Of a DNA stretch of 64,000 bases, positions 1 to 64,000 are shown one piece after another. Origin of the DNA: an uncultured Oscillospiraceae bacterium (lineage in GTDB: Bacteria; Bacillota; Clostridia; Saccharofermentanales; UBA5734). Every line of letters starts with the position of its first letter. Position 1 is the stretch's first letter. The stretch lies in contig CAYVHB010000004.1 of assembly GCA_964450865.1 (NCBI GenBank), forward strand, positions 40,363-104,362, written 5' to 3'. Both the position numbers and the translations under genes were made by a program. A model generated the notes under the pieces. The model was not told where the DNA came from. It made no database searches and saw only the letters and a program-made list of their open reading frames with translations.

Positions 1-327
1 GGCCAGGCGCCGGACTTTCTTGGGCAGGGAATAGCTGTAGTCGCGCGGTTTTGGACCAAAAATAATGCCGCCGCCGACATGCTGGGCGGAACGGGTCGAG
101 CCCTGGCGGGCCCGGCCGGTGCCTTTCTGACGATAGGGCTTCTTGCCGCCGCCGCTGACTTCGCTGCGGAGCTTGGTTGAGTGGGTACCCTGCCGGCGGT
201 TGGCCAGCTGGTTGAGAACGGCGCGATGCAGCACGTCCTGATTCGGCTCAATGCCGAAGATGGCGTCGGACAGCTCGATACTGCCAGTAACGATACCATC
301 CATGTTGTATACATCAACTTTTGCCAT
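1..327 (-). CDS. rplD: 50S ribosomal protein L4 (N-terminal part; 3' end runs off window start)
   Basis: Reverse complement of 300-327 reads ATG GCA AAA GTT GAT GTA TAC AAC ATG = MAKVDVYNM, the canonical L4 N-terminus; RBS GGAGGAG upstream; position directly downstream of rplC as in the S10 operon. Confidence 0.8.
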
Positions 328-352
328 TTCTATGCTCCTCCTTTACGCCGGT

Positions 353-976
353 TTATTTGGACTTGACAGATGTCGTGATCTTGACGACGCCGCCTTTAGG
401 TCCGGGGACAGCGCCCTTGATGACAAGGATATTGCGCTCGCCATCGACCAGGACTACGTCGAGATTCTGCACGGTGACATTGACCGCGCCCATGTGACCG
501 GGCAGCTTCTTGCCTTTGAAAACACGGGCCGGATCGGTGTTGGGACCCATCGAACCGACGCGGCGATGGTACATCGAACCGTGGGTTTCCGGGCCGCCGC
601 TCTGATTGTAGCGCTTGATGGTACCGGCAAAGCCTTTGCCCTTGGATACACCGCTGACGTCAACAGCGTCGCCGGGGGCGAACATGTCGGATACGCGAAT
701 GACCTGGCCGAGACTGTAATCGGCAGCGGTCTGGAATTCACGCAGGTACTTGAGGGGTGTGACCCCGGCCTTGCTGAACTGGCCTTTGTTCGGACGGGTG
801 ATCCGCTTGGCGGTACCGTAACCGACCTTGACAGCCTTGTAACCATCATTCTGGACAGTTTTGTTCTGGACAACCACGAGCGGCCCGCAATCGATGACGG
901 TAACGGGGATCGCGGTGCCATTCGCATCGAACAGCTGCGTCATACCTGCTTTTTTGCCAAGCATGAATTTCTCCAT
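353..976 (-). CDS. rplC: 50S ribosomal protein L3
   Basis: ORF translation MLGKKAGMTQLFDANGTAIPVTVIDCGPLVVVQNKTVQNDGYKAVKVGYG matches the L3 family throughout; sits between rpsJ and rplD. Confidence 0.95.
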   Translation of the reverse strand: MEKFMLGKKAGMTQLFDANGTAIPVTVIDCGPLVVVQNKTVQNDGYKAVKVGYGTAKRITRPNKGQFSKAGVTPLKYLREFQTAADYSLGQVIRVSDMFAPGDAVDVSGVSKGKGFAGTIKRYNQSGGPETHGSMYHRRVGSMGPNTDPARVFKGKKLPGHMGAVNVTVQNLDVVLVDGERNILVIKGAVPGPKGGVVKITTSVKSK

Positions 977-1066
977 TGACTTTACCTCCTGGGTTATTGG
1001 TTCACCCGGACGGGGGCGAACTTGACCGTTGCGGCTGGCGGGCGGGGCCCGGGCCGCATCAAAGCT

Positions 1067-1378
1067 TTACAGCTTGATTTCGATGTTGACACCGGCGGGC
1101 ATCTCGAGCTTCATCAATGCGTCGACGGTCCTGGTGTTGGGAGCAAGGATGTCGATCAGGCGTTTATGGGTGCGGATCTCGAACTGCTCACGGGCGTCCT
1201 TGTACTTGTGCGGGGACCGCAGGATCGTGACGATCTCCTTTTCCGTCGGCAGCGGGATTGGCCCGGATACGCTGGCCCCCGTGCGCTTGGCGGTTTCAAC
1301 GATACGTTCGGCGCTCTCGTCGAGAATGTGATGGTCAAAAGCTTTCAGTCTGATTCTGATCTTCTGGTTAACTGCCAT
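1067..1378 (-). CDS. rpsJ: 30S ribosomal protein S10
   Basis: Internal Met of track ORF gives [77 protein letters not shown], near-identical to S10; RBS AAGGAGG 7 nt upstream of ATG at 1378. Confidence 0.95.
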
Positions 1379-1678
1379 GGTCTCAAACCTCCTTGATTGC
1401 TGCTGGTCAAACATCAACTGTGCCGGGCGTATCATCGTCTTCCAACATAAAACCCAGGTTCTGAATCTTGAGGCAAGACTCAGGCGCTGGGCACATGCCG
1501 GTCAGGGCATACGCTGCGTCGGGATAGTCGGTTTGCCGCCCAATTTCTCTGAATCGGGCTACTCCGTCGAAGTTACCCGTCGGGCGGCCGCAGCGGCCGT
1601 CAACGGCAATCTCCAACATCATCGCCTGCGCGGCTGTTCCCGGCTTGCAGGCGGGAATGGCATAGTCGCGCACGGGAT

Positions 1679-1707
1679 ATTTTATATCAATGGCAAGGGT
1701 TTGGCAA
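1679..1707 (-). promoter_or_regulatory. Candidate sigma-A promoter of S10 operon (TTGCCA-N17-TAAAAT), about 300-nt leader
   Basis: Minus-strand reading gives TTGCCA aacccttgccattgata TAAAAT in an AT-rich patch upstream of rpsJ; no ORF between it and rpsJ. Confidence 0.45.
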
Positions 1708-1877
1708 GGGTTTTTTTGATATTTTCCGGCTGAATTTTCGGATTTTTCGGCTGTCTGGCAGTGTGGCATGGCGATGGCTGCGAGGCCGGGACCGTGCGCG
1801 CCGCTCAGACACGTCCGCTGGTGCGGACGAACTCGCCTTGGCACGCGATCCCGGCTCCGGCCGCCAGGTTTTGCGTC

Positions 1878-1911
1878 CTTTGTCGGGACAGGAAAAAGGC
1901 CGGCGTTTGCA
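1878..1911 (-). terminator. Rho-independent terminator downstream of membrane-protein gene
   Basis: Minus strand: CCGGCTGACTGCAAACGCCGG hairpin followed by CCTTTTTCC run immediately 3' of stop at 1913. Confidence 0.5.
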
Positions 1912-1912
1912 G

Positions 1913-2590
1913 TCAGCCGGTTGCGTGACTGGCTTGTGACCTGGACGGGACCGGTTCCCTGACAATCCACCAGATGACAGCGCTGCTAAGGGCGGCCAGG
2001 AAACACCAGACCGACACGAGATGAGTCCGGTACATGGTCAGGGTCACGATATAAGCGGCCGTGATAACAAGCGCAAATACGATCATCCGGCGGTGGCTGC
2101 TGAGATATAGCGGCAGGATCGTCGCGCTTAGATAAGCAAAATACATAATACGGGCCAGCAGCGGCGGGGCCGATGTTGCGTAAAGAATATGCTGGCCAAT
2201 GATTGTTGCATGGACGGGCAACATGACCAGCCCCACGCCATAGCCAAGTGAAACCAATGTGCCTATGGTCAGTGGCAGGATCAGCAAGCGACGGCGGAAA
2301 GGTTGTCTTTCCATCAGGAGGGTCGACAGTGGCACCATGGCCGGCCAGATGACGACTGCGGCCAGCAAATAGAGAATCGTCGCCGGCCTCTGCATCCAGG
2401 CTGATTGCGGCGCCTGGAGACTGCGCCAGACAAAGCCCTCTGCCACCTGCTGCAGGCCGAAAACCAATGGAATAGCCGCAAACAGGCGCTGCGAAGGCTG
2501 CTGGTTTGCCCTGATACTGGCAATGCCCAGGGCGGTCAGGACTGTTCCACTGGCAAAGCTGGATAAAGCGGAAAAACACATAATCATCAT
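1913..2590 (-). CDS. Integral membrane protein of unknown function (about 6 predicted TM helices)
   Basis: Start MMIMCFSALSS preceded by GGAGGA RBS (the longer 301-aa track ORF would overlap the DUF3795 gene); highly hydrophobic throughout. Confidence 0.6.
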   Translation of the reverse strand: MMIMCFSALSSFASGTVLTALGIASIRANQQPSQRLFAAIPLVFGLQQVAEGFVWRSLQAPQSAWMQRPATILYLLAAVVIWPAMVPLSTLLMERQPFRRRLLILPLTIGTLVSLGYGVGLVMLPVHATIIGQHILYATSAPPLLARIMYFAYLSATILPLYLSSHRRMIVFALVITAAYIVTLTMYRTHLVSVWCFLAALSSAVIWWIVREPVPSRSQASHATG

Positions 2591-2688
2591 CCTCCTCGTA
2601 TGGAACCCGGCTGGCGCACAACATTTTGTTTGCAGAACATCGCTGGCGTACATTAACAGTATCATGTAAAACCTTTTTCGTGATGCTG

Positions 2689-3174
2689 TCAAATCTGATG
2701 GTCTAGCGGGTCGTTGTCCCAGCGGTATCTGGGGTTTTTGCGGAGCAGACCAAGCTGACAATGCAAACACAAGCCAACGTGACAACAAATAACGTCGCCA
2801 CAGTCCGGGCAGGTCCATTTCACAGTTTCCCGATGCAGAAAAGCCGAAATTCCGTTTTCCCGGATGAGGTTGAGATTGTCAATCATACTTAAATGATATC
2901 GGCTTCGGTAACGCTTATCCAGTCTTTTCAATCGTTTGCAGGGAAACTGCGCACATTCAAAGCAATATCGAATCTGCCCGGTACCAATTTTCTCACAAGC
3001 AGCACGCATAAAAACACAATGCTGGCCTCGCGGTCGGCAACCGGGGCAATACTTGCGGTGCAGGCCCCGCCTGTTCAGATCATGTTTCATAGCCAGATAA
3101 CTGATACAGACTGCGCAATTCATCCCACAGGGAGCCACGAGCGATTCATCCATCAACGGTTTATCCATCATCAA
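2689..3174 (-). CDS. DUF3795-like Cys-rich protein (16 Cys in CxxC pairs; putative metal/Fe-S binding)
   Basis: CGMNCAVCISY, CPGCRP, CFECAQFPC, CPDCGDVICCHVGLCLHC motifs typical of the DUF3795 family. Confidence 0.65.
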   Translation of the reverse strand: MMMDKPLMDESLVAPCGMNCAVCISYLAMKHDLNRRGLHRKYCPGCRPRGQHCVFMRAACEKIGTGQIRYCFECAQFPCKRLKRLDKRYRSRYHLSMIDNLNLIRENGISAFLHRETVKWTCPDCGDVICCHVGLCLHCQLGLLRKNPRYRWDNDPLDHQI

Positions 3175-3438
3175 CCAACCTCACTCCACCGGGGATCAAT
3201 CTGGCCAGGCCCTGCTAATCCATGCAAAGAGATTCATGGCCAGGCCGATTCACGTTTGCATCCAGATGATTTATACTGATTATACATCCATTTTATCCCA
3301 AATCAGCTGCAAGTGTCTCCGGCATAATCAGCTGCCCGTACATGACCGTACCCATGCAAAGCATGCATGCATCCAGCTGCTTCGGCAGTACCTGTTAAAG
3401 GTTCAAAATGAACTCATACGGATGTGAGGTAACGCCCG

Positions 3439-4350
3439 ATGAAATCGCAATCAATGGCCTGCACCGGACCTGACTGGCTCAATCAGATACATCCATCGCA
3501 ATCGCCGGACAGGCAGGCCGTGAATCATTTCCCAGGGCGCAGGCGAATTCTAAACGATCAGTTACCTCTGATTCCAGGTATATCCCTGATTCTGTCCCTG
3601 GCCCTGACTCTGGCCTTGCTCCCGCTGACCGCCTGCCAGGCCAATCCGGCCCTGACTGTTTCATCGTCTGACAGCTCGTCCTCGCCTGGCTCATCAACCG
3701 CGGATGGCTCAAGCAGTATAACCAGCACTGTCATTGCGGCTAGCGCGTCGCCAACACCTGACGTCATTTCACAAGCTACACTCAAACGATTCAGGGTCGG
3801 CGAAGTCCGGGATTATCAGGGCATGCGCCTCGATCCGGCTGTTGGGCCGCGTGATAATTCAATCAAAGGCATCCAGATTGTCGACATTGACCAATACCGC
3901 CTGCGCATTGATGGCCTCGTAACAGCACCGGTCGAACTTTCCTGCCCGCAGGTTCTGGAACTGACACCCGACGAACGGCTGATTACCCTCTACTGTGTCG
4001 AGGGCTGGGATGCGACCATTCTCTGGAAAGGTGTTCGCATTGAGGAATTGATTGACCTGGCCGGTGGGGCATCCGACCAGGCCAAAACTGTCATATTCCA
4101 CGCGGTTGACGGATATACCACATCATTGTCACTGGCCGCAATCAAGGAAATGGATACAATCCTGGCTTATCAGGCCAATAATCTGCCGCTGCCACCAGAA
4201 ATGGGCTATCCCTTTATCGTCGTCGCCGAGCGCAAATATGGTTACAAATGGGCCCGCTGGGTCAATCGCATCGAGCTCTCGGCCAACGAAAATTACAAAG
4301 GTTACTGGGAAGAACTCGGCTTTGATAACGATGGCGGCATCTATAGATAA
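3439..4350 (+). CDS. Molybdopterin-dependent oxidoreductase (sulfite oxidase / YedY-MsrP-like fold), Tat-type lipoprotein
   Basis: GRRRIL twin-Arg motif then hydrophobic stretch and lipobox LLPLTAC; catalytic-domain motifs YCVEGWDATILWKGVRIEEL and YKWARWVNRIEL; RBS TGAGGTAA before ATG. Confidence 0.75.
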   Translation: MKSQSMACTGPDWLNQIHPSQSPDRQAVNHFPGRRRILNDQLPLIPGISLILSLALTLALLPLTACQANPALTVSSSDSSSSPGSSTADGSSSITSTVIAASASPTPDVISQATLKRFRVGEVRDYQGMRLDPAVGPRDNSIKGIQIVDIDQYRLRIDGLVTAPVELSCPQVLELTPDERLITLYCVEGWDATILWKGVRIEELIDLAGGASDQAKTVIFHAVDGYTTSLSLAAIKEMDTILAYQANNLPLPPEMGYPFIVVAERKYGYKWARWVNRIELSANENYKGYWEELGFDNDGGIYR

Positions 4351-4462
4351 GTCTGCAGCAGCATCCGTCTCAGAAAATGCCTGCCCGGTCCGGGTTTGGC
4401 ATAAATAGTAGCAACTGTGCAAAAATGTGCGGACAAAATGCAAATGAAGAGGGTGAAATATC

Positions 4463-5230
4463 ATGAGTGGCTGGCTGATAATCTTGCTGCAGAAATATTT
4501 GCCAATAGCATTTGCCCGGACCACATCCTCACAGCACGTATCCTTGCGGACTATTCCGGCCCGATGCGCTTCCTTGCGGGCATTTCCCGCTCGACAGTCA
4601 TCAATGCGGGCAATCATTCCACCGTCTTGCCTGTCAACGCTCTTGCTTTCGCCGGCCCAGTCGTTCTGGATACCAGTGTTCCAGGCCGGGGTATGGAACG
4701 CCTGGATTTTCCTGCTGTTTCCTGTTCTGCAAAATCTGATTATCTGGTTATTTAACAAGCCACTGTACAGGCGAACCGGGCAACCACCGGAATCGACCCC
4801 CAGTACTGCTTATCAGACAGCCAGCTTCCTGACAACAGTTGTCTGGATACTGTCGACTTTATATGCCATATTCCTGCCGCTCCGTCTGGGGACAATCTGG
4901 CTTTATATCGGATTTGCTCTGCTTCTTGGCGGCATCCTGTTCAGCATTGCCGCGACTATCAATTTTGCCAGAACACCAGTGAACAGTCCCGTCACGTCCG
5001 GAGCCTATCGCTATTCCAGACATCCACTTTATCTGTCATTCATTCTTATCTATCTGGGAACCAGCCTGGCAACGTTGTCCTGGATTTTTCTGCTGATTAC
5101 AGTGATCCTGGCTGGATGCATGAGCCGGTCAGCTGATGAGGAAGAGAATTTCTGCCTCAAACAATTTGGCAAAACATACCAGATCTATCAGACAAGGACA
5201 CCAAAATGGATAGGCATACCGAAACACTGA
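4463..5230 (+). CDS. Isoprenylcysteine carboxyl methyltransferase (ICMT)/phospholipid methyltransferase family membrane protein; N-terminus uncertain
   Basis: C-terminal GAYRYSRHPLYLSFILIYLG (RHP motif) and EE..L...FG..Y..Y motif of the ICMT/PEMT family; strong RBS GAAGAGGGTGA before 4463; first 60 codons encode three imperfect roughly 30-bp tandem repeats, alternative start at Met48 (4604). Confidence 0.6.
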   Translation: MSGWLIILLQKYLPIAFARTTSSQHVSLRTIPARCASLRAFPARQSSMRAIIPPSCLSTLLLSPAQSFWIPVFQAGVWNAWIFLLFPVLQNLIIWLFNKPLYRRTGQPPESTPSTAYQTASFLTTVVWILSTLYAIFLPLRLGTIWLYIGFALLLGGILFSIAATINFARTPVNSPVTSGAYRYSRHPLYLSFILIYLGTSLATLSWIFLLITVILAGCMSRSADEEENFCLKQFGKTYQIYQTRTPKWIGIPKH

Positions 5231-5454
5231 ACAATTCGACAGGGCAGCCTTGCTGCCCGTCCGTTCATGACCTTCATCAGTAACAGCCGGGAACATTGAC
5301 GCACGCTTGCACGTCGAACAATCAGAAACTCAAGAAACCAGACTGCAGCCGTTCCGGCCCCAAATTCATGAAGGAAATCCTGTTCATATGCAAAATCGGC
5401 AACAAACCTGCCATCAGGCAGTTGCCAGATAAACCAGGATGTGAGGTGTTACCC

Positions 5455-6831
5455 ATGCGAACGCAATACCCGGACCGGCGATATTCACGGGTGTATCTGG
5501 CTGGTTGTATCCTGCTGGTTTTCACCCTGCTCTTCGCCGGATGCCAGATCAATGCCCCGACAAACCAGTCAGTAACAAGCATGACAACCAACCACTCAAC
5601 CAGCTCAACATCCCCCACCACGCTGGCGGACTCTCACACCGGCGACCTGATGGCCGCCATCCCCGTCGAAGCCTGGCCCCAGTCACCGTCCACCCCCAGC
5701 CAGCCCTTCCAGGCATCGGTTCAGGCCTTCGCCGCCCGCTTGCTGCAAACTACACTGGCCAGCAAGAACAACGGCAATGTCATGATCTCACCGGCGTCCG
5801 TTTTTCTGGCCCTGGCCATGACCCTGAATGGAGCCGATGGCGAGACTAAACAAGCGATGCTGCAGGTGTTAGCCGGCCAGGGGCTGTCGCTCGCAGAAGT
5901 TAACACGATCAGCCGCGACTGGCAAGCCTTGCTCTGTAAAACTGGCAGTAAAACAACCCTGGCCATTGCCAATGCCATCTTCTTCCGCCAATCTTTCCAG
6001 CCGGATCAAAGCTTCCTGCAACGCAACGCAGACTACTTCAAGGCCGGCGCCAGCCGCCTGGACTTTGCAGACCAGAAATCAACTGACGTGATCAATGCCT
6101 GGGTCCAGGAATCAACCCGCGGCACTATCAAAAAAATCGTCGATAAAATCCCGGCGACAACCGTCATGTACCTGATCAATTCAATTTACTTCAAATCAGA
6201 CTGGCAGACGCCCTTTATCAAAGAGGAAAATCGCGAGATACCCTTCCAGACGCCAGCTGGAGCAGTCACGACAAAATTCATGCACCGTATCGACAAAATG
6301 AGCTATTTCACCGGCGAAGGGGTCAGCGGCGTGGCCCTGCCCTACGACAACGGCCAGTTCGTTTACTTCGCCATGCTGCCAGATGGAACAACAACGCCCC
6401 GGCAATGGCTGGCCAAACAGGAACCTGCCAGTCTCTTGGCCAAAATAACCGCCCTGATGGCCCAGAAATCCAATTTCACGGTCGAACTGCAAATGCCCAA
6501 ATTCGAAGTGAGCTTTGAAGACACACTGAACGAAACCCTGTCTACCCTCGGCATGGACATCGCCTTCGATGGCGGCCGGGCCGACTTTTCCTTGCTCAAT
6601 GAGGCACATACCCGTGGCCTCTACATCAGCGAAGTCCGTCACAAAACCTACATCCGCGTCGACGAAAAAGGCACCGAAGCCGCAGCCGTCACCTCAGTCG
6701 CCATCGACGAAAGCGCCATTATCCCAGATGTATCAGTGACCCTCGACCGCCCCTTCATCTACGGCATCATCGACAAAGCCACCGGCATACCCCTCTTCAT
6801 CGGCATCCTCGAAAACCCAACCGCCCAATAA
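5455..6831 (+). CDS. Serpin (serine protease inhibitor) family lipoprotein
   Basis: Signal peptide with lipobox LLFAGCQ, S/T-rich linker, then serpin core: NAIFF, YFKSDWQ, hinge EKGTEAAAVTSV, and C-terminal DRPFIYGIID serpin signature; RBS GAGGTG before ATG 5455. Confidence 0.85.
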   Translation: MRTQYPDRRYSRVYLAGCILLVFTLLFAGCQINAPTNQSVTSMTTNHSTSSTSPTTLADSHTGDLMAAIPVEAWPQSPSTPSQPFQASVQAFAARLLQTTLASKNNGNVMISPASVFLALAMTLNGADGETKQAMLQVLAGQGLSLAEVNTISRDWQALLCKTGSKTTLAIANAIFFRQSFQPDQSFLQRNADYFKAGASRLDFADQKSTDVINAWVQESTRGTIKKIVDKIPATTVMYLINSIYFKSDWQTPFIKEENREIPFQTPAGAVTTKFMHRIDKMSYFTGEGVSGVALPYDNGQFVYFAMLPDGTTTPRQWLAKQEPASLLAKITALMAQKSNFTVELQMPKFEVSFEDTLNETLSTLGMDIAFDGGRADFSLLNEAHTRGLYISEVRHKTYIRVDEKGTEAAAVTSVAIDESAIIPDVSVTLDRPFIYGIIDKATGIPLFIGILENPTAQ

Positions 6832-6851
6832 ACAAGATCCAGATCCGCTCC

Positions 6852-7155
6852 CGGACCCCATCCGGCACCCCCTATCCTCCCCCCCGGCCCAGGCTGAACA
6901 TATAAGCCCGGCACCAGGCCGATGCACCCGGGCGAGTTCCGCAGCCGCGACAGCGGCGAGGACCCCATCCGGCACCCCCTATCCTCCCCCCGGCCCAGGC
7001 TGAACATATAAGCCCGGCACCAGGCCGATGCACCCGAGCGAGTTCCGCAGCCGCGACAGCGGCGAGGACCTGTTCGAGCGAAGTGCACGGCCTGGTGCCG
7101 GGCAATCGTTTATGCTTGGCCCAGACTACGCGGCCTGGTGCCGGGCAATCGTTTA
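6852..7155. repeat. Two tandem about 105-bp direct repeats (6853-6959, 6960-7066) plus two copies of a 24-bp element GGCCTGGTGCCGGGCAATCGTTTA (7089-7112, 7132-7155) whose core is the reverse complement of a 16-mer inside each 105-bp unit
   Basis: Directly seen: units differ by a C-run length (C8 vs C6) and one G/A; GCCCGGCACCAGGCCG (forward, x2) vs CGGCCTGGTGCCGGGC (x2). Confidence 0.85.
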
Positions 7156-7170
7156 ACCACGCCACCAACA

Positions 7171-8352
7171 TCACGGCACAGGCAGCAACGCAAACTCATA
7201 ACCCTGCGCCCGCGCCCCATCAATGACATCACCCAGGATTGCCACATTTGTATCCGAAACCGCATGCAACAAAATGATTGAACCATTATGCAACTGGCCA
7301 AGGATCTGCACCTTGGCATCTGTTCTGGCTGGCTGGTCCGCGGTGTCCCAATCATGATACGCGAAGCTCCAGAATACAGCGGCATATCCTTCATCGGTCA
7401 GGCAGTCGAGAACCCTGGCACTGTAGTAACCACTGGGCGGACGTACCAGCCTGGGCATCGTCTTGCCGGTCAAATCAGCAAATGCGTTCTCCACACCGGT
7501 CAGTTCCTTGCGGACACCACTGTAGCCGTCCTCCGCCATGGTCTCGACCAGATTCGGATGATTGACTGTATGGTTGGCCACCAGATGCCCCTCGCTGACC
7601 ATCCGCCTGACGAGGGCCTTGTTGTTCTTGATATAACTCCCAGTCACAAAGAACGTGATCTTGACCTTTTTTTCCTTGGCAATATCCAGGATTTCAGTTG
7701 TATTGGTCTGATATTCATAGCCTTCATCCATGGTCAGAAAGATGATCTTGCTGCCGGTGACCGGTTTCTGCCACCAGGTCCGGTACGGTGTGATCACGGC
7801 CTTGACTACTGTACTGATCTTGGCTGGCAGGTCCTGGAAAAGCGGATCTGGCGTGATGTACCACCAGCTCAGCTGCGTATTGACCGGTAACGGGGTTGGC
7901 GTCGGAGTAGGTCGGGGAGTCGGTGTCGCCGTTGGTTGCGGGGTCGGATGAGGTGTGGGCGTCGCGGTTGGCTCAGGCGTAACGGTCGGGGCTGGCGTTG
8001 GCGTCGGACTGGGCGCTGATGTAGGCATCGGTGTTGGTGTCAGTCCGGCCGTTGTTACCGTCGGCGCTGTGGTTGCCGTTGTCCCGGTGGTAGCCGATGA
8101 TATCCCGCCCGTTGTCTGCGAATGTTCTGTGGACGTTGGCAATGACTGGGTGCCTGAGCTGCTTTCAGTTGCTTGTGTCGCTGTTTCACTGCTGGTGCCG
8201 GTTGGGGTCGTGGCAGTCGTCAGCGAGGCAGAATGGGATGTCTGCGACATACCCTGACAGCCGCCCAACAGCAAACTGGCCGTCAGTACCAGCGCTGTCA
8301 GCGTATGCAGCAAAATGCGGATAGAATGTTTATGAAACGGCGGTTGACGCAT
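7171..8352 (-). CDS. Polysaccharide deacetylase (NodB-domain, peptidoglycan/chitooligosaccharide deacetylase-like) lipoprotein with Thr/Pro-rich linker
   Basis: Lipobox LLLGGCQ; long TPTP linker; NodB motifs FLTMDEGY (TFDDG-like), HLVANHTVNHP, LVRPPSGYY; RBS GGGGGG. Confidence 0.85.
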   Translation of the reverse strand: MRQPPFHKHSIRILLHTLTALVLTASLLLGGCQGMSQTSHSASLTTATTPTGTSSETATQATESSSGTQSLPTSTEHSQTTGGISSATTGTTATTAPTVTTAGLTPTPMPTSAPSPTPTPAPTVTPEPTATPTPHPTPQPTATPTPRPTPTPTPLPVNTQLSWWYITPDPLFQDLPAKISTVVKAVITPYRTWWQKPVTGSKIIFLTMDEGYEYQTNTTEILDIAKEKKVKITFFVTGSYIKNNKALVRRMVSEGHLVANHTVNHPNLVETMAEDGYSGVRKELTGVENAFADLTGKTMPRLVRPPSGYYSARVLDCLTDEGYAAVFWSFAYHDWDTADQPARTDAKVQILGQLHNGSIILLHAVSDTNVAILGDVIDGARAQGYEFALLPVP

Positions 8353-8418
8353 GATGATTCCCCCCTTTTCTGATGGGGGTGCCGCCAGCGTCGATCTCCA
8401 GTCGAACTTCTGTCGAAA

Positions 8419-9501
8419 TCAATCGGTTGCTAACGGCGCCTTCCGGTTATTTTCGTCAACCATTTCCTGTAACAGATATCTCACCTGTTGCTGGCTGAAA
8501 GTATAATGCCGATTACAAAAATGGCATTCCAGATTGATGCCGGCCGGATCGAGAGCCAGTTCCTGCAATTCCCGGGGACCCAGGGCGATCAGATTGCGCT
8601 CCATGCGTTCTCGATTGCAAGGACAGTCATAGCTGCAGGGAGTGAGTGAATGATAGTGGATATCCGGGTCGCCCAGCAGCAGATCCAGCAATTGTTGGGG
8701 GGTGAAGCCTTCTTCCAGCAAGAATGTCACTTCCGGAAAACCAGCCGCCCGGGTCTCAAGGTATTCAGCGATGCCCTCAGGTGCATCGGGCATCAATTGG
8801 ATGATAAAGCCACCTGCGACATGGATCCCCTGGGCATTGACCTGCACACCCAGGCTGACAATCGATGGGATTTGCTCGGAGGCTGCCAGATAATAGGTCA
8901 GATCTTCGGCAATCTCGCCGGATACCAGTTCGACCTGGCCGACATAGGGCTCTTTCAAGCCCAGATCTTTCAGGATCGTCAAGGTGCCGCGGCCAATGGC
9001 TTGTCCAACGTCCAGCTTGCCAGCCCGTTTATAAATCGACTCAACAACCGGATGCCGGCAGTAGCCGCGCACGGTTGTGTCGCCCATGCCAATGACCGTC
9101 AGGCCCTCAAGGGGTCCATCACCGCGCACAATAGCGGTCAGGCTGTCTGTTTCGTTTTTCAGCTCCAGCTGCCCCATCAACAAAACGCCGGTCAGCAACC
9201 GGCCCAGGGCAACGGCAGCCAGCGGGGACATCTGGTGAATGCGCAAGGCTTCACTGCAAGTGTCGATGGTGCGACAGGCAAAGGCCCGGACCGCGCCACC
9301 AAGGGCGGTAGCCCGGACAATGTAATCACCGGGCGGATTGTAATCGCCAGTTAAAGGCGATGCTTCTTTTTCATTCAAAGGCGATGTTCTCTCGCCAGTC
9401 AGAGACGATGTTCTTTCTTCATTTATGAGCGAGGTATTTTCATCAGGTTGACCCGGATTTGGCAAAACAGCCGGGTCAGGTGTATGCTCTGGCATGGGCA
9501 A
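8419..9501 (-). CDS. hslO: Redox-regulated chaperone Hsp33 with N-terminal repeat extension
   Basis: DYIVRATALGGAVRAFACRTIDTC matches Hsp33 N-terminus; C-terminal zinc centre CSYDCPC ... CHFCNRHY; about 55-aa N-terminal extension containing three 8-aa repeats. Confidence 0.85.
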   Translation of the reverse strand: MPMPEHTPDPAVLPNPGQPDENTSLINEERTSSLTGERTSPLNEKEASPLTGDYNPPGDYIVRATALGGAVRAFACRTIDTCSEALRIHQMSPLAAVALGRLLTGVLLMGQLELKNETDSLTAIVRGDGPLEGLTVIGMGDTTVRGYCRHPVVESIYKRAGKLDVGQAIGRGTLTILKDLGLKEPYVGQVELVSGEIAEDLTYYLAASEQIPSIVSLGVQVNAQGIHVAGGFIIQLMPDAPEGIAEYLETRAAGFPEVTFLLEEGFTPQQLLDLLLGDPDIHYHSLTPCSYDCPCNRERMERNLIALGPRELQELALDPAGINLECHFCNRHYTFSQQQVRYLLQEMVDENNRKAPLATD

Positions 9502-9777
9502 TCCTCATCATTCCAACTTCTGTACGCTGAATCTGCACGCCGTAACCGCACGCTGTATCTGCGCCTTGTATCCGGTTTACTGTTTCTGCACGCTTCACTT
9601 TTGCCTGCCGGCCTGGAAACCATGCTGTTCATGGCCAGACGAAAGAGGCCGGCCAGCAAATTCCCGACTTGGCAAAAATGTTCCATCTCTATTTTACGCT
9701 CTTTTTGTTCCGATGGGGAGGATAATTCGAATGTATACAATCATAATTTGACCCGCCGCAAATTGATGCTGAATCTT

Positions 9778-10602
9778 TTATAGATCCCTTGCGGGGCGAC
9801 GGAACACGTAAAAATGACGTTCGGCCCGGCGCGCGGGCGCTTTCAGGCTCAATTCACCATGACAGGCCAGCCATTCGAGGCCGGCTGACCTGGCACAGCC
9901 CAGTAAGAAATCGTGATCATAGTAACGCTCAACGATCTGGACGTCAGAACGGCGGTACAGGCCCGGGCTTTGCGGCGTGCCTTCTGTAAAGAGCGTGAGA
10001 TTGGCGCGACTGATACCGGTCCGCGGCTGGTACTGGTTTTGCCAGAACAAGGTCAGGGCCGGTTGCCCGGCTGTCGCGGCCAGATCCTGGTAAAACAGAT
10101 GATTGCCGAGCGTCTGGCGGAAATGATGTTCTGTTCCGCAGTCAAATATAAACAGGCAGCCCGGATTCAGGTAATTGGCACAAAGCCGGAACAAGCGCTC
10201 GACCTGGGCCGGACGGACCAGGTGATTGACCGTATCAAGCAGGCAGGTGATCAGGTCTACTGTGCCATATAATTCAAAGCGACTGATGTCCTGGAGCAGG
10301 AACAGGCCGTGACTCTCGGCAGCGGTCGCTTTCTCCCGGGCCAGCTGCAGCATCGCGGCAGACTGGTCGACGCCGATCGGATCATAGCCTCGTTGTTCCA
10401 GGGCCAGGCAGATGCTGCCGGTACCACAACCCAGATCCAGTACCAGGGGTCGGCCGTCGCGGCCGTCGCCGGCAAGCCGGCTGAGTACCGGCCGATAAAG
10501 CAGATCCAGCTGCAGCAAAAAATCAGCCCACCGGTCGGGGCTGATTTCGTGTTGCAGATGGTCATACCAGGGGGCCAGGGGCTGATAATGATCCGTCATC
10601 AT
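9778..10602 (-). CDS. Class I SAM-dependent methyltransferase
   Basis: Motif I VLDLGCGTGSI, motif post-I GVDQS, Rossmann-fold pattern. Confidence 0.75.
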   Translation of the reverse strand: MMTDHYQPLAPWYDHLQHEISPDRWADFLLQLDLLYRPVLSRLAGDGRDGRPLVLDLGCGTGSICLALEQRGYDPIGVDQSAAMLQLAREKATAAESHGLFLLQDISRFELYGTVDLITCLLDTVNHLVRPAQVERLFRLCANYLNPGCLFIFDCGTEHHFRQTLGNHLFYQDLAATAGQPALTLFWQNQYQPRTGISRANLTLFTEGTPQSPGLYRRSDVQIVERYYDHDFLLGCARSAGLEWLACHGELSLKAPARRAERHFYVFRRPARDL

Positions 10603-10721
10603 GCGTCAGGTGAACACCATCATTCTTGATCAGGCCGGGCACTGGCCTGGCCTGGCCGGTCAATTGCGGATCAGGCCCGGGCGCTGGCCTGGCCGTTCTG
10701 GTCATGTCCGGTCCGAATCCG

Positions 10722-12059
10722 TCAGGGCGCGGACGGCAGTTTCGTGAGATACTGGATTGCGGCACTCAGCTGGGTGTCTTCTTCCAATGTCAGCTGGGTG
10801 ATGGACTTGCCGGCAACGGATTCAGGCAGCCCGATAATCTGGTCCGGCTTGAGACCGACACCTTCAATGCTTTCTCCATCCGGCAGGTAGTACAGGAAAT
10901 TGGTAACATTGATGGCAGAGCCATCAGCCAGGTCGAAGGTCAGGGTACCGGAACCCTTGCCAAAAGACTGCTCGCCAATCAGCCAGGCCTTGTCGTGATC
11001 ACGCAGGCAGCCCGAGAACAATTCGGACGCACTGGCGGTAAAGTCATTAATCAGGATGGCGTAACGCATGCTGTCCGGCACACCCATCTGGCGGTCGGAG
11101 GTCCAGGCCTCAGAAAACGGCTTGCCTTCACTGCGCCCTTCAAGGGTCGCCAGCGTTGTCTGCGGCAACAGATAGTCCAGCATTGCGGTGACCTCATTGG
11201 CCAGCCCACCGCCGTTGTTGCGCAAATCAACAACCAGGTGCCTGGCGCCCTGACTTTGCAGATCGTCAACCGCTGTGGCAAACAAGTCGGCAACGCCTTT
11301 GGAGAATTCACTGACCCGGACATAGCCAATGCCGGGCTGCAGCATCTTGTGGCTGACACTGGCGGTCGTAATGCGCCGGCGCACCGCGGTCACATTGATA
11401 GTCTGGCGAGTGGCCGGGCGATAGATCTCCAGTTCGACCGACGTGCCCTCTTCACCGCGCACCAGGACCACAACCTCGCTGATATCCTTGACGCGACTGA
11501 CATCCTCGCCGTTGACCTTCATGAAAACATCGCCAATCTGCAAGCCGGCCGACTCCGCCGGGCTCCCGGCGACGACTTCTGTCAATTCAACCTGCTGCGA
11601 GGCATTAAAAGCCACAATGCCGCCAATGCCAACATAATTGCCGCTCATGGCTTCATTCATTTCCGTGACTTCCTCGGCCGTCAGGTACATGGTATAACGA
11701 TTGCCCAGTTCATCAACCAGGCCGCGGGTCATCGCTTCCAGCATTTCGGCATCAGTCAAGTCTTTATAGAAGTTCTTGTCAACTTTATCGTAAACGTCTT
11801 CCAGTTTATCAAGAGCGGCTTTCGTGTCAGCGTCGTCACTGAAAGTACGGTCCAGGGTGACGGCTGAGCCGGGTTCAGTGGTCCGGGTCAGGGTCTGGGC
11901 CGAGCCGATTGTAAAATAGAGAAAAAGGCCCCCGCTCACGGTCAGGGCAAAAGTCAATAAAATACTGATCAGGGCAACGAGGAAATAGCGCCAGAAGTGG
12001 GAGCTGGCCGGGTTTGGCCCGGGCTTGGCCACATTGACTGATTCAGGCAGTTCGTTCAT
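10722..12059 (-). CDS. ctpA: S41 family C-terminal processing peptidase (tail-specific protease), membrane anchored
   Basis: N-terminal TM, PDZ region, S41 catalytic block DLRNNGGGL and GRSEGKPFSE...ASASE; conserved position next to ftsEX-M23. Confidence 0.85.
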   Translation of the reverse strand: MNELPESVNVAKPGPNPASSHFWRYFLVALISILLTFALTVSGGLFLYFTIGSAQTLTRTTEPGSAVTLDRTFSDDADTKAALDKLEDVYDKVDKNFYKDLTDAEMLEAMTRGLVDELGNRYTMYLTAEEVTEMNEAMSGNYVGIGGIVAFNASQQVELTEVVAGSPAESAGLQIGDVFMKVNGEDVSRVKDISEVVVLVRGEEGTSVELEIYRPATRQTINVTAVRRRITTASVSHKMLQPGIGYVRVSEFSKGVADLFATAVDDLQSQGARHLVVDLRNNGGGLANEVTAMLDYLLPQTTLATLEGRSEGKPFSEAWTSDRQMGVPDSMRYAILINDFTASASELFSGCLRDHDKAWLIGEQSFGKGSGTLTFDLADGSAINVTNFLYYLPDGESIEGVGLKPDQIIGLPESVAGKSITQLTLEEDTQLSAAIQYLTKLPSAP

Positions 12060-12139
12060 TTTGGCTCCTTTGATAGCAATCGGATACAGGTGGATAGCCC
12101 ATGCACGTCATTGATCGCACACGGTTCCATGTGCGTTAT

Positions 12140-13381
12140 TTAATGCACGTAATTGGCCGGATTGACAGTATCGCCATTCAGGCGGACCTCAAAATGCAGA
12201 TGGGCGCCTGTCGATGTGCCGGTGCTGCCGACCAGGGCGATGCGTGTTCCGGCCCCGACCGTCTGGTTCTTGCTGACCAGGGTCCGCTTCAGATGGGCAT
12301 AAAGCGTTGAGTAGCCGTCACCATGGTCAACAACGATATAGTTGCCATAACCGGATCCGCCAGTATTCTGGCCCTGTACCGGATTGACCACCATGATGAC
12401 GGTACCACTGCGCGCGGCGACGACGGAAGACCCGAAAGGGGCCGCAATATCGATGCCGGAGTGGAATTTATAAACCTTGTAAACCGGATGGAGGCGGTTG
12501 CCATATTTTGAAGTAATGGACTTGTGGCCCGGAACTGGCCAGGTCCAGCCATTCCTGATCACCGGCGCGGGCGTATCATCCTGTTTATCGCGATTGCGCT
12601 GCGCGGTTGCCGTAGCTGTCGCAGCCCGCTCGGCAGCCAGTTTTCTCTGTAAAGCATAAATATCCTGCCCCAACCGCTGCGATTCTGATTCCAGGGCATC
12701 CTCGGCTTCCTGCTGGGCCGACAGCCTGGCATTGATCCTGGCCAGATTTGCCTCGGTAGCTGAAGCGTCGGCTTTCAGGCGGGCCAGGTCTGCTTCGAGC
12801 TGCTCGACCACACCTTGCAGTTCAGCCGATTTCTCGTCGGCCTGCTGACGTTTGAGCGCCGCATCATCGGTGAGATTTTGCAGGTCATCGATCATCTGCT
12901 GGTCAGTCTCTTCAATGATGGCCATGAACTGGATCACAGTGAAAAAGCTTTGCAGGCTGCGGGACTCCAGGATCATTTTCATCATGGACTGATTGCGATG
13001 CTCATACATGACCTTCAGGCGGGCAATGTACTGGTTCTGCTTGGCTTCCAGGGTGGCCTGGGCCTGCAGATAGTCGTCATAGGCCTGGTCGAGCTCATCC
13101 ATGGCGGCCTTCAGCTGCTCGCTTTTGGCGATATAGATAGCCTTTTGCTGGGCGCTGCGCTGATTGAGCCAGGCCAGGTCGCCGGTCAGTTCAGACCGCT
13201 GGTCCGCCAGCTGGGCCTGCTGCTTGTCCAGGACGGCCAGCTTGTCGTCGATCAGATCCTGCTGATGGGCTATTTCCGCCAGTTTCTGTTTCGTTGTCTT
13301 AGCCTCGACCGGTACCTGAATGGTCAGGGGAATCAGCACGAGGCCGACTATCAGCAGCCCGGTTAAGATGCGTTTTAGCAT
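12140..13381 (-). CDS. M23 family metallopeptidase with N-terminal coiled-coil (EnvC/murein hydrolase activator-like)
   Basis: Signal peptide MLKRILTGLLIVGLVLIP after RBS GGAGAGG; long coiled coil; C-terminal M23 motifs HSGIDIAAPFGSSV and GSTGTSTGAHLHFEV. Confidence 0.8.
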   Translation of the reverse strand: MLKRILTGLLIVGLVLIPLTIQVPVEAKTTKQKLAEIAHQQDLIDDKLAVLDKQQAQLADQRSELTGDLAWLNQRSAQQKAIYIAKSEQLKAAMDELDQAYDDYLQAQATLEAKQNQYIARLKVMYEHRNQSMMKMILESRSLQSFFTVIQFMAIIEETDQQMIDDLQNLTDDAALKRQQADEKSAELQGVVEQLEADLARLKADASATEANLARINARLSAQQEAEDALESESQRLGQDIYALQRKLAAERAATATATAQRNRDKQDDTPAPVIRNGWTWPVPGHKSITSKYGNRLHPVYKVYKFHSGIDIAAPFGSSVVAARSGTVIMVVNPVQGQNTGGSGYGNYIVVDHGDGYSTLYAHLKRTLVSKNQTVGAGTRIALVGSTGTSTGAHLHFEVRLNGDTVNPANYVH

Positions 13382-13578
13382 GGCCATATTCCTCTCCATC
13401 TTTCATACTTGCTTATACGGTGTCTTGCTTGAAATTCAGGTGGTTTGCTTGTCCGGGTGTCTGAAACCCTGCATGGAATGGCTGGCGTTTGCGATGGCCG
13501 GCCCGCACGTGGATATGGCAGCGGGCAGAAGCTCATGACTTCCTGACCAGCATTTAAGCTGAAATGTCCGGCACTGGT

Positions 13579-14472
13579 TCACACATGGATGTGACGGCGC
13601 ACGGAAATGGCGCTGCCGATCGAGCCGACGCCGGCGCCGATCAGGATATTCAGCCAGAGGACCACCGCTGAAACCGCGCCAGGTGTAACCATGGCCAGGA
13701 TATCATCCGGTCTGGTGCCGGTCATCAGGGACATGTAAATCCGGGTGTAAATCAGGTAGGCAGTCAGCCAGGCCAGGAAAGCGCCAATCAGGCCGACCAG
13801 GGCACCCTCCAGGATATAGGGAATCCGGATGTACCAGTTCGTGGCGCCGACATATTTCATGATGCTGATTTCTTCTCCACGGGAAAAGACAGCCACCCGG
13901 ACCATGTTGGAAATGATAAAGAAAGCGATGACGCCCAGCACAATAAAAGCCAGCAAGGACGAGTAATTGACCCAGACAATGGCCTTGCCGAGAAATTTCA
14001 TCACGGAGAGCTCCAGCGAGACTTTGCGGACGCCGGGCATGGCACTGATCTGGGACTGGAAATCAGCGCCCAGGGCCGGATCAGTCAGATGAACGGAAAA
14101 CGAATAAGGGATGTAATCAGCCGAGAAGTCAGCAAACAGTTCCTCCTGGCCAAGACTCTTCTTGAACGTTTCGAAATTCTCCTGCGGGCTGAACAGCTTG
14201 AATTCCTTGACGACGTCGGGACTGGCCCTGAGAGCGGCCGAGACAGCGTCAATGTCCGTCTGGGATACATCAACATTCATCGTGATCTCGACCGGCGGCT
14301 GCTCACCGGCCCGGGCCATCATCTGGCGGGCATTGAGCGAAAAGATCATAAAGGCGGCCATCAGGAACAGCATCAGGGAAATCGTGGTGATCGAAGCCAG
14401 GGTGACCAGCGGATGACGGACCATGCTGGTCAGGCCTTCCTGGAGCGAATGCTTCAGCAATGTCAGTTTCAT
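13579..14472 (-). CDS. ftsX: Cell division ABC transporter permease FtsX
   Basis: MKLTLLKHSLQEGLTSMVRHPLVTLASI FtsX N-terminus, 4 TM topology, ATGA overlap with ftsE. Confidence 0.85.
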   Translation of the reverse strand: MKLTLLKHSLQEGLTSMVRHPLVTLASITTISLMLFLMAAFMIFSLNARQMMARAGEQPPVEITMNVDVSQTDIDAVSAALRASPDVVKEFKLFSPQENFETFKKSLGQEELFADFSADYIPYSFSVHLTDPALGADFQSQISAMPGVRKVSLELSVMKFLGKAIVWVNYSSLLAFIVLGVIAFFIISNMVRVAVFSRGEEISIMKYVGATNWYIRIPYILEGALVGLIGAFLAWLTAYLIYTRIYMSLMTGTRPDDILAMVTPGAVSAVVLWLNILIGAGVGSIGSAISVRRHIHV

Positions 14473-15536
14473 GGCAACTCCTCCGGTTTAGTTGGTTTCG
14501 GTGCAGGCTTAACCCAGGTGCTGCCGGGAGGATTGGCGCCGGAACCGGCCGGTTTTAACGGATTTGCTGCATCGGCACCGGGACCGGCGGAAATACCGGA
14601 TTCGCCGGAATGGCCAGGGCCAGGTGTTCGGGAAATCCGGCTGGCCGGCCCTGGCGCGGCTTTGCGCGGCAATCTGAAACTGACCGGCGCGGCAGGGTCT
14701 GCCAAATCTTCCGGTGCAGGTTCCCGGTCCGGTTCATTCTGTTCATCAGCGAGCAGGCCGGCACTTTTTGCCGCCTTGACACTGAATACATCATTGCGAT
14801 GATGCCGGCCGCGCACTGCCGCGGTCCTGGCGGCTGGAACAGCGCAGGCCGCATTGTCAGAGACATAACTGCCGCTGCAATCATCTCGGATCATGCTGCC
14901 ATCATCGATCTCGACGACCCGCTTCTTCATCCGGTCAACCAGGGCATGATCATGGGTACAGATGATGACCGTCGTGCCGCTGCGGTTGATCTCCTCCAGC
15001 AGGGCCATGACCGCCTCGCTGTTGGTCGGGTCGAGATTGCCGGTCGGCTCGTCAGCGAGGATCAGCCTGGGATTGTTGACCATCGCCCGGGCAATCGCCA
15101 CCCGCTGCTGTTCACCGCCGGATAATTCGCCGGGGCGGGCATTGGCTTTATCACGCAGGCCGACAATCGACAGGACAATAGGCACCCGCCGCCGGATCAG
15201 CCGGGGGGATGACCCGACGATCTCCATGGCGAATGCCACATTTTCGAAGACGGTTTTCGTATAGATCAGGCGAAAATCCTGGAAGACCATGCCGATATTG
15301 CGCCGCAGGTATGGTATCAGGCCACGCCGGATACGGGCCACGTCGATCTGGTCAATCATCACCTGGCCGGATGTGGGCCGCTCCTCACAGGTGAGCAGCT
15401 TGATCAGGGTGGACTTGCCCGCTCCACTGCGGCCAATGATAAAGACAAATTCGCCATCGTTGATCTTGAATGATACATGACGAAGGGCGGTCGAACCGGA
15501 TGCGTATACTTTTGATACACGTCTGAATTCAATCAA
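14469..15536 (-). CDS. ftsE: Cell division ATP-binding protein FtsE with about 125-aa Pro/Ala-rich C-terminal extension
   Basis: Walker A GRSGAGKST, Q-loop, signature LSGGEQQRVAIARA, Walker B LILADEPT, H-loop; ABC domain ends near 230 aa, then low-complexity tail to stop overlapping ftsX start. Confidence 0.9.
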   Translation of the reverse strand: MIEFRRVSKVYASGSTALRHVSFKINDGEFVFIIGRSGAGKSTLIKLLTCEERPTSGQVMIDQIDVARIRRGLIPYLRRNIGMVFQDFRLIYTKTVFENVAFAMEIVGSSPRLIRRRVPIVLSIVGLRDKANARPGELSGGEQQRVAIARAMVNNPRLILADEPTGNLDPTNSEAVMALLEEINRSGTTVIICTHDHALVDRMKKRVVEIDDGSMIRDDCSGSYVSDNAACAVPAARTAAVRGRHHRNDVFSVKAAKSAGLLADEQNEPDREPAPEDLADPAAPVSFRLPRKAAPGPASRISRTPGPGHSGESGISAGPGADAANPLKPAGSGANPPGSTWVKPAPKPTKPEELP

Positions 15537-15578
15537 GACGAATCCTCCTCTGTTTGTTCCCAGACGCGATCAGACTTG

Positions 15579-16688
15579 TCAGCTGTGCCACCATTTGGTA
15601 CTGGATGCCTTTAACGAGCCTTTCTCCTGCTTTTCCAGGTATCGGCGCACCATGGCGGCCAGCTTGAAAAGCACGGCGTCGTCAAAGCTGCGCAGATCGA
15701 GTCTGGTAATTTTCTGGACTTTATCCAGGCGATAAACCAGCGTGTTGCGATGGACGAACAGCTGGCGCGATGTTTCACTGCCATTGAGATTGTTCTCGAA
15801 AAACTTCTGGATCGTCAGCAGCGTCTCGCTGTCGAGCGATTCATACGCGCCTTTCGGAAACACTTCGTCGAGGAACATGTGGCACAATGTCGGCGGTAAC
15901 TGATAGATCAGCCGGCCAAGGCCCAGTTTGTCATAGCGCATGATATAGGAGTCGCTCTCGAATATATTGCCAACGGTCAGGGCCAGCGATGCTTCGCGAT
16001 AGGACTTGGCTGTATCCTTGAGTGTATCGGCCGGCATCCCGATGCCGATGTGCACCTTGGCCATTGATTCGGCATTGAGCGTATCAAGGATCAGGGTCGC
16101 GGTTTCGTCGATCAGGGCCGGATTGTCACGGGGATATTCAGTCAGCAGGACGATCGTTTCCTCGTCCATGGCCAGGATGTAGCTGTTGCGGCGGTCCGGG
16201 TACATATTCTGCAGGATTTCCAGGCAATCAATCTCGTCATTCTGTTCAATCCGGACCAGGTAGGCCAGGCGGGTGACAGAATAGGGGATCTTGAATTCGC
16301 GGGCCTTGAGCGGGATATCGCCAGGCAATTCATTTTCGAGAAGCACATTCTTCAGGAAAGCTTCCCGCTCGACATCTGAATTGCGCTCCTTGAGGGCCGC
16401 CTTGATCCAGTGACCCAGCAGCTCGACGTAGGTGCGGGAAACCGGATCGGTGCCGTCAATAAAACAGATGTACGTGGTCCGCTCGGATACTGGCAGTTTC
16501 AGGAATGTACGGCCGGCCGAAATGGCGATGGCCTCGTCAGACAGCAGGACTGCGCGGGTTGAGGAGTCTTCGTTGCCTTCCAGGCGCTCGTCTGTACAGG
16601 CCACGATGATACCATCAGCATCCAGCACGCCAGCCACGCAACTTAAAAATCCAGCAGCTTCCTTGATGCATTTTTTTATTTCTTCCAT
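15579..16688 (-). CDS. CdaR/PucR family transcriptional regulator
   Basis: C-terminal PucR HTH FVHRNTLVYRLDKVQKITRLDLRSFDDAVLFKLA; GGDEF-like middle region typical of CdaR. Confidence 0.8.
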   Translation of the reverse strand: MEEIKKCIKEAAGFLSCVAGVLDADGIIVACTDERLEGNEDSSTRAVLLSDEAIAISAGRTFLKLPVSERTTYICFIDGTDPVSRTYVELLGHWIKAALKERNSDVEREAFLKNVLLENELPGDIPLKAREFKIPYSVTRLAYLVRIEQNDEIDCLEILQNMYPDRRNSYILAMDEETIVLLTEYPRDNPALIDETATLILDTLNAESMAKVHIGIGMPADTLKDTAKSYREASLALTVGNIFESDSYIMRYDKLGLGRLIYQLPPTLCHMFLDEVFPKGAYESLDSETLLTIQKFFENNLNGSETSRQLFVHRNTLVYRLDKVQKITRLDLRSFDDAVLFKLAAMVRRYLEKQEKGSLKASSTKWWHS

Positions 16689-16904
16689 AACTCAAGCCCT
16701 CTCCCTACAGCGGTAACCGGATGCTCTGATTCGGACGATCTATACCATATATTATATTTTTCCAGGTCAGATAGCAAGGTTTCATGACAATCTTAACAAT
16801 TCTTAACAGAAATGAAAGATCTGCCGCCTCATCTTGCGGTTGCCGATCCTGTTACAGGGTGCCCGGCCGGTTGCAGCATCCGGTCCAGTGGCTTCCGGCC
16901 GATC

Positions 16905-16938
16905 AAAAAGGGAGTCCCGTCCGGGACTCCCTTTTTCA
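16905..16938. terminator. Bidirectional rho-independent terminator (perfect 15-bp stem flanked by A5/T5)
   Basis: AAAAAGGGAGTCCCGTCCGGGACTCCCTTTTT between convergent msmK end and plus-strand flank. Confidence 0.75.
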
Positions 16939-17019
16939 GTTAAATTGGAGTTTGGTCCGTGGTCAGCCAGTCAGCATGACCAGGGCGGCTCAGGCTCCAG
17001 CCTGACAGGCCGGGCCTGA

Positions 17020-18132
17020 TCAGCTCAGGATGACGCGCTCGGTTTCCTTGTCAAAGAGGTGGACGCGGTTGCCCCAGACTGCGAAGGTGGTCAGGTCACC
17101 GACGTGCGAGTGGCTCTCGGTCGGGTCGACACGGCAGGTCAGGCTCAGGCCGGCCACGGTGACATACAGGTAGGTCTCGGCGCCGAGCATTTCAACGACG
17201 TCAACATGGGCTTTGAAGGTGGATTTGGGGTTGGCGCTGATCGCGGCTGCTTCATCGGAAATGGCTTCCGGACGGACGCCGAGGACGATGTCCTTGCCGT
17301 CATAGGCCTTGACCGCGGGCACGGAATACTTGGCCGGCAGTTCGAGATTGACATCACCGAACTTGACATTGACAGCATCGCCCTTGACGGTGAGCTTGGC
17401 GTTGATGAAGTTCATCGGCGGCATACCGATGAAGCCGGCGACGAAGGTATTGACCGGGTGCTTGTACAGTTCGGTCGGGGTGTCGACCTGCTGGATAAAG
17501 CCGTCCTTCATGACGACGATGCGGGTACCCATGGTCATGGCTTCGGTCTGGTCATGGGTAACATAGATGATGGTCGTATTCAGGCGCTGATGGAGCTTGC
17601 TGATCTCAACACGCATCTGGACACGCAGCTTGGCGTCGAGGTTGGACAGCGGCTCGTCCATCAGGAAGACTTTCGGGTCACGGACGATAGCACGGCCGAG
17701 GGCAACGCGCTGACGCTGGCCACCGGAAAGGGCCTTCGGCTTTCTGTCGAGCAGATGGGTGATTTCGAGGATCTTGGCAGCCTCGTTCACGCGGCGCTTG
17801 ATCTCATCTTTCGGGAACTTGCGCAGCTTCAGGCCGAAGGCCATGTTGTCGAAGACTGTCATATGCGGGTACAAAGCGTAGTTCTGGAAAACCATCGCGA
17901 TGTCGCGGTCCTTGGGCTGAACATCATTGACGCGCTTGTCACCGATGTAGCAGTCGCCGTCGCTGATTTCCTCGAGACCGGCGATCATGCGCAGGGTTGT
18001 CGACTTGCCGCAGCCCGACGGACCAACCAGGATGATGAATTCCTTGTCAGCGATATCGATATTAAAATCGGTGACGGCGACGACATTGCCTTCGTAACGC
18101 TTGTAAACATTTTTCAGAACGACACTAGCCAT
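17020..18132 (-). CDS. msmK: Sugar/sn-glycerol-3-phosphate ABC transporter ATP-binding protein (MsmK/UgpC/MalK family)
   Basis: Walker A GPSGCGKST, LSGGQRQRVALGRA, FLMDEPLSNLD, C-terminal TOBE regulatory domain; RBS GGAGGGAAT. Confidence 0.9.
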   Translation of the reverse strand: MASVVLKNVYKRYEGNVVAVTDFNIDIADKEFIILVGPSGCGKSTTLRMIAGLEEISDGDCYIGDKRVNDVQPKDRDIAMVFQNYALYPHMTVFDNMAFGLKLRKFPKDEIKRRVNEAAKILEITHLLDRKPKALSGGQRQRVALGRAIVRDPKVFLMDEPLSNLDAKLRVQMRVEISKLHQRLNTTIIYVTHDQTEAMTMGTRIVVMKDGFIQQVDTPTELYKHPVNTFVAGFIGMPPMNFINAKLTVKGDAVNVKFGDVNLELPAKYSVPAVKAYDGKDIVLGVRPEAISDEAAAISANPKSTFKAHVDVVEMLGAETYLYVTVAGLSLTCRVDPTESHSHVGDLTTFAVWGNRVHLFDKETERVILS

Positions 18133-18384
18133 AAAAGATTCCCTCCAAAGTGTATGTGTTTTTGATTAGTAAGCAGAATAGTTGCTTGAACTTGCATCAT
18201 GAATATAACATTGGCATCTCACTTTTACCATCCGCAAAAGTAAACAAATGTTACTGGATGAATTTGGCAATACAGTGGTAAGGGGGTTGGCAAACTCACA
18301 ATAAGACAGGTCTCTGTTCTATCAAAATTGTCAAATCAGCGTTTAAAATGGTTCTTTTCCGGTATTTTTTTACCACTCGGGCTG

Positions 18385-18412
18385 TTGAGATGCCAGTTTC
18401 AGAAGGTATAAT
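18385..18412 (+). promoter_or_regulatory. Candidate upstream promoter P1 (TTGAGA-N16-TATAAT) followed by weak hairpin+T-run (18441-18465)
   Basis: Seen in sequence; hairpin CGCCGataaacCGGCG then AATTTTTG could act as attenuator for P1 transcripts. Confidence 0.35.
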
Positions 18413-18474
18413 ATTCATATAAAAGAAAAAAACGTCTTTTCGCCGATAAACCGGCGGAATTTTTGTGCAAAGAC

Positions 18475-18508
18475 TTGAATTTTGTTTTTTTATGCATTAT
18501 GATGCATA
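18475..18508 (+). promoter_or_regulatory. argC promoter P2 (TTGAAT-N17-TATGAT) overlapped by 18-bp ARG-box-like palindrome TATGCATTATGATGCATA (18491-18508)
   Basis: Perfect inverted repeat TATGCAT-N4-ATGCATA of ARG-box length (consensus TNTGAATWWWWATTCANW) overlapping the -10 element about 35 nt upstream of argC ATG. Confidence 0.5.
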
Positions 18509-18543
18509 TTTATCACATTCCGGTGGACAAAGGAGATACAGCC

Positions 18544-19599
18544 ATGGAAAAGAAAGCCAGAATCGGCATTGTTGGGGCAACCGGGTACGTGGGTATGGAG
18601 CTGGTCCGGCTCCTGGCGGGTCATCGCCATTTTGTCATGACCCGCCTCGTTTCGCAAAGCTTTGCCGGTAAACGCTTCAGCGAAGTATACCCGGCCTTCC
18701 ATCATCTGGTTGAAACCACCCTCTCGGACCTGGATCTGGATGCGCTGGCATCGGATTGCGACCTGGTGGTAACGGCCTTGCCGCATGGTGTATCCGCCGC
18801 CGTTGTTCCCGAGCTGCTGAATCGCGGCCTGCGCGTTCTCGACCACAGCGGTGACTTCCGCTATAAGGATGTCAAAATATATGAGCAGGCTTACAAGCTT
18901 GAGCATCCGCAGCCTCACCTCCTGCGGGAGGCCGTCTATGGCTTGCCGGAAATATACCGCGAAGCCATTGCGCACGCCCGCCTGGTTGCCAATCCGGGCT
19001 GCTACCCGACTTGCTCTTTGCTGGGCTTGCTGCCGTTGCTGCGTGCCGGACTGATCCGCAATGATGGTATCATCATCGACGCGGTGTCCGGGATCAGCGG
19101 CGCCGGGCGCAAGGCCGACCTGGCCTATTCATTCTGCGAAGCGGAGTCCAGCTATAAGCCCTATGGAGTCGTCGGCCACCGCCATACCAGTGAGATCGAG
19201 CAGGAAGCCGGTTTCCTGGCCGGTAAAAGCAAGCCGCTGACCCTGACCTTTACACCCCATCTGGCACCACTCAAGCGCGGCATGCTGGCCACCATTTATG
19301 CCGACCTGCTGCCATCAGTCGAGCCTGACAGCTTGCCGGAGCTCTATCACCGGACCTATCAGCATGAGTATTTCATCCGGGTCCTGCCGGCCGGCCAATT
19401 GCCGGAAACCCGTCATGTCGCCTATACCAATTTCGCCGACCTTGCCGTCCACACGGATAAGCGGACCGGCAAAGTCAAGGTGTTCTGCGCCATTGACAAC
19501 CTGGGGAAAGGCGCCGCCGCCCAGGCTGTCCAGGCGCTGAATCTGATGGCGGGCTTTGATGAGAGTGAAGGGCTGATTGCCGCCGGCGGCTCGATCTGA
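18544..19599 (+). CDS. argC: N-acetyl-gamma-glutamyl-phosphate reductase
   Basis: MEKKARIGIVGATGYVGMELVRLL NAD-binding N-terminus, catalytic Cys block ANPGCYPT; RBS AAAGGAG. Confidence 0.9.
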   Translation: MEKKARIGIVGATGYVGMELVRLLAGHRHFVMTRLVSQSFAGKRFSEVYPAFHHLVETTLSDLDLDALASDCDLVVTALPHGVSAAVVPELLNRGLRVLDHSGDFRYKDVKIYEQAYKLEHPQPHLLREAVYGLPEIYREAIAHARLVANPGCYPTCSLLGLLPLLRAGLIRNDGIIIDAVSGISGAGRKADLAYSFCEAESSYKPYGVVGHRHTSEIEQEAGFLAGKSKPLTLTFTPHLAPLKRGMLATIYADLLPSVEPDSLPELYHRTYQHEYFIRVLPAGQLPETRHVAYTNFADLAVHTDKRTGKVKVFCAIDNLGKGAAAQAVQALNLMAGFDESEGLIAAGGSI

Positions 19600-19678
19600 C
19601 CGCCAGCACGGGCCGGCAGCGGATGATGCTGCAAAATCTGTCTGAAATTGCCACATAACATTCAGGGGAGGTTCCTTT

Positions 19679-20596
19679 GTGAAAGATATTCAGGATTTAA
19701 TCAGCAAGGCTGAGATATTAATCGAGGCATTACCTTACATCCAGCGCCTGGCTGGCAAGACGGTCGTGATCAAGTATGGCGGCAATGCCATGATCAATGA
19801 GGATCTCAAGACTCACGTCATGGAGGACGTGACCTTGCTCAAATTCATCGGGATCAATCCGGTGCTGGTACATGGCGGCGGCCCGGAAATCAGCGGCATG
19901 CTCAAGCGGCTGGATATCCCCTCGGAGTTTCGCCGTGGCCTGCGCGTGACAGATGCCGAAACGATGGGGGTCGCCCAGATGGTACTGGTCGGCAAGACCA
20001 ACAAGGAAATTGTTGCGCGGCTCAATCAGCTGGGTGCCAAAGCTGTCGGTATCTGTGGCATTGACGGCCGCCTGATCGAGTGCGAGAAACTGACCACGGA
20101 CGACGACGGCCAGCCGCTCGATATCGGCTACGTCGGGAAAATAACGGGCATCAATACCAAGATCCTGGCAACGCTGGCCAGCGACGAATACATTCCGGTC
20201 GTCGCGCCTATCGGCATGGGCGCCAACGGCGAAAGCTATAACATCAATGCCGATACCGTGGCCAGCGAAATCGCCTCGGCGCTGAAAGCCGAGAAACTGA
20301 TGACCCTGACCGATGTGGAAGGCGTCAAGGTCAGGAATGAGCAAGGTGAAGAAACAGTGATCCCAGTCCTGAACCAGGTCGAGATCATGGACATGATTGC
20401 CCGCGGCGTGATCAGCGGCGGGATGATCCCCAAAGTCCTGGGCTGCCTCGATACTGTCCTGCGCGGCGTAGGCCGGGCCCACATTATCGATGGTCGCATC
20501 CCGCATTGCCTCTTGCTGGAGATTTTCACCAACAAGGGCATCGGTACCATGATCACCCAGGAACGCCGGCCCTATTATCAGGGCGAGAAAATCTGA
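19679..20596 (+). CDS. argB: Acetylglutamate kinase
   Basis: [19 protein letters not shown] amino-acid-kinase motifs; GTG start after GGGGAGG RBS. Confidence 0.9.
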
Positions 20597-20615
20597 AACG
20601 GGAGGATGAACCACC

Positions 20616-21869
20616 ATGACAGACCCTGCAAAGCAATATCCAGGTGAAATATCTGACACCACGCTCGATGAGGTGATTGCTCTCGATGATCAATATTACC
20701 TGCTGGCCTTTGGCCGGCGGACCCCGCTGTGCATCGACCATGGCGAGGGAGTCTGGCTTTACGGAACTGACAGCAGGCGCTATCTTGACCTGATCGGCGG
20801 TATCGCGGTCAATGTCCTGGGCCATGCCCATCCGCGCCTGACCCAGGCGATCTGTCAGCAAGCCGCCAAGGTTATTCACTGCTCCAACTACTTTTATAAT
20901 GAGCCGCAGGCTTTGCTGGCGCAAAAACTGGGTGACCTTTTTGGCGATGGCCGGGTTTTTATCGGCAACAGCGGTGCCGAGGCCAACGAGGCAGCCATCA
21001 AGCTGGCGCGGGGCTACTTTTATAAAAAAGGCCAGCCACGGGCTAAAATCGTCAGTGCCCTGCAGTCCTTCCACGGCCGGACCCTCGCTACGGCAACGGC
21101 TACCGGCCAGAGTAAATACAGCGCACCCTTTGCGCCCCTGCCGGAAGGCTTTGTCCATGTCCCGTTCAACGATCAGGCCGCATTGCGCGCCGCCGTTGAT
21201 GACCAGACTTGCGCGATCATGCTCGAACTGATCCAGGGAGAAAGCGGTGTCCGGCCAGCCGATCCCGAATACGTCGCAACCGCGGTCGAACTCTGCCGGC
21301 TGACCGGTGCCCGCCTGATCATTGACGAAATCCAGACGGGCATGGGCCGGACCGGTCATTTCCTGGCCAGCCAGCTGTATGGCATCCAGCCCGATATTGT
21401 CACCCTGGCCAAGGGACTGGCCGGCGGCGTGCCAATCGGCGCCGTGATTGCCAGCCAGGAGACCGCCACCGGCTTTGCGCCTGGCGACCATGGCAGTACC
21501 TTTGGCGGCAATCCGCTGGCATGTTCTGCTGCCCTGGCGGTACTGGAAACCTATGAAAACGACCACCTGATCGAGCGGGCCAGGCAGATGGGCCAGATCT
21601 TCCGCAGTGAACTCGAGCAAGTAGCCCTGCGCACCGGCCAGATCCGCGAGATCCGCGGCGCCGGCCTGATGCTGGGGGTCGAACTCGCCCAGCCGATTGC
21701 CGCCCAGGTTAAAGCAGCCTGCCTGGGCCAGGGGTATCTGATTGGCGCTGTCGGCACGACTGTGCTGCGCCTCCTGCCACCCCTGATTATCGAGGCGGAA
21801 CCGATCCGCGCGTTCGCCAGCAGTCTTGAGACAATCCTGCTGGCATCACAGGCATCCAACCAGCCATAA
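20616..21869 (+). CDS. argD: Acetylornithine aminotransferase (class III PLP aminotransferase)
   Basis: GNSGAEANEAAIKLAR, DEIQTGMGRTG, LAKGLAGG (PLP-lysine) motifs; RBS GGGAGGA. Confidence 0.9.
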   Translation: MTDPAKQYPGEISDTTLDEVIALDDQYYLLAFGRRTPLCIDHGEGVWLYGTDSRRYLDLIGGIAVNVLGHAHPRLTQAICQQAAKVIHCSNYFYNEPQALLAQKLGDLFGDGRVFIGNSGAEANEAAIKLARGYFYKKGQPRAKIVSALQSFHGRTLATATATGQSKYSAPFAPLPEGFVHVPFNDQAALRAAVDDQTCAIMLELIQGESGVRPADPEYVATAVELCRLTGARLIIDEIQTGMGRTGHFLASQLYGIQPDIVTLAKGLAGGVPIGAVIASQETATGFAPGDHGSTFGGNPLACSAALAVLETYENDHLIERARQMGQIFRSELEQVALRTGQIREIRGAGLMLGVELAQPIAAQVKAACLGQGYLIGAVGTTVLRLLPPLIIEAEPIRAFASSLETILLASQASNQP

Positions 21870-21956
21870 ACAGCGCGGGCCGTGGTCCCGATCGCGCCGG
21901 CTGGTATCCTGGCCGGACCCAGTCAAATCAATATGAAACCGGGAGGGTTTTGTCCT

Positions 21957-22895
21957 ATGAGCATCAGACACCTGATCAGTCTGCACGATCTTCCAGCAGC
22001 CGCGATCATCGACCTGCTTGACCTGGCTGATCGCCTGAAAGCCCAGCAAAAAGCCGGCCAGCCGCATCCCTGGCTCGCCGGCAAAACCCTGGGCATGATC
22101 TTTTCCAAATCATCAACCCGGACCCGCGTATCTTTCGAGGCCGGCATGTACCAGCTGGGTGGCCATGCGCTTTTCCTGAGCAGTAACGATATCCAGCTTG
22201 GCCGCGGCGAGTCGATCAGTGACACGGCCAGGGTGATGTCCCGTTATCTGGATGGCATCATGATCCGGACCTTCGCCCATCAGGATGTCATTGACCTGGC
22301 CCGTTATGGCACCATTCCGATCATCAACGGCCTGACCGACCTGATGCATCCCTGCCAGGTGCTGGCTGACCTGCAGACAATCCGCGAACACAAGGGTCGT
22401 CTGCAGGGCCTGAAACTGGCTTATCTGGGAGACGGCAACAACATGGCCCATTCCTTGCTGCATGGCGCGGCTAAATGCGGCATGGATATCCGGGTGGCAA
22501 CGCCGGCCGGATTTGCATGTGATCCGGGTTGTGTCGAGGAAGCGCGGCAGGATGCTGCGGTTTCCGGTTCGAAAATTATCCTGACCGACGATCCGCAGGC
22601 CGCCATCCGGGACGCTGATGTGGTTTATACGGACACCTGGGTCAGCATGGGCCAGGAAGCGGAGAAGGCCCAGCGCATCGCCCAGTTTGCCGGTTATCAG
22701 GTAAACGAGGACATGATGCGGCTGGCACATCCCGAGGCCATTTTCATGCATTGCCTGCCGGCCTATCGGGGATATGAAGTATCCGCAGCGGTCATTGACG
22801 GCCCCGCTTCCGTGATCTTCGATGAAGCAGAGAACCGGCTGCACGCCCAGAAGGCGGTGCTGGTGCGTCTGCTCAATCCGGACGCCCAGGCATGA
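21957..22895 (+). CDS. argF: Ornithine carbamoyltransferase
   Basis: STRTRVSFE carbamoyl-phosphate motif, HPCQ, HCLP motifs; RBS GGGAGGG; in arg operon. Confidence 0.9.
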   Translation: MSIRHLISLHDLPAAAIIDLLDLADRLKAQQKAGQPHPWLAGKTLGMIFSKSSTRTRVSFEAGMYQLGGHALFLSSNDIQLGRGESISDTARVMSRYLDGIMIRTFAHQDVIDLARYGTIPIINGLTDLMHPCQVLADLQTIREHKGRLQGLKLAYLGDGNNMAHSLLHGAAKCGMDIRVATPAGFACDPGCVEEARQDAAVSGSKIILTDDPQAAIRDADVVYTDTWVSMGQEAEKAQRIAQFAGYQVNEDMMRLAHPEAIFMHCLPAYRGYEVSAAVIDGPASVIFDEAENRLHAQKAVLVRLLNPDAQA

Positions 22896-23404
22896 CGCAT
22901 GCGGAAATCCTGATCCGTCCGGCCAGCCAGGCCGAGGCAGCCGATATCCTGCAGCTGGTACAGTGGGCGATGCAGGTCTATGCCAGCCAGTCAGGCATTA
23001 CCTCACCGCTGGACTCGCAACAGGAAACGCTGACAGACATGCAGCGGCATATCCGCGAAGATCATGTCCTGGTTGCCGAACACAAGGGCCATCTGATTGG
23101 TACCGTCCGCCTGGTGCGCCTGTCGGATAAGACGGCTTATTTCAGCCGCTTTGCTGTCCACCCGCATCTGCAGCGGACCGGTGTTGGCCGGATGCTCTAC
23201 GATGCGGCTGAAATCTGGCTGCGCCAGCATCAGTTTGCTGCAGTTGAATTGCATACGGCGCTCAGCAACGCGGGCCTTGTCGCCTTTTACCAGGGCCGCG
23301 GGTTTATTCTGGTTGAAAGTGAAAACAGCCGCGGTTATACCCGCGGCCGTTTTCGTAAAGAACTGATCGATACCCGTCATCTCAGCGATGCAGTAACGGG
23401 CTGA
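22892..23404 (+). CDS. GNAT family N-acetyltransferase, translationally coupled to argF; candidate short-form N-acetylglutamate synthase
   Basis: ATGA overlap with argF stop; GNAT motif A RTGVGRMLYDAAE; N-terminal IRPASQAEAADILQLV and VLVAEHKGHLIGTVRL resemble mycobacterial short ArgA (Rv2747-type). Confidence 0.7.
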   Translation: MTHAEILIRPASQAEAADILQLVQWAMQVYASQSGITSPLDSQQETLTDMQRHIREDHVLVAEHKGHLIGTVRLVRLSDKTAYFSRFAVHPHLQRTGVGRMLYDAAEIWLRQHQFAAVELHTALSNAGLVAFYQGRGFILVESENSRGYTRGRFRKELIDTRHLSDAVTG

Positions 23405-24035
23405 GGCGCTTGTACATCAGGGCGACAATCAGGGAGACCACAAGGCCTTTAAACAGGTTGAACGGCACAAAAACAAAATAGATCAGGGTCGGCAGATCGG
23501 TCACCAGTTTGTTGCCGACAGCCTGGGTCATGCCGATAATGGCTTCGAGCGGGAAATGCATGACATCAATGTAGAACGGCAGCATGAAAAAGTAATTGAT
23601 CAGGCTGGCAGCGATTGTCATGGCCAGCGTCCCGGATGCCATCGCCAGGAAAGCACCGGAACGGCTTTTCATCAGGCGATAAACCATGCCGGCTGTCCCG
23701 ACAAAAAATGAGCCGATCATGAAATTGGCCAGTTCGCCGACTCCGGCGGTCTGTGTACCGGGCAGGTGAACGAGATTCTTGATCAGTTCGATCAGGATGG
23801 CTGTCAGCGGACCCATGCTGAAGCTGGCCAGCAGAACAGCCACTTCACTGAAGTCAAATTTCAGGAAGGATGGCATCAGGGGCAGGGCCATTTCCAGATA
23901 CATCAGGGCGACAGCAACCGCGGCGAGAATACCGGTCTTGGCAACCCAGTGCGTTCTTTGCCGGTTGACCAGGGCGGTCGGATTTTGACCGGCCGATGCG
24001 GGTGAAACAGAACGGGAGCTTTTTGATTCAATCAT
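23382..24035 (-). CDS. ribU: ECF transporter S component, RibU/YpaA-like (riboflavin)
   Basis: LKFDFSEVAVLLASFSMGPLTAILIELIKNLV and GVGELANFMIGSFF align with B. subtilis RibU blocks; RBS GGAAAGAGGA before ATG 24035; FMN riboswitch upstream. Confidence 0.75.
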   Translation of the reverse strand: MIESKSSRSVSPASAGQNPTALVNRQRTHWVAKTGILAAVAVALMYLEMALPLMPSFLKFDFSEVAVLLASFSMGPLTAILIELIKNLVHLPGTQTAGVGELANFMIGSFFVGTAGMVYRLMKSRSGAFLAMASGTLAMTIAASLINYFFMLPFYIDVMHFPLEAIIGMTQAVGNKLVTDLPTLIYFVFVPFNLFKGLVVSLIVALMYKRLSPLLHR

Positions 24036-24299
24036 GGGTGCAATCCTCTTTCCATCCATTCAAAGATTTGCTCAGGTACTGATGATAACAGGTCCGGGAA
24101 TCCGGTCAGTCCCCGGCAGATTTGTTATGAGGCTGGCGCTTCATGTGCTGACAAAACCGGACTCGGGATCCGGGAATATGGTTTCAGAGGCCTGCAACCT
24201 TATTAATCAGGATGCCAATACCTGCAGGCGGCTACCCAGCTACCCAGCTGAGAAGAAGGCTTCACTGGCCAGAACCTGGCCAGGCCGTACGATACAGAA

Positions 24300-24500
24300 C
24301 TGGACAATAAAAAACCCCCAGGCAAGCGCATGGGGGCATCCGGCAACCTGAAAAACAGGCTATGCCAGTTTCCTATCATCCAGACTATACTGTCGGCCAA
24401 GGAATCACACCTTGTCAGCCTCTTGCGAGGGTCGCGGGCTCGACAGCACATGGCCGCCATCACCGCCGGTAGGGACTTGCACCCTGCCCCGGAAAACTGC
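24300..24500 (-). promoter_or_regulatory. FMN riboswitch (RFN element): aptamer about 24366-24499 plus intrinsic terminator 24303-24336
   Basis: Minus strand reads TTTTCCGGGGCAGGGTGCAAGTCCCTACCGGCGGTGATGG...AGCCCGCGACCC...GGTGTGATTCCTTGGCCGACAGTATAGTCTGGATGATAGGAAA, matching all conserved RFN blocks, then GCCCCCATGCGCTTGCCTGGGGGTTTTTTATTG terminator. Confidence 0.88.
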
Positions 24501-24514
24501 ATTGTCGTCTCGTA

Positions 24515-24541
24515 TTATAGCATGGGGGGCAAAAAATGCAA
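24515..24541 (-). promoter_or_regulatory. Promoter for FMN riboswitch transcript (TTGCAT-N15-TGcTATAAT, extended -10)
   Basis: Seen directly upstream of riboswitch on minus strand. Confidence 0.5.
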
Positions 24542-24607
24542 GGGCAAGCTGGATAAGGTTATTGATCTGAACGGTGGCTTTGCGAACACGATCAGGTAAA
24601 TACCGCT

Positions 24608-25810
24608 TCAGATCAGGTAATTGCTGATATGTTCGTAAATCCCGTCCCGGAGGTAGGCGCGCGGCACCCGTTTGCCAATGATGCACGTGACTTCATAGTT
24701 GATCGTTTCCATCCAGCCGGCAACTTCATCAACCGGCAGTTCAGCCTGATGGCCGGCGTATTGCTGGCGGCCAAAGAGCACCACTTCATCGCCGGTGCGA
24801 ACCTTCTCACGGTCAGGAAGGGCCGTCAGGTCAGCCATGCAGGTATCCATGCAGATCCGGCCAACCACCGGGCAACGCTGGCCATGGATCAGCAGGCTGG
24901 CCCGGCCGGTCAGGCGGCGGGAATAGCCATCGGCGTAACCGATCGGCACAGTGGCAATGACGCTGGTTTGCCCAGTCGTAAACAGGCGGCCATAACTGAT
25001 GCTGGTTCCCGGCGGCACGGTCTTGCTCAGGACAACATTGGACTTCAAAGTCATAGCCGCCTGCAAACCGGGCAACGGCTCGGGACAGTCCGGCGGGATC
25101 ATGCCGTACAAGATCAGGCCGGGACGGACCATGTCAAGATGCATAGCCGGGAAGCGCATGGTCGCCGCGCTGTTGCAGACATGCTTGATGGGAATAGCCA
25201 GGCCTATGCGGTCCAGCTCACGGCTGATGCTCATGAATTGCTCGAACTGGGTCATCACATATCCGGTGTCCGCTTCGTCGGCAGTGGCAAAGTGCGTAAA
25301 GAGTCCTTCGACGATGACGCGCGGCAGGGAACGGATCCAGGTGATGGCTTTGATAGCCTCATAGCCAGCCATAAATCCGACCCGGCCCATGCCGGTATCG
25401 ACCTTGATATGGATGCGGGCGTCACGATCCAGTTCAATCGCCGCTGCTGATAAAGCCTCAGCCAGGTCACGGCTGTAAACCGTCTGGGTCAGCCGGTAGC
25501 GAATAATCTCGGCGGCCCGCCGGGGGTCTGTATAGCCGAGGATCAGAATTGGCACTTCTATTCCGCGCTGACGCAATTGAATGGCCTCGTCGAGCATCGA
25601 AACAGCCAGGCGGCTGACACCGGCCGCCAGCAAAACCGGTACAACGCGCTCCACACCATGGCCGTAGGCATCAGCCTTGACGACGCCCATGATTTCAGTG
25701 GTGCGCCGGGTGTGGTGGCGGATTATGCCAACATTGGCGGCAATGGCATCAAGGTCAACTTCCGCCCAGGAACGATTCAGCAGATAATCCGACAATCGAA
25801 AATCAGTCAT
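24608..25810 (-). CDS. alr: Alanine racemase
   Basis: PLP-lysine motif VVKADAYGHG; C-terminal racemase domain; start MTDF with GGAG RBS, overlaps nnr stop. Confidence 0.9.
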   Translation of the reverse strand: MTDFRLSDYLLNRSWAEVDLDAIAANVGIIRHHTRRTTEIMGVVKADAYGHGVERVVPVLLAAGVSRLAVSMLDEAIQLRQRGIEVPILILGYTDPRRAAEIIRYRLTQTVYSRDLAEALSAAAIELDRDARIHIKVDTGMGRVGFMAGYEAIKAITWIRSLPRVIVEGLFTHFATADEADTGYVMTQFEQFMSISRELDRIGLAIPIKHVCNSAATMRFPAMHLDMVRPGLILYGMIPPDCPEPLPGLQAAMTLKSNVVLSKTVPPGTSISYGRLFTTGQTSVIATVPIGYADGYSRRLTGRASLLIHGQRCPVVGRICMDTCMADLTALPDREKVRTGDEVVLFGRQQYAGHQAELPVDEVAGWMETINYEVTCIIGKRVPRAYLRDGIYEHISNYLI

Positions 25811-27584
25811 GATCATGCTCCATTTCTGCCTGGCCGGCTGGATTCTCCCAGCCGGCTGTCTGGAAAGCCTGGCCAATCGCCTGTAAAACATCGCCTGGCA
25901 GCATGGCGCGATGGCCGCGCCCGATGGCTGCCAGGTCGGCGGCCAGACCATGCAGATAAACAGCGGCGGCCGCCGCAGGCGTAACTGGTAAACCCTGGGC
26001 CAGCAAGCCAGTCAGCAGACCGCAGAGCACGTCCCCGCTGCCCCCCTTGGCCAGCCCCTCATGACCGGTCAGATTGATATAAGTCCGACCAGCAGGATCC
26101 GCTACCACGGTTGAGGCCCCCTTCAGAATGACGACGCAAGACAGGCGGCTGGCCAGCTCACGGGCAGCCGCCTGCCGGTCAGTCTGGTCGATATCTGGTG
26201 CCAGGCGGGAAAACTCGCCCGGATGCGGGGTTAAAACCGGCCATGGCCACTGAGGTTGAAGCAGGTTGCGCTGTCGAAAGCGTTCCTGCCAGACTGGCAT
26301 CTGACGGGCCAGATGGTTGAGGGCATCGGCATCGAGAACCAACGCCGGGGCCATTTCCAGGGCCAGCTGCATGGCTGTCTCCAGCCAGCCAGCCTGGCCG
26401 GCACCCGGACCGATCGCCACCGCCTGCTTGCCGGCAATGAGTGGCAGCAGCAGCGCGGCCAGCAACTGTTCAGGCAAGGATTCAGCCTGGCGGGCGTCCG
26501 GACGCTCACTGCGCGGCCCGGCAGGCTGCTCACTGAGTGGCCCAGGCCGGGACTCTGCGGCACCATCCGGGATTGAGGTCAGCAAGGCTTCCGGCAGAGC
26601 CGGCAAGACCAGGCTGGCGACAGACGAACTGACGCCCAGATACACCAGGCCAGTTCCGGCCCGGGCAGCAGCCGTGCCAGCCAGGCAGATCGCCCCGGCC
26701 AGGCCCGGACTGCCCCCGAGCAGCAAGGCCCGGCCAAACCGGCCTTTATGCCCATCCGGACGTCGCGGCAGACACCAGCTTTTAACCAGCGGGGCATCGA
26801 TGATCTCGGGCAAACTTTCCTGAGCCAGCACCTGCTTCAGCATTCGTTCCGATACACCGATAGAGGCCGTGACCAGGTGCCCCGCGTTGAAACGGCCCGG
26901 GGCCGCAATCAGCCCGGTCTTGGGCCGCACGAATGTGACCGTCGCATCGGCTTCGATCGCTCCCACGGCTACTGCGCCACTGTCGGCGTCAACACCGCTG
27001 GGAATATCGATCGCGATGAGCTGCGAACCGGCTTTTCGCCCGATAGCCAAAGCTGCTGTTAAAGTGGTCACGATTTCCGGTAACGGCCGGCCAACCCGGA
27101 ATCCGGTACCGAATATCCCGTCAATAATCAGGTCAGCCTGCTGCAGGGCAGGATGCAACGGGACATCCGGGCCAGGCTGCACGGGCAGCGGCGGGCGGTC
27201 AGCTGACAGGCAACCGGTTGCTGATACAGATACTAAATCAGCGGCGGGCCATAAGGTGTTACCAAGCCGCAGCCAGGCTTCCCGATTAAGGCTGGCCTCC
27301 GCAGGCAATGGCTCGCCCGGGAAAACCTCGCAACAGTCGACGGTCAATCCTTCAGCCTGCAACAGGCGGGCGCAAGCATAGGCATCCCCGCCATTTTGCC
27401 CCTTGCCGGCCAGCACCAGGACGCGGGCCAGTGAGCGGCCGGATGGTGCAATCAGGCTCAGGCAATAGTGACAGACGGCGGTTGCAGCCTGTTCCATCAG
27501 CAGCAGCAGTGGCAAGCCGGTCTGATGGGTCCAGGCTTCGTCAAGCAGGTGCTGGGCTTTTCTTCCGATCGTCAGCATATTCAC
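25803..27584 (-). CDS. nnr: Bifunctional NAD(P)H-hydrate repair enzyme Nnr (epimerase YjeF_N + ADP-dependent dehydratase) with internal low-complexity insertion
   Basis: N-terminal LVLAGKGQNGGDAYACARLL and DGIFGTGF (YjeF_N); C-terminal carbohydrate-kinase-like domain GGSPGLAGAI, GHEGLAKGGSGDVL; about 70-aa Pro/Ser/Arg-rich insert. Confidence 0.85.
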   Translation of the reverse strand: MNMLTIGRKAQHLLDEAWTHQTGLPLLLLMEQAATAVCHYCLSLIAPSGRSLARVLVLAGKGQNGGDAYACARLLQAEGLTVDCCEVFPGEPLPAEASLNREAWLRLGNTLWPAADLVSVSATGCLSADRPPLPVQPGPDVPLHPALQQADLIIDGIFGTGFRVGRPLPEIVTTLTAALAIGRKAGSQLIAIDIPSGVDADSGAVAVGAIEADATVTFVRPKTGLIAAPGRFNAGHLVTASIGVSERMLKQVLAQESLPEIIDAPLVKSWCLPRRPDGHKGRFGRALLLGGSPGLAGAICLAGTAAARAGTGLVYLGVSSSVASLVLPALPEALLTSIPDGAAESRPGPLSEQPAGPRSERPDARQAESLPEQLLAALLLPLIAGKQAVAIGPGAGQAGWLETAMQLALEMAPALVLDADALNHLARQMPVWQERFRQRNLLQPQWPWPVLTPHPGEFSRLAPDIDQTDRQAAARELASRLSCVVILKGASTVVADPAGRTYINLTGHEGLAKGGSGDVLCGLLTGLLAQGLPVTPAAAAAVYLHGLAADLAAIGRGHRAMLPGDVLQAIGQAFQTAGWENPAGQAEMEHDHD

Positions 27585-27663
27585 TCATCCCCTGTAAAAT
27601 CAGGTCCGGTGTTATCCGGTTTCAACTGAGGCTGCAGTCCACTGTTTCAGGCTCATTATACCG

Positions 27664-27696
27664 CAAAAAACCCGGATGTCAGCGTGACACCCGGGT
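27664..27696 (-). terminator. Rho-independent terminator after trxA
   Basis: Minus strand ACCCGGGTGTCACGCTGACATCCGGG hairpin followed by TTTTTTG. Confidence 0.6.
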
Positions 27697-27721
27697 ATAC
27701 AGCCGGAACGAACCCAGTATT

Positions 27722-28039
27722 TTACAGGTGTTTTTCAAGGGCTGCGGCCAGTTCAGCATAGGGCCGGGCGCCAATCATCCGCTCAACGACCTGTCCGCCT
27801 TTCAGGATGTAAAGGGTCGGAATGCTCATTACTTTAAAGCGCTCAGCGAGTTCACTCTCTTCATCGACATTGATCTTGCCAACAACAGCCCGGCCGGCAT
27901 AGTCATCAGAGAGCTTGTCAATAGTCGGCGCAACCATGCGGCAAGGTCCGCACCAGACTGCCCAAAAATCGAGCAGGACAGGCTTGTCACTTTGCAGCAC
28001 CAGTTCTTTGAAATTGTCGGCTTTAATCGTCAGGGCCAT
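27722..28039 (-). CDS. trxA: Thioredoxin
   Basis: WAVWCGPC active site; start MALTIKADNF after RBS GAGGAGG. Confidence 0.92.
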   Translation of the reverse strand: MALTIKADNFKELVLQSDKPVLLDFWAVWCGPCRMVAPTIDKLSDDYAGRAVVGKINVDEESELAERFKVMSIPTLYILKGGQVVERMIGARPYAELAAALEKHL

Positions 28040-28179
28040 TGTGTACCTCCTCAAGCCGGCACCATGCCTGCTCTTTTCAAAAGCGATTGGCAGCAGCCGA
28101 CTGTATCATTAGTACGCTGATTATAGCCGCCAGGCTGAAATTTCACAGTAACTGAAGTTACAAGCCAACCAGCCGGCAT

Positions 28180-28282
28180 GAATGGCGGCAAGGCCGGACG
28201 GTGTCTCCTGGATGGCCATTGCCCTGAGCGCGGAATTGGCTAGTCGGCGTGAATGGCGGCAAGGTCGAACGGTGTCTCCTGG
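28180..28282. repeat. Degenerate tandem duplication (period 71) of the last 12 codons of metA, second copy lying in the 3' UTR
   Basis: GAATGGCGGCAAGG(C/T)CG(G/A)ACGGTGTCTCCTGG at 28180-28211 and 28251-28282; downstream copy still translates ETPSGLAAIHAG vs genuine [12 protein letters not shown]. Confidence 0.8.
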
Positions 28283-29166
28283 TAGACATAGTAATTCAGC
28301 CAATTGGCAAACAGCAGGTAGGCGGCACTGCGCCAGCGCACAACCGGCGGGCGTGTCGGATCGTCATGCTGGAAGTAATTGCGCGGGACCCTGATCGGCA
28401 GGCCACGGGAAATATCACGGTCATATTCATTGCGCAGTGTCTCCGGATCATATTCCGAATGACCGGTCAGGAAAATCTGCCGGCCGGACATGTCGGAAAC
28501 GGCATAGACACCGGATTCTTCGGATTCGGACAGGATCCGCAAATGGGTAATCTTCTCCAGGTCACTGCGCCGGATCTCGGTGTGCCGGGAGTGGGGCACG
28601 TAAAAGACATCATCGAATCCGCGGAACAGCTTGACCGGGCGGGTCCAGCTGCGGCTATGGGCGAAAACGCCAAACATTTTCTCGGGCAAGTCATATTTGG
28701 GCACGCCATAATGATAATACAGGCCAGCCTGGGCCCCCCAGCAGATATGCAAGGTTGAGTAAACGTGGGACTTGCTCCAGTCCATGATTTCACACAATTC
28801 CGGCCAGTAAGCCACTTCCTCAAAGGGCATCTGCTCAACCGGGGCTCCGGTGATGATCATGCCGTCATAACGGCGCTCCCGCACGTCACTGAATGTCTCA
28901 TAGAACTTGACCAGGTGCTCGGTCGATGTATTGCGCGGATTGTAGGATGCCGTATAGATGAAATCGACGTCCACCTGCAGCGGCGAATTGCTCAGCAATC
29001 GCAGCAGCTGGGTCTCGGTGACGATTTTCGTCGGCATCAGGTTGAGGATAAGAATTCGCAGCGGGCGGATATCCTGGGAATAGGCCCGGTTGTTTTTCAT
29101 TACGAAAACACTTTCCTGTTCCAGAATTTCTGCCGCCGGCAAATCGTCAGGAATTTTGATAGGCAT
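28240..29166 (-). CDS. metA: Homoserine O-acyltransferase (MetA family)
   Basis: [24 protein letters not shown]-terminus, [12 protein letters not shown], catalytic Cys/His blocks; RBS AAGGGGGA. Confidence 0.88.
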
Positions 29167-29264
29167 GCGCATCCCCCTTGCTGTTTTGGTGATATGAGTA
29201 TTCACTCATGTCTGATCATTGTCAAGCCATTTTAAACATTGCCAGCGTTGCGATAAAATCAGGC

Positions 29265-29359
29265 AAAACCGAGTCCGGTCCGATGTCCAGGTGATCAATC
29301 GTTCAGATGAATTCATGTAAAATCGAGTCCGGGTCGATATTCAGGTGATCAATCATCGG
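29265..29359. repeat. Degenerate tandem duplication (period 54) of the last about 12 codons of the udk-like gene, straddling its stop codon
   Basis: AAAA(C/T)CGAGTCCGG(G)TC(C)GAT(G/A)T(C/T)CAGGTGATCAATC at 29265-29302 and 29319-29359; 3' UTR copy translates TIDHLDIGPDSVL vs real MIDHLNIDPDSIL. Confidence 0.8.
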
Positions 29360-30295
29360 GATTTGCTCACAGGCTGAAGCCAGGAAGCGCGCTTCGGCAA
29401 CGGCGGCCGGCAAATCGGCATAACCGCTGCGGGTTGCATGATAAATGGAACCGGGCAAAGTGTCGTCTTCGTATTGTTGCAGCGATTGGCAGATCTGGCG
29501 ATAGGCCTTGGGCGCTACCAGGCAGAACTCGTAGGGCAGGCAGGAATTGATGTAGATATCAGCAGCAGCCAGATAACTGGGGAAAAATACCTGCTCGGTC
29601 CGGTCAATCATCGGCCAGTAATCAATCGTTGACAGGGCTGTCGAGCCCCGGTGGACCACATCCCGGCTGATCCGGCGCAGCATCCGCAGGTCACGGCTAC
29701 CCAGCAGCTGGCGTCCCGACAGCAAGGTGCACCAGGGCATGATGAAGATCCCCAGATAAAAATCGCGGGGCAGCTGGCCGGCGATCTGCGGTGACAGCCC
29801 ATGCAGGCCCTCTACCAGTACCAGTTCGTGATTGGTCAGCTGAACGGTGTATGCCTCCGGATAGGACCGGCTGCGGGTCTGGAAATTGAAGCTGGGCAGG
29901 CTCACCCGGCGGCCAGCCATCAGATCATTGAACTGGGTGACCATCAGGTCGGTATCAAGGGTGTCCAGGCTCTCATAATCCGGCCGGCCCCAGGCATCAT
30001 AGCGGACGCTTTGCGCGCGATAGTAGTCATCCAGCGAGATAACATGGGTGGGGCGGCCCATGGCGCTCAGCGTGCGGGCCAGGCGACGGGTTGTCGTCGT
30101 CTTGCCGGAGGCTGTCGGCCCGGATATAAAGACGGCCTTGATGGCCGGTCGCCGGCAGATCTGCTGCACGACCGCATCCAGCTGCGCCGAAAAAGCGTCT
30201 TCGGAGGATTTGGCAAACCGGGTCAGTTTCTTGACTCCGAGCGATTCTTCCAGGTCTTCGACCGTCAGGATGATCATTTTGCTTAATTCGGCCAT
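29303..30295 (-). CDS. Uridine/cytidine kinase family protein (PRK/URK-like nucleoside kinase) with N-terminal extension
   Basis: P-loop ISGPTASGKTT, DDYY, and C-terminal LRRISRDVVHRGST block typical of Udk. Confidence 0.7.
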   Translation of the reverse strand: MAELSKMIILTVEDLEESLGVKKLTRFAKSSEDAFSAQLDAVVQQICRRPAIKAVFISGPTASGKTTTTRRLARTLSAMGRPTHVISLDDYYRAQSVRYDAWGRPDYESLDTLDTDLMVTQFNDLMAGRRVSLPSFNFQTRSRSYPEAYTVQLTNHELVLVEGLHGLSPQIAGQLPRDFYLGIFIMPWCTLLSGRQLLGSRDLRMLRRISRDVVHRGSTALSTIDYWPMIDRTEQVFFPSYLAAADIYINSCLPYEFCLVAPKAYRQICQSLQQYEDDTLPGSIYHATRSGYADLPAAVAEARFLASACEQIPMIDHLNIDPDSILHEFI

Positions 30296-30433
30296 TATTG
30301 TTCACCAGCTTTGTTGTTTATCAGACGGATGATTTTTGTGATATGATAAGGCCTGGTCGGCGGCGTGACAGGCCAGCATTCTGCTGGCCGGCCGGCGCGG
30401 TCCGGCCGAGACTATCTGGATGAGGAGCAGTTC

Positions 30434-31168
30434 ATGCTGGGTTTTGGTACTTTAGTCAATGTCGGGGCAATCATGGCCGGTTCGGGAATCGGCCTGCTGA
30501 TCAAGGGCGGCCTGCCGGACCGGTTTCAGAAGATTATTTTTCAGGCGATCGGCCTGGCCACGCTATTTGTTGGCATCAGCGGCGCGATCGCCGGCTTGCT
30601 CAAGCCGGTCGGGGGACAGCTGACCGGCCAGCAGACCATGATGATGGTCCTGGCGATCGTCCTGGGCAGCCTGCTTGGCGAAGCGCTGGACATCGTGCGC
30701 TGGATGGAATCACTCGGCAAGGCGATCCAGCTGCGAGTCCGCGGACTCGGGTCCAATCCGCGCTTCGTTGAAGGATTCGTGTCAGCCTCGCTGCTTTATT
30801 GTGTGGGTGCCATGGCGATTGTCGGATCGCTGGAAGACGGGCTGACCGGGCAAGCCAATACATTATACATCAAAGCGCTTCTGGACGGTACAACAGCTGT
30901 CATTTTTGCCGCAACATTGGGCAGTGGCGTCTTCTTCTCGGCTTTTTCCGTCGGTCTCTATCAGGGAGCTATCACAGTAATGGCCAGGTTTCTCAGTCCG
31001 CTGCTGACTGAGGGGCTGATCGCCCAGGTATCGCTGGTTGGTTCGGTCCTGATTACCGGGATCGGCATCAATATCCTCTGGGATCACAAGATCAAAATCG
31101 GTAATATGCTGCCGGCCGTCCTGATGCCGGTGCTGTTTCAATGGATTCAATCCATCTGGCCCTTCTAG
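30434..31168 (+). CDS. DUF554 family membrane protein (YqgA-like)
   Basis: Start MLGFGTLVNVGAIMAGSGIGLL after RBS GAGGAG; hydrophobic 6-8 TM pattern with family-typical N-terminal block. Confidence 0.7.
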   Translation: MLGFGTLVNVGAIMAGSGIGLLIKGGLPDRFQKIIFQAIGLATLFVGISGAIAGLLKPVGGQLTGQQTMMMVLAIVLGSLLGEALDIVRWMESLGKAIQLRVRGLGSNPRFVEGFVSASLLYCVGAMAIVGSLEDGLTGQANTLYIKALLDGTTAVIFAATLGSGVFFSAFSVGLYQGAITVMARFLSPLLTEGLIAQVSLVGSVLITGIGINILWDHKIKIGNMLPAVLMPVLFQWIQSIWPF

Positions 31169-31285
31169 CCAGCCTCGGGCTTCAGTTCCCATTTTCCAGG
31201 CGTGACAGGCATAGCAGTGGCGGGTGTCATTTTCAGGTAACACCCGCCATTTACATTGAATGGTGCAAGAGTCCGGAAATGCCGC

Positions 31286-32716
31286 TTATTTTTTCGCCGG
31301 AGCAGCGCCGACCGGGGTGGAACCTTCAGGCTGGCCGGACAGGGCCGGTACCGCTGACTGGCTGGGCTGGCCGAGGTAGCTGGGCAGATTCATGCCCGCC
31401 ATGTTGAAGAGGTCCTGCAGCGGCGGGATTGATTTCATCAGGCCGGAGAGAAAATTGGCCGTCGCCGGAGCCTGGCCGTCACCGCCCTGGCTGTCCCAGA
31501 CTGTGATCTTGTCGATTTTGACGTTTTTGATCGCTTCGACCTGGATCTTGACCAGCTCTTCCAGTTTGTCGGCAATGAGCAGCCGCAGGGCGTCGTTGGC
31601 ATCGCCACCGGCGGCTGTAACCACCTGGCCCAGGCCGGCGGCCTGGCGGGTCAGGATCTCCTGCATACCGCGGGCCTCCGCTTCCATTTTCAGGAAGATC
31701 GCATCAGCTTGACCCCTGGCCTGTCGGCGCAGTCTCTCAGCTTCAGCTTCGGCTTCAATCTCAATCTGGCGCTTGGCAATTTCCGTTTTAACCAGAATAT
31801 CGGCTTCCTGGGTCGCCCGCTCACGCTCGGCGCGGACGCTTTCGGCTTTTTGTTCAGCGGAATACGCTTCTTCCAGCGCCTTGGCCGCCATGATTTTTTC
31901 TGCTGTTGTCGCCCGCCGCAGGGAGTCTGCTTCTTTTTCCCGGCGGGTCGCATTCGAGGCGGCAATGGCTGCCTTGGCTTCGTTTTCACCCTGGATAGCG
32001 GTTGAATCCGCTGCTGCGACCTGGATCCGCTGGTCACGGCGGGCGTTGGCCTCGCCGATGGCGCCATCGCGGTCTTTCTCGGCTACTGATTTCTTGGCAT
32101 CGTTGATGGCCTTGGCGGCGGCTTCCTTGCCGAGAGCATCAATATAGCCGGATTCATCGTTAATATCGGTCACGTTCACGTTGATCAGCCGCAGGCCGAT
32201 CTTTTTCAGCTCGCCTTCCACGTTGCGTGATACAGCTTCGAGGAATTTGTCGCGGTCGGTGTTGATTTCCTCGATATCCATCGTGGCAATGACCAGACGC
32301 AGCTGGCCGAAGATGATGTCCTTGGCCAGCTCCTGGATCTCCGGCAGTTTCAGGCCGAGCATCCGTTCAGCCGCGTTCTGCATGATCCCCTGTTCTGTGG
32401 AGATGCCAACTGTAAAGCGGGATGGCACGTCAATCCGGATGTTTTGCCGGGACAGGGCATTTTTAAGGTCGACCTGGATGGAGATCGGTGTCAGGTCCAG
32501 ATATGCGTAGTCCTGGATAATCGGCCAGACAAATGAGGCACCACCGTGTACACAGTGGGCGGAGCGGCTGGTGCCATCCTTGTTGCTGCCGACTTTACCG
32601 AAAATGACCATGATCTTGTCGGATGGACACTTGCGGTAGCGCGACAGCACAAGCAGGAAGGTGGTGAAGAACAGAACGAAAATGACAATGACAGCGATGA
32701 TGATGGTTGGGGGCAT
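31286..32716 (-). CDS. floT: Flotillin (SPFH/band-7 domain) FloT/YuaG-like
   Basis: N-terminal TM MPPTIIIAVIVIFVLFF, SPFH domain, long EA-rich coiled-coil repeats; RBS AAAGGAGAA; NfeD gene upstream. Confidence 0.85.
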   Translation of the reverse strand: MPPTIIIAVIVIFVLFFTTFLLVLSRYRKCPSDKIMVIFGKVGSNKDGTSRSAHCVHGGASFVWPIIQDYAYLDLTPISIQVDLKNALSRQNIRIDVPSRFTVGISTEQGIMQNAAERMLGLKLPEIQELAKDIIFGQLRLVIATMDIEEINTDRDKFLEAVSRNVEGELKKIGLRLINVNVTDINDESGYIDALGKEAAAKAINDAKKSVAEKDRDGAIGEANARRDQRIQVAAADSTAIQGENEAKAAIAASNATRREKEADSLRRATTAEKIMAAKALEEAYSAEQKAESVRAERERATQEADILVKTEIAKRQIEIEAEAEAERLRRQARGQADAIFLKMEAEARGMQEILTRQAAGLGQVVTAAGGDANDALRLLIADKLEELVKIQVEAIKNVKIDKITVWDSQGGDGQAPATANFLSGLMKSIPPLQDLFNMAGMNLPSYLGQPSQSAVPALSGQPEGSTPVGAAPAKK

Positions 32717-32904
32717 GGGGTTCTCCTTTCTGGGCCAGAAAGCGATGCTGGCCGGGTCCTGTTGGGATAAAACGGGACGCTGCTTAGCAGGAAGAGCGGG
32801 ACAGGCAGGATGGGCAAATGGAAAAAACAGGTGCGCACAATGGGAGATCATGGGGGGTGAATGCATAAACGGAGTGAGTATTGCGGACGGTCCGGTCCAG
32901 CAAT

Positions 32905-33693
32905 TTACGTGCGGCCGGGGGACTGGCTTTTATCAGCATTCAACGGTTCTACCAGCAAAACATCGCCTTTGCGGCCGGTTACGGTGATCAGCTGGCCCGT
33001 TCCGATGGTCTCGGGATAGTTCGTCATGACATCCAGTTCAACCAGGCGCTCCTGCAAGGTCAGGGTAATTTTCCCGGTGCCGCGCATGGAGCCCGGGATC
33101 CGCAAGTAAACCTGTCCGGTCAGGCCGATCGCACCGTTCAGGTCCAGATTGCCACTGCTTTGCAAGGATAAAACCAGCTTGAAGATCCAGGCAATCAGAA
33201 CCAGGGCCAGCAAACCGGCCACCAGGGCGAGAAAGGAAGCCAGCAGGGCGGGCATCTTCAGGTCGATCAGGGCAATCCCCACCCAGCCACCGACGGCAAA
33301 GAATCCGACCAGGCCACGCACGGTGATCAGACGCAGGCCAATATCGGTGTGGGCAGCCGGATGTTCACCCGGATGAGACGCCAGATCATGGATGTCGCCA
33401 CCATGGCCCAGGGTGTCCATACCAGCCGACGTGTCCGGAGCCATCACACTGTCCGTGTAACTGCCGCCAGCCAGGTCAGCCTCATGACCGGCCGGGGCGT
33501 GGGCAGCATCAAAGCCGTGGCTGTCAGCCAGGTCGCTGCCCGCACTGTCAGCCCCATGGGCGTCGGTACCATGACCGCTACCGATGCCAAAGAGCAGCAG
33601 GATGGTCTGAATGGCAAGAATGACAGTAGCCGGCAAGGCAAAAAGGGCCAGGATTTGCTGGACAAGGGTCAGATTGTTCCACCAGGTAATCAT
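32905..33693 (-). CDS. NfeD-like membrane protein (YuaF-like, flotillin-associated) with His/Asp-rich insert
   Basis: N-terminal TM helices, C-terminal OB-fold block GQLITVTGRKGDVLLVEP; immediately upstream of floT as in yuaF-floT operons; start could alternatively be TTG at 33774. Confidence 0.7.
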   Translation of the reverse strand: MITWWNNLTLVQQILALFALPATVILAIQTILLLFGIGSGHGTDAHGADSAGSDLADSHGFDAAHAPAGHEADLAGGSYTDSVMAPDTSAGMDTLGHGGDIHDLASHPGEHPAAHTDIGLRLITVRGLVGFFAVGGWVGIALIDLKMPALLASFLALVAGLLALVLIAWIFKLVLSLQSSGNLDLNGAIGLTGQVYLRIPGSMRGTGKITLTLQERLVELDVMTNYPETIGTGQLITVTGRKGDVLLVEPLNADKSQSPGRT

Positions 33694-33770
33694 TTTTAAC
33701 ACTCGCTTCCGTGCAGGCCTGGCCGTGGCACAAGAACTGCCAGGCCACTTTATCTTGTTGCCAGGGGTTT

Positions 33771-34388
33771 TCAATCGGGTAATTGGCTGTTAAGCGGGCT
33801 GGGCAGGCTTTGTTTCAGATTCGTCAGCTGGCGATTGATCCGTTCATGCAGTAATGATGCGGCATAGGCTTCGACCATAATCAGCAGTACGGCATGGAGA
33901 GTCTGACGGGCTCCGGATTCCCGTTCTTCAAAGCCGGCAGTCACCTGCTCAATCCTGGCGAGGATCGCTGACTGACTCCACAGATCGCAGGACTCAATCG
34001 AGAAAACCAGATCGCAAAAATAAAAATACAATTCGCTGTCATCAATCAGGTCGTCACCTTCGTCAGCCAGATTGCGATTAATGGTACTAAGCAAAGTAAC
34101 GACATCGTCCAGGGGCAGGGCGTGACGCAGCACGGCTATCAGGATGATGCGGGCCATCTGGCGCTGGGTGTAGCGCTTGTTGACCGGGCTGGGCACAAAG
34201 CCCCGCTTGACCCAGTTCTGCAACGTCACCCCCGAAACGCCAACGATATCAGCGATCTGTGAGAGATAGATGCCGCCCGTAATTGCGAAAGCGCCAGCCA
34301 GGGCTGTCCGGAAATCCGGAATACTCTGGCCACTCAGGCGAATCCGGGTCCCTGGCAAAAATGGATCCATCTGCTGCACATTGGTCAC
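33771..34388 (-). CDS. DUF1836-like HTH domain protein (putative transcriptional regulator)
   Basis: HTH LSQIADIVGVSGVTLQNWVKRG near N-terminus; GTG start; own promoter carries palindromic operators. Confidence 0.55.
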   Translation of the reverse strand: MTNVQQMDPFLPGTRIRLSGQSIPDFRTALAGAFAITGGIYLSQIADIVGVSGVTLQNWVKRGFVPSPVNKRYTQRQMARIILIAVLRHALPLDDVVTLLSTINRNLADEGDDLIDDSELYFYFCDLVFSIESCDLWSQSAILARIEQVTAGFEERESGARQTLHAVLLIMVEAYAASLLHERINRQLTNLKQSLPSPLNSQLPD

Positions 34389-34421
34389 CCCCGTCTAATT
34401 GAATGAACCAGTAATAGAGTC

Positions 34422-34484
34422 ATTGTAACACATGGTCATATGACCGTCAATATCATTCACTAGATCTTTATAAATGGTCATTTA
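34422..34484 (-). promoter_or_regulatory. Promoter of DUF1836 gene (TTGACG-N17-TACAAT) with 12-bp perfect palindrome GGTCATATGACC in the spacer and second related palindrome TAAATGGTCATTTA 30 bp upstream
   Basis: Seen directly: -10 at 34422-34427, -35 at 34445-34450, palindrome 34434-34445; second palindrome 34471-34484. Confidence 0.5.
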
Positions 34485-34735
34485 AACTTCAGCGGGTCCA
34501 CGAAAAACCTTGCAGCCGGGCTGATTATTCACGCGATCTTTTTTATCAGCCGTTTAAACCAGTGCCAGGCCAGTCTGCAGATTGCATGTATATATCCTTG
34601 ACTTTACCGCAGGTAATTGGGAAAATACCCATTATGTATGCCAGTCGAAACGGCGAGCAGACACAATTTGCCGCCGCGATCAAGCTAGTCCATAACCACC
34701 CGGCTATTCATCCATATCATGCGAGGAGAATACTT

Positions 34736-35566
34736 ATGAAGCACCTGAGAATGACCGCCATACTTGTTCTGGTCCTGATCCTGTCCCTGGTGCCCCTGGC
34801 CGCCTGCAGCGTTACCAACAGCAAACAGTTCCGGGTCGGGCTGGAATGTGCCTATGCCCCGTTCAACTGGACGCAGACCGACAACAGCAATGGCGCCGTA
34901 GCGATCAGCAACAGCAAGGGCGAATATGCCGGCGGTTACGATGTCGAAATTGCCAAGAAAATCGCGGCCGGGCTGGGCAAGGAACTGGTGATTGTCAAGA
35001 CCAAGTGGGACGGACTGATCCCGGCTATCGTCGCAAGCAAGATTGACGCGGTCATCGCCGGTATGTCACCGACCGCCGAGCGCAAAGTCACCGTGGATTT
35101 TTCTGACTTCTATTACCGTTCTGAGCTGGTCATCGTCGTGAAGAAGGATAGTCCGTTTGCCGCTGCCAAATCCCTGGCCGATTTCAAAGGGGCTAAAATC
35201 ACGGGGCAGCTGAACACATTCCACTATACCGTTATCGATCAGATTCCCGAAGTTGCCAAACAGACCGCGATGGACAGTTTCCCGGCGATGATCGTAGCTT
35301 TGAATTCCGGCAAAATTGACGGCTACATTTCGGAAAAGCCAGGCGCCGACTCAGCTGTAGCCGCTAATCCAGGCCTGACCTATGTTGCCTTTGCCGCTGG
35401 TTCCGGCTTTAACTATTCGGATGAAGACGCAGCCGTCTCAGTCGCCATGAAGAAGGGCAATGCGGAGACACTGACCAAAATAAACGAAATCCTGGCCGGG
35501 ATCAGCCAGGCTGACCGTGACCAGATGATGAAGGATGCCATCAAGAATCAGCCGATCAGCCAGTAA
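34736..35566 (+). CDS. Polar amino acid ABC transporter substrate-binding lipoprotein (family 3 SBP)
   Basis: Lipobox LAACSV, SBP_bac_3 pattern; RBS GAGGAG; followed by permease and ATPase. Confidence 0.85.
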   Translation: MKHLRMTAILVLVLILSLVPLAACSVTNSKQFRVGLECAYAPFNWTQTDNSNGAVAISNSKGEYAGGYDVEIAKKIAAGLGKELVIVKTKWDGLIPAIVASKIDAVIAGMSPTAERKVTVDFSDFYYRSELVIVVKKDSPFAAAKSLADFKGAKITGQLNTFHYTVIDQIPEVAKQTAMDSFPAMIVALNSGKIDGYISEKPGADSAVAANPGLTYVAFAAGSGFNYSDEDAAVSVAMKKGNAETLTKINEILAGISQADRDQMMKDAIKNQPISQ

Positions 35567-35588
35567 ACCAGTCAGCCAGTAAACCAGT
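35557..35588. repeat. Perfect 16-bp tandem duplication CAGCCAGTAAACCAGT x2 straddling the SBP stop codon, followed by CCAGT-rich low-complexity spacer to 35660
   Basis: Seen directly. Confidence 0.85.
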
Positions 35589-35741
35589 CGACCGGTACGG
35601 ACCGGTCAGCCAGTCAATCCAGTTGCCAGTCAGTTGGCCAGCCGGACCGGATGCATGCGAACCGGCTGGTCTTCTGATCATTCACGATGGCCGCCTGTCG
35701 CCTCGCGCCAGCGATCCATATCACACACAGGAGAGCACCCG

Positions 35742-36551
35742 ATGATTGTTGCGCTCGCCAACCTGCCCGAATCTTTTTGGGGCTGGGTATTGTTCATTAT
35801 CAGCAAATATGGCCATCTGTTCCTGATTGGTGCCAGCAACACGCTGCTTATTGCCCTGAGTGGTACTGTAGCCGGATTTATCATCGGCCTGGCAGTCGCC
35901 GTTATCCGGACCATCCCCCTCAAGGCCCGGACACCCTGGCCGGTGCGGGCGGGGGTGCGCAGCCTGCAGTTCTTGCTGGTCGCCTATATTGAGATTTTTC
36001 GCGGCACGCCGATGATGGTCCAGGCGATGGTTGTTTACTATGGATCCCAGCAGCTGCTGGGCCTGAATTTTCCGGCCATGACTGCCGGTTTTATTGTCGT
36101 TTCCATCAATACCGGCGCTTATATGGCAGAGATCATCCGGGGCGGGATCGACTCGATTGACCGGGGCCAGACCGAGGCTGCCCAGTCAATTGGCATGAAT
36201 CATCTCCAGACCATGATTTTTATCATTTTACCGCAGGCCATCCGCAATATCATGCCGGCCATTGGCAATGAATTTGTCGTCAACATCAAGGATACATCGG
36301 TCCTGAACATCATCTCGGTGACAGAACTGTTCTTCCTGAGCAACTCCGCAGCTGGAACCTATCTGCGTTACTTCGAGGTCTTCTTCGTGACCAGCATCGT
36401 CTATTTCATCCTGACGTTTACCGTTACCCGGATCCTGCGGCTGCTTGAGCGCCGGCTGGACGGGCCGGACAATTATACAATCATGGGGTCCCAGACGACC
36501 CCGGCGGCCGTCATTCATGTCCACCATGCAGAAAATTCGGAAGGACGGTGA
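35742..36551 (+). CDS. Amino acid ABC transporter permease (His/Glu/Gln/Arg/opine family)
   Basis: EAA-loop region [15 protein letters not shown]; RBS CAGGAGAG. Confidence 0.85.
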
Positions 36552-37354
36552 TCTGGGTGAAAGAAATGGCCCATCACAAAACAAACCACCACGCTGGATC
36601 ACCGGGTCTGCATGAGGCATCGCTGATCGTTGAAGTTTCACACCTGAGCAAGTATTTCGGACGCAATGAGGTCTTGCGGGACATCGATTTCGTCGTCCGC
36701 AAGGGTGAGGTAGTCTCGATCATCGGTTCCTCCGGCTCGGGCAAATCGACCCTGCTGCGCTGCATTAATCTGCTGGAGATGCCAACCTCCGGGGATATCC
36801 TGCACCATGGAAAAAGCATCCTGCATGGCGAATTCAAGGTTTCGACCTATCGCACGCGGGTTGGCATGGTCTTCCAGCAGTTCAATTTGTTCAACAACAT
36901 GACCGTCCTGGAAAATTGCGTAGTTGGCCAGATGCAAGTGCTCAAGCGCGGCCGGGCCGAGGCCGAAAAAACCGCGCTGTCATATCTGGAGAAGGTCGGC
37001 ATGGCCCCTTTCATCAAGGCCAAGCCGCGCCAGCTTTCCGGCGGCCAGAAACAGCGGGCGGCGATTGCCCGCGCATTGGCAATGGAGCCGGAGGTCCTGC
37101 TGTTTGATGAGCCGACTTCAGCGCTCGACCCGGAAATGGTTGGCGAGGTGCTGAAAGTCATGCGCGACCTGGCCCAGTCAGGCCTGACCATGCTGGTTGT
37201 CACCCACGAAATGCAGTTTGCCCGCGAGGTATCCAACCGGGTGGTCTTTATGGATCAGGGGGTCATCGTCGAGGACGACGAGCCGGAGGTCATCTTCAAT
37301 CATCCACGCCACGAGCGGACCCGGACCTTCCTCAACCGCATTCTGGAACGCTGA
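36548..37354 (+). CDS. Amino acid ABC transporter ATP-binding protein
   Basis: [35 protein letters not shown]; GTGA overlap with permease stop (alternative ATG at 36566). Confidence 0.9.
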
Positions 37355-37484
37355 CCGGTTTATCCCGGTGGAGCAGCCTTTCCCAGGCGCAGGACGTCCA
37401 TCAGCCAGGCAGATCCGTTTCGACGACGATCAGGTGAAGGATCAGCCTGGCCAGCTATTCTGACAGGAGGCGTATAGTAACAGG

Positions 37485-38216
37485 ATGACAACACAGATCT
37501 GGGCGCACCGCGGTGCGAGCAAAATAGCCCCCGAAAATACCCTGCCGGCCTTTGAGCAGGCTGTCCGCCTCGGCGCGGATGGAATTGAGCTGGATATCCA
37601 GCGCACAGCAGATGGCCATCTGGTGGTCGTTCACGATGAAACCTGCCACCGGGTTACCGGGCAGGCCGGATGGATTCACCGCATGACCCTGGCCGAATTG
37701 CGCCAGCTCAATTTTGCCGCGACCTTCAGCCAATTTCCCGGCACAACCCTGCCAACCCTGGACGAGGTGTTCGACCTGATTCGCCCAACCCGCCTGGTCA
37801 TCAATATCGAGCTGAAAAACGGCCTGATCCCTTATGCCAATATGGAAAACGAAGTCATCGCCCTCGCTGATGCCTGGCAGATGACGGAGCGGGTTTATTT
37901 TTCATCGTTCAATCATTACAGCATGCGGGAAATACGCCAGCTTCGTCCGGATATCCGCTGCGGCCTGCTTTATGAGTGTGGCCTGGTCGATCCCTGGCAA
38001 TATGCCCGGCGAGTCGGGGCTACGGCGATCCACCCCTCCTTCCCGAATCTGCAGATTCCCGATCTGACGGCACAGTGTCACGATACCGGCGTGGCGATCC
38101 ATGCCTGGACGCTTGATGATCCGGAGATCCTGCGCAAGGCCATGAACCTCGGCATTGACGCTGTCATTACCAATGTTCCGGACCTGGCGGCGGAAATTCG
38201 CGCCACCCTGGCCTAG
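37485..38216 (+). CDS. Glycerophosphodiester phosphodiesterase
   Basis: HRGASKIAPENTLPAF and ELDIQRTADGHLVVVHDE GDPD catalytic motifs. Confidence 0.85.
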   Translation: MTTQIWAHRGASKIAPENTLPAFEQAVRLGADGIELDIQRTADGHLVVVHDETCHRVTGQAGWIHRMTLAELRQLNFAATFSQFPGTTLPTLDEVFDLIRPTRLVINIELKNGLIPYANMENEVIALADAWQMTERVYFSSFNHYSMREIRQLRPDIRCGLLYECGLVDPWQYARRVGATAIHPSFPNLQIPDLTAQCHDTGVAIHAWTLDDPEILRKAMNLGIDAVITNVPDLAAEIRATLA

Positions 38217-38283
38217 AAACGCCACCCTGGCTTAAAAACTATATTGCACGCAGATTTCAGATATCCAGGCTAAGGAGACTGCC

Positions 38284-39600
38284 ATGAAGCAAGACACCAT
38301 TAAACTGAACTATAAGCGGACTTTCCTGATTGGCTTTGGCTTTTTTGCCAGCTCCCTGGCCTGGAGTATCTACAACAGTTTTGTACCCCTGATGCTGGAG
38401 AAGCGTTTCGTGGCTACGACAGCCATCATCGGCTTTATCATGACCATTGACAATATTTTCGGGGTCGTATTCCAGCCGCTGTTCGGCCAGCTCAGTGACC
38501 GGACCCATACCCGTTTCGGCAAGCGGATGCCTTATATCATGGCCGGTATTCCCATTTGTGCCTCGGCGTTTATCTTTATCCCGCAGGCCCAGACGCTCTG
38601 GCTGATGATGGCTGTCATTATTCTGTTCAATCTGGTGATGTCCTTCTGGCGCGCCCCGGTTGTAGCCCTGATGCCGGACCTGACGCCGCCAGCGTTGCGC
38701 AGCAAGGCCAATGGTGTCATCAACCTGATGGGCGGTGTCGGCAGTATCATTGCCTTCCTGGCCGGTGGATTCCTTGTCAAGACGGGCGGTTATAATCTGC
38801 CGTTTCTGATGGGTTCGATCATCATGATCTTTGCCCTGCTGATGCTGCTGCGCTTCATCCGTGAGCCTGACAGCCGTCTGCCTGTCGACAGCCCGATTGC
38901 CGGCAGTCATATGTCCGGCGACCGGACTGCCAGTGGCCATAATGCCGGCAGCCAGGCCGCCGGCCAGCTTCACCTGGCGCCCAAGGTCTGGGCTCCCGGT
39001 GAAAAACGCAGTTTACTGGCCTTGCTGCTGGCCATCTTCTTCTGGTTCTGTGGCTATAACGCCGTCGAGGCGTTTTTTACGCTATATGCGACCAAGGAAC
39101 TCGGCCTATCGGCCGGAGACGCTACCATGACCTTGACCCTGTTCTCCCTGACGCTGGTTATCTTTGCCTTGCCGGCCGGGATCCTGGCGGGCCGCATCGG
39201 ACGAAAACGCGTCATCATCGGCGGCCTGATCGGCATGATCGTGCTCTTCCTGCCCATGTTTTTGATCAACCAGCTGTGGGTCCTGCGGATCATGCTGCTT
39301 CTGGCCGGGATCTGCTGGGCCGGCATCAACATCAATTCCCTGCCGATGGTTGTTGAGCTTGCCAGTGCCGACCGTATCGGCAGCTTTACCGGCTACTACT
39401 ATTTCTTCTCTTTCAGCGCCGCCATTCTCAGTCCGACACTGTTTGGCGCAATTCGCGACCTGACCAGAAGCTACGGCGTTCTATTCCTATACTCGGGCAT
39501 CGCCTTTACCCTGGCTTTGCTCAGCATGCTTTTTGTCCGCCATGGTGAGGCCCGGACCGAGGTGGCCCTGGGTGACGCCCTGGAGGCGCTCAACGACTGA
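38284..39600 (+). CDS. MFS transporter
   Basis: 12-TM pattern, MFS signature-like GRIGRKR loop between TM2/3-equivalent. Confidence 0.8.
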   Translation: MKQDTIKLNYKRTFLIGFGFFASSLAWSIYNSFVPLMLEKRFVATTAIIGFIMTIDNIFGVVFQPLFGQLSDRTHTRFGKRMPYIMAGIPICASAFIFIPQAQTLWLMMAVIILFNLVMSFWRAPVVALMPDLTPPALRSKANGVINLMGGVGSIIAFLAGGFLVKTGGYNLPFLMGSIIMIFALLMLLRFIREPDSRLPVDSPIAGSHMSGDRTASGHNAGSQAAGQLHLAPKVWAPGEKRSLLALLLAIFFWFCGYNAVEAFFTLYATKELGLSAGDATMTLTLFSLTLVIFALPAGILAGRIGRKRVIIGGLIGMIVLFLPMFLINQLWVLRIMLLLAGICWAGININSLPMVVELASADRIGSFTGYYYFFSFSAAILSPTLFGAIRDLTRSYGVLFLYSGIAFTLALLSMLFVRHGEARTEVALGDALEALND

Positions 39601-39631
39601 ACATTCTGATCATCCATGCAGAGGTTGCAGA

Positions 39632-40789
39632 TTGGGGGGCTGGTGCTTGAGTCGACTTTTCCCGGGAAACCATACAACGCTCGAACAGACGCAATTGCTG
39701 TATCAGCGGATCTACCATTGCCCTGACCTCACCCGCCAGGCCCTGGCCGAGCAAATGGACCTGCCGGCGACGACGCTGAATCGCACACTCGATCGCCTGA
39801 TCGCACTGGGGCTGGTCTCGGCAGAATCCCAGGGAGCTTCATCAGGCGGGCGCCGTCCTGATCTGTTCCGGATCATCCCCGGCGCCCGCAGTCTGCTCGG
39901 GATTGAACTCAATGGCGCGGCCAGTCGCCTGGTCCTGACGGATCTTTGTTTGACTCCCATTGGTGACGAATCGCTGGCTGGCTGGCCTGGGTGTGAGCCG
40001 GTCCAACGCATTCCCTGGCTGATCGGGCAAATCAAGTCAGCCTGTCAGAAGTACAAGGTCGGTCTGGAGCAGGTGCTTGGCATTGGCCTGGTTGGTCCGG
40101 ATGTGACGGCGACAGCCACTGAGCCGGACACGAATACGAATCTGGCAGACATCAGTCTGGTGGCTGTGTTACAGCATCATCTGCAGATGCCGGCCTGGGC
40201 GACTGATCCGATCCTGGCTGCGACCTGGGCGGGTATTTTACCCGTTAATTCCACTGTTGATCAACCCATGCAATACTGGTTTATCGACGATGCGATCCTG
40301 CTGGGATCCGTTGAAAAGATTTTTCCGTCTTCCTCCTGGCAGGCCCTGCCAGTCAGTCATCTGCAGGCTGCTGATCCCGCAGGCGGACAGGCTGTTACCC
40401 TGGCGGCAATGACAACTCGCCCTGGCCTGGTCCACCAGTTTCAGCAGCTCAAAAACGACACGGCACTGACCTGGACCGATCTGCTCGCGGCAGCCAGCCA
40501 GGGCAAGAAAAAAGCAACGGTTGTCATGCAACGGGGCCTGCAAAGCCTGGCCATGGCCATCTATAACGCGGCGGTCATCAACCGGACCCGGCAAGTCGTG
40601 CTCGGCGGTCCGCTGGTCAGCGAGTGGCCGTCCTATGGCAGCGCTGTCTGTCAGCAAATCGCGCGAATCAGCCAGGGCAGTGACCAGCCAATAACAGTGA
40701 CGGTCGATACCACAGGCCCCGGTGGTCGCGCGCTGGGCGCGGCGGTCGTGGTGATGGCCCGCAGTCTCGGTCCACAGTCTCACCGGTAA
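39632..40789 (+). CDS. ROK family transcriptional regulator (N-terminal HTH + ROK sugar-kinase-like domain); TTG start proposed
   Basis: HTH LTRQALAEQMDLPATTLNRTLDRLIALGLV, ROK block SSGGRRPDLFRI...LGIELNG aligns to XylR-type ROK repressors; ATG at 39533 would overlap MFS gene by 68 nt whereas TTG 39632 has AGAGG RBS. Confidence 0.65.
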   Translation: MGGWCLSRLFPGNHTTLEQTQLLYQRIYHCPDLTRQALAEQMDLPATTLNRTLDRLIALGLVSAESQGASSGGRRPDLFRIIPGARSLLGIELNGAASRLVLTDLCLTPIGDESLAGWPGCEPVQRIPWLIGQIKSACQKYKVGLEQVLGIGLVGPDVTATATEPDTNTNLADISLVAVLQHHLQMPAWATDPILAATWAGILPVNSTVDQPMQYWFIDDAILLGSVEKIFPSSSWQALPVSHLQAADPAGGQAVTLAAMTTRPGLVHQFQQLKNDTALTWTDLLAAASQGKKKATVVMQRGLQSLAMAIYNAAVINRTRQVVLGGPLVSEWPSYGSAVCQQIARISQGSDQPITVTVDTTGPGGRALGAAVVVMARSLGPQSHR

Positions 40790-41063
40790 GCAAGACCAGG
40801 ACAAGATTGCTGTGCCAACTTGATCCAGCCGTGTTAAAATTAAGCTGTAGCAGTCCCTGCCGTTCGCTGCCTTTCGCTGCCGTTCCGCAAGTTGCTCAGT
40901 TGTTCGCCGCCCTGCCGCAAGTTGCTTTGCCGTCGCCAGCAAGTATCAGCTGTTGTCAGACGCATTTGAGTCTGTTCTCTGGATATCCGGATCCTGCAAT
41001 ACGCTGCAGGCCGATCATTCCAACTGAGAATCAAGATCTGCGCTTTTCGGGGAGGGATGATAC

Positions 41064-44000
41064 ATGGCATCCGAACGCGTAAAACCCGTTAAACCGGCTC
41101 AGCCGGGCCCCGCTTCGCCGACATCCGGCAGTCTATCTGCCGCCACCACAAACACGAACATCAGCCAGCCGGGCCCGGCCACTACTACCGGAAACAAGCC
41201 GGGTAATCAGCCTGCCCCAGCCAGGCCCGGTCGACGTCCTGGCTGGTTGCGAGTTGATAAAAGACTGCTCCGGGCCTTTGGTGCCGGAGCCCTGGCAGCT
41301 ATTCTTGTTTTCAGTATCCTGCTGACAGCGTTGAATCCCGGCTGGCTGGCCGGCACTTTTACCCGCCAGATTGGCAGCCGTACGCTGGCCCAGGAAGTCA
41401 ATCTGCAGCCGGTCACTGCTGCGCCGGCTACCCTGAAAGCAGCGGCCGAGATTGAGCAGACCTTTAACCTGGCCCTGAGCCAGGCTGAAATCAAGTCTAC
41501 CAAAACCGATTATTATCAGCTTGGCGGCTTTTTCCGGGACCTGAAAATCAGTGCCATCAAGCCGGCGGGTGACCAGCTGGCGATAACCATCAAGGGCAAA
41601 ATTGCCGATCCACATGCCTATGGGCCGGATGTCGGCAATCCCGACGGTGAAATCTACGTCATGCCGGAAGCCCTGCAGGACTCGACAGCTGCCTTTGCGG
41701 CCAGGATTACCATTGAATACCCGCAACTCAATCCGCAGACGACCGTTCTGGAGGAAAAGCCGGCTTATAGCGACCAGCTGGTCTTCACCCTGCAGGGTGA
41801 CACGTTCCGCCAGGTACCAACAGCTGCCGATATCACGCTGGGTGGCGGGTTTACCGGCATGACCGTCGCAGCCGTTCGCCAGCAGGAACAGGAGCTGGCC
41901 CTAACCATCACGGGCGGCCTCGATCCCAATGGCGGCAATGGTATTGTCACGCTGGCCGGCACAGCCCTGGGCAGCGCATTTTCTGTTGACCAGGTGATCA
42001 GGATTGCCGGCACAGCCTGCCTCTTCTCTTTTACGCCGCTGACCGTTGAAGAACCCCTGCAGGAAACGCTGCTGGTCGGTATTGATCACGATTCCTTTGC
42101 AACTGACCTGACCGCAGACATGTTCACGCTCGGCGGCGGCCTGGCTGATGCGCGGATTACCGAGGTCCGGCCGACTGACCAGCCCAATGCTGTCTGGCTG
42201 ACCATTCAGGGAGCAGCCTTGCGCCAGCCCGGTTCAGCCAGCCTGCGGGCCGAGGCCCGGGCTGTGACGAGTGGCCGTGCTGTCACCGGCACAATCGACA
42301 TTCGTAATCCGGATATTTACGCTTTCCATGTCATGGACAGCCAGGCCAACCAGGCCACCGATAATCAGGTCTATGATCTTTACACCCTGGGCAATGACTT
42401 TTTGCCATACCTGCAGGCAGGCGACTTCGTCCTCAAGGATGCTCTGTCTTTTTGTAAAATCACAGCGGTAAAATGGCTCAACGGCTATCATGTGCTGCTG
42501 ACAGTGCGTGGTTTGCCCGGCAATGGCGAGGGACGCATCGCAGTCCGTTCGGCCGCGCTCGGGGGGGTGACCGGCGCGGATGCGGTCGTCCAGAAGATCC
42601 GCCAGGCTGATCTCCTGATCGCGGGAACCAGCGACGCAGCCTTGCTGCAGGCGCCACAACCAGCAGACCAGGCAAGCAGCCCGGCCTTGTTGCAGACATC
42701 GTTGCCATCCGGCCTGGCCGGCCTGGACATGGTTCGCTGGCAACAGATCCTGTCCCCGGGCGGGCTGGCCGGCGGGAACTGGGGTAACCAGATGCCGGTA
42801 TCAGGCATCCGGACGTTAACCGCCCCATCCGCGGGACTGCGCGCGGCAGCCAGTCCGCTGCGCCTCAATACCACACCCGCGTCTGAAGCCCAGCTGATGT
42901 GGGGACTGGACCAGCTTATCGACTGGGGTATCGACAAGGTCAAGGGACTGGTTATTGAGGGGATCAAATCAGGCCTGAAAGCCGGTGCGACCAAGGGCCT
43001 GATGTACGGCCTGCGGGAAACCGGACTGCAAGGGCCGGCTGTTGAGGATCTGCTCAAGGAAATCCAGACGTCGCTCGACCAGATCCAGAAACAGCTCGGT
43101 ACCATGCAGAATGTGCTCAGCGAAGCCATCAGCGACACGGAGCTGAATGGCCAGCTGGCTTCGTTACTGGAAGCCCAGACCAAAATCAAACGGGCCTATG
43201 AGATGTATGTATTCCTGCAAAGCCAGATCAAAGATTATGAAGCGGCCAACCCTGGCAAAAAAGCGCTGGATGATCCGGATATCAGGCACGCCAATGAATT
43301 GTTCATGAATGAGATTGCCACGAAGGACATCGAAACGGCGACCCTGCAGATCGCCCAGGCCATGGCCGGCAATTCGCAGGCAACGTCACTGATTACGATT
43401 TATTACAATAACCGCAAGCACAAACTGCCCTTTGAGCACAATGCCGCCGAGAATCTGCGCCAGTTTTACCAGGAAATGCTGATGCTGCAAACTCAGGGGC
43501 TCCTGCTCTATGCCGAATACTGCAATTACAACATGGCCAGCAGCCAGCTGTTTTACAATAACAAGCTGGAAACCATGACCAATACAATCTCGGAAAGCCT
43601 GGACGCCCAGAAAAAGTTCCTGCCACCGGACAGCGTGTTCAAGGTCAAGAACAATCCGCTCAGCGGTGACATCCGGGTCAAGAGCAACTACAGCGGCAAG
43701 TCGTACATCCTGGTCAAGGGGGCCTCTACCATGGCCCAGCTGACATCGGACAAGCAGGCAAAAAGCGGCTTTGTGATCACCTACTATATTCCCGTCAACC
43801 AGAACAAGGACGGCACTAATTCCGACAAGGCCCTGGTCAAGATCCTGCGCGACCGCGGGAATACAGCTGTCAATACAGCCAGTACCGAAAGCGGTGATGC
43901 CCCGACAACCGGGCCATACCGGGAACTGGCCAAAAGTGATATCGCCGACCTGCTTTACTACCATAAGGAAAAGAAACTGGAGACAAATACCATCAATTTC

Positions 44001-44207
44001 TTTGCAAAATATACCGGTGCCGACGGTCTGGTTGATTATCTCTATCTGAAACGCGAGGGCAGCTCAATCTTTGCCCTGCTGGGTCCGCTGGATTATAACT
44101 ACGACATCTACGACATGCGGACTGACAGCTACCGGACTTTCAAAGCCTCGGACCTTTTCAGCAAATACAAGGATTATTATGAGAAAATAATCCTGGCTGT
44201 TCGCTGA
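41064..44207 (+). CDS. Large (1047 aa) membrane-anchored modular surface protein of unknown function
   Basis: RBS GGGAGGGATGA; Pro/Gly/Thr-rich cytoplasmic N-tail, single TM (residues about 69-91), four tandem about 85-aa beta-rich repeats, Pro/Ala linker, about 420-aa C-terminal domain with helical then beta-rich halves and lower GC. Confidence 0.8.
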   Translation: MASERVKPVKPAQPGPASPTSGSLSAATTNTNISQPGPATTTGNKPGNQPAPARPGRRPGWLRVDKRLLRAFGAGALAAILVFSILLTALNPGWLAGTFTRQIGSRTLAQEVNLQPVTAAPATLKAAAEIEQTFNLALSQAEIKSTKTDYYQLGGFFRDLKISAIKPAGDQLAITIKGKIADPHAYGPDVGNPDGEIYVMPEALQDSTAAFAARITIEYPQLNPQTTVLEEKPAYSDQLVFTLQGDTFRQVPTAADITLGGGFTGMTVAAVRQQEQELALTITGGLDPNGGNGIVTLAGTALGSAFSVDQVIRIAGTACLFSFTPLTVEEPLQETLLVGIDHDSFATDLTADMFTLGGGLADARITEVRPTDQPNAVWLTIQGAALRQPGSASLRAEARAVTSGRAVTGTIDIRNPDIYAFHVMDSQANQATDNQVYDLYTLGNDFLPYLQAGDFVLKDALSFCKITAVKWLNGYHVLLTVRGLPGNGEGRIAVRSAALGGVTGADAVVQKIRQADLLIAGTSDAALLQAPQPADQASSPALLQTSLPSGLAGLDMVRWQQILSPGGLAGGNWGNQMPVSGIRTLTAPSAGLRAAASPLRLNTTPASEAQLMWGLDQLIDWGIDKVKGLVIEGIKSGLKAGATKGLMYGLRETGLQGPAVEDLLKEIQTSLDQIQKQLGTMQNVLSEAISDTELNGQLASLLEAQTKIKRAYEMYVFLQSQIKDYEAANPGKKALDDPDIRHANELFMNEIATKDIETATLQIAQAMAGNSQATSLITIYYNNRKHKLPFEHNAAENLRQFYQEMLMLQTQGLLLYAEYCNYNMASSQLFYNNKLETMTNTISESLDAQKKFLPPDSVFKVKNNPLSGDIRVKSNYSGKSYILVKGASTMAQLTSDKQAKSGFVITYYIPVNQNKDGTNSDKALVKILRDRGNTAVNTASTESGDAPTTGPYRELAKSDIADLLYYHKEKKLETNTINFFAKYTGADGLVDYLYLKREGSSIFALLGPLDYNYDIYDMRTDSYRTFKASDLFSKYKDYYEKIILAVR

Positions 44208-44226
44208 AAGCAAGGAGAACCAGCCA

Positions 44227-45234
44227 TCAGTCAAACGCCGCCGGGTGCATCGCCAGGTCAGCCGGCGGCATATGCTGCGCCAGGTCGATGACCTGCCAGT
44301 CACCCGGCTCCCTGGCGATCAGGATCGAGCCGCTGAAAGCGGGTTCATTGCAGCGCAGCCAGGTCGCGAAACGCTGATAAAAGCGGGTAAAACCATGGGC
44401 GTGCATGGGCAGGACCCAGCGCGGCTGTAAGCGCCGTACCGCATCCCGGGCTCCATGCAGCAATTGCGCTTCCTGGAAACCGTCACTGGTGCTGACTGGT
44501 ATGAAAGCCAGGTCAACGGGCCAGGCCAGGCCCTGCAGGATCTGCAGGGCCTTTTCGTGTTGCTCGCGATAAGCGGGTGTATCGGCCCAGACGGCGAGAT
44601 CGCCGCCAAAGTAGATTGTCAATTCCGGCAGGCGCAACAGAAAGGCTACACCCTGGTCCGTCGAAAAGGTCGTCGCAATCGTTAGCTCGAGCTGGCTGTC
44701 CGGTGAAGCGAGGCATTGCCCCGGCCGCATGTAAAGCAGCCCTGGCCGGGCTGGAATGGGCACCGGTTCATCAAGGTCGAGACCCAGCCAGCTATACAGA
44801 ACCGGCCCGGCCAGCGGAGCAGGTTGCACAGTGAGCGATGAAGGTCTCACTTCGCCTGCATCGTTCGTGGTCCCATCGCCCAGGCCACCGGACAATACCG
44901 ATTCAGGCTGTAAAACTGCCTCGCGCAAGGCTGCTTGCCAGGCTGGATTGTCGTGGTCTGTGTGGCGATGGGATGCAAAGGTCAGGATCGGCCGCGGTTG
45001 TGGCGGGAGTGACAGATTGATGGGCAGTCGCAAAGGCTGGCTGGCCAGGGCTACGAGTTCTGGCGGATCCAGCCGGCCATTTACAGCCAGGCCACTCCCA
45101 GTCTGCTGAGTCAGGTCTGGCCGGGCTGGGCGGCTGCCATAGTCGAAAACAAGCACATGCCGGCTGGTTTCGACCAGCCAGGCACTGTGCCCCAGGTATC
45201 GGATCTGTACGAACTGATGGCAGGCAGCTGACAT
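44227..45234 (-). CDS. MBL-fold metallo-hydrolase
   Basis: HRHTDHDNP (HxHxDH) and MHAHGF motifs; start MSAACHQ after RBS AGGAGG. Confidence 0.75.
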   Translation of the reverse strand: MSAACHQFVQIRYLGHSAWLVETSRHVLVFDYGSRPARPDLTQQTGSGLAVNGRLDPPELVALASQPLRLPINLSLPPQPRPILTFASHRHTDHDNPAWQAALREAVLQPESVLSGGLGDGTTNDAGEVRPSSLTVQPAPLAGPVLYSWLGLDLDEPVPIPARPGLLYMRPGQCLASPDSQLELTIATTFSTDQGVAFLLRLPELTIYFGGDLAVWADTPAYREQHEKALQILQGLAWPVDLAFIPVSTSDGFQEAQLLHGARDAVRRLQPRWVLPMHAHGFTRFYQRFATWLRCNEPAFSGSILIAREPGDWQVIDLAQHMPPADLAMHPAAFD

Positions 45235-45367
45235 TGAAGGCCTCCTGTGATTCCATAGCTGCAAAGAAGGCAGATGACAGACCCGGTAACCTGTGACTAC
45301 CGGATTGCCAAGGCAGGTGCCAGATTCCGCCCATCCCCCGCTGGCTGACTGCTTGCTGCCAATTGAC

Positions 45368-47170
45368 TCACGGTTTTTCACCCAGGAAGATCGCCTGCAG
45401 CCGGACATTATAGTAAAGAGCCGCTCCACCTTGCCGATTCATTTCCACCATGGCCAGTACAGCCTTGACCCGGATCTCGTCCGCTTCCACGAAGAAAGAC
45501 AGATCATCAGCCGACGTGGCCGTTATCTGGTTATAATTACTGCCCAAAGGATATTTGGCCTGCAGATTCTGCAGATATGCCGTCAATGTTTCGTCGATCA
45601 GGGTCTGGCCGGCCCGCTTGACGATCAGGCGGGGGATATTGGCTGAGCCGCTTATCTGCCAGGTGACCTGATAGGTACCCTTCTGCCCGGCGACTTCCGT
45701 GGGTGTGTTGCTCCATTCATCACGCAGGCCAACAGCCCATTGATAGCCACTCAAATCAATCCCGGCGGATGGCCGGACGACAACGGACGACAGATACTCA
45801 TTGCCACCGGGCTCAATTGCCCAGTTCTGGTCAAAGCCAAAGGTCTGGCGGAAGGTGTCCTGCGCGCTCAGATTGGCCGGCAGCCAGGCGGGTGGCTGCA
45901 GATCAGTTTCACCGGTTATGAACATGACAGCGTCCGTGATCTGGACTTGGGCCTGTTTATCCACACTGCCTGATGGAACGATCGCGCCGTTGACCAGCAG
46001 GCCATTGGCTTTCAGCAATTGCTGCAGCCGGCTGACCTGCGCCTGGTAAGGCAGGTCGCGATACCCAATAACCGGCAGTACTGCAACCAGAATCAGCACC
46101 ATGGCCAGCCAGGCCAGCCAATGATTGCCACGCACCTGCCGGACGAGCAGCAGGACGGCAGCCAGCACCCCGAAAATCCACAGCAGCAAGAAAATATATT
46201 CATCAAGCTTCAGGCCATTCACCTGAAGACGGCGAACAAAGGCCCAGGCTGCAAAGCCCAGGAACACCAGGGCAGCGATGGGATAGACATGCCGATAGAA
46301 GCGTGTCAGGGGCAGGTCCTTCTGGCTGACCATGATAAACAGCCAGACACCGGCCAGGGAGTAGCCGGCCATAATCGCGGCCAGCTGCTGGAATTGCGGC
46401 CAGTCCCCGGTTATGACAATCTGGATCGTCCAGAGCAGCAGGACCACCGTCAGGGCCAGGACAATCGGGATCATGACATAGGCAAAGAGAATTTCAATAA
46501 AGCGGGGCTGCTTCTGGGCAACCTCCCGGTGTTCATCCGTACTGTCGCGCTGAAAATCCGGGAAATAACCGAGGAAGAAAGCAAAGGTCAGCAGGGCCGA
46601 CCAGGTGCCTATATGCTGGTACACTTTCTCGCTCAGGTCTTTGTAAAGCAGGGACTGGACCGCAAAAGCCACGGCGAACAGGCCGAGCATGATCACCAGA
46701 CCATAAAGCAGGGCAATCAGCAGCGACTTGTGCGTCATGAAGAAGGAATCATTGAACGTCGAGCGCTCCCGGGGCCAGGCCGCGAGCAGGATAAAGGCGA
46801 GCAGCGAGATCGCGATGGCAGCCACAATCCGGCTGATGCGGATATCCGTAAACACACCGGCCGGCCAGTAAAGGGCGGCAAATGCGGTTCCACCCGCCGC
46901 CAGGCCCAGTCCATTGGCCAGCCAGAAAGTCAGCGGCTTGCCAGAACGGCTCTGCGCAGCCGTGATGATCGCCAGGCTGAAAATCGCCACAAAGGCAAAA
47001 GCCCACTGCAAGCTGTTGAACAGGCGGGTATCAACCGGCGTGTCCAGCTGGATCCGGATCGAAGCCAGTATGGCCACGACCAGTGCGCCGGTCATTGCCA
47101 TCGGATAACGGGTGAACGCCTTGGCGCCACCGCTGAAGATCCGGGTTATAGAGCGGCCAAAAGATAGCAT
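45368..47170 (-). CDS. DUF4153-like polytopic membrane protein with C-terminal extracytoplasmic domain
   Basis: About 12 hydrophobic helices then about 200-aa soluble C-terminal region; RBS GGGAGGTG before MLSFGR. Confidence 0.65.
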   Translation of the reverse strand: MLSFGRSITRIFSGGAKAFTRYPMAMTGALVVAILASIRIQLDTPVDTRLFNSLQWAFAFVAIFSLAIITAAQSRSGKPLTFWLANGLGLAAGGTAFAALYWPAGVFTDIRISRIVAAIAISLLAFILLAAWPRERSTFNDSFFMTHKSLLIALLYGLVIMLGLFAVAFAVQSLLYKDLSEKVYQHIGTWSALLTFAFFLGYFPDFQRDSTDEHREVAQKQPRFIEILFAYVMIPIVLALTVVLLLWTIQIVITGDWPQFQQLAAIMAGYSLAGVWLFIMVSQKDLPLTRFYRHVYPIAALVFLGFAAWAFVRRLQVNGLKLDEYIFLLLWIFGVLAAVLLLVRQVRGNHWLAWLAMVLILVAVLPVIGYRDLPYQAQVSRLQQLLKANGLLVNGAIVPSGSVDKQAQVQITDAVMFITGETDLQPPAWLPANLSAQDTFRQTFGFDQNWAIEPGGNEYLSSVVVRPSAGIDLSGYQWAVGLRDEWSNTPTEVAGQKGTYQVTWQISGSANIPRLIVKRAGQTLIDETLTAYLQNLQAKYPLGSNYNQITATSADDLSFFVEADEIRVKAVLAMVEMNRQGGAALYYNVRLQAIFLGEKP

Positions 47171-47436
47171 GTCAAAACACCTCCCGATTTTGCCGGATTT
47201 ACGGACCGGCAGACCCGTACCCGGCATGTTTTCAGGGCCTGCACATTTCAGGCGCCTGGCACCACGGCCGGGTATTCTATTTATTATAGCTGAAAATTGA
47301 ACAGGAAAGTTATACCCAGGAGCATTGCCAATTTCAGGCGCCAGGCAGACCCGCGAGCAAAACAGTTTTCAATCACCGGGCACAAATCAGAAACGGAGCA
47401 AGCCGCAGCCGAACCTGGCACTGGCGCTGGCACTTT

Positions 47437-48249
47437 TCAGTCCAGTGTGTAAAAGTCCCATTGGTCGATCGGATTGCGAAAGGTGCGGGCTGATATGCCA
47501 TAGGCATAGGCAATATGACCCTCATGCAGAACGTCAGCCGGTTCACCGTCAGCCACGATCCGGCCCTCGACCATCAAGCACAGCCGGCTGCAATAACGGG
47601 CCGCTGCCCGCAAATCATGCAGGACCATGATCACCAGCTTGCCAGACCGGGCCAGGTCGCGGGCCAGCTGCAGGATCTGGACACTGTGGCGGACATCGAG
47701 ACTGGCGGTCGGTTCGTCGAGCAGGACGACCGGCGTATCCTGGGCCAGCACGCGTGCGATCATCACCCGCTGACGTTCGCCGCCAGATAATGCGGTAACG
47801 AGCTTGCCGGTCTCATTCGTGCTTTCAGTCGCTTCAAGAGCTGCTGTGACAATCGCCCGGTCGTTATCCGTCCAGGCATTCAGGGTCGACTGCCAGGGGT
47901 GCCGGCCCATCAGGACGACATCCGGCACCGGAAAAGCAAAGGGCACGGCGGTATCCTGATGCAAAAAAGAAATCTGGCGGGCCAGCTGGCGCAGGTGGAT
48001 TGACGGCAAAGCCTGGCCATTGATCCGGATTGAGCCGCTGTCCGGCTGCAGGAGACCGCCCAGATGGCGCAGCAAGGTGGATTTGCCGGCACCATTCGGG
48101 CCACAGATCCCAATGATTTCACCGCTTCTGGCATCAAGATCAATCCCGCGCAGAATCGCCTGGTCCCGACGCGCCCCAACGCGATAAAAAATTTCGTGGC
48201 AGATCAGTTCTACCGGCTCTGTATGCTGGATCAGGCATGATGCAATCAC
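47437..48249 (-). CDS. Iron-chelate/cobalamin-type ABC transporter ATP-binding protein (FecE/FepC/BtuD family)
   Basis: GPNGAGKSTLL, LSGGERQRVMIARVL, VLLDEPTASLD. Confidence 0.85.
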   Translation of the reverse strand: MIASCLIQHTEPVELICHEIFYRVGARRDQAILRGIDLDARSGEIIGICGPNGAGKSTLLRHLGGLLQPDSGSIRINGQALPSIHLRQLARQISFLHQDTAVPFAFPVPDVVLMGRHPWQSTLNAWTDNDRAIVTAALEATESTNETGKLVTALSGGERQRVMIARVLAQDTPVVLLDEPTASLDVRHSVQILQLARDLARSGKLVIMVLHDLRAAARYCSRLCLMVEGRIVADGEPADVLHEGHIAYAYGISARTFRNPIDQWDFYTLD

Positions 48250-49316
48250 AAACCAATCCCTCCCCGCCGTGAACGCAGCAATAAAAACAAAAAGTACGGC
48301 GAACCGACGAGGGCTGTCACCACACCGACCGAGATTTCAATCCCGCGCGGCATGGCGATCAGCCGGGTCAGCAGATCACAAAGCTGCAGGAGAATCGCCC
48401 CGCCGAAGGCACTGGCCAGCAGCAGCTGACGGTGTGCGGGCCCGACCAGCAGACGCATCATGTGCGGAATCATTAGGCCGATAAAGCCGATCGGCCCGGT
48501 GACGGCCACAATGGTTGCGGTACACACCGACACCAGGACAACGGTGACAAACCGGGTTCGCTGCGCGGCTACCCCCAGGGCCCGGGCTTCTTCGTCCCCG
48601 AGCAGCAGGATATCCAGGTCACGGCCTTGGACGAGCAGCAGCAGCACTGTCAGCAGCACTGGCCCCAGCATGATCAGGACATGTTCCCAGCGCCGGTTGG
48701 CCAGGCCGCCCATCGTCCAGAAAATATAGCTGGACACCTGATACTCGTTGGATAAAGTGAGAACCAGCGACGTCAGGGCGCTGAAAAAGGCACTCACGGC
48801 CATGCCACTCATGATCAGGGTTGATGTTTTGCCCAGATTGCCGCCCAGCGTGGTGCCTAGGCCGGCCAGGCCGAGAATCAGGGAAATAGCCAGCATGGCG
48901 CCGATGAAGGCGAAAACCGGCAAGATAAAGAAGGCTGCTATCCCGCTGGCGATGGCTATCAGGGCCCCCATGCTGGCCCCGGCCGAGACGCCCAGAATGC
49001 CTGGCTCGGCCAGAGGATTGCGGAAAATCCCCTGCATGGCTGTCCCGGCTACAGCCAGGCCCGAGCCGGCCAGGATGGCCGCAATCACCCGGGGCAGGCG
49101 AATCAGCAGGATAACAATCTGGCTGGACTGGTCGGCAGATGCATCAGGCCACAGGCCAAGGCCATGCAACAGGATGCGGATAATCGTCAGCGGGCTGATT
49201 GATACGGAACCCAGGCCAATCGCCAGGATCGTTGTCAAGCTCAGCAGCACAAATCCGGCTGCCACAATGAAAGCGGCCCCGGGGCGCTGGCGGTGTCGGC
49301 CGGATTTGAGCCACAC
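48246..49316 (-). CDS. FecCD family ABC transporter permease
   Basis: FecCD topology and conserved Gly-rich TM blocks; overlaps ATPase start by 4 nt. Confidence 0.85.
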   Translation of the reverse strand: MWLKSGRHRQRPGAAFIVAAGFVLLSLTTILAIGLGSVSISPLTIIRILLHGLGLWPDASADQSSQIVILLIRLPRVIAAILAGSGLAVAGTAMQGIFRNPLAEPGILGVSAGASMGALIAIASGIAAFFILPVFAFIGAMLAISLILGLAGLGTTLGGNLGKTSTLIMSGMAVSAFFSALTSLVLTLSNEYQVSSYIFWTMGGLANRRWEHVLIMLGPVLLTVLLLLVQGRDLDILLLGDEEARALGVAAQRTRFVTVVLVSVCTATIVAVTGPIGFIGLMIPHMMRLLVGPAHRQLLLASAFGGAILLQLCDLLTRLIAMPRGIEISVGVVTALVGSPYFLFLLLRSRRGGIGL

Positions 49317-50396
49317 TTACTTGAAATACTCGGGATAAGCCGCCCGCGCGAGGTCGACGACAGCCTGAACCATATACTGTGAAGTCGAGCTCTGGTAACG
49401 ATACGGCAGGGCGAGGATGCGGTTTTCCTTGACGGCAGGCAGGGTGGCCAGCAAGGGATCCGCTTTGATCGTCTCCATATAACTTGCCCCCTGGTCATCA
49501 ATGGCCTTGTAGTTTTCATCATAATGCATGCCCGGAACCACCAGCACATCCGGCTGCCACTCGCCAACGACTTTCTCCTTGCTGACAGCCGAGTAATTGG
49601 GAGCATTACAGACATTGACCAATCCGGCGGCGGCAGCGATGCTGGCAAAGGGTGAGCCTTCACCATAGGCACACAGCATCCCGGCGGCATCATATTTGTC
49701 TTCATAATAGATGGCCTTCAGGCGCTTGTCGGCTGGCAGCTGAGCCAGCCGGCTGGACACGGCCTGCAGCTGGGCGTCAATCTCGCCAACCAGCCGGGCC
49801 CCCGCTGCGGACGAGCCGGTCGCAGTTGCCAGCGTCGTAATCGTGGTCTTGACCTGATCCAGATTGGTCGGGGAGTTCAGCAACAGGACCGTGATACCGG
49901 CTTCCTTCAGTGTCCTGGACAGGGAGCCATCCGGATCCGAGAAGGTATCGATGATAACCAGGTCCGGTTGCAAGGCGACGATTCCTTCGGATTTGGTTGT
50001 GGCGACACGATTGGCTACCGCCCTGGCCTTCTCGGCTGCAGCGGAAAGCACAGGGTCATCACCCCAGGCCGACAGGGCAGCAATCCGGCCAGGCTCGACC
50101 AGGTCGAGCAGCATTTCGCCAGCCCAGACGGATGTAGCAATGATGGCCTTCGGCTCGGCTGCAACAGTCACTGACTCGCCGGCCGCATTCGGCACGCTGA
50201 CCGGGAAATGATCCGCGGCCAGGCTGGCGCTGGTTTCTGCAGCTACCGTTGTTGCCGCGGTTGTAGCCAGGCTGGCCGCCGTCGTTGGCATTGCTGGGCT
50301 GGATTCGCCGGTTCCGGCGACCTGACAAGCCCCAAGGCTGAAGATGAAAAGACTGGCCAGCAGACAGCCAGCCAGCAAACGTGCGTTTAGTCTCAT
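49317..50396 (-). CDS. ABC transporter periplasmic binding lipoprotein, iron-siderophore/B12 (Peripla_BP_2) type
   Basis: Lipobox SLGACQ, S/T-rich linker, class III SBP pattern (DLVII...EAGITVLL). Confidence 0.8.
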   Translation of the reverse strand: MRLNARLLAGCLLASLFIFSLGACQVAGTGESSPAMPTTAASLATTAATTVAAETSASLAADHFPVSVPNAAGESVTVAAEPKAIIATSVWAGEMLLDLVEPGRIAALSAWGDDPVLSAAAEKARAVANRVATTKSEGIVALQPDLVIIDTFSDPDGSLSRTLKEAGITVLLLNSPTNLDQVKTTITTLATATGSSAAGARLVGEIDAQLQAVSSRLAQLPADKRLKAIYYEDKYDAAGMLCAYGEGSPFASIAAAAGLVNVCNAPNYSAVSKEKVVGEWQPDVLVVPGMHYDENYKAIDDQGASYMETIKADPLLATLPAVKENRILALPYRYQSSTSQYMVQAVVDLARAAYPEYFK

Positions 50397-50804
50397 TGCT
50401 CAATCCTCCTGATTCATTCAATCGACTGGAAAATACTTTCAAATGGAGCTTTCTTTCATAGGGCACTTCAGTTCGCATACTTATTTAAGCATTGCTTGCC
50501 ACTATCTCAGTTTAGCCACTCCTTTCCCTTACAGCAATCAGCGACCGTGCGATTTTTTGTAATATTTTATGAAATTGTATTTTTTTGCAATCAGGAACGG
50601 CAGCAAGCTAAGTTATCCAGCCCCGGCCGCGCCGCCTTGCCGGCAACAGGAATTGCCATCCTGACACCAGTCGCCCGGACCCGATCAAATACAATTTCCC
50701 AACATTCAAGCAGCAATTTTGCCGAATTCAGTGTTTTCTCTTTACCTTCCTGCCAGATTCATTTACAATACAAACCAACTTAATCCCTTGGAGGTATACA
50801 TCTT

Positions 50805-51704
50805 ATGAAACGCAGAAACTGGCTGACGCTGGTCGTCCTGGTGCTGAGCGCGGCACTCCTGGCCACCGGCTGTGCCTCGACCACGACCACGACTGCCACC
50901 ACAACCGCGGGCAGCACGCCTGCTGAAAGCAGCACCACCACGGCCGCCAGCACCACCGCCGCGACCACCACGGCCGCCGCCGATGATTCCCTGCAGAAAG
51001 TGCTGGACAAGAAAGAGTTCGTCCTGGGTCTCGATGATGCCTTCCCGCCCATGGGCTATCGCGACGACAACAACCAGATTGTCGGCTTTGATATCGACCT
51101 GGCCAAGGAAGTCGCCAAACGCATGGGCGTCACCTTGAAACTGCAGCCAATCAAATGGGACCAGAAGTTCAATGAACTCGCAGCCGGCACCATCGATTGT
51201 ATCTGGAATGGCTATTCAATCGACGAAGAACGCAAAGAGAAGACCAATATTACCGATCCTTATATGAAGAACCGCCAGGTCGTCATTGTACTGGCCGATT
51301 CTTCCTTCAAGACCCTGGCTGATCTCGCCGGCAAAACGGTCGCTGTCCAGGCCGACTCCTCTGCTGAAGCCGCGGTTGACAAGCATCCGGAATTCAAGGA
51401 TACCCTGAAAGAAGTCGTCAAGCTCAATGACTATGTCACGGCTATCATGGACCTCAAGGCCAGCGGTTCTGACGCCCTGGTCATCGACGAAATCGTCGCC
51501 GGCTATTATATTGCCAAGGAAAACAAAGCCTACCGGATCCTTGATGAATCACTCGCTGAAGAAGAATACGGCGTCGGATTCCGCAAGGAGGACCAGTCCC
51601 TGCGCGACGAAGTCGAAAAGCAGCTCAAGGCCATGGCTGCTGACGGCACACTGGCCAGGATCTCAACGGAATGGTTCAGCAAGGATATCACGACAATCAA
51701 ATGA
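50805..51704 (+). CDS. Polar amino acid (glutamine-type) ABC transporter substrate-binding lipoprotein
   Basis: Lipobox LATGCAS, Thr-rich linker, SBP_bac_3 blocks; RBS GGAGGT. Confidence 0.85.
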   Translation: MKRRNWLTLVVLVLSAALLATGCASTTTTTATTTAGSTPAESSTTTAASTTAATTTAAADDSLQKVLDKKEFVLGLDDAFPPMGYRDDNNQIVGFDIDLAKEVAKRMGVTLKLQPIKWDQKFNELAAGTIDCIWNGYSIDEERKEKTNITDPYMKNRQVVIVLADSSFKTLADLAGKTVAVQADSSAEAAVDKHPEFKDTLKEVVKLNDYVTAIMDLKASGSDALVIDEIVAGYYIAKENKAYRILDESLAEEEYGVGFRKEDQSLRDEVEKQLKAMAADGTLARISTEWFSKDITTIK

Positions 51705-51849
51705 AACCTTTCCAGACTCCAGGCAAGCATAGCGCAACCTGCCAGTCCATGAAATATTGCCAGGCGCCAGGTGAAGCATAGCATGATCAGATAACAAATA
51801 TTGCGTTACCAGGTATCAGGTACAGCGTTACCAGGAATCAGGGCAACCG

Positions 51850-51882
51850 GGATGGGCGGACAGGCAGACTGTTCGCCCATCC
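51850..51882. repeat. Perfect 9-bp-stem GC-rich hairpin GGATGGGCG-N15-CGCCCATCC in SBP-permease spacer, preceded by direct repeat GCGTTACCAGG(T/A)ATCAGG x2
   Basis: Seen directly; no T-run. Confidence 0.6.
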
Positions 51883-51908
51883 TGCATCCTGAAACGGAGA
51901 TTCACGCG

Positions 51909-52553
51909 ATGGAATATGTCAAAATCCTGCCCTTCCTGCTGGAAGGCACCCTGAAGGCCATCGAGCTTTTTTTTATCACCCTGGGCCTGGCGGTGCCGCT
52001 GGGCTTGCTGGTCGCCCGGGCCGGCCAGTCCAAAAACCGCCTGCTGACAGCTCCGATCCGTTTATATCTGCTGATTATGCGCGGCACGCCCCTGATTTTG
52101 CAGCTGATCTTTTTTATGTATTTTCCGCCGTTTGTACTCGGTATCAGAATCGACCGTTTTGTTGCGGCCGTTCTGGCTTTCGCCTTGAATTATGGTGCCT
52201 ATTTCGCCGAGATCTTCCGGGGCGGCATTGAATCAATTGCCCGCGGACAATACGAAGCCGCCCATGTGCTGGGTTTCTCGTCCTGGCAGACGTTTCAGCG
52301 CATCATCCTGCCCCAGGTCGTCAAGCGGATCCTGCCAGCCTGTGGCAATGAATGCATGACCCTGGTCAAAGACACCGCCCTGGCCCAGACCATCGGCGTG
52401 GCCGAGCTCTTCCGGGCGGCCCAGAACAGCACATCGCGCATGGTCAGCATCATCCCGGTCATCATGGCCGGTGGTATTTACCTGCTGCTGAACAGCCTGG
52501 TATCCGTGGCGTTTGCCAGGAGTGAAAAACGGCTGAATTATTACCGCAATTAG
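51909..52553 (+). CDS. Amino acid ABC transporter permease
   Basis: EAA loop IARGQYEAAHVLGFS; polar aa permease family. Confidence 0.85.
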   Translation: MEYVKILPFLLEGTLKAIELFFITLGLAVPLGLLVARAGQSKNRLLTAPIRLYLLIMRGTPLILQLIFFMYFPPFVLGIRIDRFVAAVLAFALNYGAYFAEIFRGGIESIARGQYEAAHVLGFSSWQTFQRIILPQVVKRILPACGNECMTLVKDTALAQTIGVAELFRAAQNSTSRMVSIIPVIMAGGIYLLLNSLVSVAFARSEKRLNYYRN

Positions 52554-52574
52554 CAGGCAGGTCCGGAGGTAGGC

Positions 52575-53351
52575 ATGGCTATCCAGAATGAAGTTATTTT
52601 GCAGGTTGAAAATCTCAGTAAAAGCTTCGACGAGGTCGAGGTGCTCAAGGGAATGAATATGACCGTCCATCGCGGCGAGGTTGTAGCCGTTATCGGCCCG
52701 TCCGGCTCTGGCAAATCGACCTTGCTGCGCCTGATCAACCAGCTTGAACGCGCTGACCAGGGCACGATCGAAGTCTGCGGCCAGGCGCTGTGCCGGGCTG
52801 ACGGTCAGGGGCGGGCGATCTACGAGTCGGCAGCCACACTCAAGCAGATCCAGCTCAAGATCGGCCTGGTCTTCCAGAACTTCAATCTGTTCCCGCACTT
52901 TTCGATTCTGCGCAACATCACCGAGGCACCGGTCCAGGTCCTTGGCCTGGATAAATCCCGGGCCGAGGAGAAAGCGGCGCAGCTCTTACGCAAACTGGGG
53001 CTTTCGGATAAAGCGTCCGCCTACCCGTTCCAGCTGTCCGGTGGCCAGCAGCAGCGCGCTGCCATCGCCCGGGCCCTGGCGCTCGACCCGCAAATGATCT
53101 TTTTCGACGAACCGACATCGGCGCTTGATCCGGAACTCACCGGTGAAGTCCTGAAAGTTATCCGCGACCTGGCTGACGAGCACATGACCATGGTTGTCGT
53201 GACCCATGAGATGGCCTTCGCCCGTGAGCTGGCCGATCGGATCATCTTCATGGATCAGGGAGCGATTGTTGAAGCCGGGCCACCTGAGGCGGTCTTCAAT
53301 TCCACGCATGAACGGACGCGTCAATTCCTGCGCCGTTATAGCGAGCAGTGA
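52575..53351 (+). CDS. Amino acid ABC transporter ATP-binding protein (GlnQ-like)
   Basis: [35 protein letters not shown]. Confidence 0.9.
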
Positions 53352-53483
53352 TATTTTACTAAAATAACGCAAAATAGATATATAACCGGTTAATCAATCC
53401 AGCCGTGAATTGCGTCGTTCCAGATCAGGTTCATGACCGGTCCAAATAAGCTCGAAATAGATTGAATTTGATAAAAACAGCAA

Positions 53484-53526
53484 ACAAAAACAGCTTCGGG
53501 GCACCACTCCTGAAGCTGTTTCTATT
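53484..53526. terminator. Bidirectional rho-independent terminator
   Basis: AAAAACAGCTTCggggcaccactcctGAAGCTGTTTCTATT between convergent glnQ-like (+) and PHP (-) genes. Confidence 0.75.
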
Positions 53527-53849
53527 GGAGGAGAAAAGTATGAAAGAAGGAGGTTAGCAATTCCTGTCTTGCTATGAACTTATTTTAACAGACAAATTTG
53601 AAAAAACTGCATCTCAATTGTGAATAAATATTAACGGAATAAAAACAACTCTTTTTGTCACTTTTAAATGAATCGGGTTCATGAGGCCGGGAAGCAGTCT
53701 GAAAACAGGCTGGAAGCAATCTGGAAGCGGGCCCAATAACGATTGGCCAGTGACTTTTCAGCCTCCCGGCATCAACGTCGCCGTCTGCCTGGAACCGGAA
53801 CGGAGCGGCGGCCTGCCGGGCTGCGAGCAAAGCCGATAACAGGTCCCAT

Positions 53850-54605
53850 TCAGATATTTTCTGGTCCTTCCAGGCGAATAATGCCGCTATCACGCAGGGC
53901 GCGGGCCAGATCCGGGCTTGAGCGGACACGGCGATTCAATATGGTAGCGGCTGCTACATCATGAATTGAGTGATAATCAGATCCGGCGATTCCGATCAGC
54001 TGATGCTCCCGGGCAAATTCCAGGGCCTGCTGGTTGTTCAGGCCGTGGGCATTCAGCACCTCAACGCCATGCAGCCAGCGGGGATTGGCGCGAGTCATGC
54101 CCGGCCGGAAGGGGTGGGCCTGGGCGACAAACAGGTCGTGCTGATTAGCAAAAGCAAAAAAGCGCTCAAGGCCCATTTCGTAAAACGGTGGATTCTCCTT
54201 GAGCACAGACTCTGTCAAGCCATAAACCAGATAATCATTCCAGCTATGATCAAAGCGCAGCTCCATCCCCAGCAGTACATCAAAATCCCAGTCCCGGGTC
54301 AGATCCTGCGCTAAACGATAACTTTGCAGATAAGCGTCAATTTTGGCCGGCCACTGGCGACCCGGCAGCTGTTCGATCGCGTCGCGGAAAAAATGATCGG
54401 TTAACACCAGACCCGAATAGCCAGCCTGCCGATACAGCTGCGGGGTCTTGCACACGGGTGCGCGGGCACACCAGCTGATTTCACTGGTATGCAGGTGCAA
54501 CTCGTAGCGATACTCCGGATGCCCATGGACCGCTTGATCGGTAAATGGCTGACCTGACTTCCGGGCAGGGGCTGCATAAGGGGTGGGGGCCGATGAATTT
54601 GACAT
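53850..54605 (-). CDS. PHP domain phosphoesterase
   Basis: HLHTSEIS (HxH), LTDH, HPFR motifs of PHP family. Confidence 0.8.
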   Translation of the reverse strand: MSNSSAPTPYAAPARKSGQPFTDQAVHGHPEYRYELHLHTSEISWCARAPVCKTPQLYRQAGYSGLVLTDHFFRDAIEQLPGRQWPAKIDAYLQSYRLAQDLTRDWDFDVLLGMELRFDHSWNDYLVYGLTESVLKENPPFYEMGLERFFAFANQHDLFVAQAHPFRPGMTRANPRWLHGVEVLNAHGLNNQQALEFAREHQLIGIAGSDYHSIHDVAAATILNRRVRSSPDLARALRDSGIIRLEGPENI

Positions 54606-54691
54606 AGATCAGGAACACCTCTACAAAGACGCAATGCCAAGACGGGAACACATCACCGCCGGGCTTGCGCCAGTCGGGCCGCAGCCGCGGC

Positions 54692-55432
54692 TCAGGGCAG
54701 GGCGACGACCGCGCTGCCGCTGCTCAGGCTGGTGGCATCGGCCGGCCTTTCAATCAGCCAACCGCCGGCCGGGGTAACAATCCGCACCGTGACAGGCCGG
54801 TACACGGCACTGAAATCCTGACTGGCAATGGCCTGGACTGATGCCCGTTTCTCGCAATAATTCTGGAAAAGGGTCACGGCGTCGGCCTGGCTGACAGCAG
54901 CCGCCGCGGCAATCAGCAGGGTGTCATTTTGCTGGCCATGGATAACAACCGCCTGTGCTGTATCGACGGCAAACGGGCTGATCTCGGTCATGACGGCCAG
55001 CAATTGGCTGCGGTTGGCATTGCGTGACAGCAGCAGGGGCACGCTGACTCCGGCAATCAGGACGATGATAACCAGGACGATCGCTGTAATCTGCAGTTTT
55101 AGCTTCAGCGGCACAACAACATTGGGGATTTTGGGCGTTTCCCTGGGTATATAGGCAGGTTGAACCGGCTTTGCCGGTGTTTTTTTCACGGTTGTCGATT
55201 CGGTTGATTTAGGGATCGGGTAATTGACAGCCGGCTTGACATCCAGATTGGGTCCATCATACTTGGGCTGAGGCAGATTGGGAAATTTGACGCCCTGTGG
55301 ATTGGCCAGGATCTGGAAAGCATCGGAATTGGCAAAGACGGCATCGCAAAACAGGCAATGACCTTTTTCAGCCTGGGAATCGAGCTGGAGCAAAGAACCA
55401 CAATTGGGACACAGACCTTCTTTTTGGATCAT
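54692..55432 (-). CDS. Zinc-ribbon domain membrane protein of unknown function
   Basis: N-terminal CPNCG...CLFCD zinc ribbon, Pro/Lys-rich linker, single TM LQITAIVLVIIVLIAGVSV, extracytoplasmic C-domain. Confidence 0.6.
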   Translation of the reverse strand: MIQKEGLCPNCGSLLQLDSQAEKGHCLFCDAVFANSDAFQILANPQGVKFPNLPQPKYDGPNLDVKPAVNYPIPKSTESTTVKKTPAKPVQPAYIPRETPKIPNVVVPLKLKLQITAIVLVIIVLIAGVSVPLLLSRNANRSQLLAVMTEISPFAVDTAQAVVIHGQQNDTLLIAAAAAVSQADAVTLFQNYCEKRASVQAIASQDFSAVYRPVTVRIVTPAGGWLIERPADATSLSSGSAVVALP

Positions 55433-55740
55433 AACAGACCATCCTTTATTTATTACGCCGGTCGGAATAGCGCCGGCCGTCCGGTAGTGGTGAGATATAT
55501 CGCCGGCAAGCTGCCTTGTCTGTCCGCCAGGTGAGCGAAACAGCAGGTCGGCCGGCAATCCTGAGGCAAACGCAAATAATCTGCAAGAGCGGTGAAAACG
55601 CCGGGTCAAATCTCTTAGCCGTCGGGGCTGGGGCTTCCGGTCCGTCCACGCCTGGCTTCTGGCTTCCAGTCCCGCCAGTCCCGGCGGACAACATTATGTT
55701 ATTATAAGATTAAAAAACGGTTTCGACAAGGAGGCAGCCA

Positions 55741-56163
55741 ATGAAGCGAATTGTTATTGTTGACGGACAAGGCGGGGGTATGGGCAAAGCAATTATCGAA
55801 CGGTTGCGCCGTGAGGACCTGCGCGGGGCCGAACTGGTGGCCGTGGGGACGAATGCGCTGGCTACGGCAGCTATGCTCAAGGGCGGGGCGGATGCCGGCG
55901 CCTCTGGTGAATCGGCAGTCTGCTGGAATTGTCAGCGGGCGGACCTGATCATCGGGCCAATCGGCATCCTCGCGGTTGGTTCCATGCTGGGAGAACTGAG
56001 CGCCGCAATGGCCGAAGCGATCGGGAGCAGTCCAGCCCTGAAGATCCTGATCCCCTTCAGTCGCTGTAACATTCAGGTAGCCGGTCTCGGTGATGAGCCA
56101 TTGCTGGTCCGGCTGGACCAGGTTGCTGAAATGGTCCGCCGCTATCTGGCTGGTACCACCTGA
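55741..56163 (+). CDS. DUF3842 family protein
   Basis: MKRIVIVDGQGGGMGKAIIERL N-terminus typical of DUF3842; RBS AAGGAGG. Confidence 0.75.
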   Translation: MKRIVIVDGQGGGMGKAIIERLRREDLRGAELVAVGTNALATAAMLKGGADAGASGESAVCWNCQRADLIIGPIGILAVGSMLGELSAAMAEAIGSSPALKILIPFSRCNIQVAGLGDEPLLVRLDQVAEMVRRYLAGTT

Positions 56164-56278
56164 AAATCGCACAGGCAACAAAATCGCCGATTCTGCCAAC
56201 AATCTGCCGCTGTGAAAACAGGTGTTCCCCCGTATAATAGTCTTATCAGATCAAACCGTTTTCGAGGAGGATGCCTGC

Positions 56279-57577
56279 ATGATCGAACTCAAGAATCTCA
56301 ATGCGACACTGACCAGCCCGGCGGCTGCGTCCTGGTTTAATGACCTGTACGGGAACAGCCCGTCTGTCCATCAGGCACAGCAGGCCCGCTATCGCCGGCT
56401 TGGTGAATTATTTGCTGCCGAATACCCCGACCAGGCCAGGGTGCGGCTTTTCAGCACATCGGGCCGGACCGAGGTCGGCGGCAATCACACCGATCATCAG
56501 CATGGCCGGGTCCTGTGCGCGGCGGTCGATCTTGACATCATCGCCATGGCAGCCCCCAATGCCGACGGCATCATCCGGCTGCGTTCTGAGGGCTACACCG
56601 GTCGCAATGAGATCAACCTGTCTGACCTGGGCGTCCAGCCGGACGAAAAGGAAACCTCCGCGGCCCTGATTCGCGGTGTGGCGGCCGGCTTTGTCCGCGA
56701 CGGCTATGCCATTGGCGGCTGCGATATCTATACGACAAGCCAGGTTCCCAAGGGATCCGGGCTCAGTTCTTCCGCAGCCTTCGAAGTCCTGGTGGCGACT
56801 GTTCTCGATGGTTTATATAATCAGCATCAGGTACCGGCGGTCCAGAAAGCAATGATCGCCCAGTTCGCCGAAAATGTTTATTTTGGCAAGCCCAGCGGCC
56901 TGATGGATCAGTGCGGCTGCGCGGTCGGCGGTTTCATTGCCATTGATTTCGCCACGCCCGGCCAGCCACAGGTCGAGGCCATCGACAGTCATTTTGATGA
57001 TCATGGCTATTGCCTGGTCATTACCAATACCGGCGGCAGCCATGCTGACCTGACTGATGAATACGCGGCTGTGCCGCGCGACATGCGCCAGGTGGCAGCC
57101 CTGATGGGCCAGACCGTGCTGCGCGATGTCGATGAAGCTGCTTTCTGGCAAGCATTGCCACGGCTGCGCGACCAGGTCACAGACAAGGCGATCCTGCGGG
57201 CAATCCATTTCTTCCGCGATAATGCACGGGTCGTAGCCCAGGCAGCAGCCTTGCGCGAAGGACGCTTTGCCGACTTTCTCAAGCTGGTGCAGGATTCCGG
57301 CCTGAGTTCCTGGACACTGCTGCAAAATGTTTATGCCAGCCTATATCCGGCTGACCAGCCGATCTCCATTGGCCTGGCCTGGTCTGACCAGCTGCTGGCT
57401 GGCCGCGGCGTGACCCGTGTGCACGGCGGCGGCTTTGCCGGTACCATTCAGAGCTATGTGCCGGTTGAGCTGGCTGATGATTATCTGGCCGGCATGCAGG
57501 CCCTGTTTGGAGCCAATGCACCCTGGCGGCTGCGGATTCGCCAGCGCGGCACCTGCGAACTTCTGCCTGATTCATAA
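56279..57577 (+). CDS. galK: Galactokinase family sugar kinase (GHMP kinase)
   Basis: Galactokinase signature GRTEVGGNHTDHQHG and GHMP motif PKGSGLSSSAAFEV; RBS GAGGAGG. Confidence 0.85.
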   Translation: MIELKNLNATLTSPAAASWFNDLYGNSPSVHQAQQARYRRLGELFAAEYPDQARVRLFSTSGRTEVGGNHTDHQHGRVLCAAVDLDIIAMAAPNADGIIRLRSEGYTGRNEINLSDLGVQPDEKETSAALIRGVAAGFVRDGYAIGGCDIYTTSQVPKGSGLSSSAAFEVLVATVLDGLYNQHQVPAVQKAMIAQFAENVYFGKPSGLMDQCGCAVGGFIAIDFATPGQPQVEAIDSHFDDHGYCLVITNTGGSHADLTDEYAAVPRDMRQVAALMGQTVLRDVDEAAFWQALPRLRDQVTDKAILRAIHFFRDNARVVAQAAALREGRFADFLKLVQDSGLSSWTLLQNVYASLYPADQPISIGLAWSDQLLAGRGVTRVHGGGFAGTIQSYVPVELADDYLAGMQALFGANAPWRLRIRQRGTCELLPDS

Positions 57578-57689
57578 GCCGGAAGCAAGTGTGAAATTCG
57601 ATCATCTGAAACCAGTCAACGAGCAGCAGGCCCTCCAATCCAGGGGGCCTGTTGCTGCGCCGGACCAATCAGACCAATCGGCCTGCTTC

Positions 57690-58283
57690 ATGCGGGAAGC
57701 CCTGCGGGAAGCCCGGCGGGCGGCCCGGCTGGGCGAAGTACCCATCGGTGCGGTCATCGTCCGGGAAGGACTGATTATTGCCAGGGGCAGCAACCGGCGG
57801 GAAACCCGGCAGGATGTCACGCTGCATGCCGAGCTGGTGGCCATTCGCCAGGCCTGTCGCCGCCTGGGCAGCTGGCGACTGCAGGGCTGCCAGCTTTATG
57901 TGACCCTGGAGCCTTGTATCATGTGCGCCGGGGCCATTGTCCAGGCGCGGATCAGCGATGTTTACTATGGGGCAACTGATCCGAAGGCTGGTGCCGCCGG
58001 TTCCATTGTCGATATTTTTGCCATCCGCCAGAATCATCAGGTCCGGGTTCAAGGCGGCTTGCTGGCAGACAGCTGCAAGACAATCTTGCAGGACTTTTTC
58101 CGGGCCCGAAGACAGCTGGACAAGGCCACGGGCAGCCGGGCGGTGCGCCGGGCGGCGGCCATCGCGGCCAATCAGCGGCACCAGCTGCCTAAACCAGCGA
58201 TATCATCGTCTGTGTCAGCGGAACCACCAGAACCACCGTCTCCATCGCCCGTGCCGGCGGCGGAGCAGCCTGCTTCTCATTGA
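57690..58283 (+). CDS. tadA: tRNA-specific adenosine deaminase TadA with Pro-rich C-terminal tail
   Basis: VPIGAVIV, HAELVAI, TLEPCIMCAGAI deaminase zinc motifs align closely with B. subtilis TadA; N-terminal start ambiguous (ATG 57690 lacks SD; in-frame GTG at 57591). Confidence 0.85.
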   Translation: MREALREARRAARLGEVPIGAVIVREGLIIARGSNRRETRQDVTLHAELVAIRQACRRLGSWRLQGCQLYVTLEPCIMCAGAIVQARISDVYYGATDPKAGAAGSIVDIFAIRQNHQVRVQGGLLADSCKTILQDFFRARRQLDKATGSRAVRRAAAIAANQRHQLPKPAISSSVSAEPPEPPSPSPVPAAEQPASH

Positions 58284-58948
58284 CTCTCACCAGGGACTGG
58301 ATCGGGCGAGATCTTTTCACAGCAGATAAAGATCGGCGGGCACGCTGTCGCGTTAACCATTTCAATCTGCTGCACCGCAAAATACGCAACCGGGAGAGTG
58401 CGGACGCAGGCCAGTACGGCATCGTGTTCAGCCAGGCCGCTGTCACCGCCGTAGTACAGGCAGATCAAAACGATCCCGCCCGGGCAGACAAGCCTCAAGG
58501 CCTGGCGGATGGCCGGCAGGGTGGTTTCCGCACGGGTACCGATCTGATGATCACCACCGGGCAGATAGCCCAGATTGAACAGCACGGCCCGCACCCCGGG
58601 GGCTACATAAGCCGCCATCTGATCATGGCTGGCCAGATGCAGCGTGCAGCGGTCGAGGAAACTGGCAGCCTCAAGCCGCTGGCGTGTTTTAGCCAGGGCT
58701 GCCGGCTGGATATCAAAACCGATAACACGGCCGGCCGGACCGACCAGCCCTGCCAAAAAAGCGGTATCGCCACCATTGCCACACGTCGCGTCGACAACCG
58801 TATCACCGGGCTTGATGACAGCCGCGGCATACTGATGCGACAGACCCAACGCGTTGAGAATCACGCCCTTGCCGCGGCCGGACCGGGCGGGGGTCGCGGC
58901 CGGGCTGCTGTTCTGCGTCCTGGCGATTGTGGGTTGGGAATCCGTCAT
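58277..58948 (-). CDS. mnmM: MnmM/YtqB family SAM-dependent tRNA/rRNA methyltransferase
   Basis: ILNALGLSHQYAAAVIKPGDTVVDATCGNGGDTAFLAGLVGPAGRVIGFDIQ and GYLPGGDHQI blocks characteristic of the YtqB (PF06962) family. Confidence 0.75.
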   Translation of the reverse strand: MTDSQPTIARTQNSSPAATPARSGRGKGVILNALGLSHQYAAAVIKPGDTVVDATCGNGGDTAFLAGLVGPAGRVIGFDIQPAALAKTRQRLEAASFLDRCTLHLASHDQMAAYVAPGVRAVLFNLGYLPGGDHQIGTRAETTLPAIRQALRLVCPGGIVLICLYYGGDSGLAEHDAVLACVRTLPVAYFAVQQIEMVNATACPPIFICCEKISPDPVPGESQ

Positions 58949-58991
58949 GGCCTATACCTCCTATATGCCGGCGGCGCATCCGGCGGCCCGA

Positions 58992-61900
58992 TTAGCCACC
59001 ATCAATGATAAAGACACGGCGGCGCCGGATATGCCAGATCAACCGCTGCACGACAGGCTGCAGTACAGCCGCCTCAATCGCCTGGGCATAAAAATCAAGC
59101 TGACGACTATAGCGGGCAGCAAGAACCTGCTGACAGGTCGCATCATCGCCTTCAATCCAGTCAGACTTATAATCTACCAGGATGATTCCTTGCGGACTGC
59201 AAAACCAGCAGTCAATGATGCCCTGCACCAGGACTTGGTCTTCTGCAGCAAAACCGTCTGCCAGATTGTAAACATCCTGCACGGGCAAGGCCAGGGTAAA
59301 AGGAATTTCCCGGTACAAGCCCTGCGGCTGATTCCGGGCAGCAGCCATGCCCGCAGCCAGGTCTGAGCGGGCAAAAGCGGTCAGATCCGCCAGATGGAAC
59401 TGCAGGACAGTTGCTTCCTCCTGTGAAAAAACTGCAGCCTGGACCATTTCGTCAAGCTGGCGACGTATTTCGCCTGCGTCCGGATGATGAACGGCCGCCG
59501 GCAGATCAAGCTGGCGCAAAAAGCGATGGAGCAGGCTGCCGAGGGCTGGCCCCTGATGCAGATCGGGTTTGCCGCCGGCCATTGACTCCCGCAGATTGTG
59601 CAAGGTCAGATTAATCCCCCGCAATTGAACGGTCCGGGACGCCTGGGCTGGCTGGAGTGGCTGGTCCGCTTGAGCCGTTGCTGTCCGGGACGCCTGGGCT
59701 GGCTGGTCCGCTTGTGACAATGCCGGTTGCGACGGTTTTCCCGGCTTAGCCGGGGCTGGCTGCGGGATAGACAGGGTGATTGCCTGATCCTCGCCAAATT
59801 GATTTTCAGCTTGTTCGCGCCGTTTAAATTCACTGACAGCCAGCTTGACCGGCAGCCGGGCCGCCGGGTCATAGCGATAGGCGGCAAATAAATTCTGCCA
59901 GATCCCATCAACGGATTCTGGTGCGATCGTCTGGCCGGCCGCCAGCAACGTATCCAGCGCCTGCCCGGGAGAAAGGGAATTATCAACATGGCTTGTCCGG
60001 TCCAAGACCGGCTGATAGGCCATAACCGGCTGGCCAGTCTGGTCCAGCACCTCGCCCGACAACGGAGAAACTGATGAGATCTGGCCAGATTCAGATGCTG
60101 ATTGTTCACCTTCGTCCTGAGGGCCAAGATAATCGGCAACCGAACACAGATTCAGGCGCCACATACCCTGCGAGGGTGCCGGCAACTGATAACCCGCCAC
60201 CAGATCGGGTGCCACCGCTGACCAGTTGAATGCCGGATGGCGGGCTAAAGCCAGAGCAATCCATTCCAGGTAGCTGCGACAGCCAAGAATCCGGTGCGCC
60301 GGCAACTTCAGTCCAGGATAACGGCGGGCTTGCTCAAGCAAGCGGGCCAGGCGGGGCAGGCCCTTGACCGGGTTGATTTTCAGGGCTGCACTGATGAACA
60401 GCTGGTCTTTGGCCCGGGTCATGGCGACATACAGAAGACGCATTTCCTCAGCCTGCGAAGCGGCCCGGGTTTCCTCGAGCATGGCAAATTTCAGGTGCGT
60501 CGGATAACGCAGACGCCGGTCGGGATCAATCCAGTCGAAGCCAACACCGAGCTTCTCGCTGACCAGGAATGGATCCCGGCGGGCCCGCGGCGCAATATTG
60601 CTATGGGTACCAACCAGGAAAACGACCGGGAATTCGAGGCCCTTGCTGCGATGGATGGTCATCACCCGGATGGCGCTGCTGTTCTCTTTCTCCAGCCCGA
60701 AAGGCGAAGTCTGCACATTGCGTTCGCGCAACCGTTCGATATAGCGCACAAAGCTGAACAGGCCAAGCCGGCGATGCAGCTCATACTGGCTGGCCCATTC
60801 CTGGAATTGCCGCAACTCGCGAATTTTGGCCGCCCCGTTGGGCGAAGCGGCAACCTGGCTGAGATAACCGGTTTCTTCAAACAACAGATCGAGCCATTCG
60901 CTGACCCGCAAGGTCTGCTCACGATCGCGCCAATGTTCCAGCCAGGCGAGGAATGACCGGACTTGCGCCCGCAGCTGATCATCGGGACCATTTTCGGCAT
61001 AGGCCCAGACTGCTTCATGGAAGTGGCGGATCTGGTAAGCGGCGGCTGCCGTGACTGGTGAGGGCTCCCCATCTGTCTCACTTTCATCATCAGGAGAAAT
61101 TCCATCTTGCACCGGCCAGTCTGGCGATTGTGCTGTCTGTATCTGTCCGGCCTGCATCTGCCCGGCTTGTGCCAGTTCCTGGCGGGCCTGGCGTTCGGCC
61201 TGACGGTCTGCCAGACGGATCCTGTACAGAGCGTCAGCCGGGAAACCGCCATTGCAGAGCGGCGAACGCATCACGGCGGCCAGGGGAATATCCTGGCGCG
61301 GATTATCCATCACCATCAGCAGTGCTTCCATCAATTTCAGCTCCGGACTGTCGAGGAAGCCCCCACTGCTGTCTTCGAGGACAGCAATTGCCGCATTCGC
61401 CAGCGCATCACTGAACACGCGGCCGACGGCCCGTGAACGGCTGAGTATGACAATATCCCCGGGCTTGCGGCCGGCAGCCAGCAGTTCACGGATGCGGGCG
61501 ATGACCACCAGGGCTTCACGCTGGTATTGATTCAGTTCGCTGGCAGACAGCAGCCAGCCAGCTTCCAGACTGTCCGTTTCAGGCACGGATGTGCCGGCCA
61601 TGCCGGCAGACATCTCATTTTCCGGCTCAGCCACTGTCCCTTCATCGGACTCAGCCGATGCTGGACGGTCGGCTGGCATCCCTTCACCGGCATCGTCCCG
61701 GGCGGTATCGCCCTGAACCAGATCACCCTGAACCTCATCAGCCAGGGCCCTGTCAACCGCACCATCTGCCGGGTTCAAGCCGGATTCATCCATGGCAGGC
61801 AAGCTGGTATCGACCAGCAGCAATTCCACCGGCACGATCGCCGCCTCGTCAGCGCGGAAAGGAACCAGCGCCTGGTCCTGGTCGTAATCAATTTCACCAG

Positions 61901-63587
61901 CCTGTGGTGACATCAGCTGATAGAAGATCTCATTGACCGCGCCCAGGATCCCGGCCACGCTGCGGAAATTCTGGTTCAAGGCATATAGCTTGCCACGATC
62001 CGGATCACTGAACAAGGCGCATTTAGCCATGAAAATCTGCGGCCGGGCATGGCGGAAGCGGTAAATGCTCTGCTTGACGTCACCAACCATGAAAATATTG
62101 TCCTGCCCGATGGCCTGCAGCAAGGACTCCTGGATACTGCTCGTATCCTGGTATTCATCGATGTAGATCTCCCTGAAGCGCTGACGGTAATAGACACCCG
62201 CTTCCGGCTGGCGCAGGATATGCAGGGCCAGATGCTCGAAGTCACTGAAATCGATCAGGCCCTGCTCACGCTTGAGCGCCTGGTAATGCGGATCGAGGTC
62301 CAGCACCAGGTCAAACAGCTGCCGGATGGCCGGGAGCATGGCGCCAATATCGGCAGCGATGGCTGCCGCCGGCCGGGCAAACCAGTAATGCGTGTCAAAG
62401 ATGAATTCCGCCTGATATTTGGCTGCACCCAGCTTGCCGGTCAGGCAATAAACAGCTTCGGCCACCTCACGGCGGAAAATCTCCAGAAACAGCTGCTTGG
62501 CCGGCGCATCGGTTTTTCTGCCCTGGGGCATCTTCAGGTCGGATATAGAACGGGCCAGCTCGCGGATTGTATCCCAGACACAGGCCTTGCCCTCCGGGAC
62601 TTCAGGCTGGCTGCCTGGCCCGCTGGCCGCTGCATGCAGGACTGCCTGGATCTGGCTCAGTACCGCCAGCACGGCGCGCATCTGGGCGTGAATCTCCCGG
62701 TTGCGTTTCGCCTGCTGGACAAAGGGAACACCCTGGTCGAGCAGATCCAGTAGTTCCGGGGAAGCGGCGCAGGCCCGGTCCAGCAGCAGACCGGCCTGCT
62801 TGCACAGTACGCCGGCCTGGCGACTGGCGGCAAAATCAGCGGCCGTAGCCGTCAGGTCCTGCCAGTAATCTTCAATCCGGGCCAGATAATCCGGCATACT
62901 GCGCAAGAAATAGAAAAAGCGCAAGATCAGCTCACGCAGCGGCTCATCGCTGCGGCTGTTGCCGAAGCTGTCAACCAGACGAAAAAAATCAGCGGTCCAG
63001 GCCGGTAATTGATCAGCCGCCAGGTCGATCTGTTCATATCGCCTGGCCAGCTCGGCATCGAGGGCCTGGCGGCAGAGCAGATCAGCCTCGATGCCATCAT
63101 CAACGGCAAAGCCGGGCTCCACGAGTGGACTGCCGTCCGGCCCGATAGCCAGATGGCTGAAATTGCGGATCACGGTCAGGCAGAAAGCATGGATCGTTGA
63201 AATTGAAGATCCTGGCAGCAAGCGCAGCTGGCGGGTCAGGTAATGGCGCAGCCGGGCTTCCGTGGTCGCCGTCCGGGCAGCCTCCAGCTTGCGCTGGATC
63301 TTTTCCCGCATCTGGCTGGCCGCCGCTTCCGTAAATGTCATCACCAGCACCTGATTGATTTCCAGCTCCTGATTGACAATCCGGCTGACGATCCGGTCGG
63401 TCATGACGGCCGTCTTGCCCGAGCCGGCTGCAGCGGAAACCAGCAGGTTGCCGACCGGCGCGGCAATGATCGCTTGCTGGGCCGGGGTAGGCGCGAAACG
63501 GGGTGCCGCTGTTTCCAGCCCAGGATCAGCTGGCGTTGCCGGCCGACGATCCTCATCCTTCCTGTTCATGGGTGACTCCTCTAACAT
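58992..63587 (-). CDS. addA: ATP-dependent helicase/nuclease subunit A (UvrD-like helicase + C-terminal PD-(D/E)xK nuclease), unusually long (1531 aa)
   Basis: N-terminal UvrD motif I AAAGSGKT, motif II FMVGDVKQSIYRFR, helicase C-domain, C-terminal nuclease GIIDCWFCSPQGIILVDYKSD; large low-complexity insertions; addB immediately upstream. Confidence 0.85.
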   Translation of the reverse strand: MLEESPMNRKDEDRRPATPADPGLETAAPRFAPTPAQQAIIAAPVGNLLVSAAAGSGKTAVMTDRIVSRIVNQELEINQVLVMTFTEAAASQMREKIQRKLEAARTATTEARLRHYLTRQLRLLPGSSISTIHAFCLTVIRNFSHLAIGPDGSPLVEPGFAVDDGIEADLLCRQALDAELARRYEQIDLAADQLPAWTADFFRLVDSFGNSRSDEPLRELILRFFYFLRSMPDYLARIEDYWQDLTATAADFAASRQAGVLCKQAGLLLDRACAASPELLDLLDQGVPFVQQAKRNREIHAQMRAVLAVLSQIQAVLHAAASGPGSQPEVPEGKACVWDTIRELARSISDLKMPQGRKTDAPAKQLFLEIFRREVAEAVYCLTGKLGAAKYQAEFIFDTHYWFARPAAAIAADIGAMLPAIRQLFDLVLDLDPHYQALKREQGLIDFSDFEHLALHILRQPEAGVYYRQRFREIYIDEYQDTSSIQESLLQAIGQDNIFMVGDVKQSIYRFRHARPQIFMAKCALFSDPDRGKLYALNQNFRSVAGILGAVNEIFYQLMSPQAGEIDYDQDQALVPFRADEAAIVPVELLLVDTSLPAMDESGLNPADGAVDRALADEVQGDLVQGDTARDDAGEGMPADRPASAESDEGTVAEPENEMSAGMAGTSVPETDSLEAGWLLSASELNQYQREALVVIARIRELLAAGRKPGDIVILSRSRAVGRVFSDALANAAIAVLEDSSGGFLDSPELKLMEALLMVMDNPRQDIPLAAVMRSPLCNGGFPADALYRIRLADRQAERQARQELAQAGQMQAGQIQTAQSPDWPVQDGISPDDESETDGEPSPVTAAAAYQIRHFHEAVWAYAENGPDDQLRAQVRSFLAWLEHWRDREQTLRVSEWLDLLFEETGYLSQVAASPNGAAKIRELRQFQEWASQYELHRRLGLFSFVRYIERLRERNVQTSPFGLEKENSSAIRVMTIHRSKGLEFPVVFLVGTHSNIAPRARRDPFLVSEKLGVGFDWIDPDRRLRYPTHLKFAMLEETRAASQAEEMRLLYVAMTRAKDQLFISAALKINPVKGLPRLARLLEQARRYPGLKLPAHRILGCRSYLEWIALALARHPAFNWSAVAPDLVAGYQLPAPSQGMWRLNLCSVADYLGPQDEGEQSASESGQISSVSPLSGEVLDQTGQPVMAYQPVLDRTSHVDNSLSPGQALDTLLAAGQTIAPESVDGIWQNLFAAYRYDPAARLPVKLAVSEFKRREQAENQFGEDQAITLSIPQPAPAKPGKPSQPALSQADQPAQASRTATAQADQPLQPAQASRTVQLRGINLTLHNLRESMAGGKPDLHQGPALGSLLHRFLRQLDLPAAVHHPDAGEIRRQLDEMVQAAVFSQEEATVLQFHLADLTAFARSDLAAGMAAARNQPQGLYREIPFTLALPVQDVYNLADGFAAEDQVLVQGIIDCWFCSPQGIILVDYKSDWIEGDDATCQQVLAARYSRQLDFYAQAIEAAVLQPVVQRLIWHIRRRRVFIIDGG

Positions 63588-63765
63588 TCAATTCTGAAGC
63601 GCATGACCAGCCAGAAGGGGACGGCCAAAGGGTATTTGTCCAGGCAAATCCGTCTTCCGTTATGGCCGGTTGCGCATAGCCGGCCAAAGGGGCAGCCAAA
63701 GGTCTTGATCAGGGGGCTCATGCTATTGGTGGCCATTTCTTTGCGGCCCTGCTGCCGTCATGACC

Positions 63766-64000
63766 TCAACCGGCTGAATCGCCGGGCTGTTCCGCGCCAG
63801 ATCCTGGCGGCACGCTGTGCAGCAGCTGCAAAAACTGATCCTTTTTATGCGGCGGCCGGCAGTCTGCGGCCAGCAGCCCGCTGAGCGGCGGCAGCTGGTC
63901 AAAGCGATCCTGACGGCGGTCAAAACCGCACACCGCGTTGTACTGACAATAAACACAAGCGGGCTGATGCCCGGTTATTTTGCGCGGACAGGCCGAAAAT
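63766..64000 (-). CDS. addB: ATP-dependent helicase/nuclease subunit B, C-terminal fragment (5' end outside window)
   Basis: Minus-strand frame reads ...FSACPRKITGHQPACVYCQYNAVCGFDRRQDRFDQ..., the AddB C-terminal Fe-S motif C-x2-C-x5-C; stop TGA at 63768-63766; positioned before addA. Confidence 0.7.
   Translation of the reverse strand, partial: FSACPRKITGHQPACVYCQYNAVCGFDRRQDRFDQLPPLSGLLAADCRPPHKKDQFLQLLHSVPPGSGAEQPGDSAG

What the first reader, a model, noticed from the sequence alone, without database searches (positions are those of the whole stretch)
22892..23404. GNAT translationally coupled to argF is a candidate short-form N-acetylglutamate synthase in an argC-B-D-F operon lacking argJ/argA
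The operon encodes argC, argB, argD and argF back-to-back but no ornithine acetyltransferase (argJ) or classical two-domain argA. The 170-aa GNAT overlaps the argF stop (ATGA). Its N-terminal and central blocks (IRPASQAEAADILQLV; VLVAEHKGHLIGTVRL; FAVHPHLQRTGVGRML) parallel the single-domain short NAGS described in Mycobacterium tuberculosis (Rv2747), which has VRRARTSDVPAIKQLV, FWVAEH and the acetyl-CoA-binding Q/R-x-x-G-x-G/A motif. The ARG-box over the argC promoter implies the GNAT is co-repressed by arginine. I propose, by inference, that it supplies the first step of the pathway.
Basis: inference. Interest (0 to 1): 0.55.

Follow-up and report, generated by a model that had tools for sequence, protein, structure and literature searches.

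The report
Arginine-operon acetyltransferase, probable N-acetylglutamate synthase

Summary
A 170-aa GNAT ORF (22892-23404, +) overlaps the argF stop codon (ATGA) at the end of argC-argB-argD-argF. No argJ or argA lies in the operon or anywhere in the 64-kb window. An ARG-box-like palindrome overlaps the argC promoter.

For it: in ArgB-seeded loci from other species, 41 of 41 argF genes with enough downstream sequence are followed by a member of this GNAT family. This holds when carAB is inserted. Divergent members sit in other arginine contexts: argD-GNAT and argD-argG-GNAT-argH. The family is under purifying selection. N-acetylglutamate synthase (NAGS) catalyses the only acetyl-CoA-dependent step of the pathway, so it is the best reading (about 0.6).

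Against it: the resemblance to Rv2747 is generic GNAT similarity (BLASTP E = 0.14; NAGS models far below cutoff). An operon without argJ does not mean a genome without argJ. Clostridium thermocellum has the same cluster (Clo1313_2555-2562) and an ArgJ elsewhere (Clo1313_2150). The window's ArgB is the arginine-sensitive type associated with ArgJ-cycling organisms. The likely role is therefore a priming (anaplerotic) NAGS.

All public names found call the family a generic GNAT.

The parts
18475..18503 (+). Promoter-like site in front of argC (TTGAAT, 17 nt, TATGAT)
   Evidence: Consensus scan, 9 of 12 matches. The position is conserved in relatives (alignment A2). A consensus match only; function is not shown.
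18491..18508 (.). ARG-box-like 18-bp palindrome TATGCATTATGATGCATA overlapping the -10 hexamer; putative ArgR/AhrC operator
   Evidence: Three mismatches to TNTGAATWWWWATTCANW. Conserved upstream of argC in L002, L005, L006, L007 and L008. The idealised form TATGCATTATAATGCATA occurs with <=4 mismatches upstream of argC in 29 of 69 species loci. The mean best match is 4.7 mismatches, against 7.3 in random windows. Binding by ArgR is inferred.
18541..19599 (+). argC, N-acetyl-gamma-glutamyl-phosphate reductase
   Evidence: TIGR01850, 406.6 bits against cutoff 233.6; Pfam Semialdhyde_dh domains.
19679..20596 (+). argB, N-acetylglutamate kinase of the arginine-sensitive type with an N-terminal helix
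   Evidence: TIGR00761, 252.5 bits against 151.3. Best PDB matches are the NAGKs 2JJ4 (307 bits), 2BUF (304) and 2BTY (285). The alignment to 2BUF starts at query residue 6; those to 2JJ4 and 2BTY start at residue 10. E. coli 1GS5 scores only 85.6 bits and aligns from residue 29. That the three best matches are the arginine-sensitive hexameric type is from established knowledge, not the tool output.
20616..21869 (+). argD, acetylornithine aminotransferase
   Evidence: NF002874, 461.2 bits against 457; TIGR00707, 469 against 410.
21957..22895 (+). argF, canonical ornithine carbamoyltransferase (not the acetyl- or succinyl-ornithine type)
   Evidence: TIGR00658, 436.9 bits against 280.85. The N-acetylornithine carbamoyltransferase model NF003384 scores 199.5, below its cutoff of 288.
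22892..23404 (+). Single-domain GNAT acetyltransferase, 170 aa, start overlapping the argF stop (ATGA); proposed N-acetylglutamate synthase
   Evidence: Pfam Acetyltransf_1, 6.5e-19. AlphaFold model pLDDT 91.2 with a canonical GNAT fold. Family members follow argF in 41 of 41 loci. dN/dS is 0.16-0.41.
23171..23188 (+). Acetyl-CoA (pyrophosphate) binding motif Q94-R-T-G97-V-G99, matching Q/R-x-x-G-x-G/A
   Evidence: G97 and G99 are invariant across the broad family alignment A3. The motif definition is from PMC4490483.
23330..23344 (+). Family signature R147-G-Y149-T-R151 between the last two beta strands; candidate acceptor-carboxylate binding site
   Evidence: Y149 and R151 are invariant and G148 nearly invariant in A3, as is R86 on beta4 (nt 23147-23149). 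R151 is replaced in the near-outgroup P0330, which has no arginine context. The role in glutamate binding is inferred.

Best explanation
The gene encodes a single-domain GNAT of a distinct, so far unannotated family that belongs functionally to the arginine biosynthesis operon of many Clostridia. The most likely reaction is acetyl-CoA + L-glutamate -> N-acetyl-L-glutamate (NAGS, EC 2.3.1.1).

Proposed mechanism:
- Acetyl-CoA sits on the Q94-x-x-G97-x-G99 loop.
- Y133 acts as the general acid.
- The invariant basic residues (R86, R151, with Y149) hold the two carboxylates of glutamate.

The gene is translated as the last cistron of argC-B-D-F, coupled to argF through the ATGA overlap. It is expressed from a promoter overlapped by an ARG-box-like operator, so it would be made when arginine is low.

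The ArgB is the arginine-sensitive type. The best-studied organism with the same cluster also has an ArgJ elsewhere. The enzyme therefore probably primes or replenishes the acetyl cycle (anaplerotic NAGS alongside an ornithine acetyltransferase) rather than carrying all first-step flux.

Shown: the gene, the coupling, the fold class, the family-wide linkage to arg genes, and purifying selection. Inferred: the substrate, the role of the named residues, ArgR control, and the presence of argJ elsewhere in this genome.
For: Genome context:
- Among ArgB-seeded loci from distinct species, 41 of 41 argF genes with >=450 nt downstream are followed on the same strand by a family GNAT. Scores are 88-274 bits; gaps are often -1, -4 or -8.
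- These include Ruminiclostridium cellobioparum and R. sufflavum, Acetivibrio straminisolvens, and Mageeibacillus, Saccharofermentans and Christensenellales MAGs.
- The link survives insertion of carAB between argD and argF.
- It survives a separate argD-argF-GNAT cluster (L077).
- It survives argD-GNAT arrangements: L061 (Fonticella), L072, and L097.
- It survives argD-argG-GNAT-argH-LysE in the divergent member P0311 (L100).
- GNAT-seeded look-ups and a GNAT-seeded metagenome scan give the same picture.
- The near-outgroup P0330 lacks the family's R151 and LHTA motif and follows a GH32 gene instead.

The gene is real and constrained:
- dN/dS is 0.16-0.41.
- Residues Y30, R86, G97, G99, Y133, Y149 and R151 are invariant.
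- The C. thermocellum gene in the same position, Clo1313_2562, was detected by proteomics. Its orthology rests on position, not a sequence comparison.

Pathway logic (established knowledge): NAGS is the only acetyl-CoA-dependent step of arginine synthesis. GNATs have been recruited to it several times: S-NAGS, ArgO, C-NAGS, and Bacteroidetes ArgA2 (PMC4490483; PMC9026213; PMC7311316).

argF is a canonical OTC and argD an acetylornithine aminotransferase. This argues for acetylated rather than succinylated intermediates.

A conserved ARG-box-like operator lies at the argC promoter.
Against: - No sequence or fold signal points to glutamate.
   - No NCBIfam family reaches its cutoff. The best hit is WecD at 42 bits against 219; the NAGS models score 16 and 22 bits.
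   - PDB profile and Foldseek searches return generic GNATs (2ae6, 2fia, Ard1, NAA50, PaiA, YncA, ArsN), with no NAGS among the 60 profile and 50 Foldseek matches listed.
- C. thermocellum has an ArgJ elsewhere, to which the curated model iCBI655 assigns the NAGS reaction. If that ArgJ is bifunctional, as in Bacillus and Geobacillus, a separate NAGS would be redundant.
- The survey is biased. Most loci were seeded by similarity to the window's ArgB, so they form one ArgB clade.
- No biochemical or genetic data exist for any family member in the literature I could search.
Confidence: 0.6

Rival explanations
1. It is a member of the Rv2747-type short NAGS family (S-NAGS), homologous to the acetyltransferase domain of classical ArgA, and is the sole first-step enzyme in a genome that lacks argJ and argA.
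For: It is a single GNAT domain of similar length. It has the Q/R-x-x-G-x-G/A motif. It lies in an operon without argJ. hhalign of the family profile against Rv2747 gives probability 95.8%, E = 7e-9.
Against: - The hhalign score sits alongside equally strong or stronger profile matches to unrelated GNATs such as NAA50, Ard1 and PaiA. I read it as superfamily-level similarity.
- BLASTP gives E = 0.14.
- No NAGS chain appears in the PDB phmmer search at E <= 1, while Rv2747 itself finds Neisseria NAGS at 1.6e-10.
- NCBIfam NAGS models are far below cutoff.
- ArgJ exists elsewhere in C. thermocellum, which has the same cluster.
- ArgB is the arginine-sensitive type, which is associated with the ArgJ cycle.
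Confidence: 0.04
2. It is an arginine-pathway acyltransferase with a different acceptor or donor. Options: (a) acetylation of ornithine to N-acetylornithine, to load a monofunctional ArgJ cycle; (b) acetylation of glutamate-5-semialdehyde/P5C, as yeast Mpr1 does, to feed proline intermediates into the pathway at ArgD; (c) N-succinylglutamate synthesis, as proposed for Bacteroidetes ArgA2.
For: The gene sits next to the ornithine-using ArgF or the semialdehyde-using ArgD, not next to argB or argC. Nothing in the sequence identifies glutamate as the acceptor. GNAT acceptor specificity is not predictable from fold.
Against: - argB and argC are retained in the same operons, so a bypass of the early steps is not needed.
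- argF is a canonical OTC, and argD matches acetylornithine aminotransferase models.
- C. thermocellum has an annotated ArgJ. Together with the canonical OTC and ArgD, this points to acetylated intermediates and argues against succinyl chemistry.
- Ornithine acetylation cannot start the pathway from nothing.
Confidence: 0.14
3. It is a regulatory protein acetyltransferase that modifies an arginine-pathway enzyme (for example ArgF or ArgB) or another protein, and is co-expressed with the operon.
For: The closest solved structures include protein N-terminal and lysine acetyltransferases: Ard1 4PV6, HP0935 8IYM, RimI, and NAA50. Tight coupling to argF could reflect a protein partner.
Against: These matches have only 14-21% identity and reflect the common GNAT fold. 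NCBIfam RimI scores 30 bits against a cutoff of 86. The partner gene varies (argF, argD, argG/argH), which fits a pathway role better than one protein target. Invariant arginines fit a small acidic substrate.
Confidence: 0.1
4. It is a housekeeping or detoxifying GNAT, for example acting on glutamate analogues such as methionine sulfoximine, phosphinothricin or arsinothricin. It would merely be lodged at the 3' end of the operon.
For: There are weak similarities to ArsN1, PAT and YncA/MddA: NCBIfam 20-25 bits, and Foldseek hits to 5WPH, 5JTF and 3DR8. 3'-terminal operon positions often collect passengers.
Against: 41 of 41 argF-GNAT linkages across many species and at least four different arginine-gene arrangements are not what a passenger gene shows. 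All those models are far below cutoff. ArgR-type repression is an odd control for a resistance gene.
Confidence: 0.08

Closest known systems
Short NAGS (S-NAGS), Mycobacterium tuberculosis Rv2747 (PDB 5YGE/5YO2)
   Same: Single GNAT domain of about 170 aa and the acetyl-CoA motif. It coexists with an ArgJ in its genome (established knowledge). The proposed reaction is the same.
   Different: Rv2747 is a clear homologue of the classical ArgA acetyltransferase domain (E = 1.6e-10 to Neisseria NAGS). The window protein is not: BLASTP E = 0.14 and no NAGS hit in PDB. From established knowledge, Rv2747 is encoded away from the arg operon; this family is embedded in it.
ArgO (O-NAGS) of Campylobacter jejuni, in the argCOBD cluster
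   Same: A small GNAT (146 aa) with no significant similarity to the ArgA NAT domain, encoded inside an arg cluster and proposed or shown to supply N-acetylglutamate (PMC4490483). This is the closest analogy in logic.
   Different: It sits between argC and argB rather than after argF, and in a different phylum. I could not obtain the ArgO sequence, so homology with this family is untested.
ArgA2 of Bacteroidetes and Calditrichaeota (BT3761, Cabys_1732)
   Same: A GNAT annotated only as a generic acetyltransferase, located in arginine operons. It was identified by co-localisation and co-occurrence and supported by fitness data (PMC9026213; PMC7311316; PMC5317091).
   Different: In Bacteroides it is proposed to make N-succinylglutamate and co-occurs with a succinylornithine carbamoyltransferase. 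Here argF is a canonical OTC. Its distribution was reported as limited to Bacteroidetes and C. abyssi. Sequence relationship not tested.
C-NAGS, Corynebacterium glutamicum Cg3035
   Same: A non-classical NAGS that works beside a monofunctional ArgJ, which is the anaplerotic role proposed here (PMC3827942).
   Different: It is described as unrelated in sequence to other NAGS (PMC4490483). From established knowledge it is a larger protein that is not operon-linked.

Membership tests
GNAT superfamily (Pfam PF00583 Acetyltransf_1) | Significant match to the GNAT profile above the curated cutoff | tested here: met
   PF00583, 68.8 bits against cutoff 20.7; PF13508 and PF13673 also above cutoff.
GNAT superfamily (Pfam PF00583 Acetyltransf_1) | Q/R-x-x-G-x-G/A acetyl-CoA motif after beta4, and the mixed alpha/beta GNAT fold | tested here: met
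   Q94-R-T-G97-V-G99, with G97 and G99 invariant. AlphaFold model pLDDT 91.2. Foldseek TM 0.68-0.79 to many GNAT structures.
S-NAGS / classical ArgA acetyltransferase domain (Rv2747, Neisseria NAGS) | Specific sequence homology to the NAT domain of ArgA-type NAGS | tested here: not met
   BLASTP against Rv2747, E = 0.14. No NAGS chain among 37 PDB hits at E <= 1 or among the 60 profile hits listed. NF003641 scores 16 bits against 344, and NF005840 22 against 154. Control: Rv2747 finds 2R8V at 1.6e-10.
S-NAGS / classical ArgA acetyltransferase domain (Rv2747, Neisseria NAGS) | Acetyl-CoA:L-glutamate N-acetyltransferase activity | not testable with these tools
   Needs an enzyme assay or argA complementation.
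Operon-encoded non-classical NAGS (functional class: ArgO, ArgA2) | Gene located within arginine biosynthesis clusters and co-occurring with them across genomes | tested here: met
   41 of 41 argF-GNAT; argD-GNAT (L061, L072, L097); argG-GNAT-argH (L100); GNAT-seeded scans.
Operon-encoded non-classical NAGS (functional class: ArgO, ArgA2) | No other enzyme able to make N-acetylglutamate in the genome (ArgA, or bifunctional ArgJ) | tested here: inconclusive
   None in the 64-kb window or in 90 related loci. The rest of the genome could not be searched. C. thermocellum, with the same cluster, has ArgJ Clo1313_2150. Whether that ArgJ is mono- or bifunctional is unknown.
Operon-encoded non-classical NAGS (functional class: ArgO, ArgA2) | Sequence homology to ArgO (Cj0225) or ArgA2 (BT3761/Cabys_1732) | not tested
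RimI (ribosomal protein S18 alanine acetyltransferase), the name some sources give family members | Score above the equivalog cutoff of TIGR01575 / NF007025 | tested here: not met
   30.2 bits against 86.4, and 18.3 against 173. The 'RimI-like' names in JGI are generic.
ArgJ (ornithine acetyltransferase, PF01960) | ArgJ fold with the autoproteolytic ATML motif | tested here: not met
   The GNAT has no ArgJ match. There is no ArgJ motif or tblastn hit in the window.

The most novel reading that the evidence does not exclude
The family is not a glutamate acetylase. It would instead load the arginine acetyl cycle by another route. One option is acetylation of ornithine, giving N-acetylornithine for a monofunctional ArgJ. 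The other is acetylation of glutamate-5-semialdehyde/P5C, an Mpr1-like shunt from proline intermediates into ArgD. Neither step is known in bacterial arginine synthesis. Its constant position next to argF or argD, rather than argB or argC, would then be meaningful.
Probability: 0.1. Interest if true: 0.7.

Novelty: new variant of a known kind. Interest (0 to 1): 0.45.

Why it matters
If the family is a NAGS, it would be a further independent recruitment of a GNAT to the first step of arginine synthesis. It would join classical ArgA, vertebrate-like NAGS, S-NAGS, ArgO, C-NAGS and ArgA2.

It would cover a wide swathe of Clostridia, including the cellulolytic organisms used in bioprocessing (Acetivibrio, Ruminiclostridium).

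In the names I retrieved, the family is labelled only 'GNAT family N-acetyltransferase', 'RimI-like' or 'YhbS'. The curated C. thermocellum model assigns the NAGS reaction to ArgJ alone.

A correct assignment would change pathway reconstructions and auxotrophy predictions. It would also imply that ArgJ in these organisms may be monofunctional. The claim can be tested directly with one complementation experiment.

Tried and rejected
1. Testing for argJ elsewhere in this organism's genome.
   - A protein-database search with a verified Geobacillus-type ArgJ listed only Bacillaceae among the 120 rows shown. My plan was to recognise an ArgJ on the same contig as the GNAT by its contig length, and that failed.
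   - The window's exact GNAT occurs only on Logan metagenome contigs of at most 200 kb.
   - The question stays open for this genome. It is answered only by proxy, through C. thermocellum and the ArgB type.
2. Fold-based substrate inference. The model is confident, but Foldseek returns the whole GNAT superfamily with similar scores, so I rejected it as uninformative.
3. Profile search of PDB with the broad alignment. The best hits are uncharacterised GNATs.
It was rerun with A1, which mostly recovers the close lineage.
5. Rfam finds no riboswitch or T-box in the argC leader. The only hit is an FMN riboswitch belonging to the neighbouring ribU-like gene.
6. The terminator-like hairpin at 23328-23347 inside the GNAT gene is explained by the codons of the conserved S-R-G-Y-x-R-G motif, so I did not treat it as a terminator.
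7. Literature searches for a described Clostridial arg-linked GNAT, or for Clo1313_2562, found nothing.
8. 390-425-aa ORFs near argC in related loci were checked as possible ArgJ. By inspection of their sequences they look like membrane, transporter and peptidase proteins, and none matches the ArgJ query.
Full report
**1. What is there**

The window carries a compact operon on the + strand:
- argC, 18541-19599
- argB, 19679-20596
- argD, 20616-21869
- argF, 21957-22895
- a 170-aa ORF, 22892-23404

The ATG of the last ORF overlaps the argF stop codon (gcATGAcg). The four arg genes each pass NCBIfam cutoffs. argF is a canonical ornithine carbamoyltransferase: TIGR00658 scores 436.9 against a cutoff of 280.85. 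The acetylornithine carbamoyltransferase model NF003384 stays below its cutoff (199.5 against 288).

The last ORF is a plain GNAT (PF00583, 6.5e-19). No NCBIfam family reaches its cutoff. The best is WecD at 42 bits against 219, and the NAGS models score 16 against 344 and 22 against 154.

Downstream, and convergent, is an ECF S-component (23382-24059, -) preceded by an FMN riboswitch (24364-24501). This is a riboflavin transporter unit unrelated to the operon.

No ArgJ, ArgA, ArgE, ArgR, ArgG or ArgH is found anywhere in the 64-kb window.

**2. Regulation**

A promoter-like site (TTGAAT-17-TATGAT, 18475-18503) is overlapped by the palindrome TATGCATTATGATGCATA (18491-18508). The palindrome has three mismatches to the E. 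coli ARG-box consensus. Two of them form the symmetric TGAAT-to-TGCAT change.

The palindrome is conserved in front of argC in close relatives. A version with <=4 mismatches is found upstream of argC in 29 of 69 species loci. The mean best match is 4.7 mismatches, against 7.3 in random windows of the same loci. ArgR-type repression is therefore a reasonable inference, but it is not shown.

**3. The GNAT family and its genomic company**

A word-indexed search found 30 close relatives (51-97% identity, 157-210 aa). In every case looked up, they sit in the same syntenic block: FtsEX, a PucR-like regulator, a MalK-like ATPase, argCBDF-GNAT, ribU, alr. On its own that is weak evidence, because the whole neighbourhood is inherited together.

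The ArgB-seeded scan of one genome per species was decisive (80 loci, 58-84% ArgB identity). An HMM built from the close relatives found family members scoring 88-274 bits in these loci.
- In 41 of 41 cases where argF has at least 450 nt downstream, the next gene on the same strand is a family GNAT. The gap is often -1, -4 or -8 nt.
- The set includes isolates: Ruminiclostridium cellobioparum, R. sufflavum and Acetivibrio straminisolvens.
- It also includes MAGs labelled Mageeibacillus, Saccharofermentans, Oscillospiraceae and Christensenellales.

The link survives rearrangement:
- carA-carB inserted between argD and argF (many loci).
- A separate argD-argF-GNAT cluster (L077).
- argC-B-D-GNAT (L072).
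- carAB-argD-GNAT-argC-argB in Fonticella tunisiensis (L061).

In the exhaustive representative library, the family has 42 clusters at E <= 1e-30 and 450 at E <= 1e-10. I looked up three of the more distant members (93-102 bits):
- P0311 lies in argD-argG-GNAT-argH-LysE (L100).
- P0299 follows an ArgD-type aminotransferase (L097).
- P0330 follows a GH32 glycosidase gene (L096). It lacks the family's LHTA motif and R151.

A GNAT-seeded metagenome scan again gave argF-GNAT wherever upstream sequence existed.

The gene is under purifying selection (dN/dS 0.16-0.41). It evolves about 1.3-3 times faster at non-synonymous sites than argF.

**4. What the protein looks like**

The AlphaFold model is confident (pLDDT 91.2, pTM 0.84) and shows a canonical GNAT fold.

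Across the broad alignment, the invariant residues are A11, Y30, R86, V89, G97, G99, L120, Y133, G137, Y149 and R151. Nearly invariant are E45, G70, Y83, F87, H121, T122, A123, F132, F138 and G148.
- Q94-x-x-G97-x-G99 is the CoA pyrophosphate motif.
- Y133 sits where GNATs usually have the general acid (inference).
- R86 on beta4 and the Y149-x-R151 hairpin are family-specific. Two basic residues are what known NAGS use to hold the two carboxylates of glutamate: Arg316/Arg425 in Neisseria, and Lys401/Arg474/Arg476 in human (PMC4490483). Their role here is inferred only.

Foldseek and PDB profile searches return the GNAT superfamily at large: uncharacterised GNATs, Ard1, NAA50, HP0935, PaiA, YncA, ArsN and RimI. 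No NAGS appears among the matches listed. Fold gives no substrate information.

**5. The Rv2747 comparison**

The Rv2747 sequence I used matches PDB 5YO2/5YGE at every aligned position over all 174 residues. It finds the Neisseria NAGS acetyltransferase domain at 1.6e-10.

The window protein aligns to Rv2747 with E = 0.14 and 24% identity. It finds no NAGS chain at E <= 1. Profile-profile comparison gives 95.8% probability. I read that as superfamily-level similarity, because the same profile also matches many unrelated GNATs in PDB.

The protein is not a member of the S-NAGS/ArgA-NAT family.

**6. The argJ argument**

None of the 80 ArgB-seeded loci has an argJ between argC and argB or within 10 kb. 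The whole clade therefore has argJ-less operons.

That does not mean argJ-less genomes. Supplementary tables of the C. thermocellum model paper (PMC7471609) list this cluster:
- Clo1313_2556, N-acetylglutamate kinase, preceded by an N-acetyl-gamma-glutamyl-phosphate reductase row whose locus tag is cut off in the excerpt (presumably 2555)
- Clo1313_2558, acetylornithine aminotransferase
- a carbamoyl-phosphate synthase large subunit (tag cut off; a row for Clo1313_2559 begins just before)
- Clo1313_2561, ornithine carbamoyltransferase
- Clo1313_2562, 'GCN5-related N-acetyltransferase'

This matches the arrangement seen in A. straminisolvens (L032). The tables also list Clo1313_2150, 'glutamate N-acetyltransferase (EC 2.3.1.35)', detected with 16 peptides. 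The model assigns the N-acetylglutamate synthase reaction to it.

The window's ArgB aligns best, from residue 6 or 10 onward, with the NAGKs of Synechococcus, P. aeruginosa and T. maritima (285-307 bits). It aligns poorly with E. coli NAGK (86 bits, from residue 29). From established knowledge of NAGK structures, the first three are the arginine-sensitive hexameric type with an N-terminal helix. The E. coli enzyme is the arginine-insensitive type. The arginine-sensitive type is characteristic of organisms that recycle the acetyl group with ArgJ.

I could not search the rest of this organism's genome (see tried and rejected). By proxy, an ArgJ elsewhere is likely.

**7. Best explanation**

The family is a dedicated arginine-pathway acetyltransferase. 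NAGS is the only acetyl-CoA-dependent reaction of the pathway. GNATs have been recruited to it repeatedly. The canonical OTC and acetylornithine aminotransferase argue for acetylated intermediates.

NAGS is therefore the most likely function (about 0.6). Most probably it primes an ArgJ cycle, as S-NAGS and C-NAGS do in actinobacteria.

Alternatives that the evidence does not exclude:
- another acceptor, such as ornithine or glutamate semialdehyde
- succinyl-CoA as donor
- a protein-acetylating regulator
- a passenger detoxifying enzyme (least likely)

**8. Novelty**

Arg-operon GNATs acting as NAGS are a known kind (ArgO, ArgA2). This family is distinct from the Rv2747/ArgA domain. Its relationship to ArgO and ArgA2 was not tested.

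It is widespread in Clostridia. In every public name retrieved it is called only 'GNAT family N-acetyltransferase', 'RimI-like enzyme' or 'YhbS'. I found no paper describing it.

I rate it a new variant of a known kind, of moderate interest, and directly testable.

Noticed in passing
window 24364-24501 (-) and 23382-24059 (-): An FMN riboswitch (Rfam RF00050, 102.9 bits) sits upstream of an ECF-transporter S component, probably a RibU-type riboflavin transporter. Its 3' end overlaps the GNAT 3' end by 23 nt. Relatives have a small Zn-ribbon membrane protein gene between the GNAT and ribU; it is missing here.
   Followed up: partly
window 18385-18470 (+): There is a second, stronger promoter-like site (TTGAGA-16-TATAAT, 11 of 12). 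It is followed about 25 nt later by a terminator-like hairpin (18438-18459 plus TTTTTGTG). Both lie just upstream of the ARG-box promoter of argC, with no gene in between. It could be a short leader or attenuator, a small RNA, or chance. The TATAATATTCATATAAA stretch also resembles half an ARG box.
   Followed up: no
window 5296-6831 (+): A 511-aa protein has a full-length serpin domain (PF00079, 2.5e-94) and an N-terminal extension of about 140 aa. I believe bacterial serpins are uncommon.
   Followed up: no
window 41064-44207 (+): A 1047-aa ORF with high GC3 (0.68, typical of real genes here) has no Pfam match at E <= 0.001.
   Followed up: no
window 53573-53636: Two ARG-box-like sites (2 and 3 mismatches to the E. 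coli consensus) lie 46 nt apart. They sit in the gap between a polar amino-acid ABC transporter operon (50805-53351, +) and a convergent PHP-domain gene (53850-54605, -). No obvious target gene was identified.
   Followed up: no
L028 11046-11747 and the equivalent 211-237-aa ORFs in L026, L027, L029, L032, L036, L045, L046: In the Ruminiclostridium/Acetivibrio branch, an extra ORF of about 230 aa lies between argB and argD (probably Clo1313_2557 in C. thermocellum). It is absent from the window, and its function was not examined.
   Followed up: no
L001 1342-2316 and 3653-5074: The 670-kb metagenome contig behind L001 carries an inverted duplication of the argF-GNAT-Zn-ribbon-ribU segment next to its end. 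This is probably an assembly artefact.
   Followed up: no
window 15579-18132 (-) and relatives: A PucR/CdaR-like regulator (GGDEF_2 + HTH_30) and a lone MalK-like ABC ATPase lie divergently upstream of argC in most of the loci where upstream sequence is available, across the whole clade. This synteny is as stable as the arg operon itself and is unexplained.
   Followed up: no

Follow-up and report, generated by a model that had tools for sequence, protein, structure and literature searches.

The copies of gene ends that lie behind several genes of the 64-kb window (the whole stretch of DNA analysed here) raise the question of whether stop codons are a special site of some duplication process, whether the copies are kept for a role of their own, or whether they are an ordinary product of mutation. 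The initial annotation had described tandem duplications over the stops of three unrelated genes, namely metA (case a), a PRK/uridine-kinase-family gene (case b) and an amino-acid-binding SBP gene (case c), and all three proved to be real; the count was incomplete, as a fourth, over the stop of a GDPD gene (case d), had been overlooked. Behind several genes here, the final codons of the gene recur as an untranslated copy in decay, a ghost of the gene tail. Such copies are an ordinary mutational footprint, though an unusually dense one in this genome. The features discussed are collected in Table 1.

Table 1. Positions of the genes, duplicated units and other features in the window (strand left empty where none applies).
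Feature	Position	Strand	Remarks
106-bp x2 tandem duplication	6853..7074		98-99% identical; 5-nt shared end GGACC; 22 nt past serpin stop
25-nt perfect direct repeat, spacing 43	7088..7155		16 nt past stop of polysaccharide deacetylase gene (minus strand)
Intergenic direct repeat, spacing 42	10635..10711		11 nt past stop of S41 peptidase gene (minus strand)
Conserved palindrome TTGTAACTTCAGTTACTG	28146..28163	-	just downstream of metA ghost, upstream of trx; in window, L090, L093, L091; variant in L001
metA ghost tail (a)	28169..28239	-	core 28171-28211 90% identical; offset 71 nt, out of frame
metA gene-side copy of ~68-71-nt unit (last 22 codons + TAG)	28240..28310	-	matches orthologous C-termini in L001, L090, L093
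metA (homoserine O-acyltransferase, HTS family)	28240..29166	-	Pfam PF04204, E = 6e-140; 308 aa as called in Logan assemblies
Predicted metA promoter (TTGACA, 17 nt, AATACT)	29197..29225	-	conserved in relatives
PRK ghost unit (b): IDHLDIGPDSVLPDFI, GCA replacing stop, ACG	29246..29299	-	80% identical
PRK gene-side 54-nt unit: IDHLNIDPDSILHEFI + TGA stop + ACG	29300..29353	-	last 16 codons of the gene in the unit
PRK/uridine-kinase-family gene	29303..30295	-	Pfam PF00485; 330 aa
Amino-acid-binding SBP gene (family 3)	34736..35566	+	Pfam PF00497; Logan gene call; 276 aa
Perfect 16-bp x2 duplication over TAA of SBP gene (c)	35556..35589	+	2-nt shared end (TC)
Decayed 8-mer array (nnnCC[AG]GT, 9 units)	35557..35635	+	begins in last three SBP codons, fills front of spacer
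GDPD (glycerophosphodiester phosphodiesterase) gene	37485..38216	+	Pfam PF03009; 243 aa
19-bp x2 duplication over TAG of GDPD gene (d): CGCCACCCTGGCCTAGAAA, then CGCCACCCTGGCTTAAAAA	38201..38239	+	89% identical; stop 38214-38216; identical in L083
Layered intergenic repeats: 10-nt x2.9 + 24 nt at spacing 30	40857..40926		downstream of ROK-family gene
Intergenic 17-22-nt direct repeat, spacing 86	47245..47347		from repeat scan
22-bp x2 tandem duplication	51803..51846		leader upstream of ATG at 51910
In-frame repeat inside addA, 51-nt period, 24 nt perfect	59632..59706	-	one of four intragenic repeats

Contigs in the Logan assemblies of nine SRA runs match the window at 99.8-100% identity and without a single gap, and the exact metA protein is present in 12 contigs. 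Cases a and b are covered by nine conspecific assemblies, c by four and d by one; each covering assembly carries the duplication gap-free, and a-d are fixed in every assembly that covers them. Assembly or sequencing artefacts, for which the initial annotation had allowed, can be given almost no credence: besides this agreement, the copies in a and b have diverged from each other, and those in c and d are below typical k-mer length. On the other side stands the 106-bp unit, which is single in the conspecific contig L095; this could be a true polymorphism or a mis-assembly in one of the two assemblies, such as a de Bruijn-graph collapse.

The PRK gene (stop at 29303-29305, minus strand) is followed by a copy at the 54-bp spacing originally reported, but the repeated block is longer than the 38 nt then claimed and forms a complete 54-nt tandem unit, which takes in the 16 terminal codons, the TGA stop and 3 nt beyond. 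These 3 nt are repeated in both copies (TGAACG and GCAACG), so that the arrangement is cleanly head-to-tail. Homologues of the protein number 404; the 12 that were retrieved (330-365 aa) all share a conserved C-terminus, the extra length of the longer ones being N-terminal, and every one sampled ends in SILHEFI or SILNEFIR. The ghost, in which non-conservative changes are present, was not found in the relatives L090, L093 and L091. The -35 box of L090 is found 4 nt past the PRK stop (TGA CCAC TTGACA); here the metA promoter is now set apart from that stop by the ghost.

For metA (stop at 28240-28242, minus strand), the copy 71 bp downstream is confirmed, with a matching block of 41 nt (28242-28282, repeated at 28171-28211 with 90% identity) against the 32 nt claimed; the translations that had been given, a 12-residue peptide against ETPSGLAAIHAG, are as stated. 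Gapped alignment stretches the unit to ~68-71 nt, beginning with GCCAATT and finishing exactly on the stop, the last codon being TAG in the gene and TGG in the ghost. The metA-trx spacer measures 200 nt here vs 128-172 nt in L001, L090, L093 and L091, in none of which was the ghost found, and the palindrome behind the ghost appears to be the ancestral end of this spacer. Decay within the pair is uneven: the 41-nt core is well conserved, and the 5' 30 nt of the unit are hardly alignable, showing only weak similarity (P = 0.025 vs shuffles). Plain duplication followed by uniform decay would not predict this pattern, which counts against the explanation that we favour below. Another reading is that allele replacement produced the ghosts: a homologue came in, one junction was illegitimate and the resident tail was left behind. 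In its favour, the 29-nt segment between the metA gene and its ghost shows almost no relationship to what precedes the gene copy, and the conserved downstream palindrome borders the ghost, not the gene copy. We nevertheless regard allele replacement as distinctly improbable, since case a, with GCCAATT at its start and TAG/TGG at its end, fits a tandem unit of 68-71 nt, b is exactly head-to-tail with the 3 nt past the stop in both copies, the units of c and d (16 and 19 nt) are too short for gene remnants, and the window also has duplications of this size class that are wholly intergenic.

The SBP gene stops at 35564-35566 (TAA, plus strand), and its C-terminus, ...KNQPISQ before the stop, matches ...KNQPVSQ before the stop of L090. 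Its perfect 16-bp duplication over the TAA was described correctly but is not a single event. The motif CC[AG]GT occurs nine times, with starts from 35560 to 35626 and spacings of 7-10 nt, and the 16-bp repeat is the most recent addition to an 8-mer slippage array that has otherwise decayed. The duplication was not found in the relatives compared, where the SBP-permease spacer is 4-24 nt long vs 175 nt here.

In an annotation-free scan of the 64 kb we identified 14 short-range direct repeats, distributed as four stop-spanning, six intergenic, four intragenic and no start-spanning, with duplication periods of 16-106 bp; two further repeats were found in 4.9 kb of independent sequence outside the window. 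The periods of all four intragenic repeats are divisible by 3, and no out-of-frame intragenic repeat is present among the 14. The 7088/7131 pair has an A-B-A structure (two perfect 25-nt copies around an 18-nt spacer of unique sequence) and is not a full-unit tandem. Shuffled intergenic DNA gives about 0.05 hits per window (0.025 stop-spanning and 0 intergenic). We also compared the last 63 nt of each gene, stop included, with its own downstream 130 nt by Smith-Waterman alignment, using the downstream regions of other genes as the null. This test picks out the genes of a, b, c and d (empirical p <= 0.005), and its equivalent at gene starts flags none. Copy identity is 90% (core) in a, 80% in b, 100% in c and 89% in d, a spread which suggests that the process is still under way.

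Alignment to orthologous loci indicates that a-c are derived, the relatives L090, L093, L091 and L001 being without them. It also bears out the proposal that the gene-side copy is the ancestral 3' end, duplicated together with its stop, as the ends of the PRK homologues and the metA and SBP tails of the relatives match it. The PRK proteins of the nearest relatives are 69-78% identical to the one here, and a-c are missing there. A relative at 75% identity has a separate 14-bp stop-spanning duplication of its own, at a DUF554 gene. The three closest relatives contribute 36 kb in total. Against a baseline of one locus per foreign genome, with genes from a home-made gene finder, stop-spanning repeats affect 4 of 56 genes here vs 4 of 1235 in 73 loci of other Clostridia and Negativicutes (p = 2e-4), and the same 4/56 compares with 0/360 genes when the loci are matched for GC content (p = 3e-4). 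Non-coding events amount to 1.5 per kb here vs 0.145 in the comparison loci, and the density of duplications is about 10-20x that of other Clostridia loci. The excess looks lineage-specific, on the basis of about 69 kb of this genome, from which we infer its genome-wide extent.

The suggestion of a lineage-specific process is supported by this density, but stop codons are not favoured over other sites. Placed at random, about 85% of events would fall inside genes. For nine harmless events, uniform placement predicts 4.7 intergenic, 1.8 stop-spanning and 1.9 start-spanning, where 5-6, 4 and 0 were observed. Because about 1.8 stop-spanning events are expected and six purely intergenic duplications of like kind lie in the window, stops do not seem to be a preferred target, and straddling a stop would therefore be what selection lets pass rather than the aim of the process. 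The asymmetry between stops and starts (4:0 vs about 1:1 expected, one-sided p about 0.06) is suggestive only.

We consider it likely that the duplications are neutral footprints of short tandem duplication of the slippage, template-switching or microhomology-mediated kind, both the molecular mechanism and the neutrality being inferred. A duplication running from the last codons to a point past the stop would give two successive tail-and-stop units, of which the upstream copy would retain frame and stop and leave the protein unaltered, while the downstream copy would be an untranslated ghost that decays afterwards. Intragenic duplications would shift the frame or add residues and be purged by selection, and start-spanning ones would probably upset the ribosome-binding site and promoter spacing. 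With these removed, intergenic, stop-spanning and a few in-frame intragenic duplications would remain visible; in this lineage their formation may be faster or their loss slower. The copies are head-to-tail in b (54 nt), c (16 nt), d (19 nt) and the 106-bp unit, and the segments of a, b and c are single-copy in relatives. Shared ends measure 5 nt in the 106-bp unit, 2 nt in c and 1 nt in a, b and d, with short arms and later decay, and the microhomology signature (1-5 nt) is weak.

The initial annotation had offered a selected role as the alternative, naming stop-codon readthrough, recoding reservoirs and 3' UTR structure. In a wider form of this idea, the ghosts might be kept for readthrough or frameshift extension, as a reservoir of new C-termini, or as 3' UTR structure that affects mRNA stability or a downstream promoter. 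The PRK ghost lies in frame behind TGA-ACG and is open for 24 codons past the ACG, which would allow a 26-residue extension including a recoded UGA and Thr. Yet the offsets of a, b, c and d modulo 3 are 2, 0, 1 and 1; one of four in frame is the chance level, and the PRK ghost is in frame by chance. Programmed readthrough would call for an in-frame, conserved, open extension, but the relatives are without one and the PRK homologues stop at the same residue. As to structure, the metA ghost core is better kept than its 5' part and adjoins the conserved palindrome upstream of trx, and two local hairpins fall within the SBP-permease spacer, in a place where other ABC operons are known to carry stabilising hairpins. 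There is, however, no excess of RNA structure in the spacers (fold z-scores -1.2, 0.0 and -0.7), and no Rfam family matches at the ghosts. Furthermore, the ghosts occur in no relative compared, former stop codons have mutated, and the changes in the PRK ghost are partly non-conservative. A selected role is thus very improbable and finds no support in frame, folding or relatives.

It is extremely unlikely that the pairs are the variable and template repeats (VR/TR) of a diversity-generating retroelement (DGR), or att duplications of an integrative element that inserts at the 3' ends of genes. In both known systems a gene 3' end is likewise repeated just downstream, intact in the gene in the case of attL/attR, and of the 15 differences counted in a and b, 8 are at positions where the gene copy has A. 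In a DGR, however, the A-bearing copy would be the downstream one and not the gene; here the changes are mostly A-to-G transitions, differences between copies occur at all four bases and are not adenine-specific in the template sense, and the nine contigs show no variation in the gene copy. Repeat length is 16-54 nt vs about 100 nt or more in DGRs, and the genes affected have housekeeping functions. Pfam scans of the window and the Pfam tables of called genes on conspecific contigs, which together cover most of its ORFs, revealed no reverse transcriptase, integrase or transposase; one ORF of 1047 aa has no Pfam match. A DGR was rejected on finding no reverse transcriptase domain next to the repeats in these data. 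Integration was rejected too: the copies adjoin each other or are spaced by 18-30 nt with nothing between them, and no integrase accompanies them among the annotated ORFs of the window. The four genes are unrelated and their repeats differ in length, and periods of 16-106 nt are too variable for a site-specific system.

The closest known process is tandem duplication by slippage or microhomology. Tandem duplication between microhomologies has been reported to occur universally, in bacteria as elsewhere (PMC8639346; bioRxiv 10.64898/2026.02.28.708716), and the likeness extends to the head-to-tail doubling of single-copy segments of tens of bp, short shared ends (GGACC in the 106-bp unit, TC in the 16-bp unit), expansion into arrays, as after the SBP gene, and possible reversibility, as the 106-bp unit in L095 may indicate. 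In contrast to the arms stressed in those studies, the shared ends here are shorter, mostly 1-2 nt. In the papers that we consulted, we found no description of the stop-spanning class or of ghost C-termini. Marine Beggiatoaceae also have short direct repeats that contain a stop codon and are arrayed past genes, comparable to the CCAGTAAA units of c, but these are one conserved heptamer, TAACTGA, at 169 sites genome-wide (PMC4679880), whereas each repeat unit here is made from its own local sequence.

A further idea, which we hold to be possible but doubtful, is that the species is a natural tandem-duplication mutator, in which altered replication or repair raises the rate of 10-100-bp duplications genome-wide. 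If so, spacers, 3' UTRs and C-terminal tails would be visibly made from local sequence, as where the SBP-permease spacer would have grown from 4-24 to 175 nt. Candidates for the mutator gene would be AddA, atypical at 1531 aa (it has insertions, scores just below the family cut-off and has no detected PD-(D/E)XK domain), or a gene beyond the window.

Tandem duplications straddle the stop codons of four genes in the window. The three reported in the initial annotation, at metA, the PRK/uridine-kinase-family gene and the amino-acid SBP gene, are all present, and the GDPD gene is a fourth case that had been overlooked. At metA, a 41-nt block with the final 12 codons is found again 71 nt downstream at 90% identity, and the PRK gene is followed by a head-to-tail copy of a complete 54-nt unit (final 16 codons, TGA and 3 nt) at 80% identity. 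The TAA of the SBP gene is covered by a perfect 16-bp x2 repeat, and a 19-bp x2 repeat lies across the TAG of the GDPD gene, whose end reads ...CGCCACCCTGGCCTAGAAA and then CGCCACCCTGGCTTAAAAA. Because the identities between copies spread from 100% to 80%, the duplication process looks ongoing rather than confined to one burst.

Genes and other elements of the window discussed in the text
Feature	Position	Strand	Basis or remark
metA	28240-29166	minus	Pfam, gene tables
PRK/uridine-kinase-family gene	29303-30295	minus	Pfam, gene tables
Amino-acid SBP gene	34736-35566	plus	Pfam, gene tables
GDPD gene	37485-38216	plus	
FMN riboswitch RF00050	24364-24501	minus	102.9 bits, upstream of ECF-transporter-type gene
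Palindrome TTGTAACTTCAGTTACTG	28146-28163	minus	upstream of trx
Genes for a flotillin/Band 7 protein, a 289-aa protein without Pfam match and a DUF1836/MerR-like protein	31286-34388		between DUF554 and SBP gene
1047-aa ORF	41064-44207	plus	without Pfam match
addA	58992-63587	minus	1531 aa

We scanned every diagonal of the whole window for periods of 6-200 nt, independently of annotation, and recovered 14 repeats: 4 stop-spanning, 6 intergenic and 4 intragenic. All four intragenic repeats have a period divisible by 3, and none of the 14 spans a start codon. Shuffled intergenic segments yielded 0.025 stop-spanning and 0 intergenic matches per window. Genes were called by codon usage, in agreement with Logan calls where spot-checked (e.g. 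19679-20596, 24608-25816). When the tail of each gene was compared with its own downstream region by Smith-Waterman alignment, with downstream regions of other genes as the null, exactly the metA, PRK, SBP and GDPD genes were singled out (p <= 0.005); the equivalent test at gene starts flagged no gene. Outside the interval considered in the initial annotation, the window has one stop-spanning and six intergenic events.

Assembly error is contradicted by the Logan contigs with an identical MetA, which come from nine SRA runs and agree with the window at 99.8-100% identity without gaps; nine of these contigs cover the metA and PRK sites, four the SBP site and one the GDPD site. A conspecific contig (L095) carries one copy of a 106-bp unit (window 6853-7074) that is a chimera of the window's two copies, reflecting either true variation (a polymorphism or a reversion) or collapse of the de Bruijn graph.

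All sampled PRK homologues (42% to 78% identity) terminate at a common position, with ...SILHEFI or ...SILNEFIR as their last residues. In the window, the gene copy ends in SILHEFI and the stop, and the untranslated downstream copy, or ghost, reads SVLPDFI followed by GCA in the stop's place. The metA and SBP gene tails likewise match those of three contigs of relatives (L001, L090 and L093). Since the gene copies at PRK, metA and SBP match the tails of relatives, the upstream copy at these genes is the functional, conserved tail, and it is the downstream one that decays. At GDPD the presumed ancestral end is ...EIRATLA*. Alignment with orthologous loci, which the initial annotation had proposed, gave loci without the duplications and with shorter spacers: L090, L093 and L091, the contigs with the closest PRK proteins, retain the DUF554 / PRK-metA-trx / SBP-permease neighborhood and lack the duplications. 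Their metA-trx spacers measure 129, 131 and 172 nt, and that of L001 128 nt, versus 200 nt in the window. In L090 the conserved metA promoter starts 4 nt past the PRK stop, and in the window the ghost sits between them. The SBP-permease spacer, 24 or 4 nt in relatives versus 175 nt in the window, has in its front 80 nt a decayed 8-mer array of nine CC[AG]GT motifs spaced 7-10 nt, which begins within the final three SBP codons; of this array, the perfect 16-bp duplication represents just the most recent layer. No ghost of the permease N-terminus was found in the 175-nt spacer (P = 0.55). The duplications at metA, PRK and SBP are derived in this lineage. MetA of the best species-representative relative is 85% identical, and identities to the nearest PRK proteins from outside the species are 78%, 75% and 69%; as the PRK search returned no homologue between 100% and 78% identity, the events can be dated only as later than the divergence from L090 and L093.

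The duplicated units lie head-to-tail, and the ends that they share are short (GGACC, TC or one nucleotide), from which we infer replication slippage or microhomology-mediated tandem duplication, processes that would produce such an arrangement. Microhomology-mediated tandem duplication is reported to be universal, including in bacteria (PMC8639346; bioRxiv 10.64898/2026.02.28.708716), and our literature search found no account of stop-spanning duplications in bacteria. The metA ghost has decayed unevenly, with a core 90% identical and 30 nt at its 5' side marginally alignable (P = 0.025), and of the unique spacer (28212-28239) only scattered 10-mers recur in the window; the uneven ghost may call for a further event, either a deletion or templated filler. 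That this ghost is instead the remnant of an allele replacement is unlikely, given a unit that starts at GCCAATT and runs exactly to the stop codon.

In order to account for the position of the repeats, we drew uniformly distributed positions on the gene map for segments with the lengths observed. About 85% of these positions were intragenic, and the expected remainder was 4.7 intergenic, 1.8 stop-spanning, 1.9 start-spanning and 0.55 mixed events, versus 5-6, 4, 0 and 0 observed. Compared with intergenic events, stop-spanning ones therefore show no significant excess; what is notable is that intragenic events are nearly absent, the few seen all being in frame, and there is possibly a deficit at starts. 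This pattern is as expected for a position-blind duplication process followed by a filter of purifying selection. A duplication over a stop codon leaves the protein unchanged and so would pass this filter, as would intergenic events, while out-of-frame intragenic events would be removed. The interpretation of the repeats as duplicated gene tails is supported, with the amendment that under the placement model stop codons are survivors, not targets.

A selected role, offered earlier as an alternative, fares poorly. The ghost offsets modulo 3 (2, 0, 1 and 1 for metA, PRK, SBP and GDPD) are inconsistent, and we rejected readthrough on this ground. Selected RNA structure was rejected because three of the spacers fold no better than shuffles (z = -1.2, 0.0 and -0.7); Rfam gave no match at the ghost sites, its only hit being an unrelated FMN riboswitch, and the ghosts are missing in relatives. 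The window holds housekeeping genes, and its Pfam annotation, which extends to most ORFs though not to every one, includes no reverse transcriptase, integrase or transposase, which removes explanations by a DGR-type or integrative element.

The initial annotation suggested a lineage-specific process behind the duplications, and their density is indeed unusual over the approximately 69 kb of this genome in which it was seen. An identical scan and gene caller applied to 73 loci of other Clostridia and Negativicutes (1.33 Mb, 1235 genes) gave 4 stop-spanning, 4 start-spanning, 24 intergenic and 57 intragenic matches. Stop-spanning repeats occur in 4/56 genes of the window versus 4/1235 (p = 2e-4), or versus 0/360 in a GC-matched subset of 21 loci (p = 3e-4), and the density of non-coding events is 1.5 per kb versus 0.145 per kb. 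The baseline stop-spanning count is slightly raised by a Synergistales contig (L079, 6926-7128), where a 25-nt direct repeat (84% identical) on either side of an apparent tRNA gene is probably an att-type rather than a tandem duplication. Two repeats lie in the 4.9 kb to the right of the window, one of 10 bp (x2.5) directly past a DAGK-family stop and one of 21 nt at a spacing of 74; the 4.5 kb to the left hold a ribosomal operon and no relevant duplication events. In the three closest relatives, which together supply 36 kb, a single clear event was seen: the DUF554 stop of L093 (245-273; PRK 75% identical) is crossed by a perfect 14-bp x2 duplication, which hints at a tendency common to the genus. 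The type of mutation is known; what is unusual is how densely it occurs in this one uncultured lineage.

Ghost tails are a recognizable and harmless footprint. They can lead astray gene callers, the prediction of 3' UTRs or sRNAs, and any search for recoding signals, and recognizing them prevents over-interpretation. The window offers a miniature view of selection shaping the visible spectrum of one mutation class, and illustrates how non-coding spacers can grow out of local sequence. If the approximately ten-fold, mutator-like excess holds genome-wide, the lineage would be a useful natural case for studying the control of short tandem-duplication rates in bacteria.

Several other features were observed nearby. 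The serpin and polysaccharide-deacetylase genes converge on a spacer (6832-7170) that folds as a pair of long nested hairpins (-162 kcal/mol, z = -8.1), and a 16-nt arm, GCCCGGCACCAGGCCG, is present there in four places, at 6906 and 7012 on the plus strand and at 7088 and 7131 on the minus strand. An original hairpin seems to have had each of its two arms duplicated, and the spacer could be a bidirectional terminator or a REP-/MITE-like element. The 7088/7131 pair has an A-B-A arrangement rather than a full tandem unit, and, apart from scattered 10-mers, its spacer (7113-7130) is not repeated in the window. Here too a deletion or templated filler may be needed as an additional event.

The product of addA is long for its family model (approximately 1234 aa); it matches TIGR02785 in five pieces with 685.7 bits, slightly below the cut-off of 707.65, has no PD-(D/E)XK match in Pfam, and its gene contains an in-frame repeat of 51-nt period at 59632-59706. 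The adjoining addB, directly past the window on contig L097, looks normal. The atypical addA may be relevant to rates of illegitimate recombination.

L090, L093 and L091 share the palindrome upstream of trx with the window, and L001 has a variant of it; it overlaps a likely -35 box and resembles an operator. The three genes at 31286-34388 are missing at that position in L090 and L091, and look like a lineage-specific insertion. Approximately 4.7 kb past the window's right end (L097, 183-215), GCGGGGCCGG is repeated 2.5 times from directly after the DAGK-family stop; on the opposite strand this stretch encodes the final residues of a convergent, overlapping acyltransferase, whose C-terminal tail may have been remodelled by the 10-bp duplication.
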